In this document: one piece after another, positions 1-48,203 of the stretch
How positions within the stretch are numbered: position 1 is the first letter of the stretch
Layout: each line of letters begins with the position of its first letter
Origin: Patescibacteria group bacterium
GTDB lineage: Bacteria > Patescibacteriota > Minisyncoccia > Phycocordibacterales > UBA9973
Assembly: GCA_040389365.1 (NCBI GenBank)
Contig: JAZKAB010000007.1
Coordinates: 14,084 to 62,286, forward strand
DNA length: 48,203 bases
Direction: 5' to 3'
Notes under the pieces: generated by a model
What the model saw: the letters and a program-made list of their open reading frames with translations, nothing else
Database searches by the model: none
What the model was told of the DNA's origin: nothing
Translations under genes and position numbers: made by a program

Positions 1-2
1 CA

Positions 3-1091
3 ACCAGACAGGCAGAACTTGCAACGCACTTCAACGAAGCGGTCGGCTCATTCTTTGACGCAATGCTTAACCAGCTCTTCTCTCGCGGCCTTTCAAGCAT
101 TAAAGGCACGGCTAACAGCGCAGATATCGGCCTGAGCACTGGAGGTCCTGGTACGAACGCGGTGCTGGGAACAAACGGCCAGTTTCTTGCAGGGGTTAAT
201 GATAACGTAGGGTCAATCAATGACATTGCCGCCGCGGGAGCAACAATCGATATTAGTCGACCTCAGCTCATTCGCGGCGTACTGAAGAAGCAGTATGACT
301 ATCTGAGCAAGACCAGCGACAATCGAGCCATTATCGACCGCATCTTGCCTGAAATCGCGCAGCTCGACTACTGTTTGCCTGGACCAAATCCAAGCTGGAA
401 AAACGGTCTCGACAAGAATTTTCAGACTTTCTTAAGCACTGTATTTCCAATCCAGATAGCATTTAGCAACCATATCTCGTTTAATAAGGGCGCTAACAAT
501 GCAGTATTGGATGACAAGACAAATGGCGGCTCAATCCGACTGTTCCCGTCGGATGCGGACGAGACAACGCCAATCACTATCACTCTTCAAAATACCAATA
601 TCGGATTCAAGGTGCGCCAATATCTCCTCGATACCTATAACGACATGATTAAAGAGCTAGATCAGAAGTTTAGCCGTCAGGCTATCGGCGACGCTTTTGC
701 CTCGACAAAAAGCACCGTATTGGAGCAAGACTATGCCCGCGGCATGGCAACGGACAGCTATGACGAGGTTTCAAACCTTCCGGGCCTTGCAATCAGCGTT
801 GTAGCGGCAGACGAAGACTATGACAGCAAGATTGCCACGTCCAAGCAAGACATTCAGGATCTTGAGGCTATCCATCGCCAGGCTTCTGCTATTGTTGCAA
901 AAGCAAAGGCTCGCTACATTGCAGAGCAAAGAGCAGCTGGCACTCCCGTTAACCAGCAATGTATCGATGCTGCGTATTCAATAGACACGTCTCCGATCAT
1001 TCCGATCGCACGCAACGAATCAGATACCCCGAGCCCGCTTATTCAGCGCATGCTTGATGCTAATCGCTATTTCTATAGCTTAACCGAATAA
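3..1091 (+). CDS. hypothetical protein, 5'-truncated by the window edge; first visible gene of the T4SS-like locus
   Basis: The frame is open from nt 3, with no stop before the track ATG at 63. It ends at TAA 1089-1091 and lies 4 nt from the next same-strand ORF. No recognisable motif. Confidence 0.55.
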   Translation, partial: TRQAELATHFNEAVGSFFDAMLNQLFSRGLSSIKGTANSADIGLSTGGPGTNAVLGTNGQFLAGVNDNVGSINDIAAAGATIDISRPQLIRGVLKKQYDYLSKTSDNRAIIDRILPEIAQLDYCLPGPNPSWKNGLDKNFQTFLSTVFPIQIAFSNHISFNKGANNAVLDDKTNGGSIRLFPSDADETTPITITLQNTNIGFKVRQYLLDTYNDMIKELDQKFSRQAIGDAFASTKSTVLEQDYARGMATDSYDEVSNLPGLAISVVAADEDYDSKIATSKQDIQDLEAIHRQASAIVAKAKARYIAEQRAAGTPVNQQCIDAAYSIDTSPIIPIARNESDTPSPLIQRMLDANRYFYSLTE

Positions 1092-1095
1092 TAAT

Positions 1096-1953
1096 ATGCC
1101 TAAACGAATTATCACAATCATTCTTATACTGCTCGCTGTCTTTGCCCTCTTGCTCGGAGGCATATGGCTTGTTGGACGACGCCAGGCGACAAAAGAAGGC
1201 AAAGCGCCTGCAACATTCAGGGAATTCTTGGGGCTAAGCACAAAAAAAGACCCTGCGACCAATGCTGACGGTACTACTACTTCAGTCTTTACCAATCCGA
1301 ACGATACCACCACCGGCACATTGGATGATATCGGCATTGGCAATGGCGGTGAACTTGGCACGAGCAATTTCGGAAACGACAGCATTATTCCGGCCAGCGA
1401 ATTCACGCAGACTAGCGAATTTACCGGTGCAGGCACTTCTCCAATCGAGCCTACGTCCTTTGGCAGCAATGGTTCTTTTGGCACAGCAGGGAATATTAGC
1501 AGCGCGGGGAATACCAATAACGATCCTCTAAATCCTGGAACGCCTTCTTCTGTCGATGGCACAACAACTGCGCCAAACGGTGCCGTATTGCCAAGCTGCT
1601 CTGCCGCAGACATCAATATTGCCTTTACCGACACGGAACTAGCCGAACTCAAGCGCCTGCAGAGCCGCTATAACGCTATTGCAAGCCGATTGGCGGGTAC
1701 AGAAACGATCGCCAACGAGGCCGCGCTGTATGATGACTATGCATTAGAGGAAAATCGCGTCATTGAGATGCAGAATTTTTGCCAATCAACCGCTCCGCTT
1801 ATCGCTGACGCCACAATGCAGCGCCGCGTACCGACTCCGTTTTGGAACAATGGCACGGCAGGTTCAGGCGGGTACACTGCGCCTGTTGGAAAAAGCCCTA
1901 ACCCTTTGATAAACAACATTCTTGAACAGCTGTTGCGCATTAATTTGTGGTAA
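1096..1953 (+). CDS. membrane-anchored protein with a Thr/Gly/Asn-rich linker, function unknown (T4SS-like locus)
   Basis: N-terminal hydrophobic helix (IITIILILLAVFALLLGGIWLV), then a low-complexity T/G/N/S-rich region and a structured C-terminal part. Tightly packed with its neighbours. Confidence 0.6.
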   Translation: MPKRIITIILILLAVFALLLGGIWLVGRRQATKEGKAPATFREFLGLSTKKDPATNADGTTTSVFTNPNDTTTGTLDDIGIGNGGELGTSNFGNDSIIPASEFTQTSEFTGAGTSPIEPTSFGSNGSFGTAGNISSAGNTNNDPLNPGTPSSVDGTTTAPNGAVLPSCSAADINIAFTDTELAELKRLQSRYNAIASRLAGTETIANEAALYDDYALEENRVIEMQNFCQSTAPLIADATMQRRVPTPFWNNGTAGSGGYTAPVGKSPNPLINNILEQLLRINLW

Positions 1954-1977
1954 AACACCTACGCTCCGTGATACAAT

Positions 1978-4900
1978 ATGCACGTGTCTGCACGCCTCTT
2001 TCGTAGTATACGATCTACAATTGTTAGTTTTAATAAAACGCTTTTTTTAACGGCAGGAGTATTTCTTGCTGTTCTTTTTTTGCATGTTCCAATCGTTCAT
2101 GCCGAGCTTACTCCAGAGCAAAAAGTCTTGGAGAAAAACAGGCTTGATTCAAAGTATGCTGAGTCATTTAATAATTTTCAAGCAGGCAGCGGCCTAACAA
2201 GCGGCACGGTATTAAAGGCAGGATCGGACAATGCTTCATCTGGACTTGTGTTCAAGGTGAAATTGAACGTTGACCCCTCCAAGGACCTAAAAGGAAGCGA
2301 TACAATAAAAAACCCAGCATGGAGGGCAGTTAGTTCGACTCCAAGAGGAGGCCAACTTCCCCTGCACAGCATGTTCATTCTCTTGTGCGAGAAGAACAAC
2401 GCAGCTCGTTGCTGGATTTCAGAAGTTCCCGTTAAGGTAGAGCTTGTACCTGCAGAAAAAAATACAATCTTTGTAAACTCAGAGCAGGGCAACACAATTC
2501 CTACGCAGGAAGTTGCAATTGAAACATTTAAAACTGACGACAATCAATACAATCTGTACAGCTACGACTCAATTAAGCAGGAATTTATTGGAAGCATTGC
2601 CAGTCTTAAGCTGCTAAACGGAACAACGCTTACTGCATCTCTCTGGTATCAAGGGGTGTTTGGTGCGTCGGAAGAATACACGAAGGCTGGAATAGTTACC
2701 GACAATCCTTTGCGGGTTAACTTTGGTGGAGGCCAAACAAGAACAAGCTATTTCCGAATCGGCGCTCCTATAGAAATAAAAACTCCTGCTGACGCAGCGC
2801 AGCAAGCCCAACAGGCCGCTGACTCAGCTGCAGCGCTAGCAAATGACCCCGTCAGAGCAGGTGCCGGAGATGACAATCTTCCTGTATGTATTTTTGCCCA
2901 CCCTATTAGCGGTGAGGGCAGCATCATGGGCTGTGTCGCCCAGGTTGCATACGGACTGTATAGTCTTACCGCTTGGGTTGCAGGAATCTTCGGCAATCTC
3001 TTTGATTTCTTTATTGGATACTCAGTTAGCGATACGTCATACCGTTATACGTTTGCAGTAACTGGATGGAAGCTGGTACGAGATATTTCAAACATCTTTT
3101 TCATCATCATTATGGTCTGGACGGGCTTTACAGCGGTACTGCAAGCTTCAACAGCAACCATGCGAAAGGTTGTTCCCAGCCTTATTGTTAACGCGTTCTT
3201 GATCAACTTTAGCCTCTTTGCAACAAGAGTGGTTATCGATATTTCCAATATCACCGCGCGCATGTTCTATAGCCAGATGATTGTCTGCGACAAGGTTAAT
3301 ATTGACGCCAATGGCAAGTGTCCTGCAGCACAGGCGAAACGAGGAGCGGGAGGGTATTGGCCGCTGTCTGAAAAAATTGTATCTTCATTCAACCCGCAGA
3401 TAATTTTTAATTCGAATATTCTTAAGCTGCCTAACTATGACGACAGCTCCTCAGGAAGTTCTGCCTTAAATGGCGGCTTGAAAGGCGGGAGGGTACAAAC
3501 AACATCTGACAGCGACTACGCGACATACTTTATGGTTGTGTGTATTATTGCCGCAATTATTATGGGAGGCATTACGCTCATGTTCTTCAAAGTTGCGTTT
3601 TTGTTCCTTGGCCGCGTTGTCGGTCTGTATGTCTGCATGATCTTTGCGCCATTCGCATTCTTGAGCCGAGGTATACCATTTTTTGATTCAATGAAAAAAC
3701 TTAAGTTTAAGGACTGGTGGGGAGAGCTGGTGAACTACTCGCTGCTTGCACCAATCTTCACCTTTTTCCTGTATATCATTTATGGATTTCTTTCATCGAA
3801 TTTCGTCGCGGAAATTGGCTTCGTAGACACTAAGGGTGACTTTTTCGGGACCATTCTTTCGGTGGTGATTCCAATGCTTATCATCTTCTCATTGCTTGAA
3901 ATTGCCCAGAAGACTGCTGAGAAATATGCAGGGGAGATGGGGGAGAAGGTGCAAAAATTAGGAACGCAGGCTACAGGACTCGCAATTGGAGCTGCTAGCG
4001 GGGGTGCAGCGCTACTAGGAGGAAGAGTAATTGGTGGGCTTGCTAAACGCGTTGACGAGTCTCGAGTTGGTATCGGCATTAGAAATATGGCTGCTAAAAG
4101 CGGGGTTGCGGGTTGGGCTGGAAGAAATCTGCAGAAAGGCGTAAACGCGACCAGGTCTGGATCATTTGATCTTCGACAAACTGGGGCTGGTAAAAAAGTC
4201 TTGGGCAAGCTTGGTATTGACGCTGACCAAAAGGCACTTAATACTTTTGCGGGTGTTGGACTAGGGTTAGGAACAGACCAGAGAAAGGGCGGATATGAGT
4301 CAGACGTGAAGAGAAGACAGGAACGATTGGTGGCGAATGAAAAGCTTCTTGAAGAAAAGGCCGGTGAGGAAATCAAAGCTTATAACGAAAAAGCAAAGGT
4401 TAAGTACGATAAGAAGGTAAACGAGGCTCTTGAAGCGGGAATGCTCTTAAGCCATAGTGCAGCTGATATAGCAGCAGCTAAGAGCAATGCAGACCAGACT
4501 CTTTATAATAGTTACAGAGACGAGGCAAGTAGAAATGCGACAGTACAAGCTAATATTAATGCAGTGACTAAGCCTGTTCCTGTAGCATCTGCAGATGAAT
4601 TAACAAGCACTCGACGAAAGACCTATACTGAGGGACTCAAGAAAGGCGGCGTGATTACAAGACTACAGGAAGCAGCTATAAGGCAAGGGGAGAAAGGAGG
4701 TGTGCTTAACAGCGCATTGGGAGCATCTGCAGAACTTCTAGGGGCTACCGTAGGAGCAGCGCTTGGCAGCCAGGTTCGTACAGAGGGCAGTAGAAAAGCA
4801 GGGAAAAAGCTCGAGGAGAAATCAAAGATTGATAAGGAGCTTCAAACTATTGAAGAGACGCTTGAAAAAGGATTTAAAAATCTTATATCCCTTGAAACAT

Positions 4901-5232
4901 ACGGCAAAGAATTTGATAAGTTATCGGATCCAGAAAAAGCATCTGTAGGCGCTCGACAGTCCGCAATTAATTCTGATAAGGAAATTAAGAAACAGTGGGA
5001 GCAAAGGGTTCAGGCTGTGGAAGAAAGCAAATATAACACTAAGGATTTAAAATCAAGAGCATCTGCGTTAAGAAAAACTATGATTGCTACAGGGTCACAA
5101 GCAGATGTAAATGCATACTTTGATGCAATCGCTCAAGTAGAAGCTGCAACAAAGCATGAAAAAATATGGAGAGATGTTTCAAAGTTTAGAGAAGACCAAA
5201 AGAAAAAACTAAAGGGCGAGGAGTCAAAATAA
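1978..5232 (+). CDS. large polytopic membrane protein, VirB6/TrbL-like candidate with a long Lys/Glu-rich C-terminal tail
   Basis: 1084-aa ORF. It has a signal or anchor helix, an ectodomain of about 300 aa, many hydrophobic helices across roughly aa 310-660, a Gly-rich segment, and a K/E-rich coiled-coil-like tail. It sits just upstream of the PrgI-like and VirB4 genes. The start could be GTG 1984, since TGaTACAAT at 1969-1977 abuts ATG 1978. Confidence 0.55.
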   Translation: MHVSARLFRSIRSTIVSFNKTLFLTAGVFLAVLFLHVPIVHAELTPEQKVLEKNRLDSKYAESFNNFQAGSGLTSGTVLKAGSDNASSGLVFKVKLNVDPSKDLKGSDTIKNPAWRAVSSTPRGGQLPLHSMFILLCEKNNAARCWISEVPVKVELVPAEKNTIFVNSEQGNTIPTQEVAIETFKTDDNQYNLYSYDSIKQEFIGSIASLKLLNGTTLTASLWYQGVFGASEEYTKAGIVTDNPLRVNFGGGQTRTSYFRIGAPIEIKTPADAAQQAQQAADSAAALANDPVRAGAGDDNLPVCIFAHPISGEGSIMGCVAQVAYGLYSLTAWVAGIFGNLFDFFIGYSVSDTSYRYTFAVTGWKLVRDISNIFFIIIMVWTGFTAVLQASTATMRKVVPSLIVNAFLINFSLFATRVVIDISNITARMFYSQMIVCDKVNIDANGKCPAAQAKRGAGGYWPLSEKIVSSFNPQIIFNSNILKLPNYDDSSSGSSALNGGLKGGRVQTTSDSDYATYFMVVCIIAAIIMGGITLMFFKVAFLFLGRVVGLYVCMIFAPFAFLSRGIPFFDSMKKLKFKDWWGELVNYSLLAPIFTFFLYIIYGFLSSNFVAEIGFVDTKGDFFGTILSVVIPMLIIFSLLEIAQKTAEKYAGEMGEKVQKLGTQATGLAIGAASGGAALLGGRVIGGLAKRVDESRVGIGIRNMAAKSGVAGWAGRNLQKGVNATRSGSFDLRQTGAGKKVLGKLGIDADQKALNTFAGVGLGLGTDQRKGGYESDVKRRQERLVANEKLLEEKAGEEIKAYNEKAKVKYDKKVNEALEAGMLLSHSAADIAAAKSNADQTLYNSYRDEASRNATVQANINAVTKPVPVASADELTSTRRKTYTEGLKKGGVITRLQEAAIRQGEKGGVLNSALGASAELLGATVGAALGSQVRTEGSRKAGKKLEEKSKIDKELQTIEETLEKGFKNLISLETYGKEFDKLSDPEKASVGARQSAINSDKEIKKQWEQRVQAVEESKYNTKDLKSRASALRKTMIATGSQADVNAYFDAIAQVEAATKHEKIWRDVSKFREDQKKKLKGEESK

Positions 5233-5233
5233 T

Positions 5234-5746
5234 ATGAATGATGATTTAATTAACAACCTAGAAGAGAATATTGAAGAGCTTCCGGAAGAGGCGCGGGGGT
5301 TTATCTTTGGCGATGGGTTAAAAAATGCTGAAGCGGAGATATTCAAAAATATAGATCTAGCGGAAGAAAAGCTGAAAATATCAAATATGATTAAGTTTTA
5401 TCTATTAGATATAAAATCCCTACAAGACCTCAGTGATCTTATTCTTTCCTTAACCATTAACAAGGAGAAGAAAGTTGCTGTGGCAAAAATGATAAAAGAA
5501 GATATTATTGACGAGCTTATACTGCTCAGCGAAGTTCATGAGGAGATCGATAGGGAAGCAGGTTCTGTTACAGCTACAATTTCCCCTAACAGCCTCGCAT
5601 CTCTTTCCGACCGTCTCAAACAAGCGTCAATTGCCACCCCTCTAAAGCGCGACTACAGCCTCAATACTGAAAAAACTGCAGCTCCTGCACATGAAACTCC
5701 CTCTCGCGCTATTGACCCATACCACGAATCAATAGACAATGAGTAG
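5234..5746 (+). CDS. acidic hypothetical protein (T4SS-like locus)
   Basis: 170-aa ORF starting 2 nt after the previous stop, with GAGGAG upstream. Rich in Glu/Asp/Leu/Ile, no TM segment, no recognisable motif. Confidence 0.6.
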   Translation: MNDDLINNLEENIEELPEEARGFIFGDGLKNAEAEIFKNIDLAEEKLKISNMIKFYLLDIKSLQDLSDLILSLTINKEKKVAVAKMIKEDIIDELILLSEVHEEIDREAGSVTATISPNSLASLSDRLKQASIATPLKRDYSLNTEKTAAPAHETPSRAIDPYHESIDNE

Positions 5747-5748
5747 AC

Positions 5749-6141
5749 ATGCAGTTCAAGGTTCCACAATTCATTGATATCGAAGACAAGGTCTTCGGCC
5801 CGCTTACCTTCAAGCAGTTCGCATACCTTGCTGGGGGAGCGGGTTTTGGCTATCTCGCATTCAAGCTGCTTCCGACATTTCTCGCAATTGTCATTGGCCC
5901 TGCCATTATCATCTTTGCGCTCGCGCTCGCATTCTTCAAGTACAATGAAAAGCCGTTCATTCACATGGTTGAATCGTTCATTCGCTATTATAGCCGCTCT
6001 CGCTTATACCTATGGCATAAGCAGAATCCTGCAGAACTGCCAAAGCGGTCGCCGCTCGCATCTCCTGACCGTGCTACACTTACCGAGAGCAGGCTTAAGA
6101 CCCTTTCATGGAGTCTTGACGTCATTGACCCTAAAAAATAA
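5749..6141 (+). CDS. PrgI-family (VirB3-like) small membrane protein
   Basis: The N-terminus MQFKVPQFIDIEDKVFGPLTFKQFAYL is followed by two hydrophobic helices, which is the hallmark layout of PrgI-family proteins. It lies immediately upstream of VirB4. Confidence 0.8.
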   Translation: MQFKVPQFIDIEDKVFGPLTFKQFAYLAGGAGFGYLAFKLLPTFLAIVIGPAIIIFALALAFFKYNEKPFIHMVESFIRYYSRSRLYLWHKQNPAELPKRSPLASPDRATLTESRLKTLSWSLDVIDPKK

Positions 6142-6143
6142 CT

Positions 6144-6779
6144 ATGGCTACAATCGGCACACCCGCACAACAATTCGTTCCGGTACAGGAAGTCCGCGAT
6201 GGCATCGTGGTAATGAAAGACGGCACATTATGTACCGTTGTGCTTGTTTCCTCTATCAACCTGAGCCTGAAGTCATACGACGAGCAGCGCGCAGTATTGG
6301 AGCAGTTTCAAAACTTCCTTAATACCATTGATTTCCCGGTACAGATTGTCGTACAGTCACGACGCTATGACGTGCGCCCATACCTGCTAACCCTTGAAAA
6401 CCGCCTGAAGGAGCAGACAGAACAGCTATTGCAAGTGCAGACGAGAGAATATATCCAGTTTATCCAGACCTTTACTGACCAGGTTAATGTCATGCGCAAG
6501 TCATTCTTTGTCGTTATTCCGTATATTCCGCCTGTTATCTCGCAAAAGAAAGGCATTGGGAAATTTCTTTCTTTCCTTAGTCCTAACGGCAATACGGGAG
6601 ATAGCTCGATCAGCGACTTTGAGGAAGAGCGCTCGCAGCTCGAGCAGCGCGTAAGCGTTGTTGACCAAGGATTGTCTCGAGTTGGATTGCGACTGATACA
6701 GCTCGGCACGCAAGAGGTGATTGAAGTGCTGTACAAGACATTCAACCCCGGCGAAAGCACCAGTCAGGCTAACGGATAG
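6144..6779 (+). CDS. VirB4 N-terminal-domain-like protein (separate ORF)
   Basis: The motif QQFVPVQEVRDGIVVMKDGTLCTVVLVSSINLSLKSYDEQRAVLEQFQNFLNTIDFPVQIVVQSRR resembles the N-terminal region of Gram-positive VirB4/TrsE-type ATPases. It is in the same frame as the next ORF, separated from it by two TAG codons. Confidence 0.5.
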   Translation: MATIGTPAQQFVPVQEVRDGIVVMKDGTLCTVVLVSSINLSLKSYDEQRAVLEQFQNFLNTIDFPVQIVVQSRRYDVRPYLLTLENRLKEQTEQLLQVQTREYIQFIQTFTDQVNVMRKSFFVVIPYIPPVISQKKGIGKFLSFLSPNGNTGDSSISDFEEERSQLEQRVSVVDQGLSRVGLRLIQLGTQEVIEVLYKTFNPGESTSQANG

Positions 6780-6806
6780 CAATACTAGTGTATACTATAT
6801 CCATAC

Positions 6807-8636
6807 ATGGCACTGTTTGGCTCAACCTCTAACAAATCATTAAACAGCAAAGACAGCCTTTTGCCGATTTCATCGTCAGAAGTGCACGAATGGGAGACGA
6901 TGGAGCTGGCCGACAAGATCGCGCCGTCTGCAATTGAAATCACCCCTAAGTCTATGCGTATCGGCGACAAGATCGTTCGCACCTTTTTCGTTATTTCATA
7001 CCCTCGATATTTGAGCGACAACTGGCTTACCCCGATCATCAACCTTGATAAGATTTTTGACATTGCCATATATATCAACCCGATTGAAACGTCAGAGCTC
7101 TTGAAGCATTTCCAGAAGAAGATCGCTGAAGTTGAAAGCCAGATCATGGTGCGCCAGCAGAAAGGGCTCGTGCGTGACCCGATGCTTGATACTGCCCGCG
7201 AAGACTTGGAAGAGCTGCGCAATGACCTTACCCAGGCTCAGGAAAAGATGTTTGATGTCGGCATGTATATTACCGTCTATGCCGATACTGACACTGACCT
7301 CTTTCGCGTTGAGAGCGAGATCAAGTCATTGCTTGAATCAAAGCTTATTTACATAAAGCCAACACTTTTCCAAGAAGAAGACGGGTTCAAGACCGTTGCG
7401 CCACTGGGCACTGACAAGCTGCAGGTTACGCAAAAGCTCAATTCAGAGCCTATTTCCAGCATGTTTCCCTTTGTTTCATTCGACCTTACCAGCGAAACGG
7501 GTATCTTGTATGGCGTGAACCGCCATAACTCTAGCCTTGTTATCTTTGACCGCTTTAGCCTTGAAAACTATAATTCAATTATCTTTGCCAAGTCTGGTGC
7601 CGGAAAGAGCTACGCAACAAAGCTTGAAATCATCCGTACGCTGATGTTTGATACCGATGTTATCGTTATCGACCCGGAACGGGAATACGAATACCTCGCA
7701 GAGGCAATCGGCGGGCGTTATTTTAATATCTCACTCTCTTCAGACCACCATATCAACCCCTTTGACCTGCCGATTCCTCGCGAAGACGAATCGTCTGGCG
7801 ACGTATTGCGCAGCAATATCATCAATCTCGTTGGACTGTTCCGCATTATGCTTGGAGGCCTGACTCCTGAAGAAGATTCAGTCATTGACCGCGCGATTAC
7901 CGAAACCTATTCGCTGAAAGACATTTCTGCAGATTCAGACTTCTCAACTATCGAGCCTCCGCTATTGTCGGACTTTGAAATGGTATTGTCAGGCATGGAG
8001 GGGACAGACTCAATCCTGCAGCGCTTGACCAAGTATACCCACGGCTCATGGGCAAGCTTTATCAATCAGCCAACGAATGTTGATATCAACAAGAAGTTTG
8101 TTGTCTTTTCAGTGCGGGATATGGAAGACGACCTCAAGCCTGCAGCGATGTATATCGTGACGCACTTTATCTGGAATGCAGTTCGAAAGGAGCTGAAGAA
8201 GCGACTATTGGTTGTTGACGAGGCATGGTGGATGATGAAGTCAGACGATACCGCCTCTTTCCTCTATTCTATTGCCAAAAGAGGGCGCAAATACTATCTT
8301 GGCCTTTGCACTATCACCCAAGACGTTGGAGACTTTATGAAAAGCCCATACGGCGTACCTATTATTACTAACTCTTCTATCCAGCTCTTGCTGAAGCAGT
8401 CTCCATCAACTATGGATGTCTTGCAAAAGACCTTTAACCTGACAGACGAAGAAAAATACCTGCTCTTGGAATCAGGCGTTGGGGAAGGGATCTTCTTTGC
8501 CGGACTAAAGCACGTAGCAATCAAGATCATTGCCTCATACACTGAAGACCAGATTATCACCTCTGACCCGTCACAAGTTATCTCAATCAAGAAGGCGAAG
8601 CAGGAGCTTGCCGAAGGCCAGTCACAAAACGGCTAG
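6807..8636 (+). CDS. virB4: VirB4-family type IV secretion ATPase
   Basis: Walker A FAKSGAGKSYATK and Walker B RLLVVDEAWWMM. The IAPSAIEI...IGDKIVRTFFVISYPRYLSDNWL segment is typical of VirB4/TrsE-like proteins. Confidence 0.85.
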   Translation: MALFGSTSNKSLNSKDSLLPISSSEVHEWETMELADKIAPSAIEITPKSMRIGDKIVRTFFVISYPRYLSDNWLTPIINLDKIFDIAIYINPIETSELLKHFQKKIAEVESQIMVRQQKGLVRDPMLDTAREDLEELRNDLTQAQEKMFDVGMYITVYADTDTDLFRVESEIKSLLESKLIYIKPTLFQEEDGFKTVAPLGTDKLQVTQKLNSEPISSMFPFVSFDLTSETGILYGVNRHNSSLVIFDRFSLENYNSIIFAKSGAGKSYATKLEIIRTLMFDTDVIVIDPEREYEYLAEAIGGRYFNISLSSDHHINPFDLPIPREDESSGDVLRSNIINLVGLFRIMLGGLTPEEDSVIDRAITETYSLKDISADSDFSTIEPPLLSDFEMVLSGMEGTDSILQRLTKYTHGSWASFINQPTNVDINKKFVVFSVRDMEDDLKPAAMYIVTHFIWNAVRKELKKRLLVVDEAWWMMKSDDTASFLYSIAKRGRKYYLGLCTITQDVGDFMKSPYGVPIITNSSIQLLLKQSPSTMDVLQKTFNLTDEEKYLLLESGVGEGIFFAGLKHVAIKIIASYTEDQIITSDPSQVISIKKAKQELAEGQSQNG

Positions 8637-8659
8637 CGTGCTGTATACTGTGTATACAA

Positions 8660-9619
8660 ATGAAACGATCATTTTTCATATTAATTAGCGTGCTATTGCT
8701 GGCTATGGGCACGTATTCTGCTGCATATGCGCAGCTTGCCACTGCCGACCTGAGCATTGCGACAATTCCGCTTGAGCCGCAACCCTTGCAGACAGTGCAA
8801 GTTAGATTGCAAAGCTTCGGCTTCAGTCTTGATCAAGCCACCATTGTATGGAAATACAACGGCGCAACGATTGCTTCAGGCACCGGCAGAACGAGCATTT
8901 CAGTGACAGCGCCTGCCAATGGCAAGGTTGCGACATTGACCGCTACTGCGACCAGTACGGACTTTGACGAAAGCGTTGTCTCTTTGGTATTGCGTCCCGC
9001 AAGCATTGACGTGCTGTGGGAAGGGGCAGATAGCTATACTCCCGCCTTTTACAAGGGAAGGGCATTGCCTTCTAATAACGGCATTATTCGCATTACCGCC
9101 ATCCCTTCAATTACCGCGCCGCGAGAACTGTCATATACATGGTCAAAGAATGACTCTGTCGTGCAGGGCAGCTCTGGCTACGCCAAATCAAGCATGCTGT
9201 TTAAGAACGAAACGCTTGATACCGTCGAAAATATCTCAGTATCTGCCACGAGCGCTTCTTTTTCAGGAACAGGCAGTACCAGCATAGTGCCACGAACGCC
9301 TAATTTCATAGGGTATTTCAACAATGAAGGGTATATCGACTATGCCAACGGCTCAGCAACTGCTCTTACTACCACTGCTTCTGGAAGCATTATTCGCTTT
9401 GAGCCCTATTTCTTCTCAACGCCATACAGCATTGACCACGACTTAACGTTTGACTATAGCGACAATGACGGCAATGCTGTCGAGAAGAGCGGCATCCTTA
9501 ATGAAATTCGCTTGTCACGACCGGAAGAAGGAGGGGAGTCTCAGCTCACGCTGATAATTCACACTGTTTTATATAGTTTGCAAAACATTACCAAGAAGTT
9601 TTCAGTGAATTTCATATAG
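8660..9619 (+). CDS. secreted hypothetical protein (T4SS-like locus)
   Basis: Signal peptide MKRSFFILISVLLLAMGTYSAAYA followed by Ser/Thr-rich, beta-type sequence. No known motif. Confidence 0.6.
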   Translation: MKRSFFILISVLLLAMGTYSAAYAQLATADLSIATIPLEPQPLQTVQVRLQSFGFSLDQATIVWKYNGATIASGTGRTSISVTAPANGKVATLTATATSTDFDESVVSLVLRPASIDVLWEGADSYTPAFYKGRALPSNNGIIRITAIPSITAPRELSYTWSKNDSVVQGSSGYAKSSMLFKNETLDTVENISVSATSASFSGTGSTSIVPRTPNFIGYFNNEGYIDYANGSATALTTTASGSIIRFEPYFFSTPYSIDHDLTFDYSDNDGNAVEKSGILNEIRLSRPEEGGESQLTLIIHTVLYSLQNITKKFSVNFI

Positions 9620-9640
9620 CATTCGTGATACACTAGTTGT

Positions 9641-10144
9641 ATGAAAAAACTGTTATGGCTTAGTATAGTTTTAAGCCTACTCATTACTACTCGCACGTTT
9701 GCGATAACAGGAACACTGAAAGCAACATACGATGCATCTCTTTCTCGATTTAATGCTACGCTCTCTGGCGTAAAGGGGAGCCCAAGCAATTTTAAAATAT
9801 ATATTCTTGATAAAGAATTTCCAGGCGGAACAGAACCAAACGATGTCGTTAAGAGCAATGCTATTTTAAATGATGGCACTGTTAAAAAGCCAGATGCTGT
9901 AGGTACGATTACCTGGGCACTAAATACTTCAGCGGCTTTGAAATTCGATCATGCATACTACATTAGAGCGGTCGAGGTTGGGTATAACGGCAGAGAATCA
10001 TATGCGTCTGCTGCAGTGAAGGTAACTACCCCTGCAGCTGCTAAAGCTGCAGCTGCAGGAAAGGTAGCGTTGCAGCCTCTAGTGCTTACAGCAAAAGGCA
10101 CAGTTGTTACAGGAACATTAAGCGATGTTCCAATGAATGCTTAG
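9641..10144 (+). CDS. signal-peptide protein with Ig/FN3-like repeat modules; N-terminal portion of a frame interrupted by TAG 10142-10144
   Basis: Signal peptide MKKLLWLSIVLSLLITTRTFA. The module motif YYIRAVE...VKVTT recurs downstream of the TAG in the same frame. Confidence 0.6.
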   Translation: MKKLLWLSIVLSLLITTRTFAITGTLKATYDASLSRFNATLSGVKGSPSNFKIYILDKEFPGGTEPNDVVKSNAILNDGTVKKPDAVGTITWALNTSAALKFDHAYYIRAVEVGYNGRESYASAAVKVTTPAAAKAAAAGKVALQPLVLTAKGTVVTGTLSDVPMNA

Positions 10145-10582
10145 TACAAGCTTATTTCTCAAAAAACAGCATTTAGCAGCAGTCAATATGCCGGCAGCGA
10201 CAGCGCACTGAGCGCAGGAGTAGTCTCTCCTACAGCAGGACCTGTAAACTTAGCGAGCGGTACTGCCTCAGTCGGATCAGTCTCTTTTAACGAATCAAAT
10301 TATCTGCAGAACACAAAATACTATATACGCGCCATAGAGATTCCTGCAGATATAACGATTAAGCCATTTTATATTAGCGACACTGTTACAGTAACAACGG
10401 CGGAGGATACTATTGCCCTTGTTCCGCTAACAACCAAGAAGGATGGCGACAGTATTATTGTTTCTGGAAAAATTGATACGTCAAAACTTACCTCAACATT
10501 TATACCGGAGGACTATACGGTAACGCTTAGCGCATCAAAGACGCCTCCGAAGACTGGGACTAATGATCTTGCGACAGTAGAT

Positions 10583-11719
10583 GTGGGACCGTTACCAAGC
10601 GCGAAGACGGAAAAAGGAGATGTTCCCGGCATTAATGCAGATGGCACATACTACTGGAAACTCTCAAGCCTTTCTCCAAGTACTGTGTACTATTATCAGC
10701 AATCAGCTACGGTAAAAGGCAACAAGGTGCCAGTGAAGGGGAGCGTTGCAAACTTTAACAGCAATGTCGGAACAACAATCGTACCGGGCAGTGCGGAAGA
10801 AAAGGCAGACTTGAACAAGCGAAGCTATACGCTGCTTTCTGGCTTTCCAAACTTTAGCGTCTTGCCTGACCCTGACTTGTGCGCGCAGCAGCGCGCAGCA
10901 GGGGAGAATCCGCGGTTCTGCGACATGAATGACGTTATCAACTACTTTATGAAGCTGCTTATCGGCCTCTGTGCCGTATCGCTTGTGTTCAGAATCATGT
11001 ATGAAGGATTCGTATACATGACGAGCGACATGCCATTCAAAGTTGCGAGCGCCAAGTCATCTCTGTATGCAGCCATACTGGGTCTGCTGTTGGCACTTAC
11101 CTCATATATTATTTTAAATACCATTAATCCAAAGCTTGTTGATGGAACAGTGAGCGTAGATCAGTTGGGCATCGGCGTTGAAATTGTAGGGGATGGAAGT
11201 ACATCATTTAACCTTGGTACAAAGACAAAAGGGCTTCCAACCCCAGTATACTGTCCCGGATCAGGAGGAAGAGCACAGTTATCAAAGATTGCCATGAGCT
11301 TTCAAAACAACGTTGTATACAATCAAACGCTAAGAAATAGCCTGCAGCCAAATGGAAAAGTTGCGCTAGACTGCTCATCATATGTTGCACAGGTATTAAA
11401 TTGCGCCGGATATACTATACCTGGCGTATCTACCAGCAATACAAATACTGCGTCTATATTTGGAGGTTCAGGTGCTGAGAAAATAAGCACTATCTCTTCT
11501 GCTAATGGCGTTGTTACCGTGAATAACAAGGTGCTGCAAGTAGGTGACCTATTGGGGTGGACAGGATCAAAAGGGCATGTGGTTATGTATATTGGAGGAG
11601 GTCAAATAATTGAAGTACATGGCCCAAAAGGCTCAATTACTAATGCGAAAGTCTGGCCAAGTATAGACTGGTACCAAAAGAATTATGGATTTAAGTCTGT
11701 GTATCGAATTCCAAATTAA
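10583..11719 (+). CDS. T4SS-pilin-like two-helix domain fused to an NlpC/P60-type cell-wall hydrolase; the true 5' end is unresolved
   Basis: Pilin-like segment: YTLLSGFP...LLIGLCAVSLVFRIMYEGFVYMTSDMPFKVASAKSSLYAAILGLLLALTSYIILNTINPKLV. Hydrolase motifs: LDCSSYV (Cys), GHVVMYIG and EVHG (His). The frame is open back to 10145, and the GTG at 10583 is only the first possible start. Confidence 0.65.
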   Translation: MGPLPSAKTEKGDVPGINADGTYYWKLSSLSPSTVYYYQQSATVKGNKVPVKGSVANFNSNVGTTIVPGSAEEKADLNKRSYTLLSGFPNFSVLPDPDLCAQQRAAGENPRFCDMNDVINYFMKLLIGLCAVSLVFRIMYEGFVYMTSDMPFKVASAKSSLYAAILGLLLALTSYIILNTINPKLVDGTVSVDQLGIGVEIVGDGSTSFNLGTKTKGLPTPVYCPGSGGRAQLSKIAMSFQNNVVYNQTLRNSLQPNGKVALDCSSYVAQVLNCAGYTIPGVSTSNTNTASIFGGSGAEKISTISSANGVVTVNNKVLQVGDLLGWTGSKGHVVMYIGGGQIIEVHGPKGSITNAKVWPSIDWYQKNYGFKSVYRIPN

Positions 11720-11748
11720 AACATAGTGTTTTATAGTACAATACATAC

Positions 11749-12990
11749 ATGCGACGCATTCTCATTATAATTTTCGTACTTATTCTCGTCGGAACAGGGG
11801 TATGGTATTTCTATATTCGCCCTATGCAAAATGGCGCAGCAACCGTACCTTCACTATTGCAGCCCTTCTTCCCAAGCGTGACAACAAACCCAAACGGGTC
11901 ATTTGGAGAAGAAGATACTTCTCTTAACGGCCCGACGCCGGTGGCGACAGCGGCTGTGCTTAAGCAATTAACTGCTCGTCCTATTGCAGGCTTTACAATC
12001 TTCAGCACCTCAAAAACTATTTCTATTCCTGCCGCAGATCCAAAAGAGAAGCCGACAATAACGACGGTTGTTGATCATTTCGTACGGTATGTGTCTCGCG
12101 CGAACGGCTATGTGTATGAGATAAAGAATGCTGAAATTCCATTGCAGATCAGCAATATTTTTATTCCAAACGTGTACGAGGCGTATTTTGCTGATAGCAA
12201 CAATACTGCACTATTGCGCTTTCTGCGCGCAAACAGCCAGACCATTGCTACATATAGCATTCCTATCCCTCCCTTAAACATTGATGGTACCCGCACGCAA
12301 AAATCGGGCGTGTATCTTCCTGACAATATTTCTGCCCTGGCAGTATCTGCAGACCAGAAGCAGGTTGCCCGCATTACCCATGACAAGAATGGCGCGATTG
12401 TAACAACGTCTAACAGTGCAGGCACCGGCAGCAGGGTAGTGGCGCGATCGCCATTCCAGCAATGGCTCGTGCAGTGGAATACGAAGAATATCTTTTTGCA
12501 AACCAAGGCAGCAGCGACAGCTGACGGTTTCCTATACAGCATAGATGCTGCTTCAGCGCGATTAAGGCGCGTAACGGGCATGATAAAAGGAATGACCGCA
12601 TCAGTCAGCCCTCTTGGCACATATGTATTGTATTCAGAAAGCACTGCTACAGGCTTCACTACGACGCTTTTTAATACTAAGACCAATGCAACGAATCAAA
12701 TCAACCTTTCGATACTGCCTGAAAAATGCACATGGCTTAAGAATGAAGACCTTATCTGCGCAGGAAACAGCAGCGTTGCAGACGCTGTATATCCAGACAA
12801 CTGGTATGCCGGCATTACGCACTTTTCTGACAAGCTCTATCATATCAATGCAGCAACAAATACCTACGAGCTTGTATATAACGGCGAAAGCCAGTCATTT
12901 GACATGACTGGCTTGATGGCTGATGAAGATCAGAAGCTTGTATTCTTTATTGATAAGACCACAGGGTTGCTGTGGTCTTACAAGTACTAG
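11749..12990 (+). CDS. N-terminally anchored extracytoplasmic hypothetical protein (last gene of the T4SS-like locus)
   Basis: TM helix ILIIIFVLILVGTGVWYFYI followed by about 380 aa of beta-rich sequence. TACAAT lies 6 nt upstream of the ATG. Confidence 0.6.
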   Translation: MRRILIIIFVLILVGTGVWYFYIRPMQNGAATVPSLLQPFFPSVTTNPNGSFGEEDTSLNGPTPVATAAVLKQLTARPIAGFTIFSTSKTISIPAADPKEKPTITTVVDHFVRYVSRANGYVYEIKNAEIPLQISNIFIPNVYEAYFADSNNTALLRFLRANSQTIATYSIPIPPLNIDGTRTQKSGVYLPDNISALAVSADQKQVARITHDKNGAIVTTSNSAGTGSRVVARSPFQQWLVQWNTKNIFLQTKAAATADGFLYSIDAASARLRRVTGMIKGMTASVSPLGTYVLYSESTATGFTTTLFNTKTNATNQINLSILPEKCTWLKNEDLICAGNSSVADAVYPDNWYAGITHFSDKLYHINAATNTYELVYNGESQSFDMTGLMADEDQKLVFFIDKTTGLLWSYKY

Positions 12991-13725
12991 CTATTTAACT
13001 ACAGTTGCAGTTACAACCTGTCTGTCGCGCACCGTTCGTCGAAGGTATAGCTCCTGTAGGATAGAGAAGAGGTTAGCAACAGTCCAATACAGTGCAACGG
13101 CTGAAGCCAATCGGCTTGCAATCACGATAATAATTATTGGAAGGATATACTTTGTTTGCAATGCCAATGACTTTGCAAACTGGGTCTGCAGGTTATTGTC
13201 TCCTGAACGGCCCGGGGCAGTAGGCTGAGGGGCGAGAAACGCTTGGATGCCCTGCGTTACGCCTGCAAGGATAGCGAGTACCAAATAAGGCTTAGTAATG
13301 TCTATAAAGCCCAAGAACATGCTCTTAAGATTGTCTGTGGTGAGGAAGCCATACAAGTGACCAGGCTGGCTAATGCCGTGAGAGAAAGAGAAATACAATG
13401 CAAAGAGAATAGGAAGCTGAATTATAAGATACAAGCAGCCCGAAAAAGGATTGATTTTCTCAGTCTTATACAGCTCGAATGTTAATTTCGCCTCTTCTTC
13501 CTTTGAAAGACCTTGGTCTTTGATCGCCTGCAGCTTAGGCTCCAAGGCTTTCATTTTATATTGGCCAACTATGCTTCTCTTGCTGAGAGGGAAGAGCGCT
13601 AGGCGAATGATGATTGTCACCAATACCACCGCCAATCCAACATCCTGACCAGTTATGTGCTGGGCGATAAAGATAAGCGCGTTATAAATTGGGTTATAAA
13701 TAAGTACATTCCAAAGGTAAATCAT
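12991..13725 (-). CDS. yidC: membrane protein insertase YidC (short form)
   Basis: VLVTIIIRLALFPLSKRS...KMKALEPKLQAIK and multiple TM helices. Sits in the conserved rpmH-rnpA-yidD-yidC arrangement. Confidence 0.9.
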   Translation of the reverse strand: MIYLWNVLIYNPIYNALIFIAQHITGQDVGLAVVLVTIIIRLALFPLSKRSIVGQYKMKALEPKLQAIKDQGLSKEEEAKLTFELYKTEKINPFSGCLYLIIQLPILFALYFSFSHGISQPGHLYGFLTTDNLKSMFLGFIDITKPYLVLAILAGVTQGIQAFLAPQPTAPGRSGDNNLQTQFAKSLALQTKYILPIIIIVIASRLASAVALYWTVANLFSILQELYLRRTVRDRQVVTATVVK

Positions 13726-13743
13726 GGGGATATTGTACCCTAT

Positions 13744-14007
13744 TTATGATAGATCGACACGCGGCTCGTTTCCGGAATGACAGCGGCGTATTCTATCGGT
13801 ACTTTTCCTTAAGGCCTCCCAAAAAGTGTATTTTCTAAAGCATTCTGCGGCATACTGGGAACAGGTGGGGTAGAAAATACAGTGATTTCTTGTATAAAAA
13901 GGAGAAATAAGGTTTTGATATATGAAAATAGCCCCAATTGCCAAAACGTTAGGAATTTTTAGTACTTTGTTCCAAAAGGCTGTAGAAATAGCGTGAAAGG
14001 TCTTCAT
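13744..14007 (-). CDS. yidD: membrane protein insertion efficiency factor YidD
   Basis: Motif ISPFYTRNHCIFYPTCSQYAAECFRK...RIRRCH. The start was chosen at MKTFHA; the track ORF extends to 14037. It overlaps the 3' end of rnpA. Confidence 0.8.
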   Translation of the reverse strand: MKTFHAISTAFWNKVLKIPNVLAIGAIFIYQNLISPFYTRNHCIFYPTCSQYAAECFRKYTFWEALRKSTDRIRRCHSGNEPRVDLS

Positions 14008-14281
14008 ATGACATATCATATGCCTGTTTTGAGACATATACTATACCCTGTATAGATTTTAAGCCCTTATATTGAGTGAAAAGAGAATAGAGCCGACGGC
14101 GCAACGTATTGCGCAATACGGCTTTTTTTTGATTTTTAGAGCCCGTAACTATCGTTAAGAGGGGAAAGTCACTCGGTATATACTTAAAAGTCCCTGCGCG
14201 GTTAAAAACAACCTTTATAGCAGGGCTTTTAAGGAAATCAGTAACCTGTTGACGGGTGAGCCGTTGTGTTGACGGCAGCAT
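13949..14281 (-). CDS. rnpA: ribonuclease P protein component
   Basis: Basic 110-aa protein (LRNTLRRRLYSLF) lying between rpmH and yidD. Confidence 0.85.
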   Translation of the reverse strand: MLPSTQRLTRQQVTDFLKSPAIKVVFNRAGTFKYIPSDFPLLTIVTGSKNQKKAVLRNTLRRRLYSLFTQYKGLKSIQGIVYVSKQAYDMSYEDLSRYFYSLLEQSTKNS

Positions 14282-14284
14282 ACA

Positions 14285-14422
14285 CTAGACAGTTGTAAGG
14301 TTTGCGCGACCCTTGCGGCGTCGGGCTAGCAACACTTTTCGGCCAGTAGCACTTGCACTGCGGACTAGAAATCCGTGTGTAGTTGCTCGCTTTCGCTTTT
14401 TTGGTTGATATGTTTGAGACAT
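14285..14422 (-). CDS. rpmH: 50S ribosomal protein L34
   Basis: Manual translation of the minus strand gives [45 protein letters not shown]. It is below the ORF-track length cutoff. Confidence 0.9.
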
Positions 14423-14490
14423 AGAGTAGGCGTACTATACACAAATAGTTTATATTAATCAAGTATTCTTTTTTATATCCCTTTTCTGAT

Positions 14491-14551
14491 ATAATCCCCC
14501 TAATCCACAGCTTTTCCACCCTGATGTACACATGTTTAATTGTGTGGAAAA
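14491..14551. promoter_or_regulatory. DnaA-box cluster upstream of dnaA
   Basis: TAATCCACA at 14501-14509, TTTTCCACC at 14512-14520, and TGTGGAAAA at 14543-14551 (reverse complement TTTTCCACA). The flank upstream is AT-rich. Confidence 0.6.
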
Positions 14552-14567
14552 CCTGTATGATAAAGCA

Positions 14568-15935
14568 ATGGAAAGCAACCTCTCTCAACTTTGGAATACT
14601 TGCCTAAGCGTGATCGAATCACAGCTTAGTAAGGCTACTTTCAGCACATGGTTTAAGAATACAGGCATTGCCAGAGAAGAGGAGGGTATCATTTACATCA
14701 GCGTTCCCAATGAATTCGTTAGGGAGTGGCTCATGACCAAGTTTCACAAGATCATTCTCAAGAGCATTGTCGACAATGCTCCTCATGTTCGCGCTATCGA
14801 GTTCGTTATTAGCAGCCTGCCGCAAACTCCAGCCGCTCCTGCGCCTGCCCAGTCTCTCTTTACACAGCCCACAGACCAGCCTTCAAGCAATAGCAATTCT
14901 CTAAACATACTTATCAACCGAGATGATAATCTCAACCCCCGCTATACGTTCGAAAACTTCGTTGTAGGGCCTTTTAATGAGCTTGCCTATGCAGCTGCCC
15001 AGGCAATAGTAAAACGCCCCCAGCACGCGTATAACCCTTTATTCATCTATGGCAACAGCGGGCTAGGGAAGACACACCTTATCCAGGCAATCGGCAATGA
15101 GATAAAGCGCACCTCTCCTGAAAAGAGGGTGCTGTATACAAGTCTTGAAAAATTCATGAATGAATATGTGTCTTCTGTGCAAAACAATCGCCAGCAGGCA
15201 TTTCAAGACAAGTACAGAAAGTTCGATGTATTGATCATGGATGATATTCAGTTTATTTCTGGCAAAGAGGGCACGCAGCATGCGCTATTCCATATTTTCA
15301 ATACGCTGCATGACTTAAACAAGAACATTATCTTTTCTTCTGATAAGCACCCTAATCATATTATTGGCCTTGAAGACCGTCTCAAGACCCGCTTCAATGC
15401 CGGCATGACTATCGACGTGCAGGAACCAGACCTTGAGTCTCGACTGGCAATTATCAAGGAAAAGACTGCTGTTATTGAATTTCCTATAGAGCCTGAAGTT
15501 ATTTCCTATATCGCTACAGCGGTAACCGGCAGCATTCGAGAGCTTGAGGGCGTATTAAACCTTATTGCAATGCACTCTGGTGTGCGCCAGAAGGCTATTA
15601 GCTTGGCTGAGATAAAATTGCTTATAAAGAATAGCATTCGGCCAAAGCGCGTTATTTCAATTGATTCTGTCGTTAAGATGGTTTCTGACTACTACAACCT
15701 CGACGAGCAGGTTATATATGAAAAGACTCGGCGCAAAGAGATCGTACGAGCACGCCAGATCATCATGTTCGTATTGCGAGAAGACTTTAACGAGTCATAT
15801 CCCTCTATCGGCGCAAAGCTCGGAGGGAAAGACCACACGACAGTCATTCACTCCTACGAGAAGATCAAGGGAGAGCTCACTACCGACCCACACCTGATGA
15901 AGGAGCTTGAAGATATCCGCATTCTGTTTAAATAA
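14568..15935 (+). CDS. dnaA: chromosomal replication initiator DnaA
   Basis: AAA+ Walker A GNSGLGKTHL, Walker B VLIMDDIQF, and C-terminal DNA-binding region GGKDHTTVIHSYEKI. The start was set at ATG 14568 (TATGAT lies 6 nt upstream); the track start is 14532. Confidence 0.95.
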   Translation: MESNLSQLWNTCLSVIESQLSKATFSTWFKNTGIAREEEGIIYISVPNEFVREWLMTKFHKIILKSIVDNAPHVRAIEFVISSLPQTPAAPAPAQSLFTQPTDQPSSNSNSLNILINRDDNLNPRYTFENFVVGPFNELAYAAAQAIVKRPQHAYNPLFIYGNSGLGKTHLIQAIGNEIKRTSPEKRVLYTSLEKFMNEYVSSVQNNRQQAFQDKYRKFDVLIMDDIQFISGKEGTQHALFHIFNTLHDLNKNIIFSSDKHPNHIIGLEDRLKTRFNAGMTIDVQEPDLESRLAIIKEKTAVIEFPIEPEVISYIATAVTGSIRELEGVLNLIAMHSGVRQKAISLAEIKLLIKNSIRPKRVISIDSVVKMVSDYYNLDEQVIYEKTRRKEIVRARQIIMFVLREDFNESYPSIGAKLGGKDHTTVIHSYEKIKGELTTDPHLMKELEDIRILFK

Positions 15936-16122
15936 TTGTGGAAAACTAAAGGATAGCGTTATGAAAACTTTTAATAAAAAACTGAATAGTAAAAAAGCTG
16001 CATCTTCGGGAAACATAATCCACAGACGCCTTTCAAAAAATAAATTACTTCTAAAGGATTTATCAGACTTATCCACAATCCACACCCTATATAGGACGTA
16101 TTAAGAAAAAATAAAAATAATT
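15936..16122. other. oriC candidate (dnaA-dnaN spacer) with DnaA boxes and an AT-rich stretch
   Basis: TGTGGAAAA at 15937-15945, TAATCCACA at 16016-16024, perfect TTATCCACA at 16069-16077, and CAATCCACA at 16076-16084. AT-rich run at 16100-16122. Confidence 0.7.
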
Positions 16123-17220
16123 ATGAATATTACATGCACAACAGAAAAGTTGAAAAACGCCGTTAGTCTCGCTGAGAGAATGACAGGGAAAGCGCTGACG
16201 TTGCCAACCCTGCATGCGCTGCTCTTAACTGCTTCCGGGAACAGTATCAAGATTCGGGCGACAAACCTGGCGCTGGGCATTGAGATTGAGATTCCTGCAA
16301 AGATTGAAGAAGAGGGTACCGTGCTGGTGAAGGGAGAAGTGCTTGCCAGCGTCTGCAACCACCTTAGCGATGCGAGCGAGGTTCGCCTGACGCTTGATCA
16401 TGACAATCTTACTATTCAAACGCCGCAACATACAACAGTTATCAAATGCCTGCCTGCTGACGAATTCCCCACGCTTCCAGTTGTAGAAGGAGAGCAGATC
16501 GAGCTTAAGACCGCTGTATTGCAAGAAGGCATTCGTTCAGTCTATTTCTGTGCCGCGACTACCGATATCAAGCCTGAGATTGCAAGTATTTTCATATATA
16601 GCGAGGAAAACAACCTGTGCTTTGTAGCAACTGACTCGTTCCGTTTGGCGGAAAAGAAAATAACCGTTAAGGGCGTACCGGAGATTTCTAAGATTCTTAT
16701 CCCTTTCAAAAACATTGCCGACATTCTTCGCGTGCTTGATGTTGCGCCTGATACTATCCGTGTCATGTACAGTCGCAATCAAATCGCCTTTTTTGCCAAC
16801 GGCCTCTATCTGACCTCCCGTCTTATCGATGGCGGATTTCCTCCATACCAGCTTATTATCCCGAAGGAAACACTGACTAAGGTTGTCGTATTAAAGCAGG
16901 AACTGCTCAATACGCTTCGGCTCTCAACAATCTTTGCTGACAAGTTCTTCCAAGTTGGGTTTTCAATTCCTGAAGACAAGAAGGCTATCACTATCAGCTC
17001 AAAAAACAGCGATGTCGGCTCGTCTGTTTCAACTGTTGCTTCAGCAATTGAAGGCGCCCCTATTGCCGTTGAATTTAACCTCAAGTATTTCCTCGATGTC
17101 TTTCAGGCATTAAGCGGGGATAGCGTTGCTATATCATTCACGCAGCCTAATAAGCCTATTGTCGTACAGAGCGTAAGCGATACGTCGTTCCTGTATCTTC
17201 TGATGCCAACTAACCGCTAA
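16123..17220 (+). CDS. dnaN: DNA polymerase III beta sliding clamp
   Basis: 365 aa directly after dnaA. Typical clamp N-terminus (KLKNAVSLAERMTGK...LP.L...LL) and C-terminal LLMP motif. Confidence 0.95.
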   Translation: MNITCTTEKLKNAVSLAERMTGKALTLPTLHALLLTASGNSIKIRATNLALGIEIEIPAKIEEEGTVLVKGEVLASVCNHLSDASEVRLTLDHDNLTIQTPQHTTVIKCLPADEFPTLPVVEGEQIELKTAVLQEGIRSVYFCAATTDIKPEIASIFIYSEENNLCFVATDSFRLAEKKITVKGVPEISKILIPFKNIADILRVLDVAPDTIRVMYSRNQIAFFANGLYLTSRLIDGGFPPYQLIIPKETLTKVVVLKQELLNTLRLSTIFADKFFQVGFSIPEDKKAITISSKNSDVGSSVSTVASAIEGAPIAVEFNLKYFLDVFQALSGDSVAISFTQPNKPIVVQSVSDTSFLYLLMPTNR

Positions 17221-17224
17221 TATC

Positions 17225-17476
17225 ATGTCGCTTTTCCATACTATTCTTTCGCAGCTTCAGGAAAAGATTGCCAAGGAAACGACTGCGACTGAAACTGTTG
17301 CCGGAATTGTCAGCACAGTGCTTGGCACCACTATCGCCCCTAGTCAGATAACTATCAGCAAGACAACGCTTCGACTGAAGGTTGCTCCAACGGTGAAGAT
17401 GGTATTAACGCTGCGCAAACAAAAACTCCTTGCATCGCTGCAAGAAGCTGGTGTCGCTATTACCGAGATCCAATAG
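17225..17476 (+). CDS. small hypothetical protein after dnaN (possibly DUF721/DciA-like)
   Basis: 83-aa ORF 4 nt after dnaN. The family assignment rests only on position and size. Confidence 0.45.
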   Translation: MSLFHTILSQLQEKIAKETTATETVAGIVSTVLGTTIAPSQITISKTTLRLKVAPTVKMVLTLRKQKLLASLQEAGVAITEIQ

Positions 17477-19966
17477 CTATTGGAATACAATAGTCTTTTT
17501 TATGGTGCTTTTCGCATACACGCTGTTTGTAGCGGTGAAGGTGATCGTATGAGTGCCGGCAGTATAATTATAGTTCTGAGGCGTGAATATAAATCGAAAC
17601 GGTGCAGGCAGTGTTGCCACATAAGTATTGTCGATCAAGACATCAACTGACGTGAGCGGGTATTGTCCAGACGTTGATACTGTTGCTTCCGCGTTTTCAT
17701 TTAATGGCATTGTTTCAGGCAGGCCGGTAATTACTAGAGGGGAAGTGTTGGCGGTGCCGCTGGTCGTGTCATAGCCGCTTGGAATATCTGCGCTGCTTAC
17801 GCTGTTATATTTTCCTGCATTAGCCGCCCACCATGCCTGTACGGGCGGTTCCCAAAGATGGAACTGCGGATCGCTGCTTGGATTTGAAGGTATTGGGCCG
17901 CGAGGCTCTTCTTTCTTTACCCAATACAGTATGTCGTGCACGTTGGTAATAACCTTTTCAATCTGCGCCTCCATTGGAGTCGTTGCTGTTGCGCGAAGTC
18001 CGGTTACGCGATCTATCTTAACCGTTTCGTTGCCCATCCATACGCCGCGCAGTATTGGCTTCAGTGCGCTGGTGTCTTCAGGCACGGGCTGCTCGAACGC
18101 AGGAGCGGGATATTTTGAAAGCGCGTACTGCATGAATGTTTTCCATGTCGGGCCGGAAATAGCCGAACCGCCGCTTCTCATAGAAATGTTGTCATTGTTT
18201 CCAGACCATACGCCAACTGAAAGGTTGGGAGTATAGCCAACTGTCCAGGCATCGCGATCGTTGTTTGTCGTACCTGTCTTTACCGCAACGCCAGGGATGG
18301 TGATAAGGGTAGTGCCGAATGTCGGGATGCGGGCCTGCGCGTCGCTCAATACGTTGTTAAGGGTAAGCGCTGCATTCTTGTCCATTGCAGTCGTTGGGTT
18401 AGGCTGGAATTTTTCAAGCACGTTTCCTTCATGGTCCTGCACTTCAAGAATGCCTGTTGTTGGATTGCGCACGCCGCTGTTTGCAAATACGCCGTATGCG
18501 CCGGTGATATCAAGCAGCGTAACTTCGCCGCCTCCGAGCACGAGCGACAAGCCGATCTCCTTAGGGTCTCTCAATGTCGAGATACCAAGAGCATGCGCAG
18601 TATCAACAGCGCGCTGCACGCCAACAAGATACAAGAGTTTCACTGACGGCACGTTGCGCGATTCGGCAATAGCGCTGCGAAGCGAAATAGGACCTTTGAA
18701 CTTGTTATCGAAGTTGACCGGGTTATAGCAGTCTTTATCTGTATAGCCAGGAAGCGGCTGCTGGTTGGCATTACAGTTTGTAGAGAATTCTGTCGGCACA
18801 TCGAACAATACTGTTTCAGGGGTATAGCCTTCTTCAAATGCTGTCGCATATACGAATGGCTTGAATGACGAGCCTGGCTGTCGCTGTGCAGTTGCAACGT
18901 TGTATGCGCCGTCAATATCCTTGTCGAAATAGTTGCGAGAGCCAACCATGGTTAGGATCTGGCCTGTACCCGGATCAATCGCTACAAGGCTTGAGTTAGA
19001 AGCGTTGTACTGCTTCATGTTTGCAGCTGCCTGCTTGGCAACAAGCTCCTCAGCATTTTTTTGCAAGTCATAGTCGAGCGTTGTCTTAATTGTGTAGCCG
19101 CCATTTTCCATAACGTCTTTTCCATACTTCTGTTCCATCTGGTCAAGGATATAGAAAACGAAGTGCGGCGCCTTGATGCCATTGTCTACGATCTTATTAA
19201 ACGCAACATCTTCAGTCTTGGCTGTTGCGTATTCATCAGCGGTGATGTAGCCATAGTCTTTCATTTTTTGCAGCACCAAGTCTTTTCTGACAGTCAGCTT
19301 GTCTTTATGCAATCCGAACGGCGAATAATATGTTGGAGCCGGCAGCATCGCTGCAAGATATGCAGCTTGTGCAATATCAAGGTCCTTCACATCCTTGCTG
19401 AAGAATGCCTTTGACGCTTCCTGTACTCCATAGATAGTGCCGCCCATCGGCGCGTCATTAAGATAGATGCCCAAGATCTGATCCTTGCTGAACTGGCGCT
19501 CTAGTCGCACTGCCAATACCCATTCCTTTATCTTGCGCGCTACTGACTTGTCGCCGTTCAAGAGCGTGTTCTTAACAATCTGCTGGGTGATTGTTGAGCC
19601 GCCTTGCGCAAAGCCAACATGGGTAACATTCACAAATACGGCGCGAAGGATAGACGTTGGTCGAATGCCGTTATGCTCATAGAAATGAGCATCTTCTATA
19701 GAGATAACCGCATGCTGAACATTGGTGCCCATCTGGTCAAGCGGGATTTCAGTGCGTCGAATAGACTTATGCACGTCATACAGCACTATTTCTCCGGTGC
19801 GATCGGTGATTTTTGAAGAGTTTGCAACCTGCCGGGTTTCAAAGCTTGAAATGTCAGGCAGCCTGATAAGGCTGGCCCAGACCAGGATTCCTCCAATTGA
19901 GAGGAAGAATAAGGCGAGAAGTCCGAAAAGGATCTTTTTCCAAGGGAATTGTGTATGTGCTTTCAT
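17477..19966 (-). CDS. PBP1A-family bifunctional penicillin-binding protein (glycosyltransferase/transpeptidase)
   Basis: GT51 motif ISIEDAHFYEHNGI. Transpeptidase motifs SSFKP, SRN and KTGT. N-terminal TM anchor. Confidence 0.9.
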   Translation of the reverse strand: MKAHTQFPWKKILFGLLALFFLSIGGILVWASLIRLPDISSFETRQVANSSKITDRTGEIVLYDVHKSIRRTEIPLDQMGTNVQHAVISIEDAHFYEHNGIRPTSILRAVFVNVTHVGFAQGGSTITQQIVKNTLLNGDKSVARKIKEWVLAVRLERQFSKDQILGIYLNDAPMGGTIYGVQEASKAFFSKDVKDLDIAQAAYLAAMLPAPTYYSPFGLHKDKLTVRKDLVLQKMKDYGYITADEYATAKTEDVAFNKIVDNGIKAPHFVFYILDQMEQKYGKDVMENGGYTIKTTLDYDLQKNAEELVAKQAAANMKQYNASNSSLVAIDPGTGQILTMVGSRNYFDKDIDGAYNVATAQRQPGSSFKPFVYATAFEEGYTPETVLFDVPTEFSTNCNANQQPLPGYTDKDCYNPVNFDNKFKGPISLRSAIAESRNVPSVKLLYLVGVQRAVDTAHALGISTLRDPKEIGLSLVLGGGEVTLLDITGAYGVFANSGVRNPTTGILEVQDHEGNVLEKFQPNPTTAMDKNAALTLNNVLSDAQARIPTFGTTLITIPGVAVKTGTTNNDRDAWTVGYTPNLSVGVWSGNNDNISMRSGGSAISGPTWKTFMQYALSKYPAPAFEQPVPEDTSALKPILRGVWMGNETVKIDRVTGLRATATTPMEAQIEKVITNVHDILYWVKKEEPRGPIPSNPSSDPQFHLWEPPVQAWWAANAGKYNSVSSADIPSGYDTTSGTANTSPLVITGLPETMPLNENAEATVSTSGQYPLTSVDVLIDNTYVATLPAPFRFIFTPQNYNYTAGTHTITFTATNSVYAKSTIKKTIVFQ

Positions 19967-20007
19967 GTATCCATCATAATAAAAATCCTTTAAAAAATAA
20001 AGGAAAA

Positions 20008-20016
20008 TGGTACACT
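20008..20016 (+). promoter_or_regulatory. extended -10 element (TGgTACACT) 6 nt upstream of the tyrS ATG
   Basis: Sequence read directly. The spacer gggata is followed by ATG 20023. Confidence 0.5.
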
Positions 20017-20022
20017 GGGATA

Positions 20023-21216
20023 ATGGAAAAAACAGAACTGATGGATATCTTATTGCATAAGGGCGTAGCCGATATTTTGCCGAATAAGGGCTTTTTAGAA
20101 AAAGAGCTCAATTCAGGCCGAACTCTTTCAATTTATGCAGGATTTGACCCTACTGCTCCGACACTGCACATCGGACATACTATCCAGCTGCGCAAGCTGC
20201 GCCATTTTCAGGACCTTGGGCACAAGATTATCTTTCTGATCGGCGACTTCACCGCTCGCATTGGCGACCCGACAGACAAGACATCAGCGCGCAAGCAGCT
20301 GACAGGAAAGGAAATCAAGACTAATCTGAAGCTGTACAAGAAACAGGCGGGAAAATTTATCCGTTTCTCTGGCAAGAACGCAGCTACGGTAAAGTTTAAC
20401 AACGACTGGCTCGGCAAGATGAAGTTTGCCGACGTGCTGGCGCTCGCATCGAACATGACCGTTGATCAGATGCTGAAGCGCGACATGTTCGCTCGTCGCA
20501 TTGAAGAAGAAAAGCCAATCTATATTCATGAATTCATGTATCCGCTGATGCAGGGCTATGACAGCGTCGCAATGAACGTTGATGGCGAAGTTGGGGGAAA
20601 CGATCAGCTCTTCAATATGATGGCAGGGCGAACATTGTTAAAACAGTTGAAAAATAAGGAGAAATTCGTCATAACAACAAAGCTGCTTGAAGACAATAAC
20701 GGCAAGAAGATGGGCAAGAGCGAAGGAAATATGGTAAGTCTGCTTGATACTCCAGAAGACATGTATGGCAAGATTATGAGCTGGACTGACGGCCTTATCG
20801 TCCCTGGCTTTGAGCTGTGCACTGACTATACTCCTGATCAGGTGTTGTTCGTGAAGAATGAATTGGAAACTGGCATAAACCCTCGCGACAGCAAGATGCG
20901 CCTGGCATTTGAAATCGTAAAGTCATGCACAGACGAGAAGAATGCATTGCGCGCAGAGCAAGCATTCGTGCAGACCTTTCAGAAAAAGGAATCGCATGAA
21001 AGCATTCGAGAGATTGCCGCACGCGGCCGCACCCTCGAAGCAGTCTTTATCGATGAGGCACTTGTACCATCAAAGGCAGAACTTCGACGACTGGCCGAGT
21101 CTAGGGCAATTACAAATTTTGAAACAAAGGAAGCATTGAGCGGTCTTTTTATTAAAGACACTGCAGTTCCAGGCATTTACAAGATCGGCAAGAGCCGCAT
21201 CATTCGCGTTATCTAA
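20023..21216 (+). CDS. tyrS: tyrosine--tRNA ligase
   Basis: GFDPTAPTLHIGH (HIGH motif) and KMGKS (KMSKS motif). The start was trimmed from the track's 19897, which overlaps the PBP gene. Confidence 0.85.
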   Translation: MEKTELMDILLHKGVADILPNKGFLEKELNSGRTLSIYAGFDPTAPTLHIGHTIQLRKLRHFQDLGHKIIFLIGDFTARIGDPTDKTSARKQLTGKEIKTNLKLYKKQAGKFIRFSGKNAATVKFNNDWLGKMKFADVLALASNMTVDQMLKRDMFARRIEEEKPIYIHEFMYPLMQGYDSVAMNVDGEVGGNDQLFNMMAGRTLLKQLKNKEKFVITTKLLEDNNGKKMGKSEGNMVSLLDTPEDMYGKIMSWTDGLIVPGFELCTDYTPDQVLFVKNELETGINPRDSKMRLAFEIVKSCTDEKNALRAEQAFVQTFQKKESHESIREIAARGRTLEAVFIDEALVPSKAELRRLAESRAITNFETKEALSGLFIKDTAVPGIYKIGKSRIIRVI

Positions 21217-21359
21217 AGGCTGAAGAGCTCTCCAAGCATCTTAGACCAGGCTTCCTGCAGGTATGTCACAACCAGAAAAGAGGGGACGAAGACAATAGAA
21301 AAAAGCACGAACAAAATCAGTTTTGCTCCAAAGGCGAGTGTTTTTCCTATAAATTCCAT
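21213..21359 (-). CDS. possible 48-aa small membrane protein
   Basis: Manual translation gives MEFIGKTLAFGAKLILFVLFSIVFVPSFLVVTYLQEAWSKMLGELFSL*, with one hydrophobic helix. It fills an otherwise empty gap. No homology evidence. Confidence 0.3.
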   Translation of the reverse strand: MEFIGKTLAFGAKLILFVLFSIVFVPSFLVVTYLQEAWSKMLGELFSL

Positions 21360-21453
21360 ACAGGCTATCCTACCTTACAGGGGCATATTGTAAAGTTGCC
21401 AGTTTTGTTGTCTGTGGCGAAATGCAGTTTTTTACGTGGTACTATACTTCTAT

Positions 21454-22353
21454 ATGACTATTGTAGTTGCAGGAGGAAGCGGATTTATCGGTACGATGCT
21501 GACAAAGCGATTGCTTGGCCAAGGGCATACCGTCGTTGTTGTTGCGACTACTCCTCCCAACCATACGCATCAGAACTTGTTCTATATACAGTCTGACGTA
21601 GCGAACAATCCGCTGCCATACAATATCTTGGAACACACTGATGCAGTAATTAACCTTGTCGGCGCTCCTATTAGCAACAAATGGACGCCTGAATACAAGA
21701 AGGCAATCAGAGACAGCCGCATTAAGAGCACTGATTCTATTGTCGCAGCCATTGCTGCTGCCAAGAGCCGCCCTACCGTATTTATCTGTGCTTCTGCAAC
21801 CGGTTTCTATGGCGAAACAGGCGAAGAGATAGTTGATGAGCAGTATCCTAACGGCAAGGGCTTTCTTGCTGACGTTGTCGTTGAATGGGAAGCAGCAGCG
21901 CGCAAGGCAACAGAATACGGCGTACGCGTTGTCTGTATCCGCACCGCTCCGGTTATTGGCCATGGCGGATTGATGGAAACGCTGAAGAAGGGTGCCCGTT
22001 TTGGCATACTGCCTAAGCTGAGAAAAGAAGACTACTGGTTTTCATGGATTGCAGATATTGATATTGTAAATGCGTATATTTTTGCATTGGAAACAAATAC
22101 GCTGCAGGGCGTCGTGAATGCAGTTGCGCCAGAGCCTGTGCTATACAGCACGTTCTTGCAAACGCTCAAGACTATCTGGAAGCACCGCCTTATCGCTACA
22201 TTGCCACAATGGCTCGTGAAGAAGATTGTAGGCGAAGGGTATGCAGAGCTGTCATACAGCAACCGTGCCGTACCAAAGCGCTTGCTTGATAAGGGGTTTG
22301 AATTTATATATCCGACAATAGAATCTGCAGTTGCTGCGTATGAAAAAAACTGA
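21454..22353 (+). CDS. YfcH-like NAD(P)-binding epimerase-family protein (SDR fold)
   Basis: The N-terminus MTIVVAGGSGFIGTMLTKRLL is a Rossmann GxxGxxG motif. Length and layout match the TIGR01777-type family. This is the only gene in the window ending in TGA. Confidence 0.75.
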   Translation: MTIVVAGGSGFIGTMLTKRLLGQGHTVVVVATTPPNHTHQNLFYIQSDVANNPLPYNILEHTDAVINLVGAPISNKWTPEYKKAIRDSRIKSTDSIVAAIAAAKSRPTVFICASATGFYGETGEEIVDEQYPNGKGFLADVVVEWEAAARKATEYGVRVVCIRTAPVIGHGGLMETLKKGARFGILPKLRKEDYWFSWIADIDIVNAYIFALETNTLQGVVNAVAPEPVLYSTFLQTLKTIWKHRLIATLPQWLVKKIVGEGYAELSYSNRAVPKRLLDKGFEFIYPTIESAVAAYEKN

Positions 22354-23200
22354 TGTTATAACGGAAGGATGGGAAGGATACACGCTGCTTGATAGCGGCG
22401 AAGGCAGAAAGCTGGAGCAATTTGGCGGCGTTATTCTTGATCGTCCTGATCCGCAGGCACTATGGAAAAAGTCTCGACCAGAACTATGGGCGACGGCACA
22501 AGCGCAGTTTCTCTGGGCAGACAAGGGCGATCGCTGGAGCGTTTCAAAAGGGGTAGCAGAAGAGTGGCCTATTCGATTGAATGATATTGTCATGAATCTT
22601 TCATTCAAGGGATTCAAGCATATTGGTATTTTTCCCGAGCATGCAGCGCAATGGAATGAGATACAGGCGTTAGGAAAAAAGCACAAGGAGCTTCGCATGC
22701 TGAACTTGTTCGGCTATACAGGGGCAGCCAGTATTGCTGGCGCACTGGCAGGCATGCAGGTAACGCATGTAGATGCGTCAAAGCAGACCGTGCAGATCGT
22801 TAAGGAAAATGCAGTATTGTCTGGGTTGCCCGGTACTGCAATTCGCGTCATTACCGACGACGCATTGAAATATGCCAAGCGCCTTATTCAGCGCGGCGAG
22901 CAGTTTGATGTCATTGTCATGGATCCGCCGGCATTCGGCCGCGGTCCGAAAGGAGAGGTATGGAAGATTGAAGAAAAGCTCTTGGAGCTTATGGCGCTTA
23001 TTCCTCAGCTGCTTTCTCCTGACGCAAAGCTTGTTATCATTAACGGCTATGCTGCCGGCTTCAGCGCGCGCACGTTTGGAGAATTATTGTTTGATGTATT
23101 GCCGAAGGGGTCTATTGAGTATGGGGAAGTGAGTCTGGCGCAAGAGCAGTCTCCTCGCATCCTTACTACCGGCATCTATGGCAAATGGACGAACAGATAA
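22340..23200 (+). CDS. class I SAM-dependent methyltransferase (RlmI/YwbD-like catalytic domain, no PUA domain)
   Basis: LNLFGYTGAASIAGALAG...VTHVDAS and VIVMDPPAFG motifs. An alternative TTG start lies at 22331. Confidence 0.7.
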   Translation: MKKTDVITEGWEGYTLLDSGEGRKLEQFGGVILDRPDPQALWKKSRPELWATAQAQFLWADKGDRWSVSKGVAEEWPIRLNDIVMNLSFKGFKHIGIFPEHAAQWNEIQALGKKHKELRMLNLFGYTGAASIAGALAGMQVTHVDASKQTVQIVKENAVLSGLPGTAIRVITDDALKYAKRLIQRGEQFDVIVMDPPAFGRGPKGEVWKIEEKLLELMALIPQLLSPDAKLVIINGYAAGFSARTFGELLFDVLPKGSIEYGEVSLAQEQSPRILTTGIYGKWTNR

Positions 23201-23208
23201 TCTTCTCG

Positions 23209-23217
23209 TGCTATACT
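23209..23217 (+). promoter_or_regulatory. extended -10 element (TGcTATACT) 7 nt upstream of the SET-domain gene
   Basis: Sequence read directly. The spacer ttcgacc is followed by ATG 23225. Confidence 0.5.
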
Positions 23218-23224
23218 TTCGACC

Positions 23225-23665
23225 ATGTCTGCATCAAAAATGATTCCACAATATTCCTATCCGGGCGACTTGGTTGTAAAGCGCGGCATTAACGGTCTTG
23301 GATTGTTCGCCACTGTTCCAATTAAAAAAGGCGACTGCATTATCGAATACGTTGGCGATATTCTTGCAACGCAAGAAGAGGTTAATAAAATTGGCGGTCA
23401 GTACTTGTTCGAAGTATCTCGCAACAAGACGATCAATGGCGCAGTGCGCTCGAACACTGCCCGCTATATCAACCATGCCTGCAAGCCGAACTGCGAAGTT
23501 GAAATTAAGAAGACTCGAGTATTTATATACGCAAAGCGAAACATTATGGCAGGAGAGGAGCTGTTCTATGACTATGGCAAGGAATTCTGGAACGAGCATA
23601 TTAAGCCGAAAGGCTGCCGTTGCGAGAAGTGTACCCTTAAGCGGGAAGCGCTCGAAGCGAAATAA
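23225..23665 (+). CDS. SET-domain protein (putative protein lysine methyltransferase)
   Basis: GLFATVPIKKGDCIIEYVGD, ARYINHACKPNCE (NHxCxPN motif), GEELFYDYG, and a post-SET-like CRCEKC. Confidence 0.85.
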   Translation: MSASKMIPQYSYPGDLVVKRGINGLGLFATVPIKKGDCIIEYVGDILATQEEVNKIGGQYLFEVSRNKTINGAVRSNTARYINHACKPNCEVEIKKTRVFIYAKRNIMAGEELFYDYGKEFWNEHIKPKGCRCEKCTLKREALEAK

Positions 23666-23694
23666 CAAAAAGCCCCATATATGGGGCTTTTTGT
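23666..23694. terminator. bidirectional intrinsic terminator
   Basis: AAAAAGCCCCAtataTGGGGCTTTTTGTT: a GC-rich stem flanked by an A-run and a T-run, lying between convergent genes. Confidence 0.8.
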
Positions 23695-23933
23695 TATTCT
23701 CTTCCCTCGAAGTTTTGGAAGAAATAGCCTTCCTCTTCAGGATCAATGTCTTCTGATCCTTCCTTCTCTGAATCTCCGAATTCTCCGGCATCAGGTGTTT
23801 CTAGGAGAGGATCGATAGCTTCATCGTCAACTACCACCTCTTCATCCTCATCAATTAATGCAACAGTGCCGGCATCATCGCCTTCAACATCTGCTACCCC
23901 TGGTCCTGTTAACTCGTCAAACTCTTCGCTCAT
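23694..23933 (-). CDS. extremely acidic 79-aa protein
   Basis: 31 Asp/Glu against 2 Lys/Arg by direct count. It lies downstream of ruvB-ruvC and ends at the bidirectional terminator. Confidence 0.45.
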   Translation of the reverse strand: MSEEFDELTGPGVADVEGDDAGTVALIDEDEEVVVDDEAIDPLLETPDAGEFGDSEKEGSEDIDPEEEGYFFQNFEGRE

Positions 23934-24014
23934 AGTGTAAATCTATATGTAATTAATTTTTATAGCATATTTGTATCAGATACCCGTTTACTTGGCAATA
24001 CCTTTTTACGCTTT

Positions 24015-24515
24015 TTAGAGAAAAGAATTGAGACGAAGCGTTCCGGCTGCTGCCATGCCGAGGGCAATGGCGTCAATTTCGTCATCAATCTTGTCCGCAA
24101 TGTCTATTTTCAATGTCAGTGCAACCATTTTCTGCACTGCTGCCTTGTTGGCATTGCCTGTTCCTGTCATAGCCAGCTTCACTTCCTGGGGAGAGAGCTC
24201 TATGAGTGGGACATGGTGCAGTCCGGCAAGCACGCTAATGACGCCGCGGGCCTCGGCAACGGCAAGCGCGCTCTTCTTGTTAACTGAGAAGAAGAGCGTT
24301 TCAAGCGCGATGGCAACAGGCTTGTATTCTTTTATAGCGTCTTCGACGCTTCTGAAGACAGTTGCCAGGCGATCTGCACGGGAATCCTTCTTGCTGGTCT
24401 GAATGCACCAGGAATGCACTACCGTATTAGCCACGCCTGTCTGTATGATTGCCACGCCGCAGCGGTCGTATCCCGGGTCAATGGCCAGAATGATCTGTTC
24501 AGTATTATGTTTCAC
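24015..24515 (-). CDS. ruvC: crossover junction endodeoxyribonuclease RuvC
   Basis: ILAIDPGYDRCGVAII N-terminus. 166 aa, overlapping the ruvB stop. Confidence 0.9.
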   Translation of the reverse strand: MKHNTEQIILAIDPGYDRCGVAIIQTGVANTVVHSWCIQTSKKDSRADRLATVFRSVEDAIKEYKPVAIALETLFFSVNKKSALAVAEARGVISVLAGLHHVPLIELSPQEVKLAMTGTGNANKAAVQKMVALTLKIDIADKIDDEIDAIALGMAAAGTLRLNSFL

Positions 24516-25476
24516 GAATATAGTCTTTGCCTTTTTCGGTTAATTGTCGCCCGCGGGGAGTGCGTTCCAAAAGGCCAAGCTGAATAAGGTATGGCTCGGT
24601 GACGTCTTCGATAGTGCCATCGTCTTCTCCCGTAGCTGCCGCCAGGTTCTTCACCCCAACCGGCCCGCCGCTAAATTTGTCCCGGATTGTCTTTAGGAGG
24701 TTGATATCATGGGCGCTTAAGCCGTTCTCATCAAGCCCTAACAGCGCAAAGCCCTGCGCAATGCTTTCTTCGTCTATAGTTCTGTCGTGCATTTGCGCAT
24801 AGTCGCGTATGCGGCGAAGCAGGTAGTTTGCAATACGAGGCGTCTTGCGGCTGCGAGAGGCTATTGCTGCATGCGCATGTTCGGGCAATTCGATATCTAG
24901 CAATTCTGCAGAGCGGCCAAGAATGCGAGCAATCTCTTCGTCAGTATAAAATTCCAAGCGGTATGTTCCTCCGGAAAAGCGAGAGCGCAATGGCGCAGAA
25001 AGCATGCCGAAGCGCGTTGTTGCGCCAACGAGCGTAAACGGAGGGAGGTCGAGCTGCACAGTTCGCGCAGAAGGGCCCTTGCCGATCATGATATCCATCT
25101 TGCCGGTTTCCATAACGGGATACAATACTTCTTCAATTGTTTTATTGAGACGATGAATCTCGTCGATAAACAGCATGTCGCCTGGCTGCAGGTTTGTAAG
25201 AATAGCAGCAAGGTCGCCAACGCGCTCAATTGCAGGTCCTGACGTTAGCTTAACCTGCGCTCCCATTTCTTTCGCAATGACATGCGCCAATGTTGTCTTT
25301 CCAAGGCCTGGAGGGCCGTAAAAAAGGACATGTTCCGGTGCCTGGCCGCGACTTTTTGCCGCTCCAATCAGGATTGAAAGCGCTCTTTTGATTTGCTCTT
25401 GGCCGACATAGTCAGCGAAGGTGGTAGGGCGGAGCAGGGAGTCGCTAAATTGTTCTTCAGGCGGGGTACTTGACAT
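24505..25476 (-). CDS. ruvB: Holliday junction branch migration ATPase RuvB
   Basis: LRPTTFADYVGQEQIK, Walker A GPPGLGKTTLA, and Walker B LFIDEIHRL. Confidence 0.95.
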   Translation of the reverse strand: MSSTPPEEQFSDSLLRPTTFADYVGQEQIKRALSILIGAAKSRGQAPEHVLFYGPPGLGKTTLAHVIAKEMGAQVKLTSGPAIERVGDLAAILTNLQPGDMLFIDEIHRLNKTIEEVLYPVMETGKMDIMIGKGPSARTVQLDLPPFTLVGATTRFGMLSAPLRSRFSGGTYRLEFYTDEEIARILGRSAELLDIELPEHAHAAIASRSRKTPRIANYLLRRIRDYAQMHDRTIDEESIAQGFALLGLDENGLSAHDINLLKTIRDKFSGGPVGVKNLAAATGEDDGTIEDVTEPYLIQLGLLERTPRGRQLTEKGKDYIRET

Positions 25477-25560
25477 ATTTTTATAGTATGCTATGCTCTA
25501 TGCAGAGTAAATAACAACTACATTCTACTACATCGCTAGCGGAAGTGTTAAAAAACAAAG

Positions 25561-25703
25561 AAGGTACTAATCTCTAAGCAGTCAGCCACAGGTTCTAGCT
25601 GTATGCGCAGGACGTCTTGGTTCCGACTGGGGCCATCCTATAATTATGTCTTACTTATATATCAACGCATATATAAGGACTGTTTAGAGATTAGTGCTTT
25701 TTT
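25561..25703 (+). ncRNA. structured ncRNA candidate of unknown class
   Basis: A 20-bp closing helix pairs 25563-25582 with 25677-25696 (two G-U pairs). There is an inner hairpin at 25653-25661/25668-25676 and a further GC-rich hairpin around 25584-25633. A T-run follows at 25697-25703. TGtTAAAAA at 25546-25554 is positioned to start transcription at about 25561. Confidence 0.4.
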
Positions 25704-25747
25704 TATTCAAAAAGAATAAAAATAACTAATCAACTCGATTGGACTCA

Positions 25748-25783
25748 GCAAACCGCCCATGTACATGGGCGGTTTGCTTTTGT
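25748..25783 (+). terminator. intrinsic terminator (plus orientation)
   Basis: GCAAACCGCCCatgtacatGGGCGGTTTGC followed by TTTTGT. Confidence 0.6.
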
Positions 25784-25791
25784 ATAAAAAT

Positions 25792-25812
25792 AAAACCCCC
25801 ACAAGGGGCTTT
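25792..25812 (-). terminator. intrinsic terminator of the 126-aa gene
   Basis: On the minus strand, TAAAGCCCCttgtGGGGGTTTTATTTTT; the hairpin overlaps the stop codon. Confidence 0.7.
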
Positions 25813-26191
25813 ATAGATCATTGAAGGCAACTTCAAGATAATTCATTGTTCTTTTTGCAGATAGGCGTATGCCCAGCTCTAATTCAAGCTGCCGACCAAA
25901 CTTTGCATCTGTGATGAGATTTTTAAAACGGCTGGCTTCATCATTGCTAGCACATTCTATTCTCATGCTGTGCACTGCCGGCCTTTTGTTTACCCTAAAA
26001 AGCCTATCATAAGTATGGGCGGCAACACTTTTACAGAAATAATTTCCAATTGTCTTGCTTGCAAGAAACGCGCCAAGGCTTCCATCGTCTCCGGTAAGTT
26101 TTTCTAACAATTCTATGATTAGCGGCTCATATATTCCCGCGTACTCATTCTGAGCGTTCTTTAAGAATACAAATATCTTTTCGTTTTCCAT
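25811..26191 (-). CDS. hypothetical protein, monocistronic orphan
   Basis: 126-aa ORF with its own TTGACT...TAGTAT promoter-like pair, an AGGAAAAAA leader and its own terminator. Visibly more AT-rich than its neighbours. No recognisable motif. Confidence 0.6.
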   Translation of the reverse strand: MENEKIFVFLKNAQNEYAGIYEPLIIELLEKLTGDDGSLGAFLASKTIGNYFCKSVAAHTYDRLFRVNKRPAVHSMRIECASNDEASRFKNLITDAKFGRQLELELGIRLSAKRTMNYLEVAFNDL

Positions 26192-26237
26192 AGTTCATTT
26201 TTTTCCTGATACTACTTTTTATCCATATAAAGTCAAA

Positions 26238-26265
26238 TTTAAATGCCGCACATAGTGCGGCATTT
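26238..26265 (-). terminator. hairpin downstream of pilB
   Basis: AATGCCGCACataGTGCGGCATT immediately after the pilB stop. The T-tract is weak (TTAAATTT). Confidence 0.45.
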
Positions 26266-26267
26266 GT

Positions 26268-27971
26268 TTATTTCCTCTCGCTCAGGTCAACGACAGACTC
26301 AACTTCCTTGAAGTCTGTAATGCCTTGAAGAATTTTAACAATGCCATCCTCGCGCATATCAAGGGTGCCTTGCTTGTCGGCAATTGCCTTGATGTCTCGC
26401 TCTGTTGGGTTTGAAAGAATGATGTGCTCGATGCTGGCATCCATCTGCACAACTTCAAAGATGCCGAGACGTCCCCTGTATCCGGTCTTGCCGCACTGCT
26501 CGCAGCCGTCGGCTGACCATACTGTTGCAATGTCAGGCGCAACGCCGAATTGTGCCATGTTCTTGCCGTTGGCAACAGCCTCGCTCCAGATTCGCTGCAC
26601 TGTCTCTTTTTCCTTTTCTGTTATAGGGCGCTCATGCTTGCAGTTCATGCACAGCTTTCGCACCAATCGCTGCGCGATTGAAAGGGTGAGGGCAGAGACG
26701 AGAATTTGAGGATTCACTTCCAGGTCGATCAGGCGGGGGATAACGCCGGCAGCATTGTTAGTGTGCAGTGTTGAAAAGACAATGTGGCCAGTTAGCGCAG
26801 ACTCAACAGCGATCTTTGCCGTTTCAGAGTCTCGAATTTCTCCAACCATGATAATGTCAGGATCCTGACGAAGGCCAGAGCGCAATCCTTCTAGGAACGT
26901 ATAGCCTCGCTTGTGGTCAACCTGCGTTTGCGTAATGCCGGCAAGGTGGTATTCGATCGGATCTTCGATAGTTATGATTTTTAACTCCGGAGAAAAAACC
27001 TGCTGCAAGAAGGCATAGAGGGTTGTGGTCTTTCCTGATCCTGTGGGACCTGTCAGCAACACCATGCCGTTCGGCTTCCTGATGCCTTCCATGAAAATAT
27101 CAAGCAGCGGAGCAGATATGCCTAATTCATTAAGCTGCACGCGAATAGATTTCGGGTTAAGGATACGCAATACGATTGATTCGCCGTATGCCCCAGGAAT
27201 CATTGAAGTACGAAAGCTGATCTCGTCTTCTCCCAAGAATGCGCTGAAGCGCCCGTCTTGCGGGGTTGCGTTAATCGTCAGCTTCAGTCCTGATAGCAGC
27301 TTGATACGGGTGTTGATCTGCTTGTATGTAGGAAAACCAAAGCTGGTAATGACATGCAAGACGCCATCGAGTCGAAAGCGCAGCTCAACTTCGCTTTCCA
27401 TCGGCTCTACATGCACGTCAGACGCGCCGATACCAATACCAGCTCCCAATACAATCTCTAGAATGCGAGAAAGGTGATGCTGGCTAGAGCTCTCATTGAT
27501 TGCTTCGTTGATAACGCGCATGGCATCTTCAATTGTCTTCACTGTCTTGCTGAGTTCCAAGAGCACGTCAGGAGAAACATCAAGGCCTCCTGCACGGGAA
27601 CGCGTTGCATATGAAAGATCTTTGTAATGTGTCCAGACTTTCTGGATACTCTTTTCGCTTGCCATCATCATGACGACCTCGTAGCCGTTGCCTTCAATAA
27701 ACTTCTTGGCTGCTATTGCGCCGGTATCGTTAGGGGAGCGAACTGCCAAGAGAAGCTTCTTGTCGATAAGGCGATATGGCCCTACGTCAAAAGCGCGCGC
27801 CTGCTCTTCTGTCAGCAGTCTGATTGCGTCGTTATCAATCGCCTGAGAGAGCAAATTGATGTACCCGAGTCCGTATTTTTGCTCTGCGAGCATTGCAACA
27901 ACGTCTTCCTCCTCCGCTTCGCGCAGGTTGTTGATTCGTTTTATTTGATCGCTTTCGTCAAATTGCACCAT
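26268..27971 (-). CDS. pilB: GspE/PilB-family type IV pilus assembly ATPase
   Basis: Walker A LLTGPTGSGKTTTLYA, tetracysteine CMNC...CEQCGKTGYRGR, and a GspE-N-like N-domain. The start was set at MVQFDE, where TATACT lies 7 nt upstream; the track ORF extends to 28079. Confidence 0.9.
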   Translation of the reverse strand: MVQFDESDQIKRINNLREAEEEDVVAMLAEQKYGLGYINLLSQAIDNDAIRLLTEEQARAFDVGPYRLIDKKLLLAVRSPNDTGAIAAKKFIEGNGYEVVMMMASEKSIQKVWTHYKDLSYATRSRAGGLDVSPDVLLELSKTVKTIEDAMRVINEAINESSSQHHLSRILEIVLGAGIGIGASDVHVEPMESEVELRFRLDGVLHVITSFGFPTYKQINTRIKLLSGLKLTINATPQDGRFSAFLGEDEISFRTSMIPGAYGESIVLRILNPKSIRVQLNELGISAPLLDIFMEGIRKPNGMVLLTGPTGSGKTTTLYAFLQQVFSPELKIITIEDPIEYHLAGITQTQVDHKRGYTFLEGLRSGLRQDPDIIMVGEIRDSETAKIAVESALTGHIVFSTLHTNNAAGVIPRLIDLEVNPQILVSALTLSIAQRLVRKLCMNCKHERPITEKEKETVQRIWSEAVANGKNMAQFGVAPDIATVWSADGCEQCGKTGYRGRLGIFEVVQMDASIEHIILSNPTERDIKAIADKQGTLDMREDGIVKILQGITDFKEVESVVDLSERK

Positions 27972-28152
27972 GGTCATAAGTATACCGTATTTCATGACTT
28001 TTTTCTGATTTAATGATAAAAAAGAAAGAGAAAACAGTCGTATGGATGAGATACCGACATGGCTTGACAAAAGAGTCAAGTTGTGATACGATACAGTTAA
28101 ATTTAAGTCTACCTAAAAAACATTCAACACACTTAAAAAACAGCTCTTTAAT

Positions 28153-29046
28153 ATGAAAAAACTAATAAGAACACTGCTTGTACTGATTGGAACAATCGCT
28201 ACGAGTACGGCTGCACATGCGCAGTATGAAACGTTAAATCAAACCCAGTACACTGGGTATGATATCTCTACATCGAAAGGTACCGGATTGTTTACCCTGC
28301 ACGCGCAGGGACAAACAGGCTATGGCCCCGTTTATAGCGGCGTAGAAACAGCATTGTTTGGAAACAGACGTGCTGCGCTTGCAATGTTTAGAGGCGACCT
28401 ACCAGGCTTAACCCCTGAAAATCTTATGGATTTGCAAGGGTATTGGCTTAAAATGCAGCTGGGTGGAACATTTGATCCAACCAATCGCTCGAGGTACCTC
28501 CTTAATATTTATCCGGTTAATACACCTCAAGAGGCTGAAAGGCTTTGGACAAAGTATGACGATGGGTATGTAATTAAAGGGGATAACAAGCTTTCTTTTT
28601 GCAAGCCGCTTAGCTCTCCGAACTATCAGTTCAAACCATTCTGGTATGCAATTGTTACCGACAAGCAAACCGGGCTTAGTGCCCTGCTTCGCGCAAATTG
28701 CGGAAACCCTATGCCTTTGGCTGGAACCGGCACCTACAACGAAGATGTTGTTGTTGCTAGTAACAGCGTAGTACGGGATCCGAACTTAAATGTTCAGCAA
28801 ACTGTGTATGTGGATCGCAATCAGCAAAGCGCTGATCGCAACACTGAGCTTCCTAAAAAGGAAAAGAAGCTGAGCACTGGCGCAAAAGTAGTTATTGGAG
28901 CGGTTATCTTGACCGGCTTAGGCCTTGCCGCAAAAGCTATCTTCGGTAAAAAGGGTGGCAATGACACAACCCATGATCCCACCTGGCAACCGCCTTCAAC
29001 CACACCGTGGCCCGATGGCGGAAGCGTAGACGGACCCAAGCTTTAG
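28153..29046 (+). CDS. secreted hypothetical protein with a C-terminal TM anchor
   Basis: Signal peptide MKKLIRTLLVLIGTIATSTAAHA and C-terminal helix GAKVVIGAVILTGLGLAAKAIFG. Confidence 0.6.
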   Translation: MKKLIRTLLVLIGTIATSTAAHAQYETLNQTQYTGYDISTSKGTGLFTLHAQGQTGYGPVYSGVETALFGNRRAALAMFRGDLPGLTPENLMDLQGYWLKMQLGGTFDPTNRSRYLLNIYPVNTPQEAERLWTKYDDGYVIKGDNKLSFCKPLSSPNYQFKPFWYAIVTDKQTGLSALLRANCGNPMPLAGTGTYNEDVVVASNSVVRDPNLNVQQTVYVDRNQQSADRNTELPKKEKKLSTGAKVVIGAVILTGLGLAAKAIFGKKGGNDTTHDPTWQPPSTTPWPDGGSVDGPKL

Positions 29047-29096
29047 CGTTGCTAGATCAGTACTTGTGGTCTTGTAAAATTAGTTGTAAAACCTTT

Positions 29097-29133
29097 AGAG
29101 AACGACCGTAAAACCCTCGTTCTCTTTATTCTT
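29097..29133 (+). terminator. intrinsic terminator
   Basis: AGAGAACGA...TCGTTCTCT forms a 9-bp stem and is followed by TTATTCTTT. Confidence 0.55.
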
Positions 29134-29244
29134 TAGCATCGTATCCAGTCGGATAGGGTGCCAAAGAGTAAATTGACAAAACTGTATAATTATGTTATAA
29201 ATATGCAGTTAGTCGAAATTAAATTATTAATTGAGAAAGAAAAG

Positions 29245-31476
29245 ATGAGTATGAAAAAAATTATTATTCTAATACTGGCGGTAGTTGCTTCAGCGACGCT
29301 TTTTGCGACGTCTGCATATGCCAACAGTACGCTGAATTCGCCTGCAGCAATGCCGGCAATTACGGTGACAAACAACACGACAAATCCTTGTAGTGCTGGC
29401 CCGATTGACGGTTGTTGGAAAACAAGCGCAACGGCAAAGCCTGGAGAGGTTATTTCAGTTAACGCATACTACGAAAACACTGGCAATGAAACATTGCACA
29501 ATGTTACGCTTGCGATTCACCCTTCACGCAATGGTGCAAATGTAAGCTTCTCTGGTGGCGTTGATGCGTCTAACTCGACAGGTCGCGTTAACGGAAACGC
29601 TAACGTAACTTTGTCAAAGACGACAACTATTACTATGCTGCTTGGTAACGAGCGTCCAGCATGGTACCCAGGTCCTGGCGGCAGTCCTCGCGAAGTGAAC
29701 TCAAGTGCCCTTATCGGTACTGGCTTCAACATCGGCGATGTTGCTCCTGGAGCAAAGGGCGCAATCGTTGCTCGATTCCGCGTTGATGGAAATGACGACA
29801 CAAACCCAGTTTGCGTTATCAACAACTTCCAGCCAAACCCTGGAACAATCAACAAGGGCAACTCAAGCAATCTGACATGGAGCACGACAGGCTGTGAAAA
29901 CGTATCTATTACTGACGTAGGAACTAACCTTCCTGCTAATGACAGTCGAAACGTGTACCCTACGGTTACAAAGACCTATACGCTTACGGCGTTCCCAGGC
30001 GGAGCGACTCGTAACGCAACAGTCATTGTTAACGATGGAGGAAACAACAACGGCTGTACTATCAACAACTTTGATGCAAGTCCTTCATACTTGAACAACC
30101 CAGGTTCAACAATCCTAAGCTGGAATACTACTAACTGTGATTCAGTTACCGTTTCTCCAAACCTAGGCGGCAACCTGTCAGTTGATGACAGTCGCTCAAC
30201 ATACGTTTCATCTACTACTACCTACACGCTTACGGCGTTCCCAGGTGGCGTAACTCGAAGCACAACAGTGAGCGTTGGAAACAACAACAATGGCAACTAC
30301 TGTTCAATCAGCTTCTACGCTGACAGCAACAGCATTACCCAGGGCCAGACAACGAACCTTCGTTGGAGCGTAACTGGTGCTAACTCTGTGTACATCACAG
30401 GCTTCGGCACTCGCTACGAGACAAATGGCTCGATCTCAATCAGCCCGTACGCTTCAACAAGCTATACGCTGACATTGAACGGCGCTAACTGTAACGGAGG
30501 CGACACGACAAAGTCTGTGTACGTAACTGTTAACCAGTCAAACGTAGGCAACTACGCGCAGCCTCAGGCTATTACGACAGTAGGGACTCCAATTAGCTCA
30601 TACGCTGCAATCTTGAACGGTATCGCCGTGCCAAACACGACATACGGTACAACAAGCGCATGGTTCGAATACGGATCAACTACATCACTCGGCAACCGTT
30701 CAGACAGCCAGATCATTAGCAGCAACGGGCAGTTCCCGTACAGCGCTAACATCAGCGGCCTAAGCGGCGGACGAACGTATTACTTCCGCGCAGTCGTGCA
30801 GAACCAATCTGGTACTGCATACGGCGCAGTAGTGCCATTCACTACTCCTTCTGCAAGCACAACCTACACTCCCCCGACTCGCGTTATCGTGCAGTCTCAG
30901 ACAGTAAGTCGTGCAAACACGGGACTAATCGCTAACAGTCAGGCTTCACTCTTCCGATTGCAGGTAGACAGCAGCTTTGACCGCATGTGCGTGGGTGGAG
31001 ACATCCAGTACACAGTGAACTACCAGAACATCAGCGCACAGCAGCTTAACAACAGCGTTCTACGAATCACCTTCCCAGGAGAATTGGATTACGCATCAAG
31101 CTCACGCGGCGACTACAGTGTCGTTGACCGTACGCTAACGATTGCTCTTGGTACAGTGCAGCCAGGCGAACAGGGAAGCGTAACAGTACGCGCGCATGTG
31201 AACAACACAGCGCTACCAGGCAAGCTTGCGGTTATTACTGCAACTATGGTCTACACTAACCCTGTAACTAACGCTCAGGAACAGGCTATCGCGTACTCGC
31301 TGATCACAATCTCTAACGATTGTCCTGCGGTACTCGGCGCTAGCGTGTTCGGATTTGGAGGATTCCTTCCAAGCACATTGCTCGAATGGTTGCTACTCAT
31401 CCTAGTCATTCTCGCTCTTGTGGTACTCGCTCGCACTCTTTACCGACGTAAAGAAGAGCCAGTAAAAACTGTGTAA
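29245..31476 (+). CDS. large cell-surface protein with three tandem repeats of about 81 aa and a C-terminal TM anchor
   Basis: Signal peptide MSMKKIIILILAVVASATLFATSAYA. Three repeats end in TYTLTAFPGG..R..TV. A DUF11-like segment (GGDIQYTVNYQN...) follows, then the C-terminal helix LLEWLLLILVILALVVLA and RRKEE. The track start at 29158 was trimmed. Confidence 0.7.
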   Translation: MSMKKIIILILAVVASATLFATSAYANSTLNSPAAMPAITVTNNTTNPCSAGPIDGCWKTSATAKPGEVISVNAYYENTGNETLHNVTLAIHPSRNGANVSFSGGVDASNSTGRVNGNANVTLSKTTTITMLLGNERPAWYPGPGGSPREVNSSALIGTGFNIGDVAPGAKGAIVARFRVDGNDDTNPVCVINNFQPNPGTINKGNSSNLTWSTTGCENVSITDVGTNLPANDSRNVYPTVTKTYTLTAFPGGATRNATVIVNDGGNNNGCTINNFDASPSYLNNPGSTILSWNTTNCDSVTVSPNLGGNLSVDDSRSTYVSSTTTYTLTAFPGGVTRSTTVSVGNNNNGNYCSISFYADSNSITQGQTTNLRWSVTGANSVYITGFGTRYETNGSISISPYASTSYTLTLNGANCNGGDTTKSVYVTVNQSNVGNYAQPQAITTVGTPISSYAAILNGIAVPNTTYGTTSAWFEYGSTTSLGNRSDSQIISSNGQFPYSANISGLSGGRTYYFRAVVQNQSGTAYGAVVPFTTPSASTTYTPPTRVIVQSQTVSRANTGLIANSQASLFRLQVDSSFDRMCVGGDIQYTVNYQNISAQQLNNSVLRITFPGELDYASSSRGDYSVVDRTLTIALGTVQPGEQGSVTVRAHVNNTALPGKLAVITATMVYTNPVTNAQEQAIAYSLITISNDCPAVLGASVFGFGGFLPSTLLEWLLLILVILALVVLARTLYRRKEEPVKTV
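29812..30540 (+). repeat. three tandem coding repeats (about 243-246 nt each) inside the surface protein gene
   Basis: The units begin at TGC 29812, TGT 30055 and TGT 30301. Units 1 and 2 share long nucleotide identity (tacgcttacggcgttcccaggYgg). Confidence 0.75.
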
Positions 31477-31500
31477 TAATCAGTTACGACACTCTATTCA

Positions 31501-31526
31501 AAAGCCGCCCTTCGGGGCGGCTTTTG
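31501..31526 (+). terminator. intrinsic terminator
   Basis: AGCCGCCCttcgGGGCGGCTTTTG. Confidence 0.8.
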
Positions 31527-31541
31527 TGTTAAAATCCCCTT

Positions 31542-31970
31542 ATGGAACGCCTGTATACCGAAGCCGATACTGACGCTATTGCAGAAATACTGAGCCTTTT
31601 GCAATCTTCAGACGCTGGGGCGACAATCCTGGCACTGGAAGGAGATCTGGGAGCAGGCAAAACAACCCTTACCAAGGCCCTGGCAGCCCGCCTAGGGGTG
31701 ACTGATACAGTAGTGAGCCCAACCTTCGTTATTGCCAAGTTTTACGGCGCACAGCATGACGCATTCAATGCGCTGGTGCATATGGACGCCTATCGCATCG
31801 AGTCGCTGGAAGAGCTGGGGCCCCTTGGCTGGGAGGCATTGCTCGCGCAGCCGCGCACGCTGCTTATTATTGAATGGCCGGAAAAGATCAGGGGCGCATT
31901 GCCAGAAGCCATTCATCATTTCAAGATAGTTCATTCAGGAGACCAGCGCACCATTACCAAAATCCAATAA
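31542..31970 (+). CDS. tsaE: tRNA t6A37 biosynthesis protein TsaE
   Basis: LEGDLGAGKTTLTKALA...VVSPTF motif. TGtTAAAAT lies 6 nt upstream of the ATG. Confidence 0.85.
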   Translation: MERLYTEADTDAIAEILSLLQSSDAGATILALEGDLGAGKTTLTKALAARLGVTDTVVSPTFVIAKFYGAQHDAFNALVHMDAYRIESLEELGPLGWEALLAQPRTLLIIEWPEKIRGALPEAIHHFKIVHSGDQRTITKIQ

Positions 31971-31975
31971 GCAGT

Positions 31976-34327
31976 ATGAAAAAAACCCCTACCAAAACTA
32001 TCGTTCTCCTCGATTCGCATGCCATCATTCACCGCGCATATCATGCGCTGCCGAATTTTGCCAACAGTGCCGGCGCGCCAACAGGCGCGCTGTATGGGTT
32101 GCTTTCAATGATTATCAAGATCATTGAAGAGCTCAAGCCTGACTATATTGTTGCGGCATACGACTTGCCGAAGCCAACCTTTCGCCATCATGCATACGAA
32201 AACTACAAGGCAGGGAGAGTGAAGGCGGATGATGATTTGGTAAAGCAGCTTATTTCTTCTCGCGAAGTGTTTGCGGCGCTTGGCATTCCAGTATTGGATG
32301 CAGAAGGGTTTGAGGCTGATGACGTCATCGGCACGCTGGTAGGCAAGCTGAAAGTCTTGCCTGATACTGCTGTCATTATCGCTTCAGGCGATATGGATAC
32401 GCTGCAGCTTGTTGAGAAGAAGAAAGTGCAGGTATATACGCTGAAGAAGGGCATTGCTGACACTATTCTGTATGACGAAGATGCGGTGAAGGAGCGCTAT
32501 GGCTTTGGCCCTTTGCAGCTTATTGACTACAAGGGCTTGCGCGGCGACCCATCTGACAACATTATCGGCGTGCCCGGCATTGGAGAAAAGACTGCAACGA
32601 CTATCTTGCAGCACTTCGGCACGATCGAAAAGCTGTATGCGGCACTGGAGAAAGACCCGGCGAAGGGAAAGGAAGCAGGATTAACTGACCGCATTATAAA
32701 GCTGCTGATCGAGCACAAGGATGACGCATTTTTTTCAAAGACCCTGGCAACGATTCGCTTCGATGCGCCGATTGAATACGTCTTGCCCGACCAGACGTTT
32801 GCAGAAAGCGTAAACGAGACCGCAGTGCTTGACCTTATTGCCAAGTATGAGTTTTCAAGCTTGAGCGCGCGAGCGCGACGAGTGTTTCATTTCGAGAAGG
32901 CTGCGCCTGCTGAAGATGTTGATCCGGTATTGCTGCGCTTGGCATCTATCGCGCTGTGGGTATTGTCTTCAGAGCAGACCAATCCGACATACGAAATGAT
33001 ACTGGAACGAGCTCGCAAGAAAACATTGGCTGAGGCATATGAGGTTATAAGGCAGGAACTGGAACGACGAGAGCTATTGCCCTTGTTTGAAAAGATCGAA
33101 GAGCCGCTGGTGCCCATCATTACCGAAATGGAAAGCTATGGCATCATGATCGATCAGGACTATTTCAGAACATTGCAGACTCGCATGAAGGAGCAGCTTG
33201 AGGGAATTGAAAAGAGTATCACCGAGCAAACCGGCGTTGCTATAAACCTTAACTCCCCAAAACAGCTCTCAGAACTGCTGTTCGTGACGTTAGGATTGAA
33301 GCCAAAGGGCAAGCAGAAGGCGAGCGGGGCATATACGACCAATGCAGAGCAGCTGGAAGAATTGCGCGACGAGCATCCGATTATTCCCTTGCTCTTGGAA
33401 TATCGCGAAGTACAGAAGCTCTTAACGACCTATGTTGAAGCATTGCTTGGCCATGTAAAGGAAGACGGCAGGGTGCATGCAACGTTCCTGCAGCACGGTA
33501 CCACTACCGGCCGCTTTTCTTCCGCAAACCCAAACCTGCAGAATATTCCCATCAAGGGAAATTCAGGCAAGGAAATTCGACAGGGGTTCATTGCTGGTCC
33601 TGGCAATGTCTATATCGGCAGCGACTACTCGCAGATTGAATTGCGCGTGTTGGCGATGCTCTCGAATGACGAGCAGCTGATCGAGACATTCAGAAAAGGG
33701 GAAGACATTCACATGTCGGTCGCGTCAGCGATGTTCAAGGTGCCGTTTAGCGAGGTGACGAATGACATGCGACGAAAGGCGAAGGTGATTAACTTCGGCA
33801 TCCTATACGGCATGGGCATTACGGCGCTCCAGAAGAATCTGGGCACGACTCGCGCAGAAGCGCAGACCTTCTATAACAGCTACTTCGAAGCCTTTCCAAA
33901 GATTCATGACTATCTTGAATCAACAAAGGAATACGCCAAGCTGCATGGCTACACAGAAACGCTCTTTGGCCGCCGTCGGTATTTCCCCGGCATCAATGCT
34001 AGTGCGCCGTTCCTGCGCGCCATGGCAGAGCGCATGGCGACGAATGCGCCGATTCAGGGAACCAACGCTGATATCGTAAAGATTGCCATCAAGCTAGTCG
34101 ATGAAGACCTTCGTGCAGCAGGGCTGATTGACCAGGCGCATCTTATCCTTCAGATTCATGACGAATTGGTATATGAGGTAGATGAGAAGGTCAAAGACCA
34201 GGCCGAGGCCATTATCAAGAATGCCATGAATGACGTCTTTGCCCGATCGCCGTTTCCTGTCACTGCTCCCTTGGTGCCGCTGGCCGTATCCGTCGGCTCT
34301 GGCAAGCGACTTGATGATCTGAAGTAA
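31976..34327 (+). CDS. polA: DNA polymerase I
   Basis: 5'-nuclease N-domain (LLDSHAIIHRAYHALP). Pol A motifs DYSQIELRVLA, RRKAKVINFGILYG and QIHDELV. The start was trimmed from the track's 31874. Confidence 0.9.
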   Translation: MKKTPTKTIVLLDSHAIIHRAYHALPNFANSAGAPTGALYGLLSMIIKIIEELKPDYIVAAYDLPKPTFRHHAYENYKAGRVKADDDLVKQLISSREVFAALGIPVLDAEGFEADDVIGTLVGKLKVLPDTAVIIASGDMDTLQLVEKKKVQVYTLKKGIADTILYDEDAVKERYGFGPLQLIDYKGLRGDPSDNIIGVPGIGEKTATTILQHFGTIEKLYAALEKDPAKGKEAGLTDRIIKLLIEHKDDAFFSKTLATIRFDAPIEYVLPDQTFAESVNETAVLDLIAKYEFSSLSARARRVFHFEKAAPAEDVDPVLLRLASIALWVLSSEQTNPTYEMILERARKKTLAEAYEVIRQELERRELLPLFEKIEEPLVPIITEMESYGIMIDQDYFRTLQTRMKEQLEGIEKSITEQTGVAINLNSPKQLSELLFVTLGLKPKGKQKASGAYTTNAEQLEELRDEHPIIPLLLEYREVQKLLTTYVEALLGHVKEDGRVHATFLQHGTTTGRFSSANPNLQNIPIKGNSGKEIRQGFIAGPGNVYIGSDYSQIELRVLAMLSNDEQLIETFRKGEDIHMSVASAMFKVPFSEVTNDMRRKAKVINFGILYGMGITALQKNLGTTRAEAQTFYNSYFEAFPKIHDYLESTKEYAKLHGYTETLFGRRRYFPGINASAPFLRAMAERMATNAPIQGTNADIVKIAIKLVDEDLRAAGLIDQAHLILQIHDELVYEVDEKVKDQAEAIIKNAMNDVFARSPFPVTAPLVPLAVSVGSGKRLDDLK

Positions 34328-34344
34328 CGCTATACAATAGGGGT

Positions 34345-34785
34345 ATGAAACCACTTGCACGATCTATCCACACTGCCCTGGCAGACTCATACCTGGCCTA
34401 TTTCATATTCAGCCTGCTTGGCCTGTTTGCCGACACCTTCTTCGCCATCGGCGCGCCTATTGCCAATGGCGAATGGATTGCCTTGACCTGCTTTATTCTT
34501 GGTCCGATGCTGATCTTTTGGGCACAGCGTACTTCTGCACAAAAAAATGATACGCCATACTTCCAACGCGGGCCGTATCGCTTGATGCGCAATCCGACTC
34601 ATATCGGCATCGTTATCCTTGTTGCAGGGTATAGCGCGGTGAGCGGTTCCATTGTATTTTTGGCAGTAACAGTATTGGGCTACATTGTCTCAAATGTATT
34701 TTTCAGAAAGTATGAATCTTTGATCCATACTGAATTCGGCGAGCAGTATAAAGAGTATAAGGAGACAGTGCCTAAAATTTTCTAA
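34345..34785 (+). CDS. isoprenylcysteine carboxyl methyltransferase (ICMT/PEMT)-family membrane protein
   Basis: Four hydrophobic helices and the GPYRLMRNPTHIG motif. Confidence 0.7.
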   Translation: MKPLARSIHTALADSYLAYFIFSLLGLFADTFFAIGAPIANGEWIALTCFILGPMLIFWAQRTSAQKNDTPYFQRGPYRLMRNPTHIGIVILVAGYSAVSGSIVFLAVTVLGYIVSNVFFRKYESLIHTEFGEQYKEYKETVPKIF

Positions 34786-35408
34786 TGCTTACTATCATTG
34801 TTGCAGATACAAAGCCATACCGCGCTGAGCGCATCGCTGCCGTATTGGCAGACTATGCTGACAGTGAAGTCATCATGCTTGATGACACGCTTATTTCCAT
34901 TGATGCGCTTGAACACTATGTCTATCCGTCGCTGTTTACGCTCAACACTCCTGTCGTGCATGGTCGTTTCATACTAGAGGCAAAGGAAAAGGAGCTCTCT
35001 GCTGCGCTGATTAAAAAGCTCATTGCTAGCCCAACAGTGTTTCTTTTGGAAGAGCTTTCTCTTTCGAAGCCCTTTATAACGAGCATCAAGAAGCAGGGCG
35101 CAATTGTGCACGTGCAGGAGCCTGCAAAGAAGGCAGAAAAGGAAAGCCTCTTCAATCAGGTATCGTTTGTTACGATTGCGAGCAAGAAAGACCGCTGGCT
35201 GGCATATCAGGCCGTATTGGCTAAGTATCCTATAGAGGCAGTATTAGGATTGCTGTATTGGAAAGTGCGCGATGTCGCATTGAAAGAAAGAGATCCGGAT
35301 GGTCAGTATCACGTGCTGTATGCCGCACTGCTCGAAGCTCATGCGGCTGCCTGGCAGCAAGGAACGCCGCTTAGCCTGGCTATAGAAAAAGTATTATTGA
35401 CGCATTAA
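34785..35408 (+). CDS. hypothetical protein (weak resemblance to the DNA polymerase III delta/HolA layout)
   Basis: 207-aa ORF whose start overlaps the previous stop (TAATG). No firm motif. Confidence 0.5.
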   Translation: MLTIIVADTKPYRAERIAAVLADYADSEVIMLDDTLISIDALEHYVYPSLFTLNTPVVHGRFILEAKEKELSAALIKKLIASPTVFLLEELSLSKPFITSIKKQGAIVHVQEPAKKAEKESLFNQVSFVTIASKKDRWLAYQAVLAKYPIEAVLGLLYWKVRDVALKERDPDGQYHVLYAALLEAHAAAWQQGTPLSLAIEKVLLTH

Positions 35409-35435
35409 AAAAGACCCTCCGCGAGGGTCTTTTTT
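35407..35435. terminator. bidirectional intrinsic terminator
   Basis: AAAAAAGACCCTCcgcGAGGGTCTTTTTT between convergent genes. Confidence 0.8.
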
Positions 35436-35441
35436 AATTGC

Positions 35442-35960
35442 TTATGCTTTGCGAGGGTATTGCATTGCAAGCACGGTGATCAGGATTCCGGCAAGGAGCG
35501 TGATTGCTGACATGAGCGGGATGGTAACGAAGCCGAATTCGTATACGTATCGAGTCAGGCAGCTGACGCCGCTTGTGCCACACACATCGCCTACGCCCCC
35601 ATTAGGGAAGATGTCGATGTAGTTGTGGAATAGGGCAATCAGGAATCCTGCAGCGCTGAAGAGCAGGATTTGGCGCTGCAATATTCTGCTGTTGCGAATG
35701 TCGTCGGTGAAAAGGAGGATTGCAATCGGGAAGATTGCAATGCGCTGATACCAGCACAAGAGGCAGGGCGCATAATCAAAGTAGTTTGAATAGATAAGAC
35801 TGCCGATGATCGCTCCGCCGAAGATAATGCGAAGGATGATGCTTGAGTGCTTGGCTACCCATCCCGCGATAGGGTTTTCGGTAAGCCATGCGACGACAAG
35901 GATGATAAGGAAGAGAAGGATTCCAAGGCTGGCTACAGCCATAAGGGTGTTGAATATCAT
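35442..35960 (-). CDS. disulfide bond formation protein B (DsbB/BdbC family)
   Basis: YAPCLLCWYQRIAIFP (CxxC plus the QR motif), a second Cys pair (CGTSGVSC), and four TM helices. Confidence 0.85.
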   Translation of the reverse strand: MIFNTLMAVASLGILLFLIILVVAWLTENPIAGWVAKHSSIILRIIFGGAIIGSLIYSNYFDYAPCLLCWYQRIAIFPIAILLFTDDIRNSRILQRQILLFSAAGFLIALFHNYIDIFPNGGVGDVCGTSGVSCLTRYVYEFGFVTIPLMSAITLLAGILITVLAMQYPRKA

Positions 35961-35969
35961 AAGGGTGTA

Positions 35970-36350
35970 TTAGTTAGCTGGTACTGGACAATTAGTCTTT
36001 TCTCCAAGAAAGGCGAATGTCTGCTCGCCAGTCGTTCGACTGCCGTCGGGGAATTCCCATGTTGGGTATGCTGCAATGTTTGCATCGTTACAGGTTCCGT
36101 TCTGCTTTGAGTCCTGGGTCTGGCATTCGATGTATGGAAGCTTCTTTGCTGATTTTCCAAACAACGCCTTTTGGGCCTGGCAGTGCGGGCACCACCATGC
36201 GCCATAGAACTTTGCGCCGCTGTCAGTGATGCACTGCGCGAACGTATCATACTTGCCCGGCTTCTTTGCCTGTACAACCAGGAAGCCAATAAGGGCGCCA
36301 ATAATTGCGAGCGTTACCACGATCCAGATCCATGTATTTTTCTTTTTCAT
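35970..36350 (-). CDS. membrane-anchored thioredoxin-fold oxidoreductase (CPHC)
   Basis: TM anchor WIWIVVTLAIIGALIGFLVV followed by GAWWCPHCQAQKALFG. The start was set at MKKKNTW. Directly upstream of dsbB. Confidence 0.75.
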   Translation of the reverse strand: MKKKNTWIWIVVTLAIIGALIGFLVVQAKKPGKYDTFAQCITDSGAKFYGAWWCPHCQAQKALFGKSAKKLPYIECQTQDSKQNGTCNDANIAAYPTWEFPDGSRTTGEQTFAFLGEKTNCPVPAN

Positions 36351-36355
36351 ATATA

Positions 36356-36796
36356 TTACCGTACCGCGCGAAGGCATTTTCTGCAAGTTCCCTTGAAGGA
36401 CATTTGATGGTCGTATATTTTCTTGAACTGGCGAGATACCTTGATAACCTGCTGCTCAATGCTCTTTATGCAAAAGGGAATCGATTCTACTGTATTGCAG
36501 GAATCGCAGACGATATGGTGCACATGCGTCTTGGAAACGCTGAGCTCATACAGTACCTTGGTCTTGTCGACAGTGAGAGCGGTGACAATGCCGGCTTCGA
36601 CAAAGGCATTGAGCGCTCTGTATATAGTCGCTGGATCGGCGCCAACCTTCTTCGTTTTGCGGGCAAGCTTTGCCACGGGAAGCGGCATTGTGGAGAGCGA
36701 CAATACTTCTAGGAGCATGATTCTGAGAGCTGTTTTCTTGAATCCATACTCTTCCAGCAACGCTTCTGCGTCAATTGGTTGCAATTGCTTCTTCAT
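36356..36796 (-). CDS. zur: Fur-family metalloregulator, probably Zur
   Basis: Winged-helix N-domain followed by HVHHIVCDSC...CRKC metal sites. Divergent from a ZIP transporter gene. The start was trimmed to MKKQLQ. Confidence 0.8.
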   Translation of the reverse strand: MKKQLQPIDAEALLEEYGFKKTALRIMLLEVLSLSTMPLPVAKLARKTKKVGADPATIYRALNAFVEAGIVTALTVDKTKVLYELSVSKTHVHHIVCDSCNTVESIPFCIKSIEQQVIKVSRQFKKIYDHQMSFKGTCRKCLRAVR

Positions 36797-36814
36797 AGTT
36801 GTAGTATATACAAA

Positions 36815-36829
36815 TGCAAATGATTTGCA
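36815..36829. promoter_or_regulatory. candidate Zur/Fur box, perfect 7-1-7 inverted repeat
   Basis: TGCAAATgATTTGCA lies in the zur/ZIP divergent intergenic region, just upstream of the zur -10 hexamer (TATACT, 36803-36808 on the minus strand). Confidence 0.6.
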
Positions 36830-36865
36830 ATAACGGCAAATCATACTGCCATAAATAAACACTAT

Positions 36866-37603
36866 ATGGTAATTATCATCAGCATCTTCGCATTTTTCGC
36901 AACGCTTCTGGGCGGGCTTTTTGCCATTCGCTTCAAAGACAAACTGCATCTCATTCTGGGCTTCAGTGCCGGAGCGGTATTGGGCGTTGCGTTCTTTGAC
37001 CTTATTCCTGAAGCGCTAGACCTGGGGCAGCAGTTCTATGGCCTTCGCAACATGATAGCCTTCGTTGCTCTAGGCTTTCTGTTTTTCATGCTGCTTGACC
37101 GCTTTATCATTCTTCATGCGCACTACACCATGCCTGGTCATGACAGCCATGACCATACTGTCGCGTCTCCACGAGGCAAGCTTGGCGCAGCAAGTCTCGC
37201 GCTGCACAGCTTCATTGACGGTGCCGCAATCGGGCTAGCATTTAAGGTGTCACTCGCTGTTGGGATTATTGTTACGACAGCGGTGCTTGTGCATGACTTC
37301 TCAGACGGTATCAATACCGTGAACGTTATTCTCAAGAATAAGGGCAGTAGAAAAGAAGCAATGAAATGGCTATTTGTTGATTCACTGGCGCCAGTGCTTG
37401 GTGCAGCATCTACTATTTTCTTTACTGTTCCTGAATCTGCGCTTAGCATTATCCTGGCAATCTTCTCGGGATTCTTTCTGTATATTGGTGCAAGCGACCT
37501 ATTGCCTGAAAGCTACCACAGCCACCCTACTCGATGGACAACCATTGCCACCATTATTGGGGCGGGGGTATTGTTTGCTGCCATTAGGCTAGCAGGCATC
37601 TAG
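36866..37603 (+). CDS. ZIP-family divalent metal transporter (ZupT-like)
   Basis: HSFIDGAAIG and HDFSDGINTV motifs, with 7-8 TM helices. Confidence 0.9.
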   Translation: MVIIISIFAFFATLLGGLFAIRFKDKLHLILGFSAGAVLGVAFFDLIPEALDLGQQFYGLRNMIAFVALGFLFFMLLDRFIILHAHYTMPGHDSHDHTVASPRGKLGAASLALHSFIDGAAIGLAFKVSLAVGIIVTTAVLVHDFSDGINTVNVILKNKGSRKEAMKWLFVDSLAPVLGAASTIFFTVPESALSIILAIFSGFFLYIGASDLLPESYHSHPTRWTTIATIIGAGVLFAAIRLAGI

Positions 37604-37670
37604 GTATTGACTTTTTGTGTAAAAGTGATATGGTGTAATAAACAAAAGTCATCACTTTAAACAATAGAAT

Positions 37671-38192
37671 ATGATAAGTAGGAATTGGTTTAGATTCAGA
37701 AGGTCATACGCTAAACCCTTAATAATCGTACTTCTTATAGTAGCCGGATGGATATTCGTGCACTTAGGAACTAAGGGTCAGTATTGGGGGCTTCGTGAAA
37801 AAGCTAAAAATCTTTTCAAGACAGAAAAGGTTAGCACAGCGATTAATAGCGTAACACCACCTTTTAAGAAGGTAGGCGATGCCGTACAGAAAAAAGCAAA
37901 AGCAGCGGTTGTCGATGCAAATTTTGCCCTGATCAAACAGCTGCAGAGAGAGAATGCTCAGCTGAGAGACGATACTGCAACCTTGCGCGCTCAATTGCGC
38001 GAAAAAAAGAATGAGGATGTTGCTGCCGTTGTTGTTGACACTGCAAGTATCTCCCCAATACTTAAGGAATACATTGGCAAGGAAATTGCGAAATCCCTCC
38101 CGGCTAAATCTGTAGCGGCAAAAAAGCGAGTACGTAAAAATTCTTGCAATTGCCCAGTAAGCTATTCAGGAAATAAACGAAGGGTGTATTAA
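37671..38192 (+). CDS. membrane-anchored coiled-coil protein (possibly FtsB/DivIC-like)
   Basis: One TM helix followed by the heptad-like LIKQLQRENAQLRDDTATLRAQLREK. The assignment is speculative. Confidence 0.45.
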   Translation: MISRNWFRFRRSYAKPLIIVLLIVAGWIFVHLGTKGQYWGLREKAKNLFKTEKVSTAINSVTPPFKKVGDAVQKKAKAAVVDANFALIKQLQRENAQLRDDTATLRAQLREKKNEDVAAVVVDTASISPILKEYIGKEIAKSLPAKSVAAKKRVRKNSCNCPVSYSGNKRRVY

Positions 38193-38197
38193 CCCAT

Positions 38198-38223
38198 AAA
38201 AGCTCAGTAGTGAGCTTTTTTTT
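38198..38223. terminator. bidirectional intrinsic terminator
   Basis: AAAAGCTCAgtagTGAGCTTTTTTTT between convergent genes. Confidence 0.7.
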
Positions 38224-38968
38224 ATTTAAATTTACAAACAAAAATTTTCGGATGAATGTACGCTCCTACAACCGTTGAGACCTTAAGATCAAGCGTTGTG
38301 ATAATTGAAAATTTTGACCCCTCAAGCATCGGCTGCAATAGTTTGTGCTCGGTAGTGTAGACAACCATTGTGCCATCTTGGTTTAAAAAATCCTCACAGT
38401 ATTCAACAAAGCACCGATAGAGCTTCCCCAAATCTTCGTCTTTTGAAACTTGCATGCCGAACGGCAAGTCAGAAGCAATAACATCAAATTTCCCCAAGTC
38501 GGGCTTATTAAAAATATCAGCTGTCTTAAGCTGTATAGCTTTTATCAATCCAGCCTTCTTGATATTCTTTACCGCCAACGCGCTGCTCTTTCCGTTGCTA
38601 TCAAAGCCAATGAGTCGTAGGTTTTTATTGGCCAGTCCTGCCTCGATAAGGAGCGTGGCGCTGCCAGAAAAAACGTTTAGGTATGATGTTGCGGAATCGA
38701 GATCGCAGAGACTGTTCATCGCATATGCGATGGTTGGGTTAAGGCCTCCTTTGATATTCTCAACTTTATAGTCGCGAAGCGTCAGCGGCCGCGAAGTCAG
38801 TCGAACGCCCGCTTCCCATATGCCGTCTGATTTGCCGATGAATAATTCCAGATCGGCTTCGTCTTTACTTGTTTCGTATAGTTGAAGATCAGGATAGTGT
38901 GATAGCTCATCCAACACCACCTCTTTCAGCCCAGGGATAAAGGTGAGCTTTAGCTGGAGTGTATTCAT
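38222..38968 (-). CDS. THUMP/UPF0020-type SAM-dependent RNA methyltransferase
   Basis: GLNPTIAYAM, VFSGSATLLIEA and VIASDLPFG (a (D/N)PPF-like motif). The start is at MNTLQL, with TGaTACAAT 7 nt upstream. Confidence 0.7.
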   Translation of the reverse strand: MNTLQLKLTFIPGLKEVVLDELSHYPDLQLYETSKDEADLELFIGKSDGIWEAGVRLTSRPLTLRDYKVENIKGGLNPTIAYAMNSLCDLDSATSYLNVFSGSATLLIEAGLANKNLRLIGFDSNGKSSALAVKNIKKAGLIKAIQLKTADIFNKPDLGKFDVIASDLPFGMQVSKDEDLGKLYRCFVEYCEDFLNQDGTMVVYTTEHKLLQPMLEGSKFSIITTLDLKVSTVVGAYIHPKIFVCKFK

Positions 38969-39024
38969 GATAATGATTGTATCATAGCGTGAAGTAGCAT
39001 CGCGGCTCATATTGCTGCTGTAAT

Positions 39025-39088
39025 TGGTTCACCCAGAAGGATTCGAATTCGCGATCTTTTCCTCAAAAGGAGATAGCTTATGGGTATA
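39025..39088 (-). pseudogene. degenerate tRNA-Lys-like fragment lacking the D-arm
   Basis: It aligns with the tRNA-Lys 150 nt away (cccagaRggattcgaaYYcgcga...aaaagg.ag...agctYatggg) but lacks about 17 nt of the D-arm. The T-stem and anticodon stem no longer pair. It ends in ACCA. Confidence 0.45.
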
Positions 39089-39239
39089 ATATAGGTATAC
39101 TTAAGGTTCAATTATACCTATATTTGACTTAATAACTATATAGGAACTTATTCGCTCAGAAAAGGTACGAAGAAATGTCTATTATTACGGCATAGCTAAG
39201 ATCAAAGAATTGTTTTAACACATTCAAGAAAAATTGTTG

Positions 39240-39312
39240 TGCGCCCAGAGGGATTCGAACCCGCGACCGTCTCCTTAAAAGGGAGCTGCTCTACCGACTG
39301 AGCTATGGGCGC
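39240..39312 (-). tRNA. tRNA-Lys (anticodon TTT)
   Basis: Manual cloverleaf: 7-bp acceptor GCGCCCA/TGGGCGC, D-arm GCTCAGTCGGTAGAGC, anticodon loop CTTTTAA, T-loop TTCGAAT. No encoded CCA. Confidence 0.85.
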
Positions 39313-39361
39313 ATATAGGTTTATTTGCAAATTGCGTCAAAAACTATACCATGCAGCATAC

Positions 39362-39847
39362 ATGAAATCAACGGCGTTTCCAAATACTATCCTTATACTG
39401 CCAGACATACGCAGCGCGCAGAATGTCGGCTCATTGTTCCGAACCGCAGACGCCTGCGGTATCGAAATGATCTATATTGTTGGCATAACCCCAGCGCCAA
39501 CTGATCAGTTTGGTCGGGCAAATAGCGCCATCGCAAAGACAGCGCTTGGTGCAGAGCAGACCATTCCATGGCAGAAATTCGGCACCCTTGCACCTGTACT
39601 CAATAAGCTTAAAAAAGCCGGCGTGCAAACTGTTGCCATCGAGCAATCTGAGGATGCCGTTGATTATAAAAAAATAAAAATACAGAAGCCGGTAGCGTTT
39701 ATTCTCGGCAACGAAGTTGATGGCTTGCCTAAAACCATTTTGAGGAAAATAGACACCATTGCAGAAATTCCGATGAAAGGGTCAAAGGAATCATTGAACG
39801 TCTCTGTTGCAGGAGGAATCGCGCTCTTTCGAATGCTTAATATCTAG
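39362..39847 (+). CDS. TrmH/SpoU-family RNA 2'-O-methyltransferase
   Basis: IRSAQNVGSLFRTADACG, ILGNEVDGLP and IPMKGSKESLNVSVAGGIALF motifs. The start was trimmed because the track ORF overlaps the tRNA. Confidence 0.85.
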   Translation: MKSTAFPNTILILPDIRSAQNVGSLFRTADACGIEMIYIVGITPAPTDQFGRANSAIAKTALGAEQTIPWQKFGTLAPVLNKLKKAGVQTVAIEQSEDAVDYKKIKIQKPVAFILGNEVDGLPKTILRKIDTIAEIPMKGSKESLNVSVAGGIALFRMLNI

Positions 39848-40761
39848 TGCTGGTGCACGGGGCAGAAGTGCGTGCCGCGGCCGCCAAAGGGAATGCGCTC
39901 AATAATTCCGGCACAGCCTTTTTTCTTGCAGGGCTTTCCTGTCATGCGATATGCGTTATGCGCTGCCTGGAACTTGCCCCGCTCGCCGTTAATGTCTCGA
40001 TAGTCTGACGTTGAATCGCCGCCAAAATCAATGCCTTTTTCCAATACTATTTTTATAGCATCAAAGAGTTTCTTGAACTCAGGCTTCGTTATAGTTTGCA
40101 CGTTGCGCAACGGGTGAATGCCCGCTAGCCACAATGCTTCGTCTGAATAAATGTTGCCGATGCCGGCAATAATCTTCTGATCCAGCAATACTTCTTTGAT
40201 GGCGCGAGTCGGGCGCTTGAGCAGCTGTTCAGTACACAATGCGAGAGTGAATTCTTCTGTTAATGGCTCCGGTCCGATATTCAGAGCATTATCAATACTC
40301 TCAGTTGGCAGTATGGTAACCTTGGCAAACTTGCGCACGTCAGACAATACCAGCTGCTTGCTGTTTGAAAGCGTAAATACCGTATGCAGGTATCGGTTAT
40401 ACGGATCGCGCAACGCATCGTTCTTTTCTTTTAACGATGGCACCCATTGCTGCATGTCCTTGTTAAATTCATAAAGTCCATACATCATATGGCCAGTCAT
40501 TTTCATATGAATCCAAATGCTCTGCTTGCTTGAAAGATGAATAAAAATATTCTTGGCACGTCGTTCGGCTGAAACAATCTTTGCTCCAATCACGAGCTTT
40601 TTAAATGACTTGAAAAAGGCGCTGCTCTTGGTGCTGGTATGGTGATGGGGAAGCGAAGGATTTTCAACGGCAATGTCAGTCCAGACATCAACAATAGTCT
40701 TTCCCTTCACTGTCGCATTCAGCCCGTTTACGGTTGTTTGTACTTCAGGAAGTTCCGGCAT
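39844..40761 (-). CDS. mutM: formamidopyrimidine-DNA glycosylase
   Basis: N-terminus MPELPEV and a C-terminal zinc finger (C..KGC...CPVHQ). Confidence 0.9.
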   Translation of the reverse strand: MPELPEVQTTVNGLNATVKGKTIVDVWTDIAVENPSLPHHHTSTKSSAFFKSFKKLVIGAKIVSAERRAKNIFIHLSSKQSIWIHMKMTGHMMYGLYEFNKDMQQWVPSLKEKNDALRDPYNRYLHTVFTLSNSKQLVLSDVRKFAKVTILPTESIDNALNIGPEPLTEEFTLALCTEQLLKRPTRAIKEVLLDQKIIAGIGNIYSDEALWLAGIHPLRNVQTITKPEFKKLFDAIKIVLEKGIDFGGDSTSDYRDINGERGKFQAAHNAYRMTGKPCKKKGCAGIIERIPFGGRGTHFCPVHQH

Positions 40762-40762
40762 G

Positions 40763-41311
40763 TTATTTTCCTAATAGCTGAAGGGCAATGGTGATCTGCT
40801 TTGGGAGAGGGAGCGCGTTGTCGATTGTCGTAACGACAACGCGAATTGCGTGCTCCTTGTACCCGAGCGATATAAGCGCTTCCAAGAGATCGCTTGATAC
40901 GCCATTCTCTGCTGCGGCAAAGCCGTCGAGCTTGTCTTTAAGGTCAATGACAACTTTCTCGGCAGTCTTCTTGCCAATGCCCGGCACAAGGCTGATAGCC
41001 TTGGCATCGCCGTCTTTGATAGATCGTACAAGCTCGGGAAGAGTGTATAGCGCCAGCATCTGCAGCGCGGTCTTGGGACCAACGCCAGAAACGCTGATCA
41101 GGATAGAGAAAAGCGCCTTTTCGGTTGCAGTACCGAAGCCGTAGAGCTCATGCGCATCGTCTTTGATAACCATATGGGTATGCAGGGTAACGGTTTCGCT
41201 GAGCTGTGCAGGAGGGAAGGGTGTAAAAACGAGGTATCCAATGCCGGCATTTTCAATGACGACTCCTTTATCTACGATATCTACAATAGTGCCTGTTATG
41301 CGTGCGATCAT
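40763..41311 (-). CDS. ruvA: Holliday junction DNA helicase subunit RuvA
   Basis: MIARITGTIVD... N-terminus and HhH motifs (VSGVGPKTAL, PGIGKKTAEK). Confidence 0.9.
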   Translation of the reverse strand: MIARITGTIVDIVDKGVVIENAGIGYLVFTPFPPAQLSETVTLHTHMVIKDDAHELYGFGTATEKALFSILISVSGVGPKTALQMLALYTLPELVRSIKDGDAKAISLVPGIGKKTAEKVVIDLKDKLDGFAAAENGVSSDLLEALISLGYKEHAIRVVVTTIDNALPLPKQITIALQLLGK

Positions 41312-41416
41312 GCTCGTATCATAACAAATTATAGAAGCGCCTTTCTATTGACATTATGTAAAAATAGTACATTATGCAAGCAAGTACGATGTTGTACGTT
41401 TATATATTTGTTAGTC

Positions 41417-42184
41417 ATGATAGACACAGCAAGCAAAACACCAGCGACGCCTGGGCAATTATTTGAAATCGGAAATGCCATTGGCGGCGCGGTAGGAAAG
41501 CTTCTTGCAGAAGAGGGCCTTTCATTCAGCCAGGCCAAGGAGCTTATCGAGATCGTAGGAAAGAAGGCGATTATGGAAACCGCAGGGGTAACTGTAGAGA
41601 ACTTGATCAGCCTTCTTTCATCAGATCCAATTATGCAGTACAAGAAAGACCTGCAAGAGTTCTTTTCAAAGATGTACGGCTTACAGCTTAATCTTTCGAA
41701 AGTGCCGTTTCCCAGCAGGGATGGCTTTAGCCATTACATGGTGTGTCCGCCAGGATTGAGCATTACTCACGTGTATACGCGGTTTCCCAAATTAGACAGC
41801 ATTACCCACAGAAGAAACCCTATTGCCGACTTAACCAAGCTCAGAGACTTCAGCAAACGCCCAGAAGATTTGTACGCCTTCAGTTATAGGCCTGGAATAC
41901 GGCCTGATACGGAACATGCAAACAAATGCCACAAGGTGTTTATGAAAGAGCCCCGTACGTATATGACCGCAGTGGAGTACGTATTGTGCTGGCAGTTTAT
42001 GTGGTGGAAACACAAGATTAAGCTTGATCGCGAAACGATGACGCTTACTACCACCATAAGCGCAGTTCATGAAGAAGGGTGTTGCGTAACCGGATTTATC
42101 AGAGGTGCCCACTTTAATCTCGGCAAGGCGCATTGCAGCAAGGCGGTAAGCAATGACGGCCCCCGCGAAATCTGTCTCGCCTAA
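41417..42184 (+). CDS. hypothetical protein
   Basis: 256-aa ORF after trimming the part that overlaps ruvA. No recognisable motif. A strong terminator follows. Confidence 0.55.
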   Translation: MIDTASKTPATPGQLFEIGNAIGGAVGKLLAEEGLSFSQAKELIEIVGKKAIMETAGVTVENLISLLSSDPIMQYKKDLQEFFSKMYGLQLNLSKVPFPSRDGFSHYMVCPPGLSITHVYTRFPKLDSITHRRNPIADLTKLRDFSKRPEDLYAFSYRPGIRPDTEHANKCHKVFMKEPRTYMTAVEYVLCWQFMWWKHKIKLDRETMTLTTTISAVHEEGCCVTGFIRGAHFNLGKAHCSKAVSNDGPREICLA

Positions 42185-42196
42185 CATCAGCACCAC

Positions 42197-42230
42197 AACC
42201 CCTTAATGCATAAGCATTAAGGGGTTTTTT
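42197..42230 (+). terminator. intrinsic terminator
   Basis: AACCCCTTAATGCataaGCATTAAGGGGTTTTTT, a 13-bp stem. Confidence 0.85.
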
Positions 42231-42269
42231 CTTGCTAAAATGGTACTCTTCTGCTATAGTTTTGCCGTT

Positions 42270-42530
42270 ATGCCAATCACCAAATCAGCAAAAAAGGCCC
42301 ACGCTGTCTCTCTTACAAAGAAAGCAGCAAACGACCGTACCAAGAAAACTCTTAAGGAGGGTGCAAAGTCGGTGCAGAAGCTTGTTGTAGCGAAGCAGTG
42401 GAAGGAAGCTAAGGCTTCACTGTCAGCCGCATACAGCGCAATCGACAAGGCAGCCAAGAAGGGAGTGATCAAGAAGAACACTGCCTCTCGCAAGAAAGCC
42501 CGTCTTTCTCGAATGGCCAAGGAGCAATAA
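42270..42530 (+). CDS. rpsT: 30S ribosomal protein S20
   Basis: MPITKSAKKAHAVSLTKKAANDRTKK...; a basic, helical protein of 86 aa. Confidence 0.9.
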   Translation: MPITKSAKKAHAVSLTKKAANDRTKKTLKEGAKSVQKLVVAKQWKEAKASLSAAYSAIDKAAKKGVIKKNTASRKKARLSRMAKEQ

Positions 42531-42537
42531 GCAAAAT

Positions 42538-42559
42538 ACCACCTTCGGGTGGTTTTTTT
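42538..42559 (+). terminator. intrinsic terminator
   Basis: ACCACCttcgGGTGGTTTTTTT. Confidence 0.8.
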
Positions 42560-42573
42560 GTTATACTCTACCC

Positions 42574-42837
42574 ATGTTATACGAATTCTATGGCCAAGAG
42601 TGCGAGCATTGCGCCCGCATGCGCCAGTTAACCGATAAGCTCATGCTTGAGCATCCTGAAGTGCGCATCGAGCGCAAGGAAGTCTGGCACAATGAAAGCA
42701 ATATGAAATTCATTGAAGAGCTTGATAAGGGCGATGCCTGCGGCGGCGTACCGTTCTATTTCAACGGCACGACGAAGAAGTGGCTGTGCGGGGAAGTGAC
42801 CTATGAAGAGCTGCTCGATTGGGCTGAGGTTAAATAA
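42574..42837 (+). CDS. small thioredoxin/glutaredoxin-like protein (CEHC)
   Basis: MLYEFYGQECEHCARM... has the CxxC near the N-terminus, and GGVPFYF follows. TGtTATACT lies 6 nt upstream of the ATG. Confidence 0.7.
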   Translation: MLYEFYGQECEHCARMRQLTDKLMLEHPEVRIERKEVWHNESNMKFIEELDKGDACGGVPFYFNGTTKKWLCGEVTYEELLDWAEVK

Positions 42838-42866
42838 AAGAAAACACCCTTCAAGGGTGTTTTCTT
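42838..42866 (+). terminator. intrinsic terminator
   Basis: AAAACACCCTtcaAGGGTGTTTTCTT. Confidence 0.8.
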
Positions 42867-42966
42867 ATTGGTGCTCGCGCAAGGTATTTTGCCAAACGAT
42901 ATTGATTGGCAAAAGTGTTCTTGGAAAGCCTTCGATGTTTTATGGCGATATAAGGGTTATTTGTTT

Positions 42967-43308
42967 CTATGTAGATATCGAGTATTTTGCCTTTAGAGCA
43001 TACAGTATTGTAGAATAATCAAGCTCAAGGGATTCTATCGCCCTACTTTTTAAGCGGTCACTGCTTAAATTATTTATTCGTTCAAGATCCTGTTTGTATT
43101 TTTCTAGAACACCTTTTGATTCTTCTTCTAATGAGGCGATATTTTTTGCCAATTCATCTGAAGAGACATTTTTCCTTTCACTTAGAACGGCTTTTTCTCT
43201 CGCAACCCACTGATCCAGTTCCTGTCGGCGCAATTCATACCCTTTCTCAGTTTCTGCATTAGTTCTGCTTGTCATATTATTAAATAAAGTGTCTTCCATT
43301 GATTCCAT
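42967..43308 (-). CDS. coiled-coil hypothetical protein
   Basis: 113-aa ORF, charged and helical, visibly AT-rich. TATAAT lies 7 nt upstream of the ATG. Confidence 0.5.
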   Translation of the reverse strand: MESMEDTLFNNMTSRTNAETEKGYELRRQELDQWVAREKAVLSERKNVSSDELAKNIASLEEESKGVLEKYKQDLERINNLSSDRLKSRAIESLELDYSTILYALKAKYSIST

Positions 43309-43411
43309 GTATACAATTATAGCTTAAATCAACAAAAACTCTACATATGAGTTAGGGTCATATAGGACTTATTAAAAAAGATTCATGAGGCATTTGTATG
43401 AGCCTAAGTTG

Positions 43412-43483
43412 TGCTCCCGGTAGGAATCGAACCTACATCATAACTTCCGCAAAGTTACGTCCTATCCATTGAACGACGGAAGC
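43412..43483 (-). tRNA. tRNA-Arg (anticodon GCG)
   Basis: Manual cloverleaf: acceptor GCTTCCG/CGGGAGC, anticodon stem TAACT/AGTTA with loop TTGCGGA, T-arm GTAGGTTCGATTCCTAC. Confidence 0.85.
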
Positions 43484-43492
43484 AATATTTCT

Positions 43493-43948
43493 TTAGAAGC
43501 CGAGACGGTCGAAGATCTTGATAGTGCGAGATTCATGCATCTCAACCTCTGGCGCCAAGGGCTTCATGGCAGCGCGTACGGCCTCTGCCGTAACGCCTTC
43601 CAAGGGCAAACTCATCAATGGCATAAAGGCTCCCTTGATGAGTAATAACAGCTTATCCTGTTTATCAGTTTCGTCAAGCCAGAACTGCGTAATAGATGCT
43701 GAGGGAATAAGCTCATCATTGACTACCACGCCTTCTGTGCGGATGTTGATAACAAGCTCTTTTGGGGGAAGAAGGGCGTAAATGATAACAGTAGCGCCTG
43801 CAACAATGGCAAAGATGCCAAAGAAGATGTTGCCATAGAAGAATGAGAGAATGGCAACGATGACCGCGATAAGGCCGGCATACCAGTTCCAGTCGCGATG
43901 CCGCTCGCGCGGTTCGAATTCAAGCGTAGTCCAAGTAAGGGGATCCAT
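43493..43948 (-). CDS. two-TM membrane protein, function unknown
   Basis: WYAGLIAVIVAILSFFYGNIFFGIFAIVAGATVIIYALL followed by a soluble domain. TACAAT lies 6 nt upstream of the ATG. Confidence 0.6.
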   Translation of the reverse strand: MDPLTWTTLEFEPRERHRDWNWYAGLIAVIVAILSFFYGNIFFGIFAIVAGATVIIYALLPPKELVINIRTEGVVVNDELIPSASITQFWLDETDKQDKLLLLIKGAFMPLMSLPLEGVTAEAVRAAMKPLAPEVEMHESRTIKIFDRLGF

Positions 43949-43962
43949 TCCCTAATTGTAGA

Positions 43963-44439
43963 CTACTCCCTCTTCTTATCCAAACGGTCCAGGCGCAATC
44001 CCTTGAAGATAAAGAAGATCACTGCGGCAATGATAATGAAATCAATGATAGAGGAAATGAATGCGCCGTACTTAACCGTTGAAGCGCCAACGATAATCAT
44101 CTTGTCGCTGAGGTTAACCTTGCCAAGGGCAAGGCCTATAAGGGGGTTGATAACATTGTTAACAAGAGAAGTAACCGTGCCAGACACTGCGCCGCTTAAT
44201 AGGAAGCCGATTGCCAGGCCAACAACCCCTTGCTCGCGAATGAAGTTGGTAAATGAGCGTACGCTCTTCTTTACGTTATCTCTGGTCTCTAACGCAATAT
44301 CTTTTACGTCTCCCGCAAGCTCAGTTCCTTTGCCGTCTCGAATGTCGCGGCCTAGCTCTTTGAAGCTTTGTCGTACGCTGCGATCTGACTTTTCCATAGG
44401 GGTCTCTTTTGGCTCTAGGGGTGGGGTGCTTTGATCCAT
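43963..44439 (-). CDS. mscL: large-conductance mechanosensitive channel MscL with an N-terminal extension of about 60 aa
   Basis: FIREQGVVGLAIGFLLSGAVSGTVTSLVNNVINPLIG...FIIIAAVIFFIFKG. TACAAT lies 6 nt upstream of ATG 44439. Confidence 0.85.
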   Translation of the reverse strand: MDQSTPPLEPKETPMEKSDRSVRQSFKELGRDIRDGKGTELAGDVKDIALETRDNVKKSVRSFTNFIREQGVVGLAIGFLLSGAVSGTVTSLVNNVINPLIGLALGKVNLSDKMIIVGASTVKYGAFISSIIDFIIIAAVIFFIFKGLRLDRLDKKRE

Positions 44440-44534
44440 ATATCAATTGTATAGCATCTAGGGAAAAGAGAAGTCAACGAATTGACTTTGATGGCCGCAG
44501 GCCGTATGGTGGGAAAAACGTAAAACATTGAGCT

Positions 44535-45422
44535 ATGTACCTAAAAAAATCAAAAACTAAAGATCCTTTGCCATTTGTATATAGTTTTTCATATGATGTT
44601 CCTCAAAAAGCGTTTGTGTTCAGGATTCATCCTGCGGCTATAGCAATTTTTGATAGCATATCGTTTGAGACGTTGCAGATAAAGTACTGCAAGGAAAAGC
44701 TTAATTATTCTGAGGTTGAAACGAGCCTTGAGAGGAATTTTGGAATTAATAACTGCTCTCGAAATGAAGGAGTTGCTGATGGCCTTATCAGGCTCTCATT
44801 TCCTGTAATCGCGACCTATGCTGAATCAGAAACAATATGCGAAACATGCAAAGGGGAAAAGAAGGACTGGAACGACAATCCTTGCTTTCATTGCCGAGCA
44901 ACGGGAAAAGAGTTTGATAAGACAAATAATGTAAGGGAGATATGCGCATCGATGTATATCCTCACAAACTACCTTAACTGGTGGGTCATGAAGAATGATG
45001 ATTCTCCCGTTGAGGAAAATGAATGGGGCAATCAAGCTATCTTTCTTCAGCTTGGCCCGTTGGCAGGCATAGGTGGAGAATGCAGCCGCTTCTTTATAGA
45101 AAGCATTGCTCCTTTTGAAGAATTGAACAAAGAAAGAGAAAAGGCAATGTTTGAGCTTCATCAATATATTGACGGGGCAGAAGCATTCCCCGGCTTCCCA
45201 TTTTTTGAACGAGTGTCTCAATTTCGCTGTGAAAACAGCGGCAAGGGCTTTTATGTTGAAGTTCCTGGACAGAATGGCTGCTCTATTCACATGGGGCATA
45301 ATTCTGACAAGGAGTTTAGCTGCCATAACATTGACCGGCCTCAGCAGCAGGTTTGCCTGCTGGCCGGACTTGGACAGATTACAGGCTCATTTTATGAGCT
45401 ACAAAAAAATCGCCCCTCATAA
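44535..45422 (+). CDS. hypothetical protein with a CxxC...CxxC knuckle
   Basis: 295-aa ORF containing CETCKGEKKDWNDNPCFHCRATGKE (DnaJ-type zinc-finger-like spacing). Otherwise no motif. AT-rich. Confidence 0.55.
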   Translation: MYLKKSKTKDPLPFVYSFSYDVPQKAFVFRIHPAAIAIFDSISFETLQIKYCKEKLNYSEVETSLERNFGINNCSRNEGVADGLIRLSFPVIATYAESETICETCKGEKKDWNDNPCFHCRATGKEFDKTNNVREICASMYILTNYLNWWVMKNDDSPVEENEWGNQAIFLQLGPLAGIGGECSRFFIESIAPFEELNKEREKAMFELHQYIDGAEAFPGFPFFERVSQFRCENSGKGFYVEVPGQNGCSIHMGHNSDKEFSCHNIDRPQQQVCLLAGLGQITGSFYELQKNRPS

Positions 45423-45440
45423 GGCGATTTTCTTTATTAG

Positions 45441-45525
45441 CGGAGGTGGTGAGATTCGAACTCACGAGGCTATTACACCTGGCTGTTTTCAAGACAGCTC
45501 GTTTCAACCACTCACGCACACCTCC
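45441..45525 (-). tRNA. tRNA-Ser (anticodon TGA)
   Basis: Acceptor GGAGGTG/CACCTCC, anticodon stem-loop GCTGT-CTTGAAA-ACAGC, long variable arm, T-arm GTGAGTTCGAATCTCAC. Confidence 0.9.
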
Positions 45526-45636
45526 ATTGGTTTGCTGTGGGAACCTGTTCATTCTAACCATTTTGAGATTTTTTTCAAGTGCTGTAATTTGTGGCCTAGT
45601 TTGCCATACTATAGAAATGACACCGCTAGCAGCTTC

Positions 45637-45645
45637 TGCTAGACT
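45637..45645 (+). promoter_or_regulatory. extended -10 element (TGcTAGACT) 6 nt upstream of the ruvX ATG
   Basis: Sequence read directly. The spacer ggccat is followed by ATG 45652. Confidence 0.5.
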
Positions 45646-45651
45646 GGCCAT

Positions 45652-46038
45652 ATGAAATACCTCGGCATCGACTACGGCACAAAAAGAACAGGCATTGCCA
45701 TATCAGACGATGGCGGCGAATTCGCTTTCCCAAAATGCATCGTTGACGCCAAGTCAGCCATTGCTGAAATAGCGGCACTATGCGAAAAGGAGGGCATCGA
45801 GGCGATTGTCATTGGCAAGTCAGTTGCCAGCAATGGCATTGCCAATGATATTGTTCCGCAGACTGAAGCCTTTAAGGAAAAGCTGGCAGCTGCAACGGGG
45901 CTCCCGGTGCATTTTCAGCAGGAAAGCTTCTCAACCGTTGAGGCGCACCGATATCAGATAACTGCAGGGCACAGAGACGATTCTGCTGCGGCAATTATAT
46001 TGCAGCGTTTCCTCGATACGAAAAAAGTGGCACAATAG
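45652..46038 (+). CDS. ruvX: Holliday junction resolvase-like nuclease RuvX/YqgF
   Basis: MKYLGIDYGTKRTGIAISD N-terminus. 128 aa. Confidence 0.9.
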   Translation: MKYLGIDYGTKRTGIAISDDGGEFAFPKCIVDAKSAIAEIAALCEKEGIEAIVIGKSVASNGIANDIVPQTEAFKEKLAAATGLPVHFQQESFSTVEAHRYQITAGHRDDSAAAIILQRFLDTKKVAQ

Positions 46039-46042
46039 CACT

Positions 46043-46420
46043 ATGAATGAAGAACAGCAGGCTCCCGTAGAGGAGGTTAAGAAAGAACCGTATATAACCA
46101 TTGATGACTTTGCCAAGATTACAGCAAAGATAGGGAAGGTGGTAGCGGCAGAAGCCGTGCCAGATTCAGACAAGCTGATTCGCTTTGAATTGGACTTCGG
46201 GGAAGAAAAGCCTCGGCAGATTCTATCTGCCATTCGCGAATGGTATCCAGAGCCAGAGCTATTGATCGGCAAGCAGATGCTGTTTGTGGTAAATCTTGCT
46301 CCAAGAAAGATGAGAGGGCTGGAATCAAACGGCATGCTTATGGCCGTCGATGGCATTGACGGCGCTCCAGTATTTCTTGTTCCAGAAAAAGAAGTGACTC
46401 CCGGCGCAACGGTGCACTAA
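46043..46420 (+). CDS. tRNA-binding (CsaA/Trbp111-type OB-fold) domain protein
   Basis: ITIDDFAKI...IGKVVAAEAVPDSDKLIRFELDFGEE...VVNLAPRKMRGLESNGMLMA. Confidence 0.85.
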   Translation: MNEEQQAPVEEVKKEPYITIDDFAKITAKIGKVVAAEAVPDSDKLIRFELDFGEEKPRQILSAIREWYPEPELLIGKQMLFVVNLAPRKMRGLESNGMLMAVDGIDGAPVFLVPEKEVTPGATVH

Positions 46421-46436
46421 TGCTAGTGTCATAACA

Positions 46437-47675
46437 GTGCAAGTATCGTATACTTATGTCGTGAACACACGCTTCTTGCAACTTGCACATCATACTGTAA
46501 CAGGAGTACAGCTTTCTGATACAACCTTTCGCTTCGTGTCGATTAAAACGCATGGCGACAGTATTCTTCCTGAGCGGTATGCAGAACTGCAATTGCCGAT
46601 AGGATGCTTTGAAAACGGCATGCTTGTCAGCAAGCAACCATTTATAAGCTTTCTTAAGAATACAAAGAAAGCCTATGGCATAGACACTGTCTATCTCACC
46701 CTCTCGTCTGCACAGGTGCAGACCTGGAGCGTTTCAGCGCAGGGCGATGCCTTGCCCGCAATCAAGGCTTCTGTTGAAAAGGAATTCAGCCTTGCATTGA
46801 AAGACATTGTCTATGAGCATAAGGCGGTTTCAGGAAATGGCTCAGTGACGGTGCATCAGGTTGCTGCTATGCCCAAGAGCATTTCTCAAGATATTGTAAG
46901 CGCATTCAAAAATGCTGGCATTGCTATCTTAACCATAGAGCCAGTTGGGCATGCGCTAACGCGTGATCTTTTGTTAGTCGCAACGCATCAGCATGCATTG
47001 CTTATTAACATTGACGCACGCACAACATCAATCACCTTCGTCACCCAAGGAAAGGTGTCGCAAACAATACTGATTCCGTTTGGAGACGATATGATCGTGA
47101 GCGCAATGGTGAAAGGAGGGGTACCCCTTGGTGCGGTACAGCAACTGAAAGAAAGCCAGGGGCTTGTATCAAAAGAAGACGCGACGGTATTCAATGCAGT
47201 TGTTGATGACTGTGCGTTGTTAGTGCATGACATCAATGCGGCATATATTGCCTGGAGAAAAGCGCACCCTTCAATGGCGGCAGTTCAGGCAGTGTTTGTA
47301 ACCGGCGCAGGCAGCACGCTGCGCGGGCTTGATGAATACTTGAGCGCCGGCTTGCGCTTGCCAGTGCGCGAAGCAAACGTGTGGACGAACTGCCTGTCAT
47401 TCGACGAGCATATTCCTTCAATACAGAAAAAAGATGCAGTACGGTATGCTGCAGCGATCGGCGTAGCGCTGGTTGGGGGAGACAGTGCCAACCTGCTGCC
47501 TGATGGGCACAAGCAATTGCTGTACCGCAAGAAGGTGGCGAAGAACTCAGGCAAGATCATGCTGAGCTTTGTGCTCGGACTTGCTGTCGGTTTTCTGGCA
47601 GCCAAAGCCATTGCAAATCCAGTCGTTCATACTAGAATACTGAACGTACTTCACAAAATCGAAGCTCGATGGTAA
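46437..47675 (+). CDS. pilM: PilM-like actin-fold pilus assembly protein with a PilN-like C-terminal TM tail
   Basis: Actin-like/PilM layout, followed by ANLLPDGHKQLL...KIMLSFVLGLAVGFLAAKAI at the C-terminus. GTG start, with TGcTAGTGT 7 nt upstream. Confidence 0.65.
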   Translation: MQVSYTYVVNTRFLQLAHHTVTGVQLSDTTFRFVSIKTHGDSILPERYAELQLPIGCFENGMLVSKQPFISFLKNTKKAYGIDTVYLTLSSAQVQTWSVSAQGDALPAIKASVEKEFSLALKDIVYEHKAVSGNGSVTVHQVAAMPKSISQDIVSAFKNAGIAILTIEPVGHALTRDLLLVATHQHALLINIDARTTSITFVTQGKVSQTILIPFGDDMIVSAMVKGGVPLGAVQQLKESQGLVSKEDATVFNAVVDDCALLVHDINAAYIAWRKAHPSMAAVQAVFVTGAGSTLRGLDEYLSAGLRLPVREANVWTNCLSFDEHIPSIQKKDAVRYAAAIGVALVGGDSANLLPDGHKQLLYRKKVAKNSGKIMLSFVLGLAVGFLAAKAIANPVVHTRILNVLHKIEARW

Positions 47676-47691
47676 AGTACCAGAGCTCCTA

Positions 47692-47763
47692 GCCCTTGTA
47701 GTTCAATGGATAGAACAGGAGACTTCTAAGCTCTTGATGTAGGTTCGATTCCTACCGAGGGCA
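47692..47763 (+). tRNA. tRNA-Arg (anticodon TCT)
   Basis: Acceptor GCCCTTG/CGAGGGC, anticodon loop CTTCTAA, T-arm GTAGGTTCGATTCCTAC. Confidence 0.9.
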
Positions 47764-47791
47764 CACCAAGTAGAAATCCTTCTAAAACGAT

Positions 47792-47864
47792 GCGCGATTA
47801 GCTCAGTTGGTAGAGCGGCGCTTTTACACAGCGAAGGTCGGGGGTTCAAGTCCCTCATCGCGCA
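47792..47864 (+). tRNA. tRNA-Val (anticodon TAC)
   Basis: Acceptor GCGCGAT/ATCGCGC, D-arm GCTCAGTTGGTAGAGC, anticodon loop TTTACAC, T-arm GGGGGTTCAAGTCCCTC. Confidence 0.9.
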
Positions 47865-47870
47865 CAAACC

Positions 47871-47907
47871 AAAGAAAGACCCCAGGCAATGTCTGGGGTC
47901 TTTCTTT
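47871..47907 (+). terminator. 14-bp hairpin after the tRNA pair
   Basis: AAAGAAAGACCCCA...TGGGGTCTTTCTTT. Confidence 0.65.
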
Positions 47908-47922
47908 GCTATACTTCATTTC

Positions 47923-48203
47923 ATGGAAAGCATAGTCATCTTGCAAGGCCTATCTGTCGTTGTGCTGAGCACACTGGTGTTACTGGGCGTTATTACACTC
48001 TCAAAGAAAAAGCCAGAATGGGGAGGCTTGCTTTCTTCGTTTCCGACAAGCGTAGCATTGATACTAATTTTTACTGCCATATTTAATGGAAGTGGCGCCG
48101 CTCGTTCGGTTGCATTAAGCCTTAGTTCTGCGATAGTGCTTTTTAACGTGTGGATTACTCTGTATTTTGTTCTCTCAAAAAAGTTTGCACCATACCTGAC
48201 AAT
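47923..48203 (+). CDS. membrane protein, 3'-truncated by the window edge
   Basis: The frame is open from ATG 47923 to the window end (MESIVILQGLSVVVLSTLVLLGVITL...), with hydrophobic helices. TGcTATACT lies 7 nt upstream. It is not in the ORF track because no stop falls inside the window. Confidence 0.5.
   Translation, partial: MESIVILQGLSVVVLSTLVLLGVITLSKKKPEWGGLLSSFPTSVALILIFTAIFNGSGAARSVALSLSSAIVLFNVWITLYFVLSKKFAPYLT

Follow-up and report, generated by a model that had tools for sequence, protein, structure and literature searches.

The first 12,990 nt of the DNA analysed here (the window, 48,203 nt in all) is a genuine relaxase-less type IV secretion (T4SS) gene cluster on the chromosome of an ultra-small member of the Patescibacteria of the Nomurabacteria/Paceibacteria type. 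We consider it highly probable (about 85%) that this is the chromosomal T4SS of the Patescibacteria (CPR), vertically inherited and in the Nomurabacteria/Paceibacteria arrangement. Its ancestry is monoderm conjugation machinery (MPF-FATA class), minus the DNA-processing module. The locus type, the position beside dnaA and the likely non-conjugative role were already published in 2023-2025, as the features match the Patescibacteria T4SS of Quinonero-Coronel et al. 2025 and Wang et al. 2023; the field is reviewed in PMC12857230. Our addition is modest: the one pilin-like module invariably occurs as a fusion with a peptidoglycan hydrolase, and the hydrolase family varies among relatives.

Gene content of the locus

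The original prediction was a T4SS-like machine of eleven co-directional ORFs with gaps of 1-30 nt. Coordinates and + strand were correct for all locus ORFs, while one junction was wrong, as 9641-10144 and 10583-11719 belong to the same gene. The HMM tests bore out VirB4, the VirB4-N/TrsD protein, PrgI and the pilin-like hairpin with its hydrolase (Table 1). The operon encodes a cytoplasmic-membrane core of VirB4 ATPase, stand-alone VirB4-N/TrsD, PrgI/VirB3 and a large polytopic membrane protein, along with an exported or anchored surface set: a protein of about 745 aa, a three-Ig-domain protein, an anchored beta-propeller, and a hairpin protein with variable ectodomain and peptidoglycan hydrolase.

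Table 1. Features of the locus and its downstream neighbourhood; positions are those of the window.
Feature	Position	Strand	Basis or remark
C-terminal 362 aa of conserved ~745-aa protein	3-1091	+	63% identity to L088 residues 384-743
285-aa bitopic membrane protein	1096-1953	+	TM segment residues 5-23
1084-aa polytopic membrane protein, candidate VirB6 analogue	1978-5232	+	NCBIfam ICE T4SS membrane families
170-aa acidic soluble protein, net charge -16, no TM segment	5234-5746	+	Composition/topology
PrgI / VirB3-like small membrane protein	5749-6141	+	Pfam PF12666
TrsD-like protein, stand-alone homologue of VirB4 N-terminal domain	6144-6779	+	NCBIfam VirB4_plasma, TrsD
VirB4 ATPase, MPF-FATA type (CD1110 family)	6807-8636	+	NCBIfam NF045971
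319-aa secreted/anchored protein, three tandem Ig/FnIII-like beta-sandwich domains (predicted)	8660-9619	+	AlphaFold2 model
Pilin-hydrolase gene, 692 codons, one in-frame stop	9641-11719	+	Single frame with one TAG; intact in relatives
In-frame TAG splitting the pilin-hydrolase gene	10142-10144	+	146 codons after TAG without stop or start
413-aa protein: N-terminal TM anchor, disordered linker, beta-propeller (TolB/WD40-like fold; predicted)	11749-12990	+	AlphaFold2 model
Locus downstream boundary	12991-14422	-	yidC, yidD, rnpA, rpmH
yidC	12991-13725	-	Pfam 60KD_IMP 4e-40; begins the downstream boundary
yidD	13744-14037	-	Pfam YidD 1.4e-18
rnpA	13949-14281	-	Pfam Ribonuclease_P 2e-7
rpmH	14285-14422	-	L34 translation
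Probable oriC region	14501-16077		dnaA flanked by cluster of DnaA-box-like 9-mers
dnaA	14532-15935	+	Pfam Bac_DnaA 3e-67

The predicted VirB4 matched the CD1110-family model at E=2.3e-114 (383 bits, cutoff 325) and Pfam P-loop_TraG at 1.4e-25, with AAA_10 matched as well, and the Walker A (SGAGKSY) and Walker B (LLVVDEAWW) motifs are legible in its translation. It has at least 8000 database relatives, those named being Paceibacterota, Nomurabacteria or Minisyncoccia; the best 120 are 88-100% identical and, where named, all Paceibacterota/Nomurabacteria. The closest plasmid VirB4s, which are Firmicute or Actinobacterial CD1110-family proteins, are only 28-36% identical. The separate VirB4-N-like ORF before it was likewise confirmed by NCBIfam, with the VirB4_plasma N-terminal region over residues 106-233 (2.9e-12), TrsD (1.3e-7) and CD1110 over residues 2-114 (8.9e-6); its orthologues carry Pfam TraC-like PF26593. 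PrgI scored above the gathering cutoff of its family (E=6.8e-12, 46 bits, cutoff 27), as predicted. In a synteny sample of 86 loci, made up of 80 species-level genomes fetched plus metagenome contigs, the TrsD-like gene was found in 86 and PrgI in 82.

The 1084-aa polytopic protein is present as predicted, but its VirB6/TrbL label is weaker than first stated. Pfam TrbL/VirB6 was matched in none of 52 orthologues, and PDB-sequence profile searches gave no support for the assignment. NCBIfam families of T4SS membrane proteins from Mycoplasma and Firmicute ICEs suggest it indirectly: CD3337/EF1877 mobilome membrane protein in the window copy (E=1.3e-3) and in 5/52 orthologues, MMCAP2_0566 conjugal transfer protein in 10/52 (6e-9) and Mbov_0396 ICE TM protein in 5/52 (7e-8). 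In the protein an N-terminal anchor and an ectodomain of about 300 aa precede a TM bundle (residues ~320-640), and the chain ends in a tail of 424 aa rich in A, K, G and E.

Six further ORFs had been predicted without a nameable motif, and two of these now have confident modelled folds. The 319-aa protein (80-sequence alignment, mean pLDDT 90.7) was modelled as tandem beta-sandwiches, with FnIII/Ig fragments as best Foldseek PDB matches (E ~5e-8), and bears the conserved motif DLLWEAxDSYxPPFYKGKALP. For the 413-aa protein (121-sequence alignment, mean pLDDT 90.9) the model has a helix at residues 2-28, a disordered stretch at 30-68 and an all-beta part at 70-413, which in Foldseek resembles the propellers of RACK1, TolB and acylaminoacyl-peptidase (E 3e-8 to 1e-6); its sequence profile matched TolB at E=0.007. 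No VirB8-like (NTF2) subunit was found, and neither modelled protein is one.

ORF 3-1091 aligns with residues 384-743 of the L088 protein, which has 743 aa, and the locus therefore extends beyond the window; the ORF had no Pfam or PDB-sequence match, and 42 loci have a positional orthologue, with lengths of 586-1184 aa. The 285-aa protein, in which a G/T/S/N-rich linker joins the N-terminal TM helix to a small C-terminal domain, evolves fast: tblastn detects it in only 14 loci, and relatives have a 290-369-aa gene at the same position. Neither this protein nor the 170-aa acidic one matched a Pfam or NCBIfam family.

The pilin-hydrolase gene

ORFs 9641-10144 and 10583-11719 share a frame in which the TAG is the only interruption, and the 438-nt "gap" between them is coding. 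The gene is collinear with intact genes of 690 aa (L088) and 671 aa (L087) in two related loci, in which the codon aligned to the TAG is ACG (Thr) and GTA (Val), respectively. The TAG is either a nonsense mutation or a readthrough site, or else an error in the assembly. As the stop falls in the only pilin-hydrolase gene of the locus, the present genome may have an impaired system, unless the assembly is at fault.

In the product a signal peptide is followed by variable Ig-like repeats, a VirB2-like hairpin of two helices with ILNTINP at its end, and an NlpC/P60 peptidoglycan hydrolase, which is tethered rather than free. The prediction of a pilin-like plus NlpC/P60 module at 10583-11719 held, with NlpC/P60 matched at 1.5e-8 after the hairpin. 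The hairpin itself matched T4SS_pilin below the Pfam cutoff in the window copy (E=1.8e-3) and NCBIfam Mbov_0395 (pilin-like) weakly (E=0.02); among 74 orthologues T4SS_pilin was matched in 57 (best 9e-10) and TrbC/VirB2 weakly in five. A profile of the hairpin matched no solved pilin. The pilin label is a putative one, based on PF18895 (putative pilins) and the five weak TrbC/VirB2 matches.

Chromosomal position and conservation

The locus had been placed in core chromosome next to yidC-yidD-rnpA-rpmH and dnaA, and all of these genes, as well as dnaN, were verified. The operon runs towards the origin, also as predicted. Five of the 14 matches to TTATCCACA in the window (at most one mismatch) fall within the 1.6 kb of the probable oriC region, among them the sole perfect match, at 16069. 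Upstream, relatives have two more conserved unknown genes before the position equivalent to nt 1 of the window, then ksgA and uvrD. The start of the locus lies some 2 kb before the window, next after ksgA and uvrD, with the N-terminal half of the ~745-aa protein and one further ~300-aa gene lying outside.

The synteny comparison supported the core-chromosome placement, as the order ksgA / T4SS / yidC- / dnaA+ recurs in most of the 80 related species-level genomes and in the metagenome contigs. In full it reads ksgA+ u0 u1 ... VirB4 ... o11 yidC- yidD- rnpA- dnaA+ dnaN+, and it is kept in the 86 loci as far as contigs extend, with rare local rearrangements (L018, L021, L032 and L076). We found dnaA in 61 and ksgA in 34 of the 86 loci; most others are contigs too short to reach them.

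Median identity in the same genomes was 77% for VirB4, 55.5% for DnaA, 49% for DnaN and 45.5% for YidC. Against L087, VirB4 gave dN 0.005 and dS 0.53 (dN/dS ~0.01), and the ATPase is under very strong purifying selection. The surface-exposed parts, in contrast, are hypervariable, with rapid divergence of everything extracellular: in a genome pair with VirB4 at 96%, the identity of ectodomains and tails is 30-40%. Against L088 the TM core of the polytopic protein is 69% and its ectodomain and tail about 30% identical, and the 170-aa acidic protein, very fast evolving, is 36% identical where VirB4 is 96%.

Conjugation and mobility genes

Neither a relaxase, a coupling protein (T4CP) nor an integrase was found in the locus or upstream of it in relatives, and none of the 80 related species genomes showed one. 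The same held for the 10 largest ORFs between 21 and 48 kb, of 289-817 aa, which are housekeeping genes, type IV pilus genes or without Pfam match, and no oriT, relaxase or T4CP was found within the 48-kb window. The predicted absence of these genes from the window stands; a minimal machine without coupling protein is shown for locus and window, and a coupling protein or relaxase may be encoded outside these 48 kb.

An ordinary ICE, or its decaying remnant, that by chance lies near the origin would account for VirB4, TrsD, PrgI and the polytopic protein belonging to families otherwise found on monoderm ICEs and plasmids, and for the one premature stop. Yet the locus is not an ICE, because the relatives' loci have no relaxase, coupling protein or integrase. 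Further, the site between ksgA and yidC/dnaA is constant rather than variable across about 80 species; VirB4, with dN/dS ~0.01, is conserved above DnaA; G+C (0.43-0.50) is similar to the rest of the window; and even the best-matching VirB4s of mobile elements reach no more than 36% identity. This reading is largely refuted, and we regard it as very improbable.

It is also improbable, though less so, that the system is working in conjugation or DNA export by way of a coupling protein and a relaxase whose genes lie at another genomic site, the relaxase perhaps from a family not yet recognised. In favour, the system descends from conjugation machinery, and VirD4-like T4CP homologues occur in most Patescibacteria genomes, usually far from virB4 (PMC12102498). 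On the other hand, relaxases were reported in just 103 of 3,035 genomes (PMC12102498), and, as far as PMC12102498 relates from PMC10633639, the distant T4CP homologue of Southlakia epibionticum is non-essential and its T4SS genes essential. Nor would one expect the proteins of a conjugation module to be conserved more strongly than all others of the region.

Comparison with known systems

The closest counterpart is the Patescibacteria-clade T4SS in its Paceibacteria arrangement (Quinonero-Coronel et al. 2025, Microb Genom, PMC12102498), from which the locus shows no essential difference. Shared are a VirB4 nested in MPF-FATA, TrsD and PrgI/VirB3 beside virB4, and in its vicinity genes for a VirB6-like protein, for a pilin-like protein of PF18895 and for a hydrolase of the cell wall, the lack of a relaxase, the neighbours dnaA, dnaN, rnpA, ksgA and rpmH, and a chromosomal location with vertical inheritance within the class. 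The main text of that paper holds no statement on pilin and hydrolase as a single polypeptide with varying hydrolase family, on the operon pointing towards oriC, or on the three-Ig and beta-propeller proteins as conserved members.

The T4SS of the Saccharibacterium S. epibionticum ML1 (SEML1_0006-0019; Wang et al. 2023, Cell, PMC10633639) is similar in its Gram-positive-like subunit set, its pilin-like genes, the peptidase and lysozyme genes downstream of virB4, and a cluster without recognisable relaxase or coupling protein. There, several small pilin genes stand separately in an array, whereas the present locus has a single hairpin module in a multidomain protein of 545-690 aa.

Firmicute conjugative MPF-FATA systems (C. 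difficile CTn2 CD1110 family; pCF10 Prg; pCW3 Tcp) share a VirB4 above the CD1110 equivalog cutoff, a PrgI family protein and an NlpC/P60-type wall hydrolase. The locus differs in lacking relaxase, T4CP, oriT and integrase, in its fixed chromosomal site, in the low VirB4 identity, in the VirB4 N-domain split off as TrsD, in having a pilin-like module, and in that no VirB8-like NTF2 protein was found. The order polytopic protein, VirB3, VirB4, hydrolase resembles prgH-I-J-K. All three neighbouring families of the Mycoplasma ICE T4SS (Mbov_0395 pilin-like, Mbov_0396 TM, Mbov_0397 VirB4) have counterparts in the locus, TrsD and VirB4 matching Mbov_0397 at 2.9e-12 and 1.4e-77, and MMCAP2_0565/0566 are likewise Mycoplasma ICE families; all these matches are under the family cutoffs. 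Unlike the locus, Mycoplasma ICEs are mobile elements and encode a DDE transposase as well as a TraG-like T4CP.

Possible function

The Helicobacter ComB, archaeal Ced and Bordetella Ptl systems are, like the locus, VirB4-centred with a cluster that has no T4CP, but homology is limited to the ATPase; those systems are diderm or archaeal, with unrelated accessory proteins. ComB and Ced are precedents for import. An uptake machine that imports DNA or other macromolecules from the attached host, feeding a cell unable to make nucleotides, lipids or amino acids, is a tentative possibility. The lack of a T4CP in the locus fits this, as do weak NCBIfam matches of VirB4 to the Ced import ATPases CedB (2.3e-8) and CedD (2e-4); hydrolase and surface modules suit breaching the wall of a partner, and import is the hypothesis favoured in PMC12102498. 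The sequence, however, carries no sign of direction, and the CedB and CedD matches are confined to the shared ATPase core, far below the CD1110 match. Going by what the review PMC12857230 relays from PMC10633639, comEC-dependent DNA uptake is dispensable in S. epibionticum, and DNA is therefore not established as the essential cargo.

Two-step export is a similarly tentative reading: locus proteins and/or effectors, once exported by Sec, would be driven across the wall or into the host, on the pattern of the T4CP-less Ptl system. Signal peptides or anchors occur in several locus proteins, which are predicted extracellular, the fast-evolving surface parts resemble host-interface molecules, and protein export was one option suggested by Wang et al. 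(PMC10633639). Against it, the locus yielded no recognisable effector candidate or toxin domain, and the hydrolase is held by its hairpin.

We lean, if slightly, towards a function in host interaction rather than conjugation. Host contact or exchange, as the original prediction also had it, is the published conclusion for Patescibacteria T4SS (PMC12102498; PMC10633639), and by Tn-seq the Saccharibacterial system is essential for epibiotic growth (PMC10633639), which was shown in that organism only, of a distant class (Saccharimonadia). VirB4 would power assembly of an envelope-spanning structure at the site of host-cell contact, with the hairpin-hydrolase, Ig and propeller proteins forming or decorating its extracellular part. 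The surface proteins may cut peptidoglycan, the cell's own or the host's, and the channel would move macromolecules between epibiont and host rather than conjugate DNA.

Gene content of the locus

The T4SS operon on the plus strand (nt 1-12990) is made of tightly packed ORFs, with junction gaps of 4, 24, 1, 2, 2, 27, 23, 21 and 29 nt. The sole outlier is a seeming gap of 438 nt from 10144 to 10583, and as the two ORFs beside it (9641-10144 and 10583-11719) share a frame and are split only by one TAG codon, this stretch is not intergenic. The tight spacing that had been predicted thus holds at nine junctions (1-29 nt) and fails at 10144/10583, where the sequence is coding. ORF 3-1091 is open at the window edge and corresponds to residues 384-743 of a 743-aa protein in the close relative L088 (63% identity). 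With this ORF truncated and the two TAG-split ORFs being one gene, the window holds nine complete locus genes, one of which is stop-interrupted, and one truncated gene. The locus starts about 2 kb upstream of nt 1. Searches for exact copies of two window proteins, meant to extend the contig in this direction, gave no match, and the content there was derived from relatives with 94-99% VirB4 identity. A promoter and terminator scan of 1-14600 gave terminators at chance level and a small excess of promoters, and was uninformative on operon structure.

Features of the T4SS locus and of other genes in the window, with the evidence for each
Feature	Position	Strand	Evidence
~745-aa protein (truncated)	3-1091	+	
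285-aa bitopic protein	1096-1953	+	
1084-aa polytopic protein	1978-5232	+	
170-aa acidic protein	5234-5746	+	
PrgI/VirB3, adjoining virB4	5749-6141	+	Pfam PF12666, E=6.8e-12, above gathering score
TrsD, stand-alone VirB4 N-terminal domain	6144-6779	+	TrsD 1.3e-7; VirB4_plasma (residues 106-233) 2.9e-12
VirB4	6807-8636	+	NCBIfam CD1110-family equivalog 2.3e-114, 383 bits (cutoff 325)
Three-Ig protein	8660-9619	+	AlphaFold2, 80-sequence alignment, mean pLDDT 90.7
Pilin-hydrolase gene	9641-11719	+	Two-helix hairpin, then NlpC/P60 (1.5e-8)
Anchored propeller	11749-12990	+	AlphaFold2, 121-sequence alignment, mean pLDDT 90.9
yidD (longest ORF)	13744-14037	-	
rnpA	13949-14281	-	
PilB-like ATPase with MshEN domain	26268-28079	-	T2SSE, E=7e-115
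ORF	28153-29046		No Pfam match
772-aa protein	29158-31476	+	DUF11 repeat near C-terminus
ORF	41150-42184		No Pfam match
PilM-like protein	46437-47675	+	Weak match

The conserved membrane core

One genome per species was scanned for homologous loci, which gave 80 loci, and metagenome contigs from closer relatives were added; every window protein was compared with the first 86 loci by tblastn. The original prediction of a VirB4 ATPase, a PrgI/VirB3 protein and a separate VirB4-N-like ORF ahead of VirB4 was confirmed in all three parts. VirB4 passes the cutoff of the CD1110-family equivalog, and its translation carries both Walker A (SGAGKSY) and Walker B (VVDEAWW). PrgI/VirB3 lies above its Pfam cutoff, and the ORF before VirB4 matches both TrsD and VirB4_plasma. 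TrsD adjoins virB4 and was found in 86 of 86 loci, and its orthologues match the Pfam TraC-like family. Judged from its sequence, this VirB4 belongs to the MPF-FATA lineage. At least 8000 VirB4 relatives were found in the database, and the best 120 are 88-100% identical; the named ones among these 120 are all from Candidatus Paceibacterota, Nomurabacteria or Minisyncoccia, and the 80 genome loci with VirB4 are all CPR MAGs. The closest VirB4s of plasmids or mobile elements are those of the Firmicutes/Actinobacteria CD1110 family, with only 28-36% identity.

The polytopic protein has no Pfam match, and TrbL/VirB6 was found in none of the 52 sequences searched (the protein and 51 orthologues). 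It gave a weak match (1.3e-3) to the NCBIfam CD3337/EF1877 family of mobilome membrane proteins, while the orthologues match the Mycoplasma ICE families MMCAP2_0566 (10 members, 6e-9) and Mbov_0396 (5 members, 7e-8); altogether the NCBIfam ICE membrane-protein families gave 20 member-matches among the orthologues, the best at 6e-9. Hydropathy indicates an N-terminal anchor, an ectodomain of about 300 aa, at least five TM segments within residues 366-640 and an A/K/G/E-rich tail of 424 aa. A profile of the protein against PDB sequences retrieved nothing significant. We regard the protein as the polytopic T4SS membrane subunit and as a probable analogue of VirB6. For the predicted VirB6/TrbL assignment there is indirect support from the ICE T4SS membrane-protein families and none from the Pfam TrbL/VirB6 families.

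A pilin-like hairpin and an exchangeable hydrolase in one gene

The predicted pilin-like plus NlpC/P60 module was also recovered. NlpC/P60 matches at 1.5e-8, and the hairpin of the window copy matches T4SS_pilin (PF18895) below cutoff (E=1.8e-3); among 74 orthologues (from L002-L087) PF18895 was found in 57 (best 9e-10) and TrbC/VirB2 (PF04956) in five. As the hairpin profile retrieved no solved pilin among PDB sequences, "VirB2-like" stays a label at the family level.

The TAG at 10142-10144 is in frame, and the next 146 codons hold neither a stop nor a start. In the close relatives the gene is intact, with 671 aa in L087 (VirB4 99% identical) and 690 aa in L088 (VirB4 96% identical), the latter collinear with the window gene throughout; the codon at the TAG position is GTA in L087 and ACG in L088. 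From this comparison the TAG would have arisen by a recent nonsense mutation or else reflect an error of assembly. An alternative genetic code or programmed readthrough at this codon is unsupported, as the position holds a normal sense codon in the relatives and the ends of all other genes are regular.

Alignment of window 9556-11700 with L087 3800-5900 revealed a sharp local drop in similarity. Nucleotide identity is about 90-93% across PrgI, VirB4 and the flanking genes, 48-70% in the N-terminal repeats of the pilin-hydrolase gene (9556-10734) and 82-90% in the hairpin (10735-11134), and none is left in the C-terminal domain, where the window has NlpC/P60 and L087 has VanY. The dS of this gene is 1.46 against 0.4-0.6 for its neighbours in the same comparison, which points to allele replacement and not to relaxed selection alone.

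The gene also varies across the 74 orthologues. The part before the hairpin is hypervariable, Ig-like and 28-478 aa long, and in 68 of the 74 at least 120 aa follow the conserved motif ILNTINP at the hairpin end. The C-terminal domain (about 170-280 aa) can be recognised as a peptidoglycan hydrolase in about 40 of the 74: NlpC/P60 in 16, VanY in 13 and M15_4 in three, YkuD in five, SLT in five and Amidase_2 in one, the rest being unrecognised. These hydrolase families are distributed across species as a mosaic, and all-against-all BLAST of the C-terminal parts gave at least ten unrelated clusters, interleaved along the ranking by VirB4 identity. The interleaved clusters along with the raised dS suggest that cassettes are exchanged within this gene. 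The pilin-like module and the wall hydrolase appear to form one modular, exchangeable gene, which is an addition to the published overview.

Accessory proteins

In the three-Ig model, a signal or anchor helix at the N-terminus leads into three Ig/FnIII-like sandwiches, and its best PDB matches were fragments with tandem FnIII/Ig domains. The propeller model begins with a TM helix (2-28), which a disordered linker (30-68) joins to a beta-propeller, with the propellers of RACK1, TolB and acylaminoacyl-peptidase as PDB matches. By sequence profile against PDB sequences, the propeller protein found only TolB (E=0.007), and neither the three-Ig nor the ~745-aa protein retrieved anything significant. 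No family match was found for the ~745-aa, 285-aa bitopic, 170-aa acidic and upstream ~300-aa proteins. The prediction that these locus ORFs lack a nameable motif therefore stands for the 285-aa, 170-aa and ~745-aa proteins and has to be given up for ORFs 8660-9619 and 11749-12990, which have confident folds.

The predicted folds rule out ORF 8660-9619 or 11749-12990 as a missing VirB8/PrgL/TcpC-like subunit. The bitopic VirB8-like subunit with NTF2 fold, a part of the canonical VirB/D4 core, was thus not found among the two proteins modelled, which are the best conserved of the unknown envelope proteins.

Chromosomal setting

Downstream of the locus lie yidC, yidD, rnpA and rpmH on the minus strand, then dnaA (14532-15935) and dnaN on the plus strand. 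The stop of the last T4SS gene ends at 12990 (+) and the stop codon of the convergent yidC starts at 12991 (-), so that not a single base is left between them to hold a terminator; in L088 the pair overlap by 4 nt. By its longest ORF, yidD shares 89 nt with rnpA, and given the yidD annotations of 76-88 aa in relatives its true start is probably internal. A conserved ORF of 83 aa without Pfam match follows dnaN in relatives (L002-L089, e.g. L002 19972-20223).

Wherever the contig was long enough, the 86 loci have a single gene order, with few local rearrangements (L018, L021, L032 and L076). The common order is ksgA (+), ~300-aa gene, ~750-aa gene, (285-aa gene), polytopic protein, (acidic protein), PrgI, TrsD, VirB4, three-Ig protein, pilin-hydrolase, propeller, yidC (-), yidD (-), rnpA (-), dnaA (+), dnaN (+) and PBP (-); in relatives uvrD lies upstream of ksgA.

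Allowing at most one mismatch, five of the 14 DnaA-box matches in the window are found within 14501-16077, including the only perfect one, TTATCCACA at 16069. DnaA-box-like 9-mers occur on either side of dnaA: its 5' end has two and the spacer to dnaN three. It should be noted that the cumulative GC skew, which rises over most of the window and is lowest near 1-3 kb, away from dnaA, speaks neither for nor against the origin position; placing the origin at dnaA relies on the genes present and the cluster of DnaA boxes. Given an oriC at dnaA, transcription of the operon runs towards it and meets the leftward replication fork head-on, in line with the original prediction. This orientation is conserved, and adds to the published overview.

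An ordinary conjugative element would be expected to carry an oriT and a relaxase, and neither was found at the locus, in the window or upstream in relatives. More specifically, the locus and the 10 largest ORFs elsewhere in the window show no relaxase, nor does the upstream stretch of relatives, which holds ksgA and uvrD, and no type IV coupling protein (T4CP; VirD4/TcpA family) was detected in the locus or the 48-kb window. In the 21-48 kb part, the 10 largest ORFs comprise housekeeping genes (RuvB, PolA, Fpg and others), genes for type IV pili, one DUF11 surface protein and ORFs without Pfam match; no coupling ATPase, relaxase or integrase is among them. The PilB-like and PilM-like genes belong to a type IV pilus, a machine different from the T4SS, and this ATPase is not a VirB11. 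The 772-aa DUF11 protein is probably another cell-surface protein.

There is no sign of an integrase or transposase or of a variable insertion site either: no integrase was seen, and the flanks are identical across about 80 species. The check for an ICE module upstream of the window was made in relatives and turned up none, and the original placement in the core chromosome is upheld by the housekeeping genes upstream (ksgA, uvrD) and the same neighbours across the lineage. At the scale of locus and window, the absence of relaxase, oriT, coupling protein and integrase sets this locus apart from conjugative MPF-FATA elements. Judged within the 48-kb window and the flanks in relatives, classical conjugation by this machine is unlikely.

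Constraint on the motor and change of the exterior

Median identities to the window in the same genomes are 77% for VirB4, 57% for TrsD, 55.5% for DnaA, 49% for DnaN, 48% for PBP, 46% for PrgI and 45.5% for YidC, and about 30% for the polytopic, three-Ig, propeller and large secreted proteins; as the loci were picked by VirB4 similarity the absolute identity of VirB4 is inflated, while the ranking within genomes and the dN/dS values stay valid. VirB4 is more conserved than DnaA, DnaN, YidC and PBP in the same genomes, which is exceptional in comparison with DnaA. Against L087, dN and dS are 0.005 and 0.53 for VirB4 and 0.01 and 0.38 for TrsD, and the dN/dS of VirB4 against its nearest relative is about 0.01. 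Against L088, where synonymous sites are saturated, dN is 0.031 for VirB4, 0.118 for YidC, and 0.24, 0.77 and 0.89 for the TM core, ectodomain and tail of the polytopic protein. Together the identity ranking and the dN/dS values indicate a strongly constrained motor and a fast-changing exterior.

Discussion

VirB4, TrsD, PrgI and the polytopic protein form the membrane core of a locus that also encodes exported or anchored surface proteins and is fixed in the chromosome and under strong selection. This kind of system has already been described. Quinonero-Coronel et al. 2025 surveyed 3,035 Patescibacteria genomes and found a monophyletic VirB4 clade nested in MPF-FATA, with TrsD, PrgI/VirB3, VirB6, PF18895/VirB2-like proteins and hydrolases near virB4, relaxases in only 103 of the genomes and T4CP homologues mostly distant from virB4 (PMC12102498). 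In Paceibacteria the commonest neighbours were dnaA, dnaN, rnpA, ksgA and rpmH, read as a gene-dosage effect, and the authors concluded that the system was co-opted for non-conjugative use, perhaps import from the host (PMC12102498). Wang et al. 2023 found by Tn-seq that the saccharibacterial T4SS, including a pilin array, is essential for epibiotic growth (PMC10633639), and a 2025 review covers both studies (PMC12857230).

The locus resembles the surveyed system (PMC12102498) in its MPF-FATA VirB4, the adjoining TrsD and PrgI/VirB3, the absence of a relaxase in the cluster and a PF18895/PF04956 pilin family near virB4, and the Paceibacteria arrangement in lying near dnaA, dnaN, rnpA, ksgA and rpmH. 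The original observation and its reading as a relaxase-less, non-conjugative T4SS thus reproduce published conclusions, to which this window adds a further case from the best-represented class.

We propose that VirB4 would drive assembly of an envelope-spanning structure at the site of host contact. The hairpin-hydrolase protein may open peptidoglycan and, along with the Ig and propeller proteins, form the external part of this structure, across which macromolecules would pass between host and epibiont. As the locus has no T4CP, we take other systems that lack one as working analogues: ComB and Ced, which import, and Ptl, which exports in two steps.

Further, we speculate on the only VirB2-like module of this lineage, which is never a small free pilin and sits in the middle of an Ig ectodomain-hairpin-hydrolase protein. 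Should the hairpin polymerise like VirB2 with both termini outside, it would build a T4SS filament or collar whose surface carries host-recognition domains and enzymes that cut the wall; we consider this quite unlikely. If true, it would be a "drilling" contact organelle, refitted to the wall chemistry of the host through cassette exchange, and the host range of a CPR epibiont would be tied to one swappable gene.

A large part of bacterial diversity belongs to the Patescibacteria, which seem to live attached to other microbes, and their T4SS was the first whose carrier was shown to need it for survival (in a Saccharibacterium). The window is a clean example of the Nomurabacteria type and independently corroborates the published picture in its fixed position next to the origin, the lack of DNA-processing genes, an ATPase more constrained than DnaA and a fast-changing extracellular part. 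The conserved accessory three-Ig and propeller proteins and two upstream secreted proteins give a fuller parts list for Paceibacteria than the published overview. Rather than describing a new kind of system, these additions are useful leads on the contact between CPR bacteria and their hosts.

Follow-up and report, generated by a model that had tools for sequence, protein, structure and literature searches.

In Patescibacteria the T4SS adjoins dnaA, and VirB2-like pilins are found near virB4 (PMC12102498). Genes of the T4SS cluster are reported to be essential for the epibiotic growth of Ca. Southlakia epibionticum (cited in PMC12102498). The DNA analysed here, a stretch of 48,203 nucleotides from a member of the Patescibacteria that we refer to as the window, holds a PrgI/TraC-like/VirB4 cluster close to yidC, rnpA and dnaA. 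As is the case for the VirB2-like (PF18895) pilins of Patescibacteria/CPR, the gene described in this study lies two genes 3' of virB4, and its product has a signal peptide and a conserved hydrophobic hairpin of two helices that weakly matches T4SS_pilin. The gene also occurs as tandem paralogues in some genomes, matching the pilin arrays of PMC12102498. Compared with classical VirB2, the protein is far larger, with two to three FN3-like modules N-terminal to the hairpin and a peptidoglycan hydrolase C-terminal to it. A further likeness, in domain content and gene setting, is to the VirB1-type hydrolases of monoderm T4SS (PrgK of pCF10 and TraG of pIP501, named in PMC12102498): the protein has a cell-wall hydrolase domain (NlpC/P60, CHAP-like papain fold) and its gene lies inside a T4SS cluster. 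The architecture differs from theirs in its FN3 modules and pilin-like hairpin.

In the window, the reading frame of this gene is interrupted by a TAG codon. An in-frame TAG in a conserved gene recalls stop-codon reassignment or suppression (UAG read as sense, pyrrolysine), a likeness that is only superficial. A one-base stop in an intact and selected gene, absent from a second assembly, is what ordinary nonsense polymorphisms, nascent pseudogenes and metagenome consensus errors have in common; the case carries no feature that distinguishes it from an ordinary nonsense or consensus-error case. Here we argue that the locus is very probably a single gene under the standard code. Where the window has TAG, an independent assembly of this population has AAG, so that the stop would be either a nonsense allele that is not fixed or an error of the consensus, and not a recoding event.

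Results

One internal stop in a 692-codon frame

Translation of positions 9500–11800 revealed one internal stop on the plus strand between 9641 and 11719, the TAG at 10142–10144, before the terminal TAA at 11717–11719. This bears out the original prediction that a single TAG is the sole interruption of a 692-codon frame. Read in the frame of the ATG at 9641, the residues around the stop are ...GTLSDVPMNA(stop)YKLISQKTAF.... The 524 codons 3' of the TAG are free of stops, an event with a chance of about 2e-12 (0.95^524 at ~5% stops per codon; a rough estimate), and translation showed no second lesion among them.

The ORF listing, in which each ORF begins at the first ATG, GTG or TTG after a stop, divides this frame into ORFs 9641..10144 (167 aa, ATG) and 10583..11719 (378 aa, GTG). 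Because a listed ORF opens at the first of these codons, here the GTG at 10583, the 438 nt between 10145 and 10582 contain no in-frame ATG, GTG or TTG, as had been stated from the sequence before.

Domain architecture of the encoded protein

We used an AlphaFold2 model of the 690-aa uninterrupted orthologue P0001 (mean pLDDT 81.7) and transferred its coordinates to the window (Table 1). The model consists of a signal peptide, three beta-sandwiches (residues 24–131, 142–244, and 256–370), a hairpin (426–492; pLDDT ~85–88), a disordered linker and an alpha/beta hydrolase domain (540–685). Its top PDB matches in Foldseek were FnIII arrays, namely those of insulin/cytokine receptors, contactin and titin (E ~1e-6 to 1e-5). 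The stop column corresponds to T164 of P0001, where the third strand of module 2 begins, confirming that the TAG lies mid-domain. The related claim that the repeats continue across the TAG held in substance, since the P0001 model has three modules; it did not hold for modules 2 and 3 at the level of sequence. BLASTP detected a weak similarity between modules 1 and 2 (E=0.001 over 47 aa) and no significant one between modules 2 and 3, so that what backs the third FN3-like repeat is its predicted fold.

Pfam searches of the part after the TAG identified PF00877 at 34.3 bits (gathering cut-off 23). T4SS_pilin (PF18895) matched the window protein with E=0.003 and 18 bits, below its cut-off of 26.6; the homologues P0027, P0052, and P0063 bear a precomputed PF18895 hit. 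In the homologue alignment, the helical hairpin, including its ILNTINPKLV motif, is the best-conserved part of the protein. The 'LDCSS' and 'GHV' motifs are kept among the NlpC-type homologues, and we take their Cys and His to be the catalytic residues of the NlpC/P60 family. The product is predicted to be a secreted, membrane-anchored T4SS surface protein in which a signal peptide is followed by three FN3-like modules, the VirB2-like hairpin and, at the C-terminus, the NlpC/P60 hydrolase.

Table 1. Features of the T4SS locus and of the interrupted gene. Positions are those of the window; X1 is the watershed metagenome described in the text.
Feature	Position	Strand	Evidence or remark
PrgI/VirB3-like gene	5749-6141	+	Pfam
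TraC-like gene	6144-6779	+	Pfam
VirB4 ATPase gene (TraG P-loop)	6807-8636	+	Pfam
Two genes without a Pfam match	8660-9619 and 11749-12990		
Whole gene, 692 codons with one TAG	9641..11719	+	Single frame; P0001 homology; syntenic single genes in L001 and L069
Sec-type signal peptide MKKLLWLSIVLSLLITTRTFA	9641..9703	+	Read from the sequence; homologue N-termini conserved as MKKxLWL...FA
FN3-like module 1	9713..10033	+	Mapped from P0001 AF2 model, residues 24-131; Foldseek tandem FnIII
FN3-like module 2, TAG after its first two strands	10079..10396	+	P0001 residues 142-244; pLDDT ~92 around the site
In-frame TAG	10142..10144	+	T at 10142 here, A (AAG, Lys) in X1 Logan contig; sequence and contig comparison
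FN3-like module 3	10430..10759	+	P0001 residues 256-370
GTG, first in-frame start after the TAG, inside FN3 module 3	10583..10585	+	ORF listing
Two long hydrophobic helices, hairpin, VirB2/T4SS_pilin-like	10925..11125	+	Weak Pfam T4SS_pilin; P0001 helices 426-458, 462-492
C-terminal NlpC/P60 peptidoglycan hydrolase domain	11267..11704	+	Pfam PF00877; PDB 8er5 NlpC/P60 E=0.005
yidC, yidD, rnpA	After the 11749-12990 gene	-	
dnaA	14532-15935		
Gene starts with TACAAT/TATACT-like box	1978, 6807, 8660, 9641, 11749, 13725(-), 34345, 37671		

Orthologues and homologues

The order and lengths of the T4SS core genes are the same in L001 (a JGI metagenome) and L069 (GCA_040384045.1). At the syntenic position both have one uninterrupted gene, of 690 aa in L001 and 671 aa in L069, and its neighbours equal the lengths seen in the window (211, 609, 319, and 413 aa). 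Comparison with orthologues, proposed earlier as a check, therefore gave an uninterrupted single gene in L001 and L069 and no split orthologue among the loci examined. Contigs of related genomes are labelled Candidatus Nomurabacteria, Paceibacterota or Saccharibacteria.

The best protein match to the read-through query was P0001, with 60% identity over 100% of the query, and all 65 protein-database matches are long (381–928 aa). A signal peptide opens each of the 13 homologues that were aligned and inspected; in about 60 Patescibacteria genome loci, the ILNTINPK motif, which is invariant, lies in an ORF with a signal-peptide-like N-terminus. The stop column is variable among homologues, which carry T, K, S, D, Q, V and others (Lys in six), and none of the homologues examined has a stop there.

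Tandem pairs of paralogues of the FN3-pilin-hydrolase gene were observed in eight Patescibacteria loci (L007, L008, L010, L018, L020, L023, L030, and L032), an arrangement reminiscent of VirB2 arrays (PMC12102498).

Selection and variability of the gene

For an estimate of selection, window positions 9641–11719 were compared with L069 positions 3886–5901, together with the flanks. The flanking genes are 91–99% identical in protein and ~89% in DNA. Within the gene, positions 9897–10361 gave no blastn match to L069, and 10361–11195 matched with 76% DNA identity; the protein sequence of the helical hairpin is almost the same. The dN values were 0.2–0.29 in the gene versus 0.005–0.05 in its neighbours. 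The dN/dS ratio was 0.15 over the 167 upstream codons and 0.19 in the downstream part, which shows that both halves are under purifying selection. With these ratios and no second lesion, any inactivation would therefore have to be extremely recent.

The C-terminal hydrolase has been exchanged between these close relatives, being NlpC/P60 in the window and VanY/M15 in L069. Among the homologues P0001–P0059, the C-terminal domains are NlpC/P60, VanY/M15, SLT (PF01464 and PF13406), YkuD (PF03734) or M15_4 (PF13539). The number of FN3 modules also differs among homologues, and module 1 is missing from P0003, P0005, P0008, P0012, P0014, and P0016. The gene is a hypervariable cassette within an otherwise conserved T4SS cluster.

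The base at position 10142 in a second assembly

The watershed metagenome X1 is the only public run that contains most of the window (0.97–0.99 of sampled words) and the only one whose contigs (Logan) cover the gene; the comparison was made with these contigs. The X1 contigs match the window over 1–48203, except for 7610–7909 and one isolated difference at 10142. At this position, a T>A difference turns TAG into AAG (Lys). It is found on the single covering contig, at a word depth of 9.9, and this contig shows no other difference from the window in 1,837 nt. The original prediction had allowed that the TAG might not be real and the locus simply one long gene; at the contig level, this is how the X1 contig reads.

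The 61-mer with the T allele was found in no indexed run, and three sampled 31-mers spanning the T were absent throughout the index. With an N at the variable base, the site had no match in metagenome_contigs or genome_contigs, and the window is in neither collection. Neither the 167-aa product nor the 319-aa neighbour had an exact match among recorded proteins, and the 413-aa neighbour is on record solely in Logan SRR26324622. Three further runs of the study that produced X1 (X2, X3, and X4) leave the site uncovered; X2 and X4 hold the organism at ~2.5x. Contigs lose rare variants. The X1 contigs establish that the A allele is present, not that T is absent, and T in X1 is compatible with them. 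The assembly of the window may also stem from a different sample, or from a co-assembly with T as its majority base.

Several other properties of the X1 contigs were noted. The variable base lies 40 nt from the end of the contig with the A allele, and the next contig overlaps this one by 18 nt (10164–10181). Short overlaps (23–28 nt) also occur at other X1 junctions and breaks are frequent; this end is therefore probably not specific to the site. Another contig follows the window over 3700–7609 and then shows 47 differences, mostly at third codon positions, up to its own end (7610–7909, in virB4). The divergence indicates either a second related strain in X1, with ~85% identity in this segment, or a chimeric contig end. 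Spikes in depth (60–90x) and spurious contig joints coincide with tRNA genes at 39239–39312, 43411–43483, and 47692–47865; the spikes probably come from k-mers common to other organisms in the metagenome.

TAG usage and start signals in the window

A greedy set of non-overlapping ORFs ends in TAA 28 times, in TAG 14 times (this TAG included) and in TGA five times, so that TAG accounts for 14 of the 47 terminators (~30%). As had been claimed, TAG is a common genuine stop in this DNA. Thirteen other inferred genes are closed by it, among them the four that immediately precede the interrupted gene and the one that follows it. The TAG-ended genes of 211, 609, 319, and 413 aa have the lengths of their orthologues, and one of 170 aa has a counterpart of 175 aa in L001. 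This use of TAG as a normal terminator supports the argument, made at the outset, against genome-wide reassignment. No other conserved gene in the window has an in-frame TAG; the remaining same-frame pairs of ORFs separated by one stop either lie in non-coding frames or share sequence with a tRNA or with a gene on the opposite strand. The window encodes five tRNAs (Lys-UUU, Arg-GCG, Ser-UGA, Arg-UCU, and Val-UAC), and a tRNA-CUA is not among them. Folding of 10130–10260 gave no stable RNA structure after the stop (z = +1.31 versus shuffled sequence), and promoter- and terminator-like hits in 9400–11900 did not exceed the shuffled expectation.

Two forms of recoding were considered and rejected. 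Reassignment of TAG is at odds with its share of the terminators (14/47), with the lack of a second interrupted conserved gene in the window and with the lack of a conserved TAG in the homologues. Programmed readthrough is at odds with the sense residues that homologues carry at the stop column and with the lack of RNA structure downstream.

The GTG at 10583 is preceded neither by a Shine-Dalgarno (SD) sequence nor by the TACAAT-like box typical of real starts in the window, and none of the homologues has a start at its position. In this sequence context, the GTG is not credible as a gene start.

Many genes in the window are without an SD sequence and have a TACAAT/TATACT-like box 0–8 nt before the ATG instead. 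The closeness of these boxes to the ATG suggests that the organism has leaderless or near-leaderless mRNAs.

Discussion

Three explanations had been put forward for the interruption: a recent nonsense mutation, population heterogeneity or an assembly error, and readthrough or reinitiation. The AAG of the X1 contig and the intact orthologues favour the first two. The third found no backing, given that TAG is a normal stop here and that we detected no other interrupted conserved gene and no tRNA-CUA in the window, no RNA structure after the stop, and, between the two parts, no start codon and no promoter or terminator signal above chance. Under the reading we prefer, of one gene with a non-fixed nonsense allele or a consensus error, a single A-to-T change would turn the AAG (Lys) into the TAG at 10142–10144. 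On the T allele, translation would be expected to halt at this codon and to leave a 167-aa pre-protein in which the signal peptide and module 1 are followed by two strands of module 2. Neither the hydrolase nor the pilin-like part would then be synthesised, and T would be a null allele, not a regulated split.

Whether the T is a real allele or a consensus error can be weighed only roughly. Short-read assemblers seldom put an unsupported base into a consensus. Because unsupported consensus bases are rare, and because two assemblers picking different alleles suggests balanced alleles or different input samples, we lean slightly towards a real allele, with a consensus error only a little less probable.

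The lesion could instead be fixed as a very recent pseudogene in the strain of the window, the AAG in X1 coming from a co-occurring strain, and a T4SS surface protein would then have been lost. The TAG is present in the window and disrupts the frame relative to the orthologues, X1 does show signs of a related second strain in the 47 mostly third-position differences at 7610–7909, and the gene evolves faster than the rest of the cluster, so that variants are to be expected in it. However, apart from this base the contig with the A does not differ from the window in 1,837 nt, and no other isolated SNP occurs in 48 kb; both haplotypes therefore belong to one population. Moreover, the X1 contig reads AAG, so that the lesion is not fixed at the contig level, no second lesion is present, and the downstream dN/dS is well below 1. 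The T4SS genes reported to be essential in Ca. Southlakia epibionticum (cited in PMC12102498) also speak against fixation of a null allele. We consider a fixed pseudogene unlikely.

Decoding of the TAG, whether by programmed readthrough, a suppressor tRNA or a pyrrolysine-type system, would yield the full 692-aa protein from the TAG allele and would account for a long intact downstream frame without a start codon. Such decoding is highly improbable in view of the 14 TAGs among 47 terminators at orthologue-matched ends, the absence of in-frame TAGs from the other conserved genes of the window and of CUA from its five tRNAs, the homologues that have no stop at the column, the fold z of +1.31 and the plain AAG of the sister haplotype. 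More improbable again is a reading as two true genes, in which a secreted FN3 protein of 167 aa precedes a second protein that starts by reinitiation or at GTG 10583. The ORF listing does give two ORFs, but no in-frame start exists for 438 nt after the stop, the GTG lies inside FN3 module 3 without an SD or -10-like box, and promoter and terminator hits are no commoner than in shuffled sequence. The downstream product would also lack a signal peptide, and no orthologue is split in this way.

The T allele may be real at appreciable frequency, cause loss of function and be kept as on/off heterogeneity of a hypervariable, surface-exposed protein of the epibiont T4SS, which we regard as distinctly unlikely. 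If it were true, loss of the exposed protein might, for example, let a cell evade recognition by a host defence or a phage. Still less likely is that low-level readthrough of the TAG tunes the dosage of the protein.

For annotation, positions 9641–11719 should be described as one gene, with 10142 noted as T/A, and neither as two ORFs nor as evidence of recoding. Neither the biology of the genetic code nor that of readthrough is affected by the finding. The gene is more interesting than its stop, as a diversifying, modular surface component of the conserved T4SS of Patescibacteria, a system that, in the single lineage in which this was tested, is reported to be essential for growth as an epibiont (PMC12102498).
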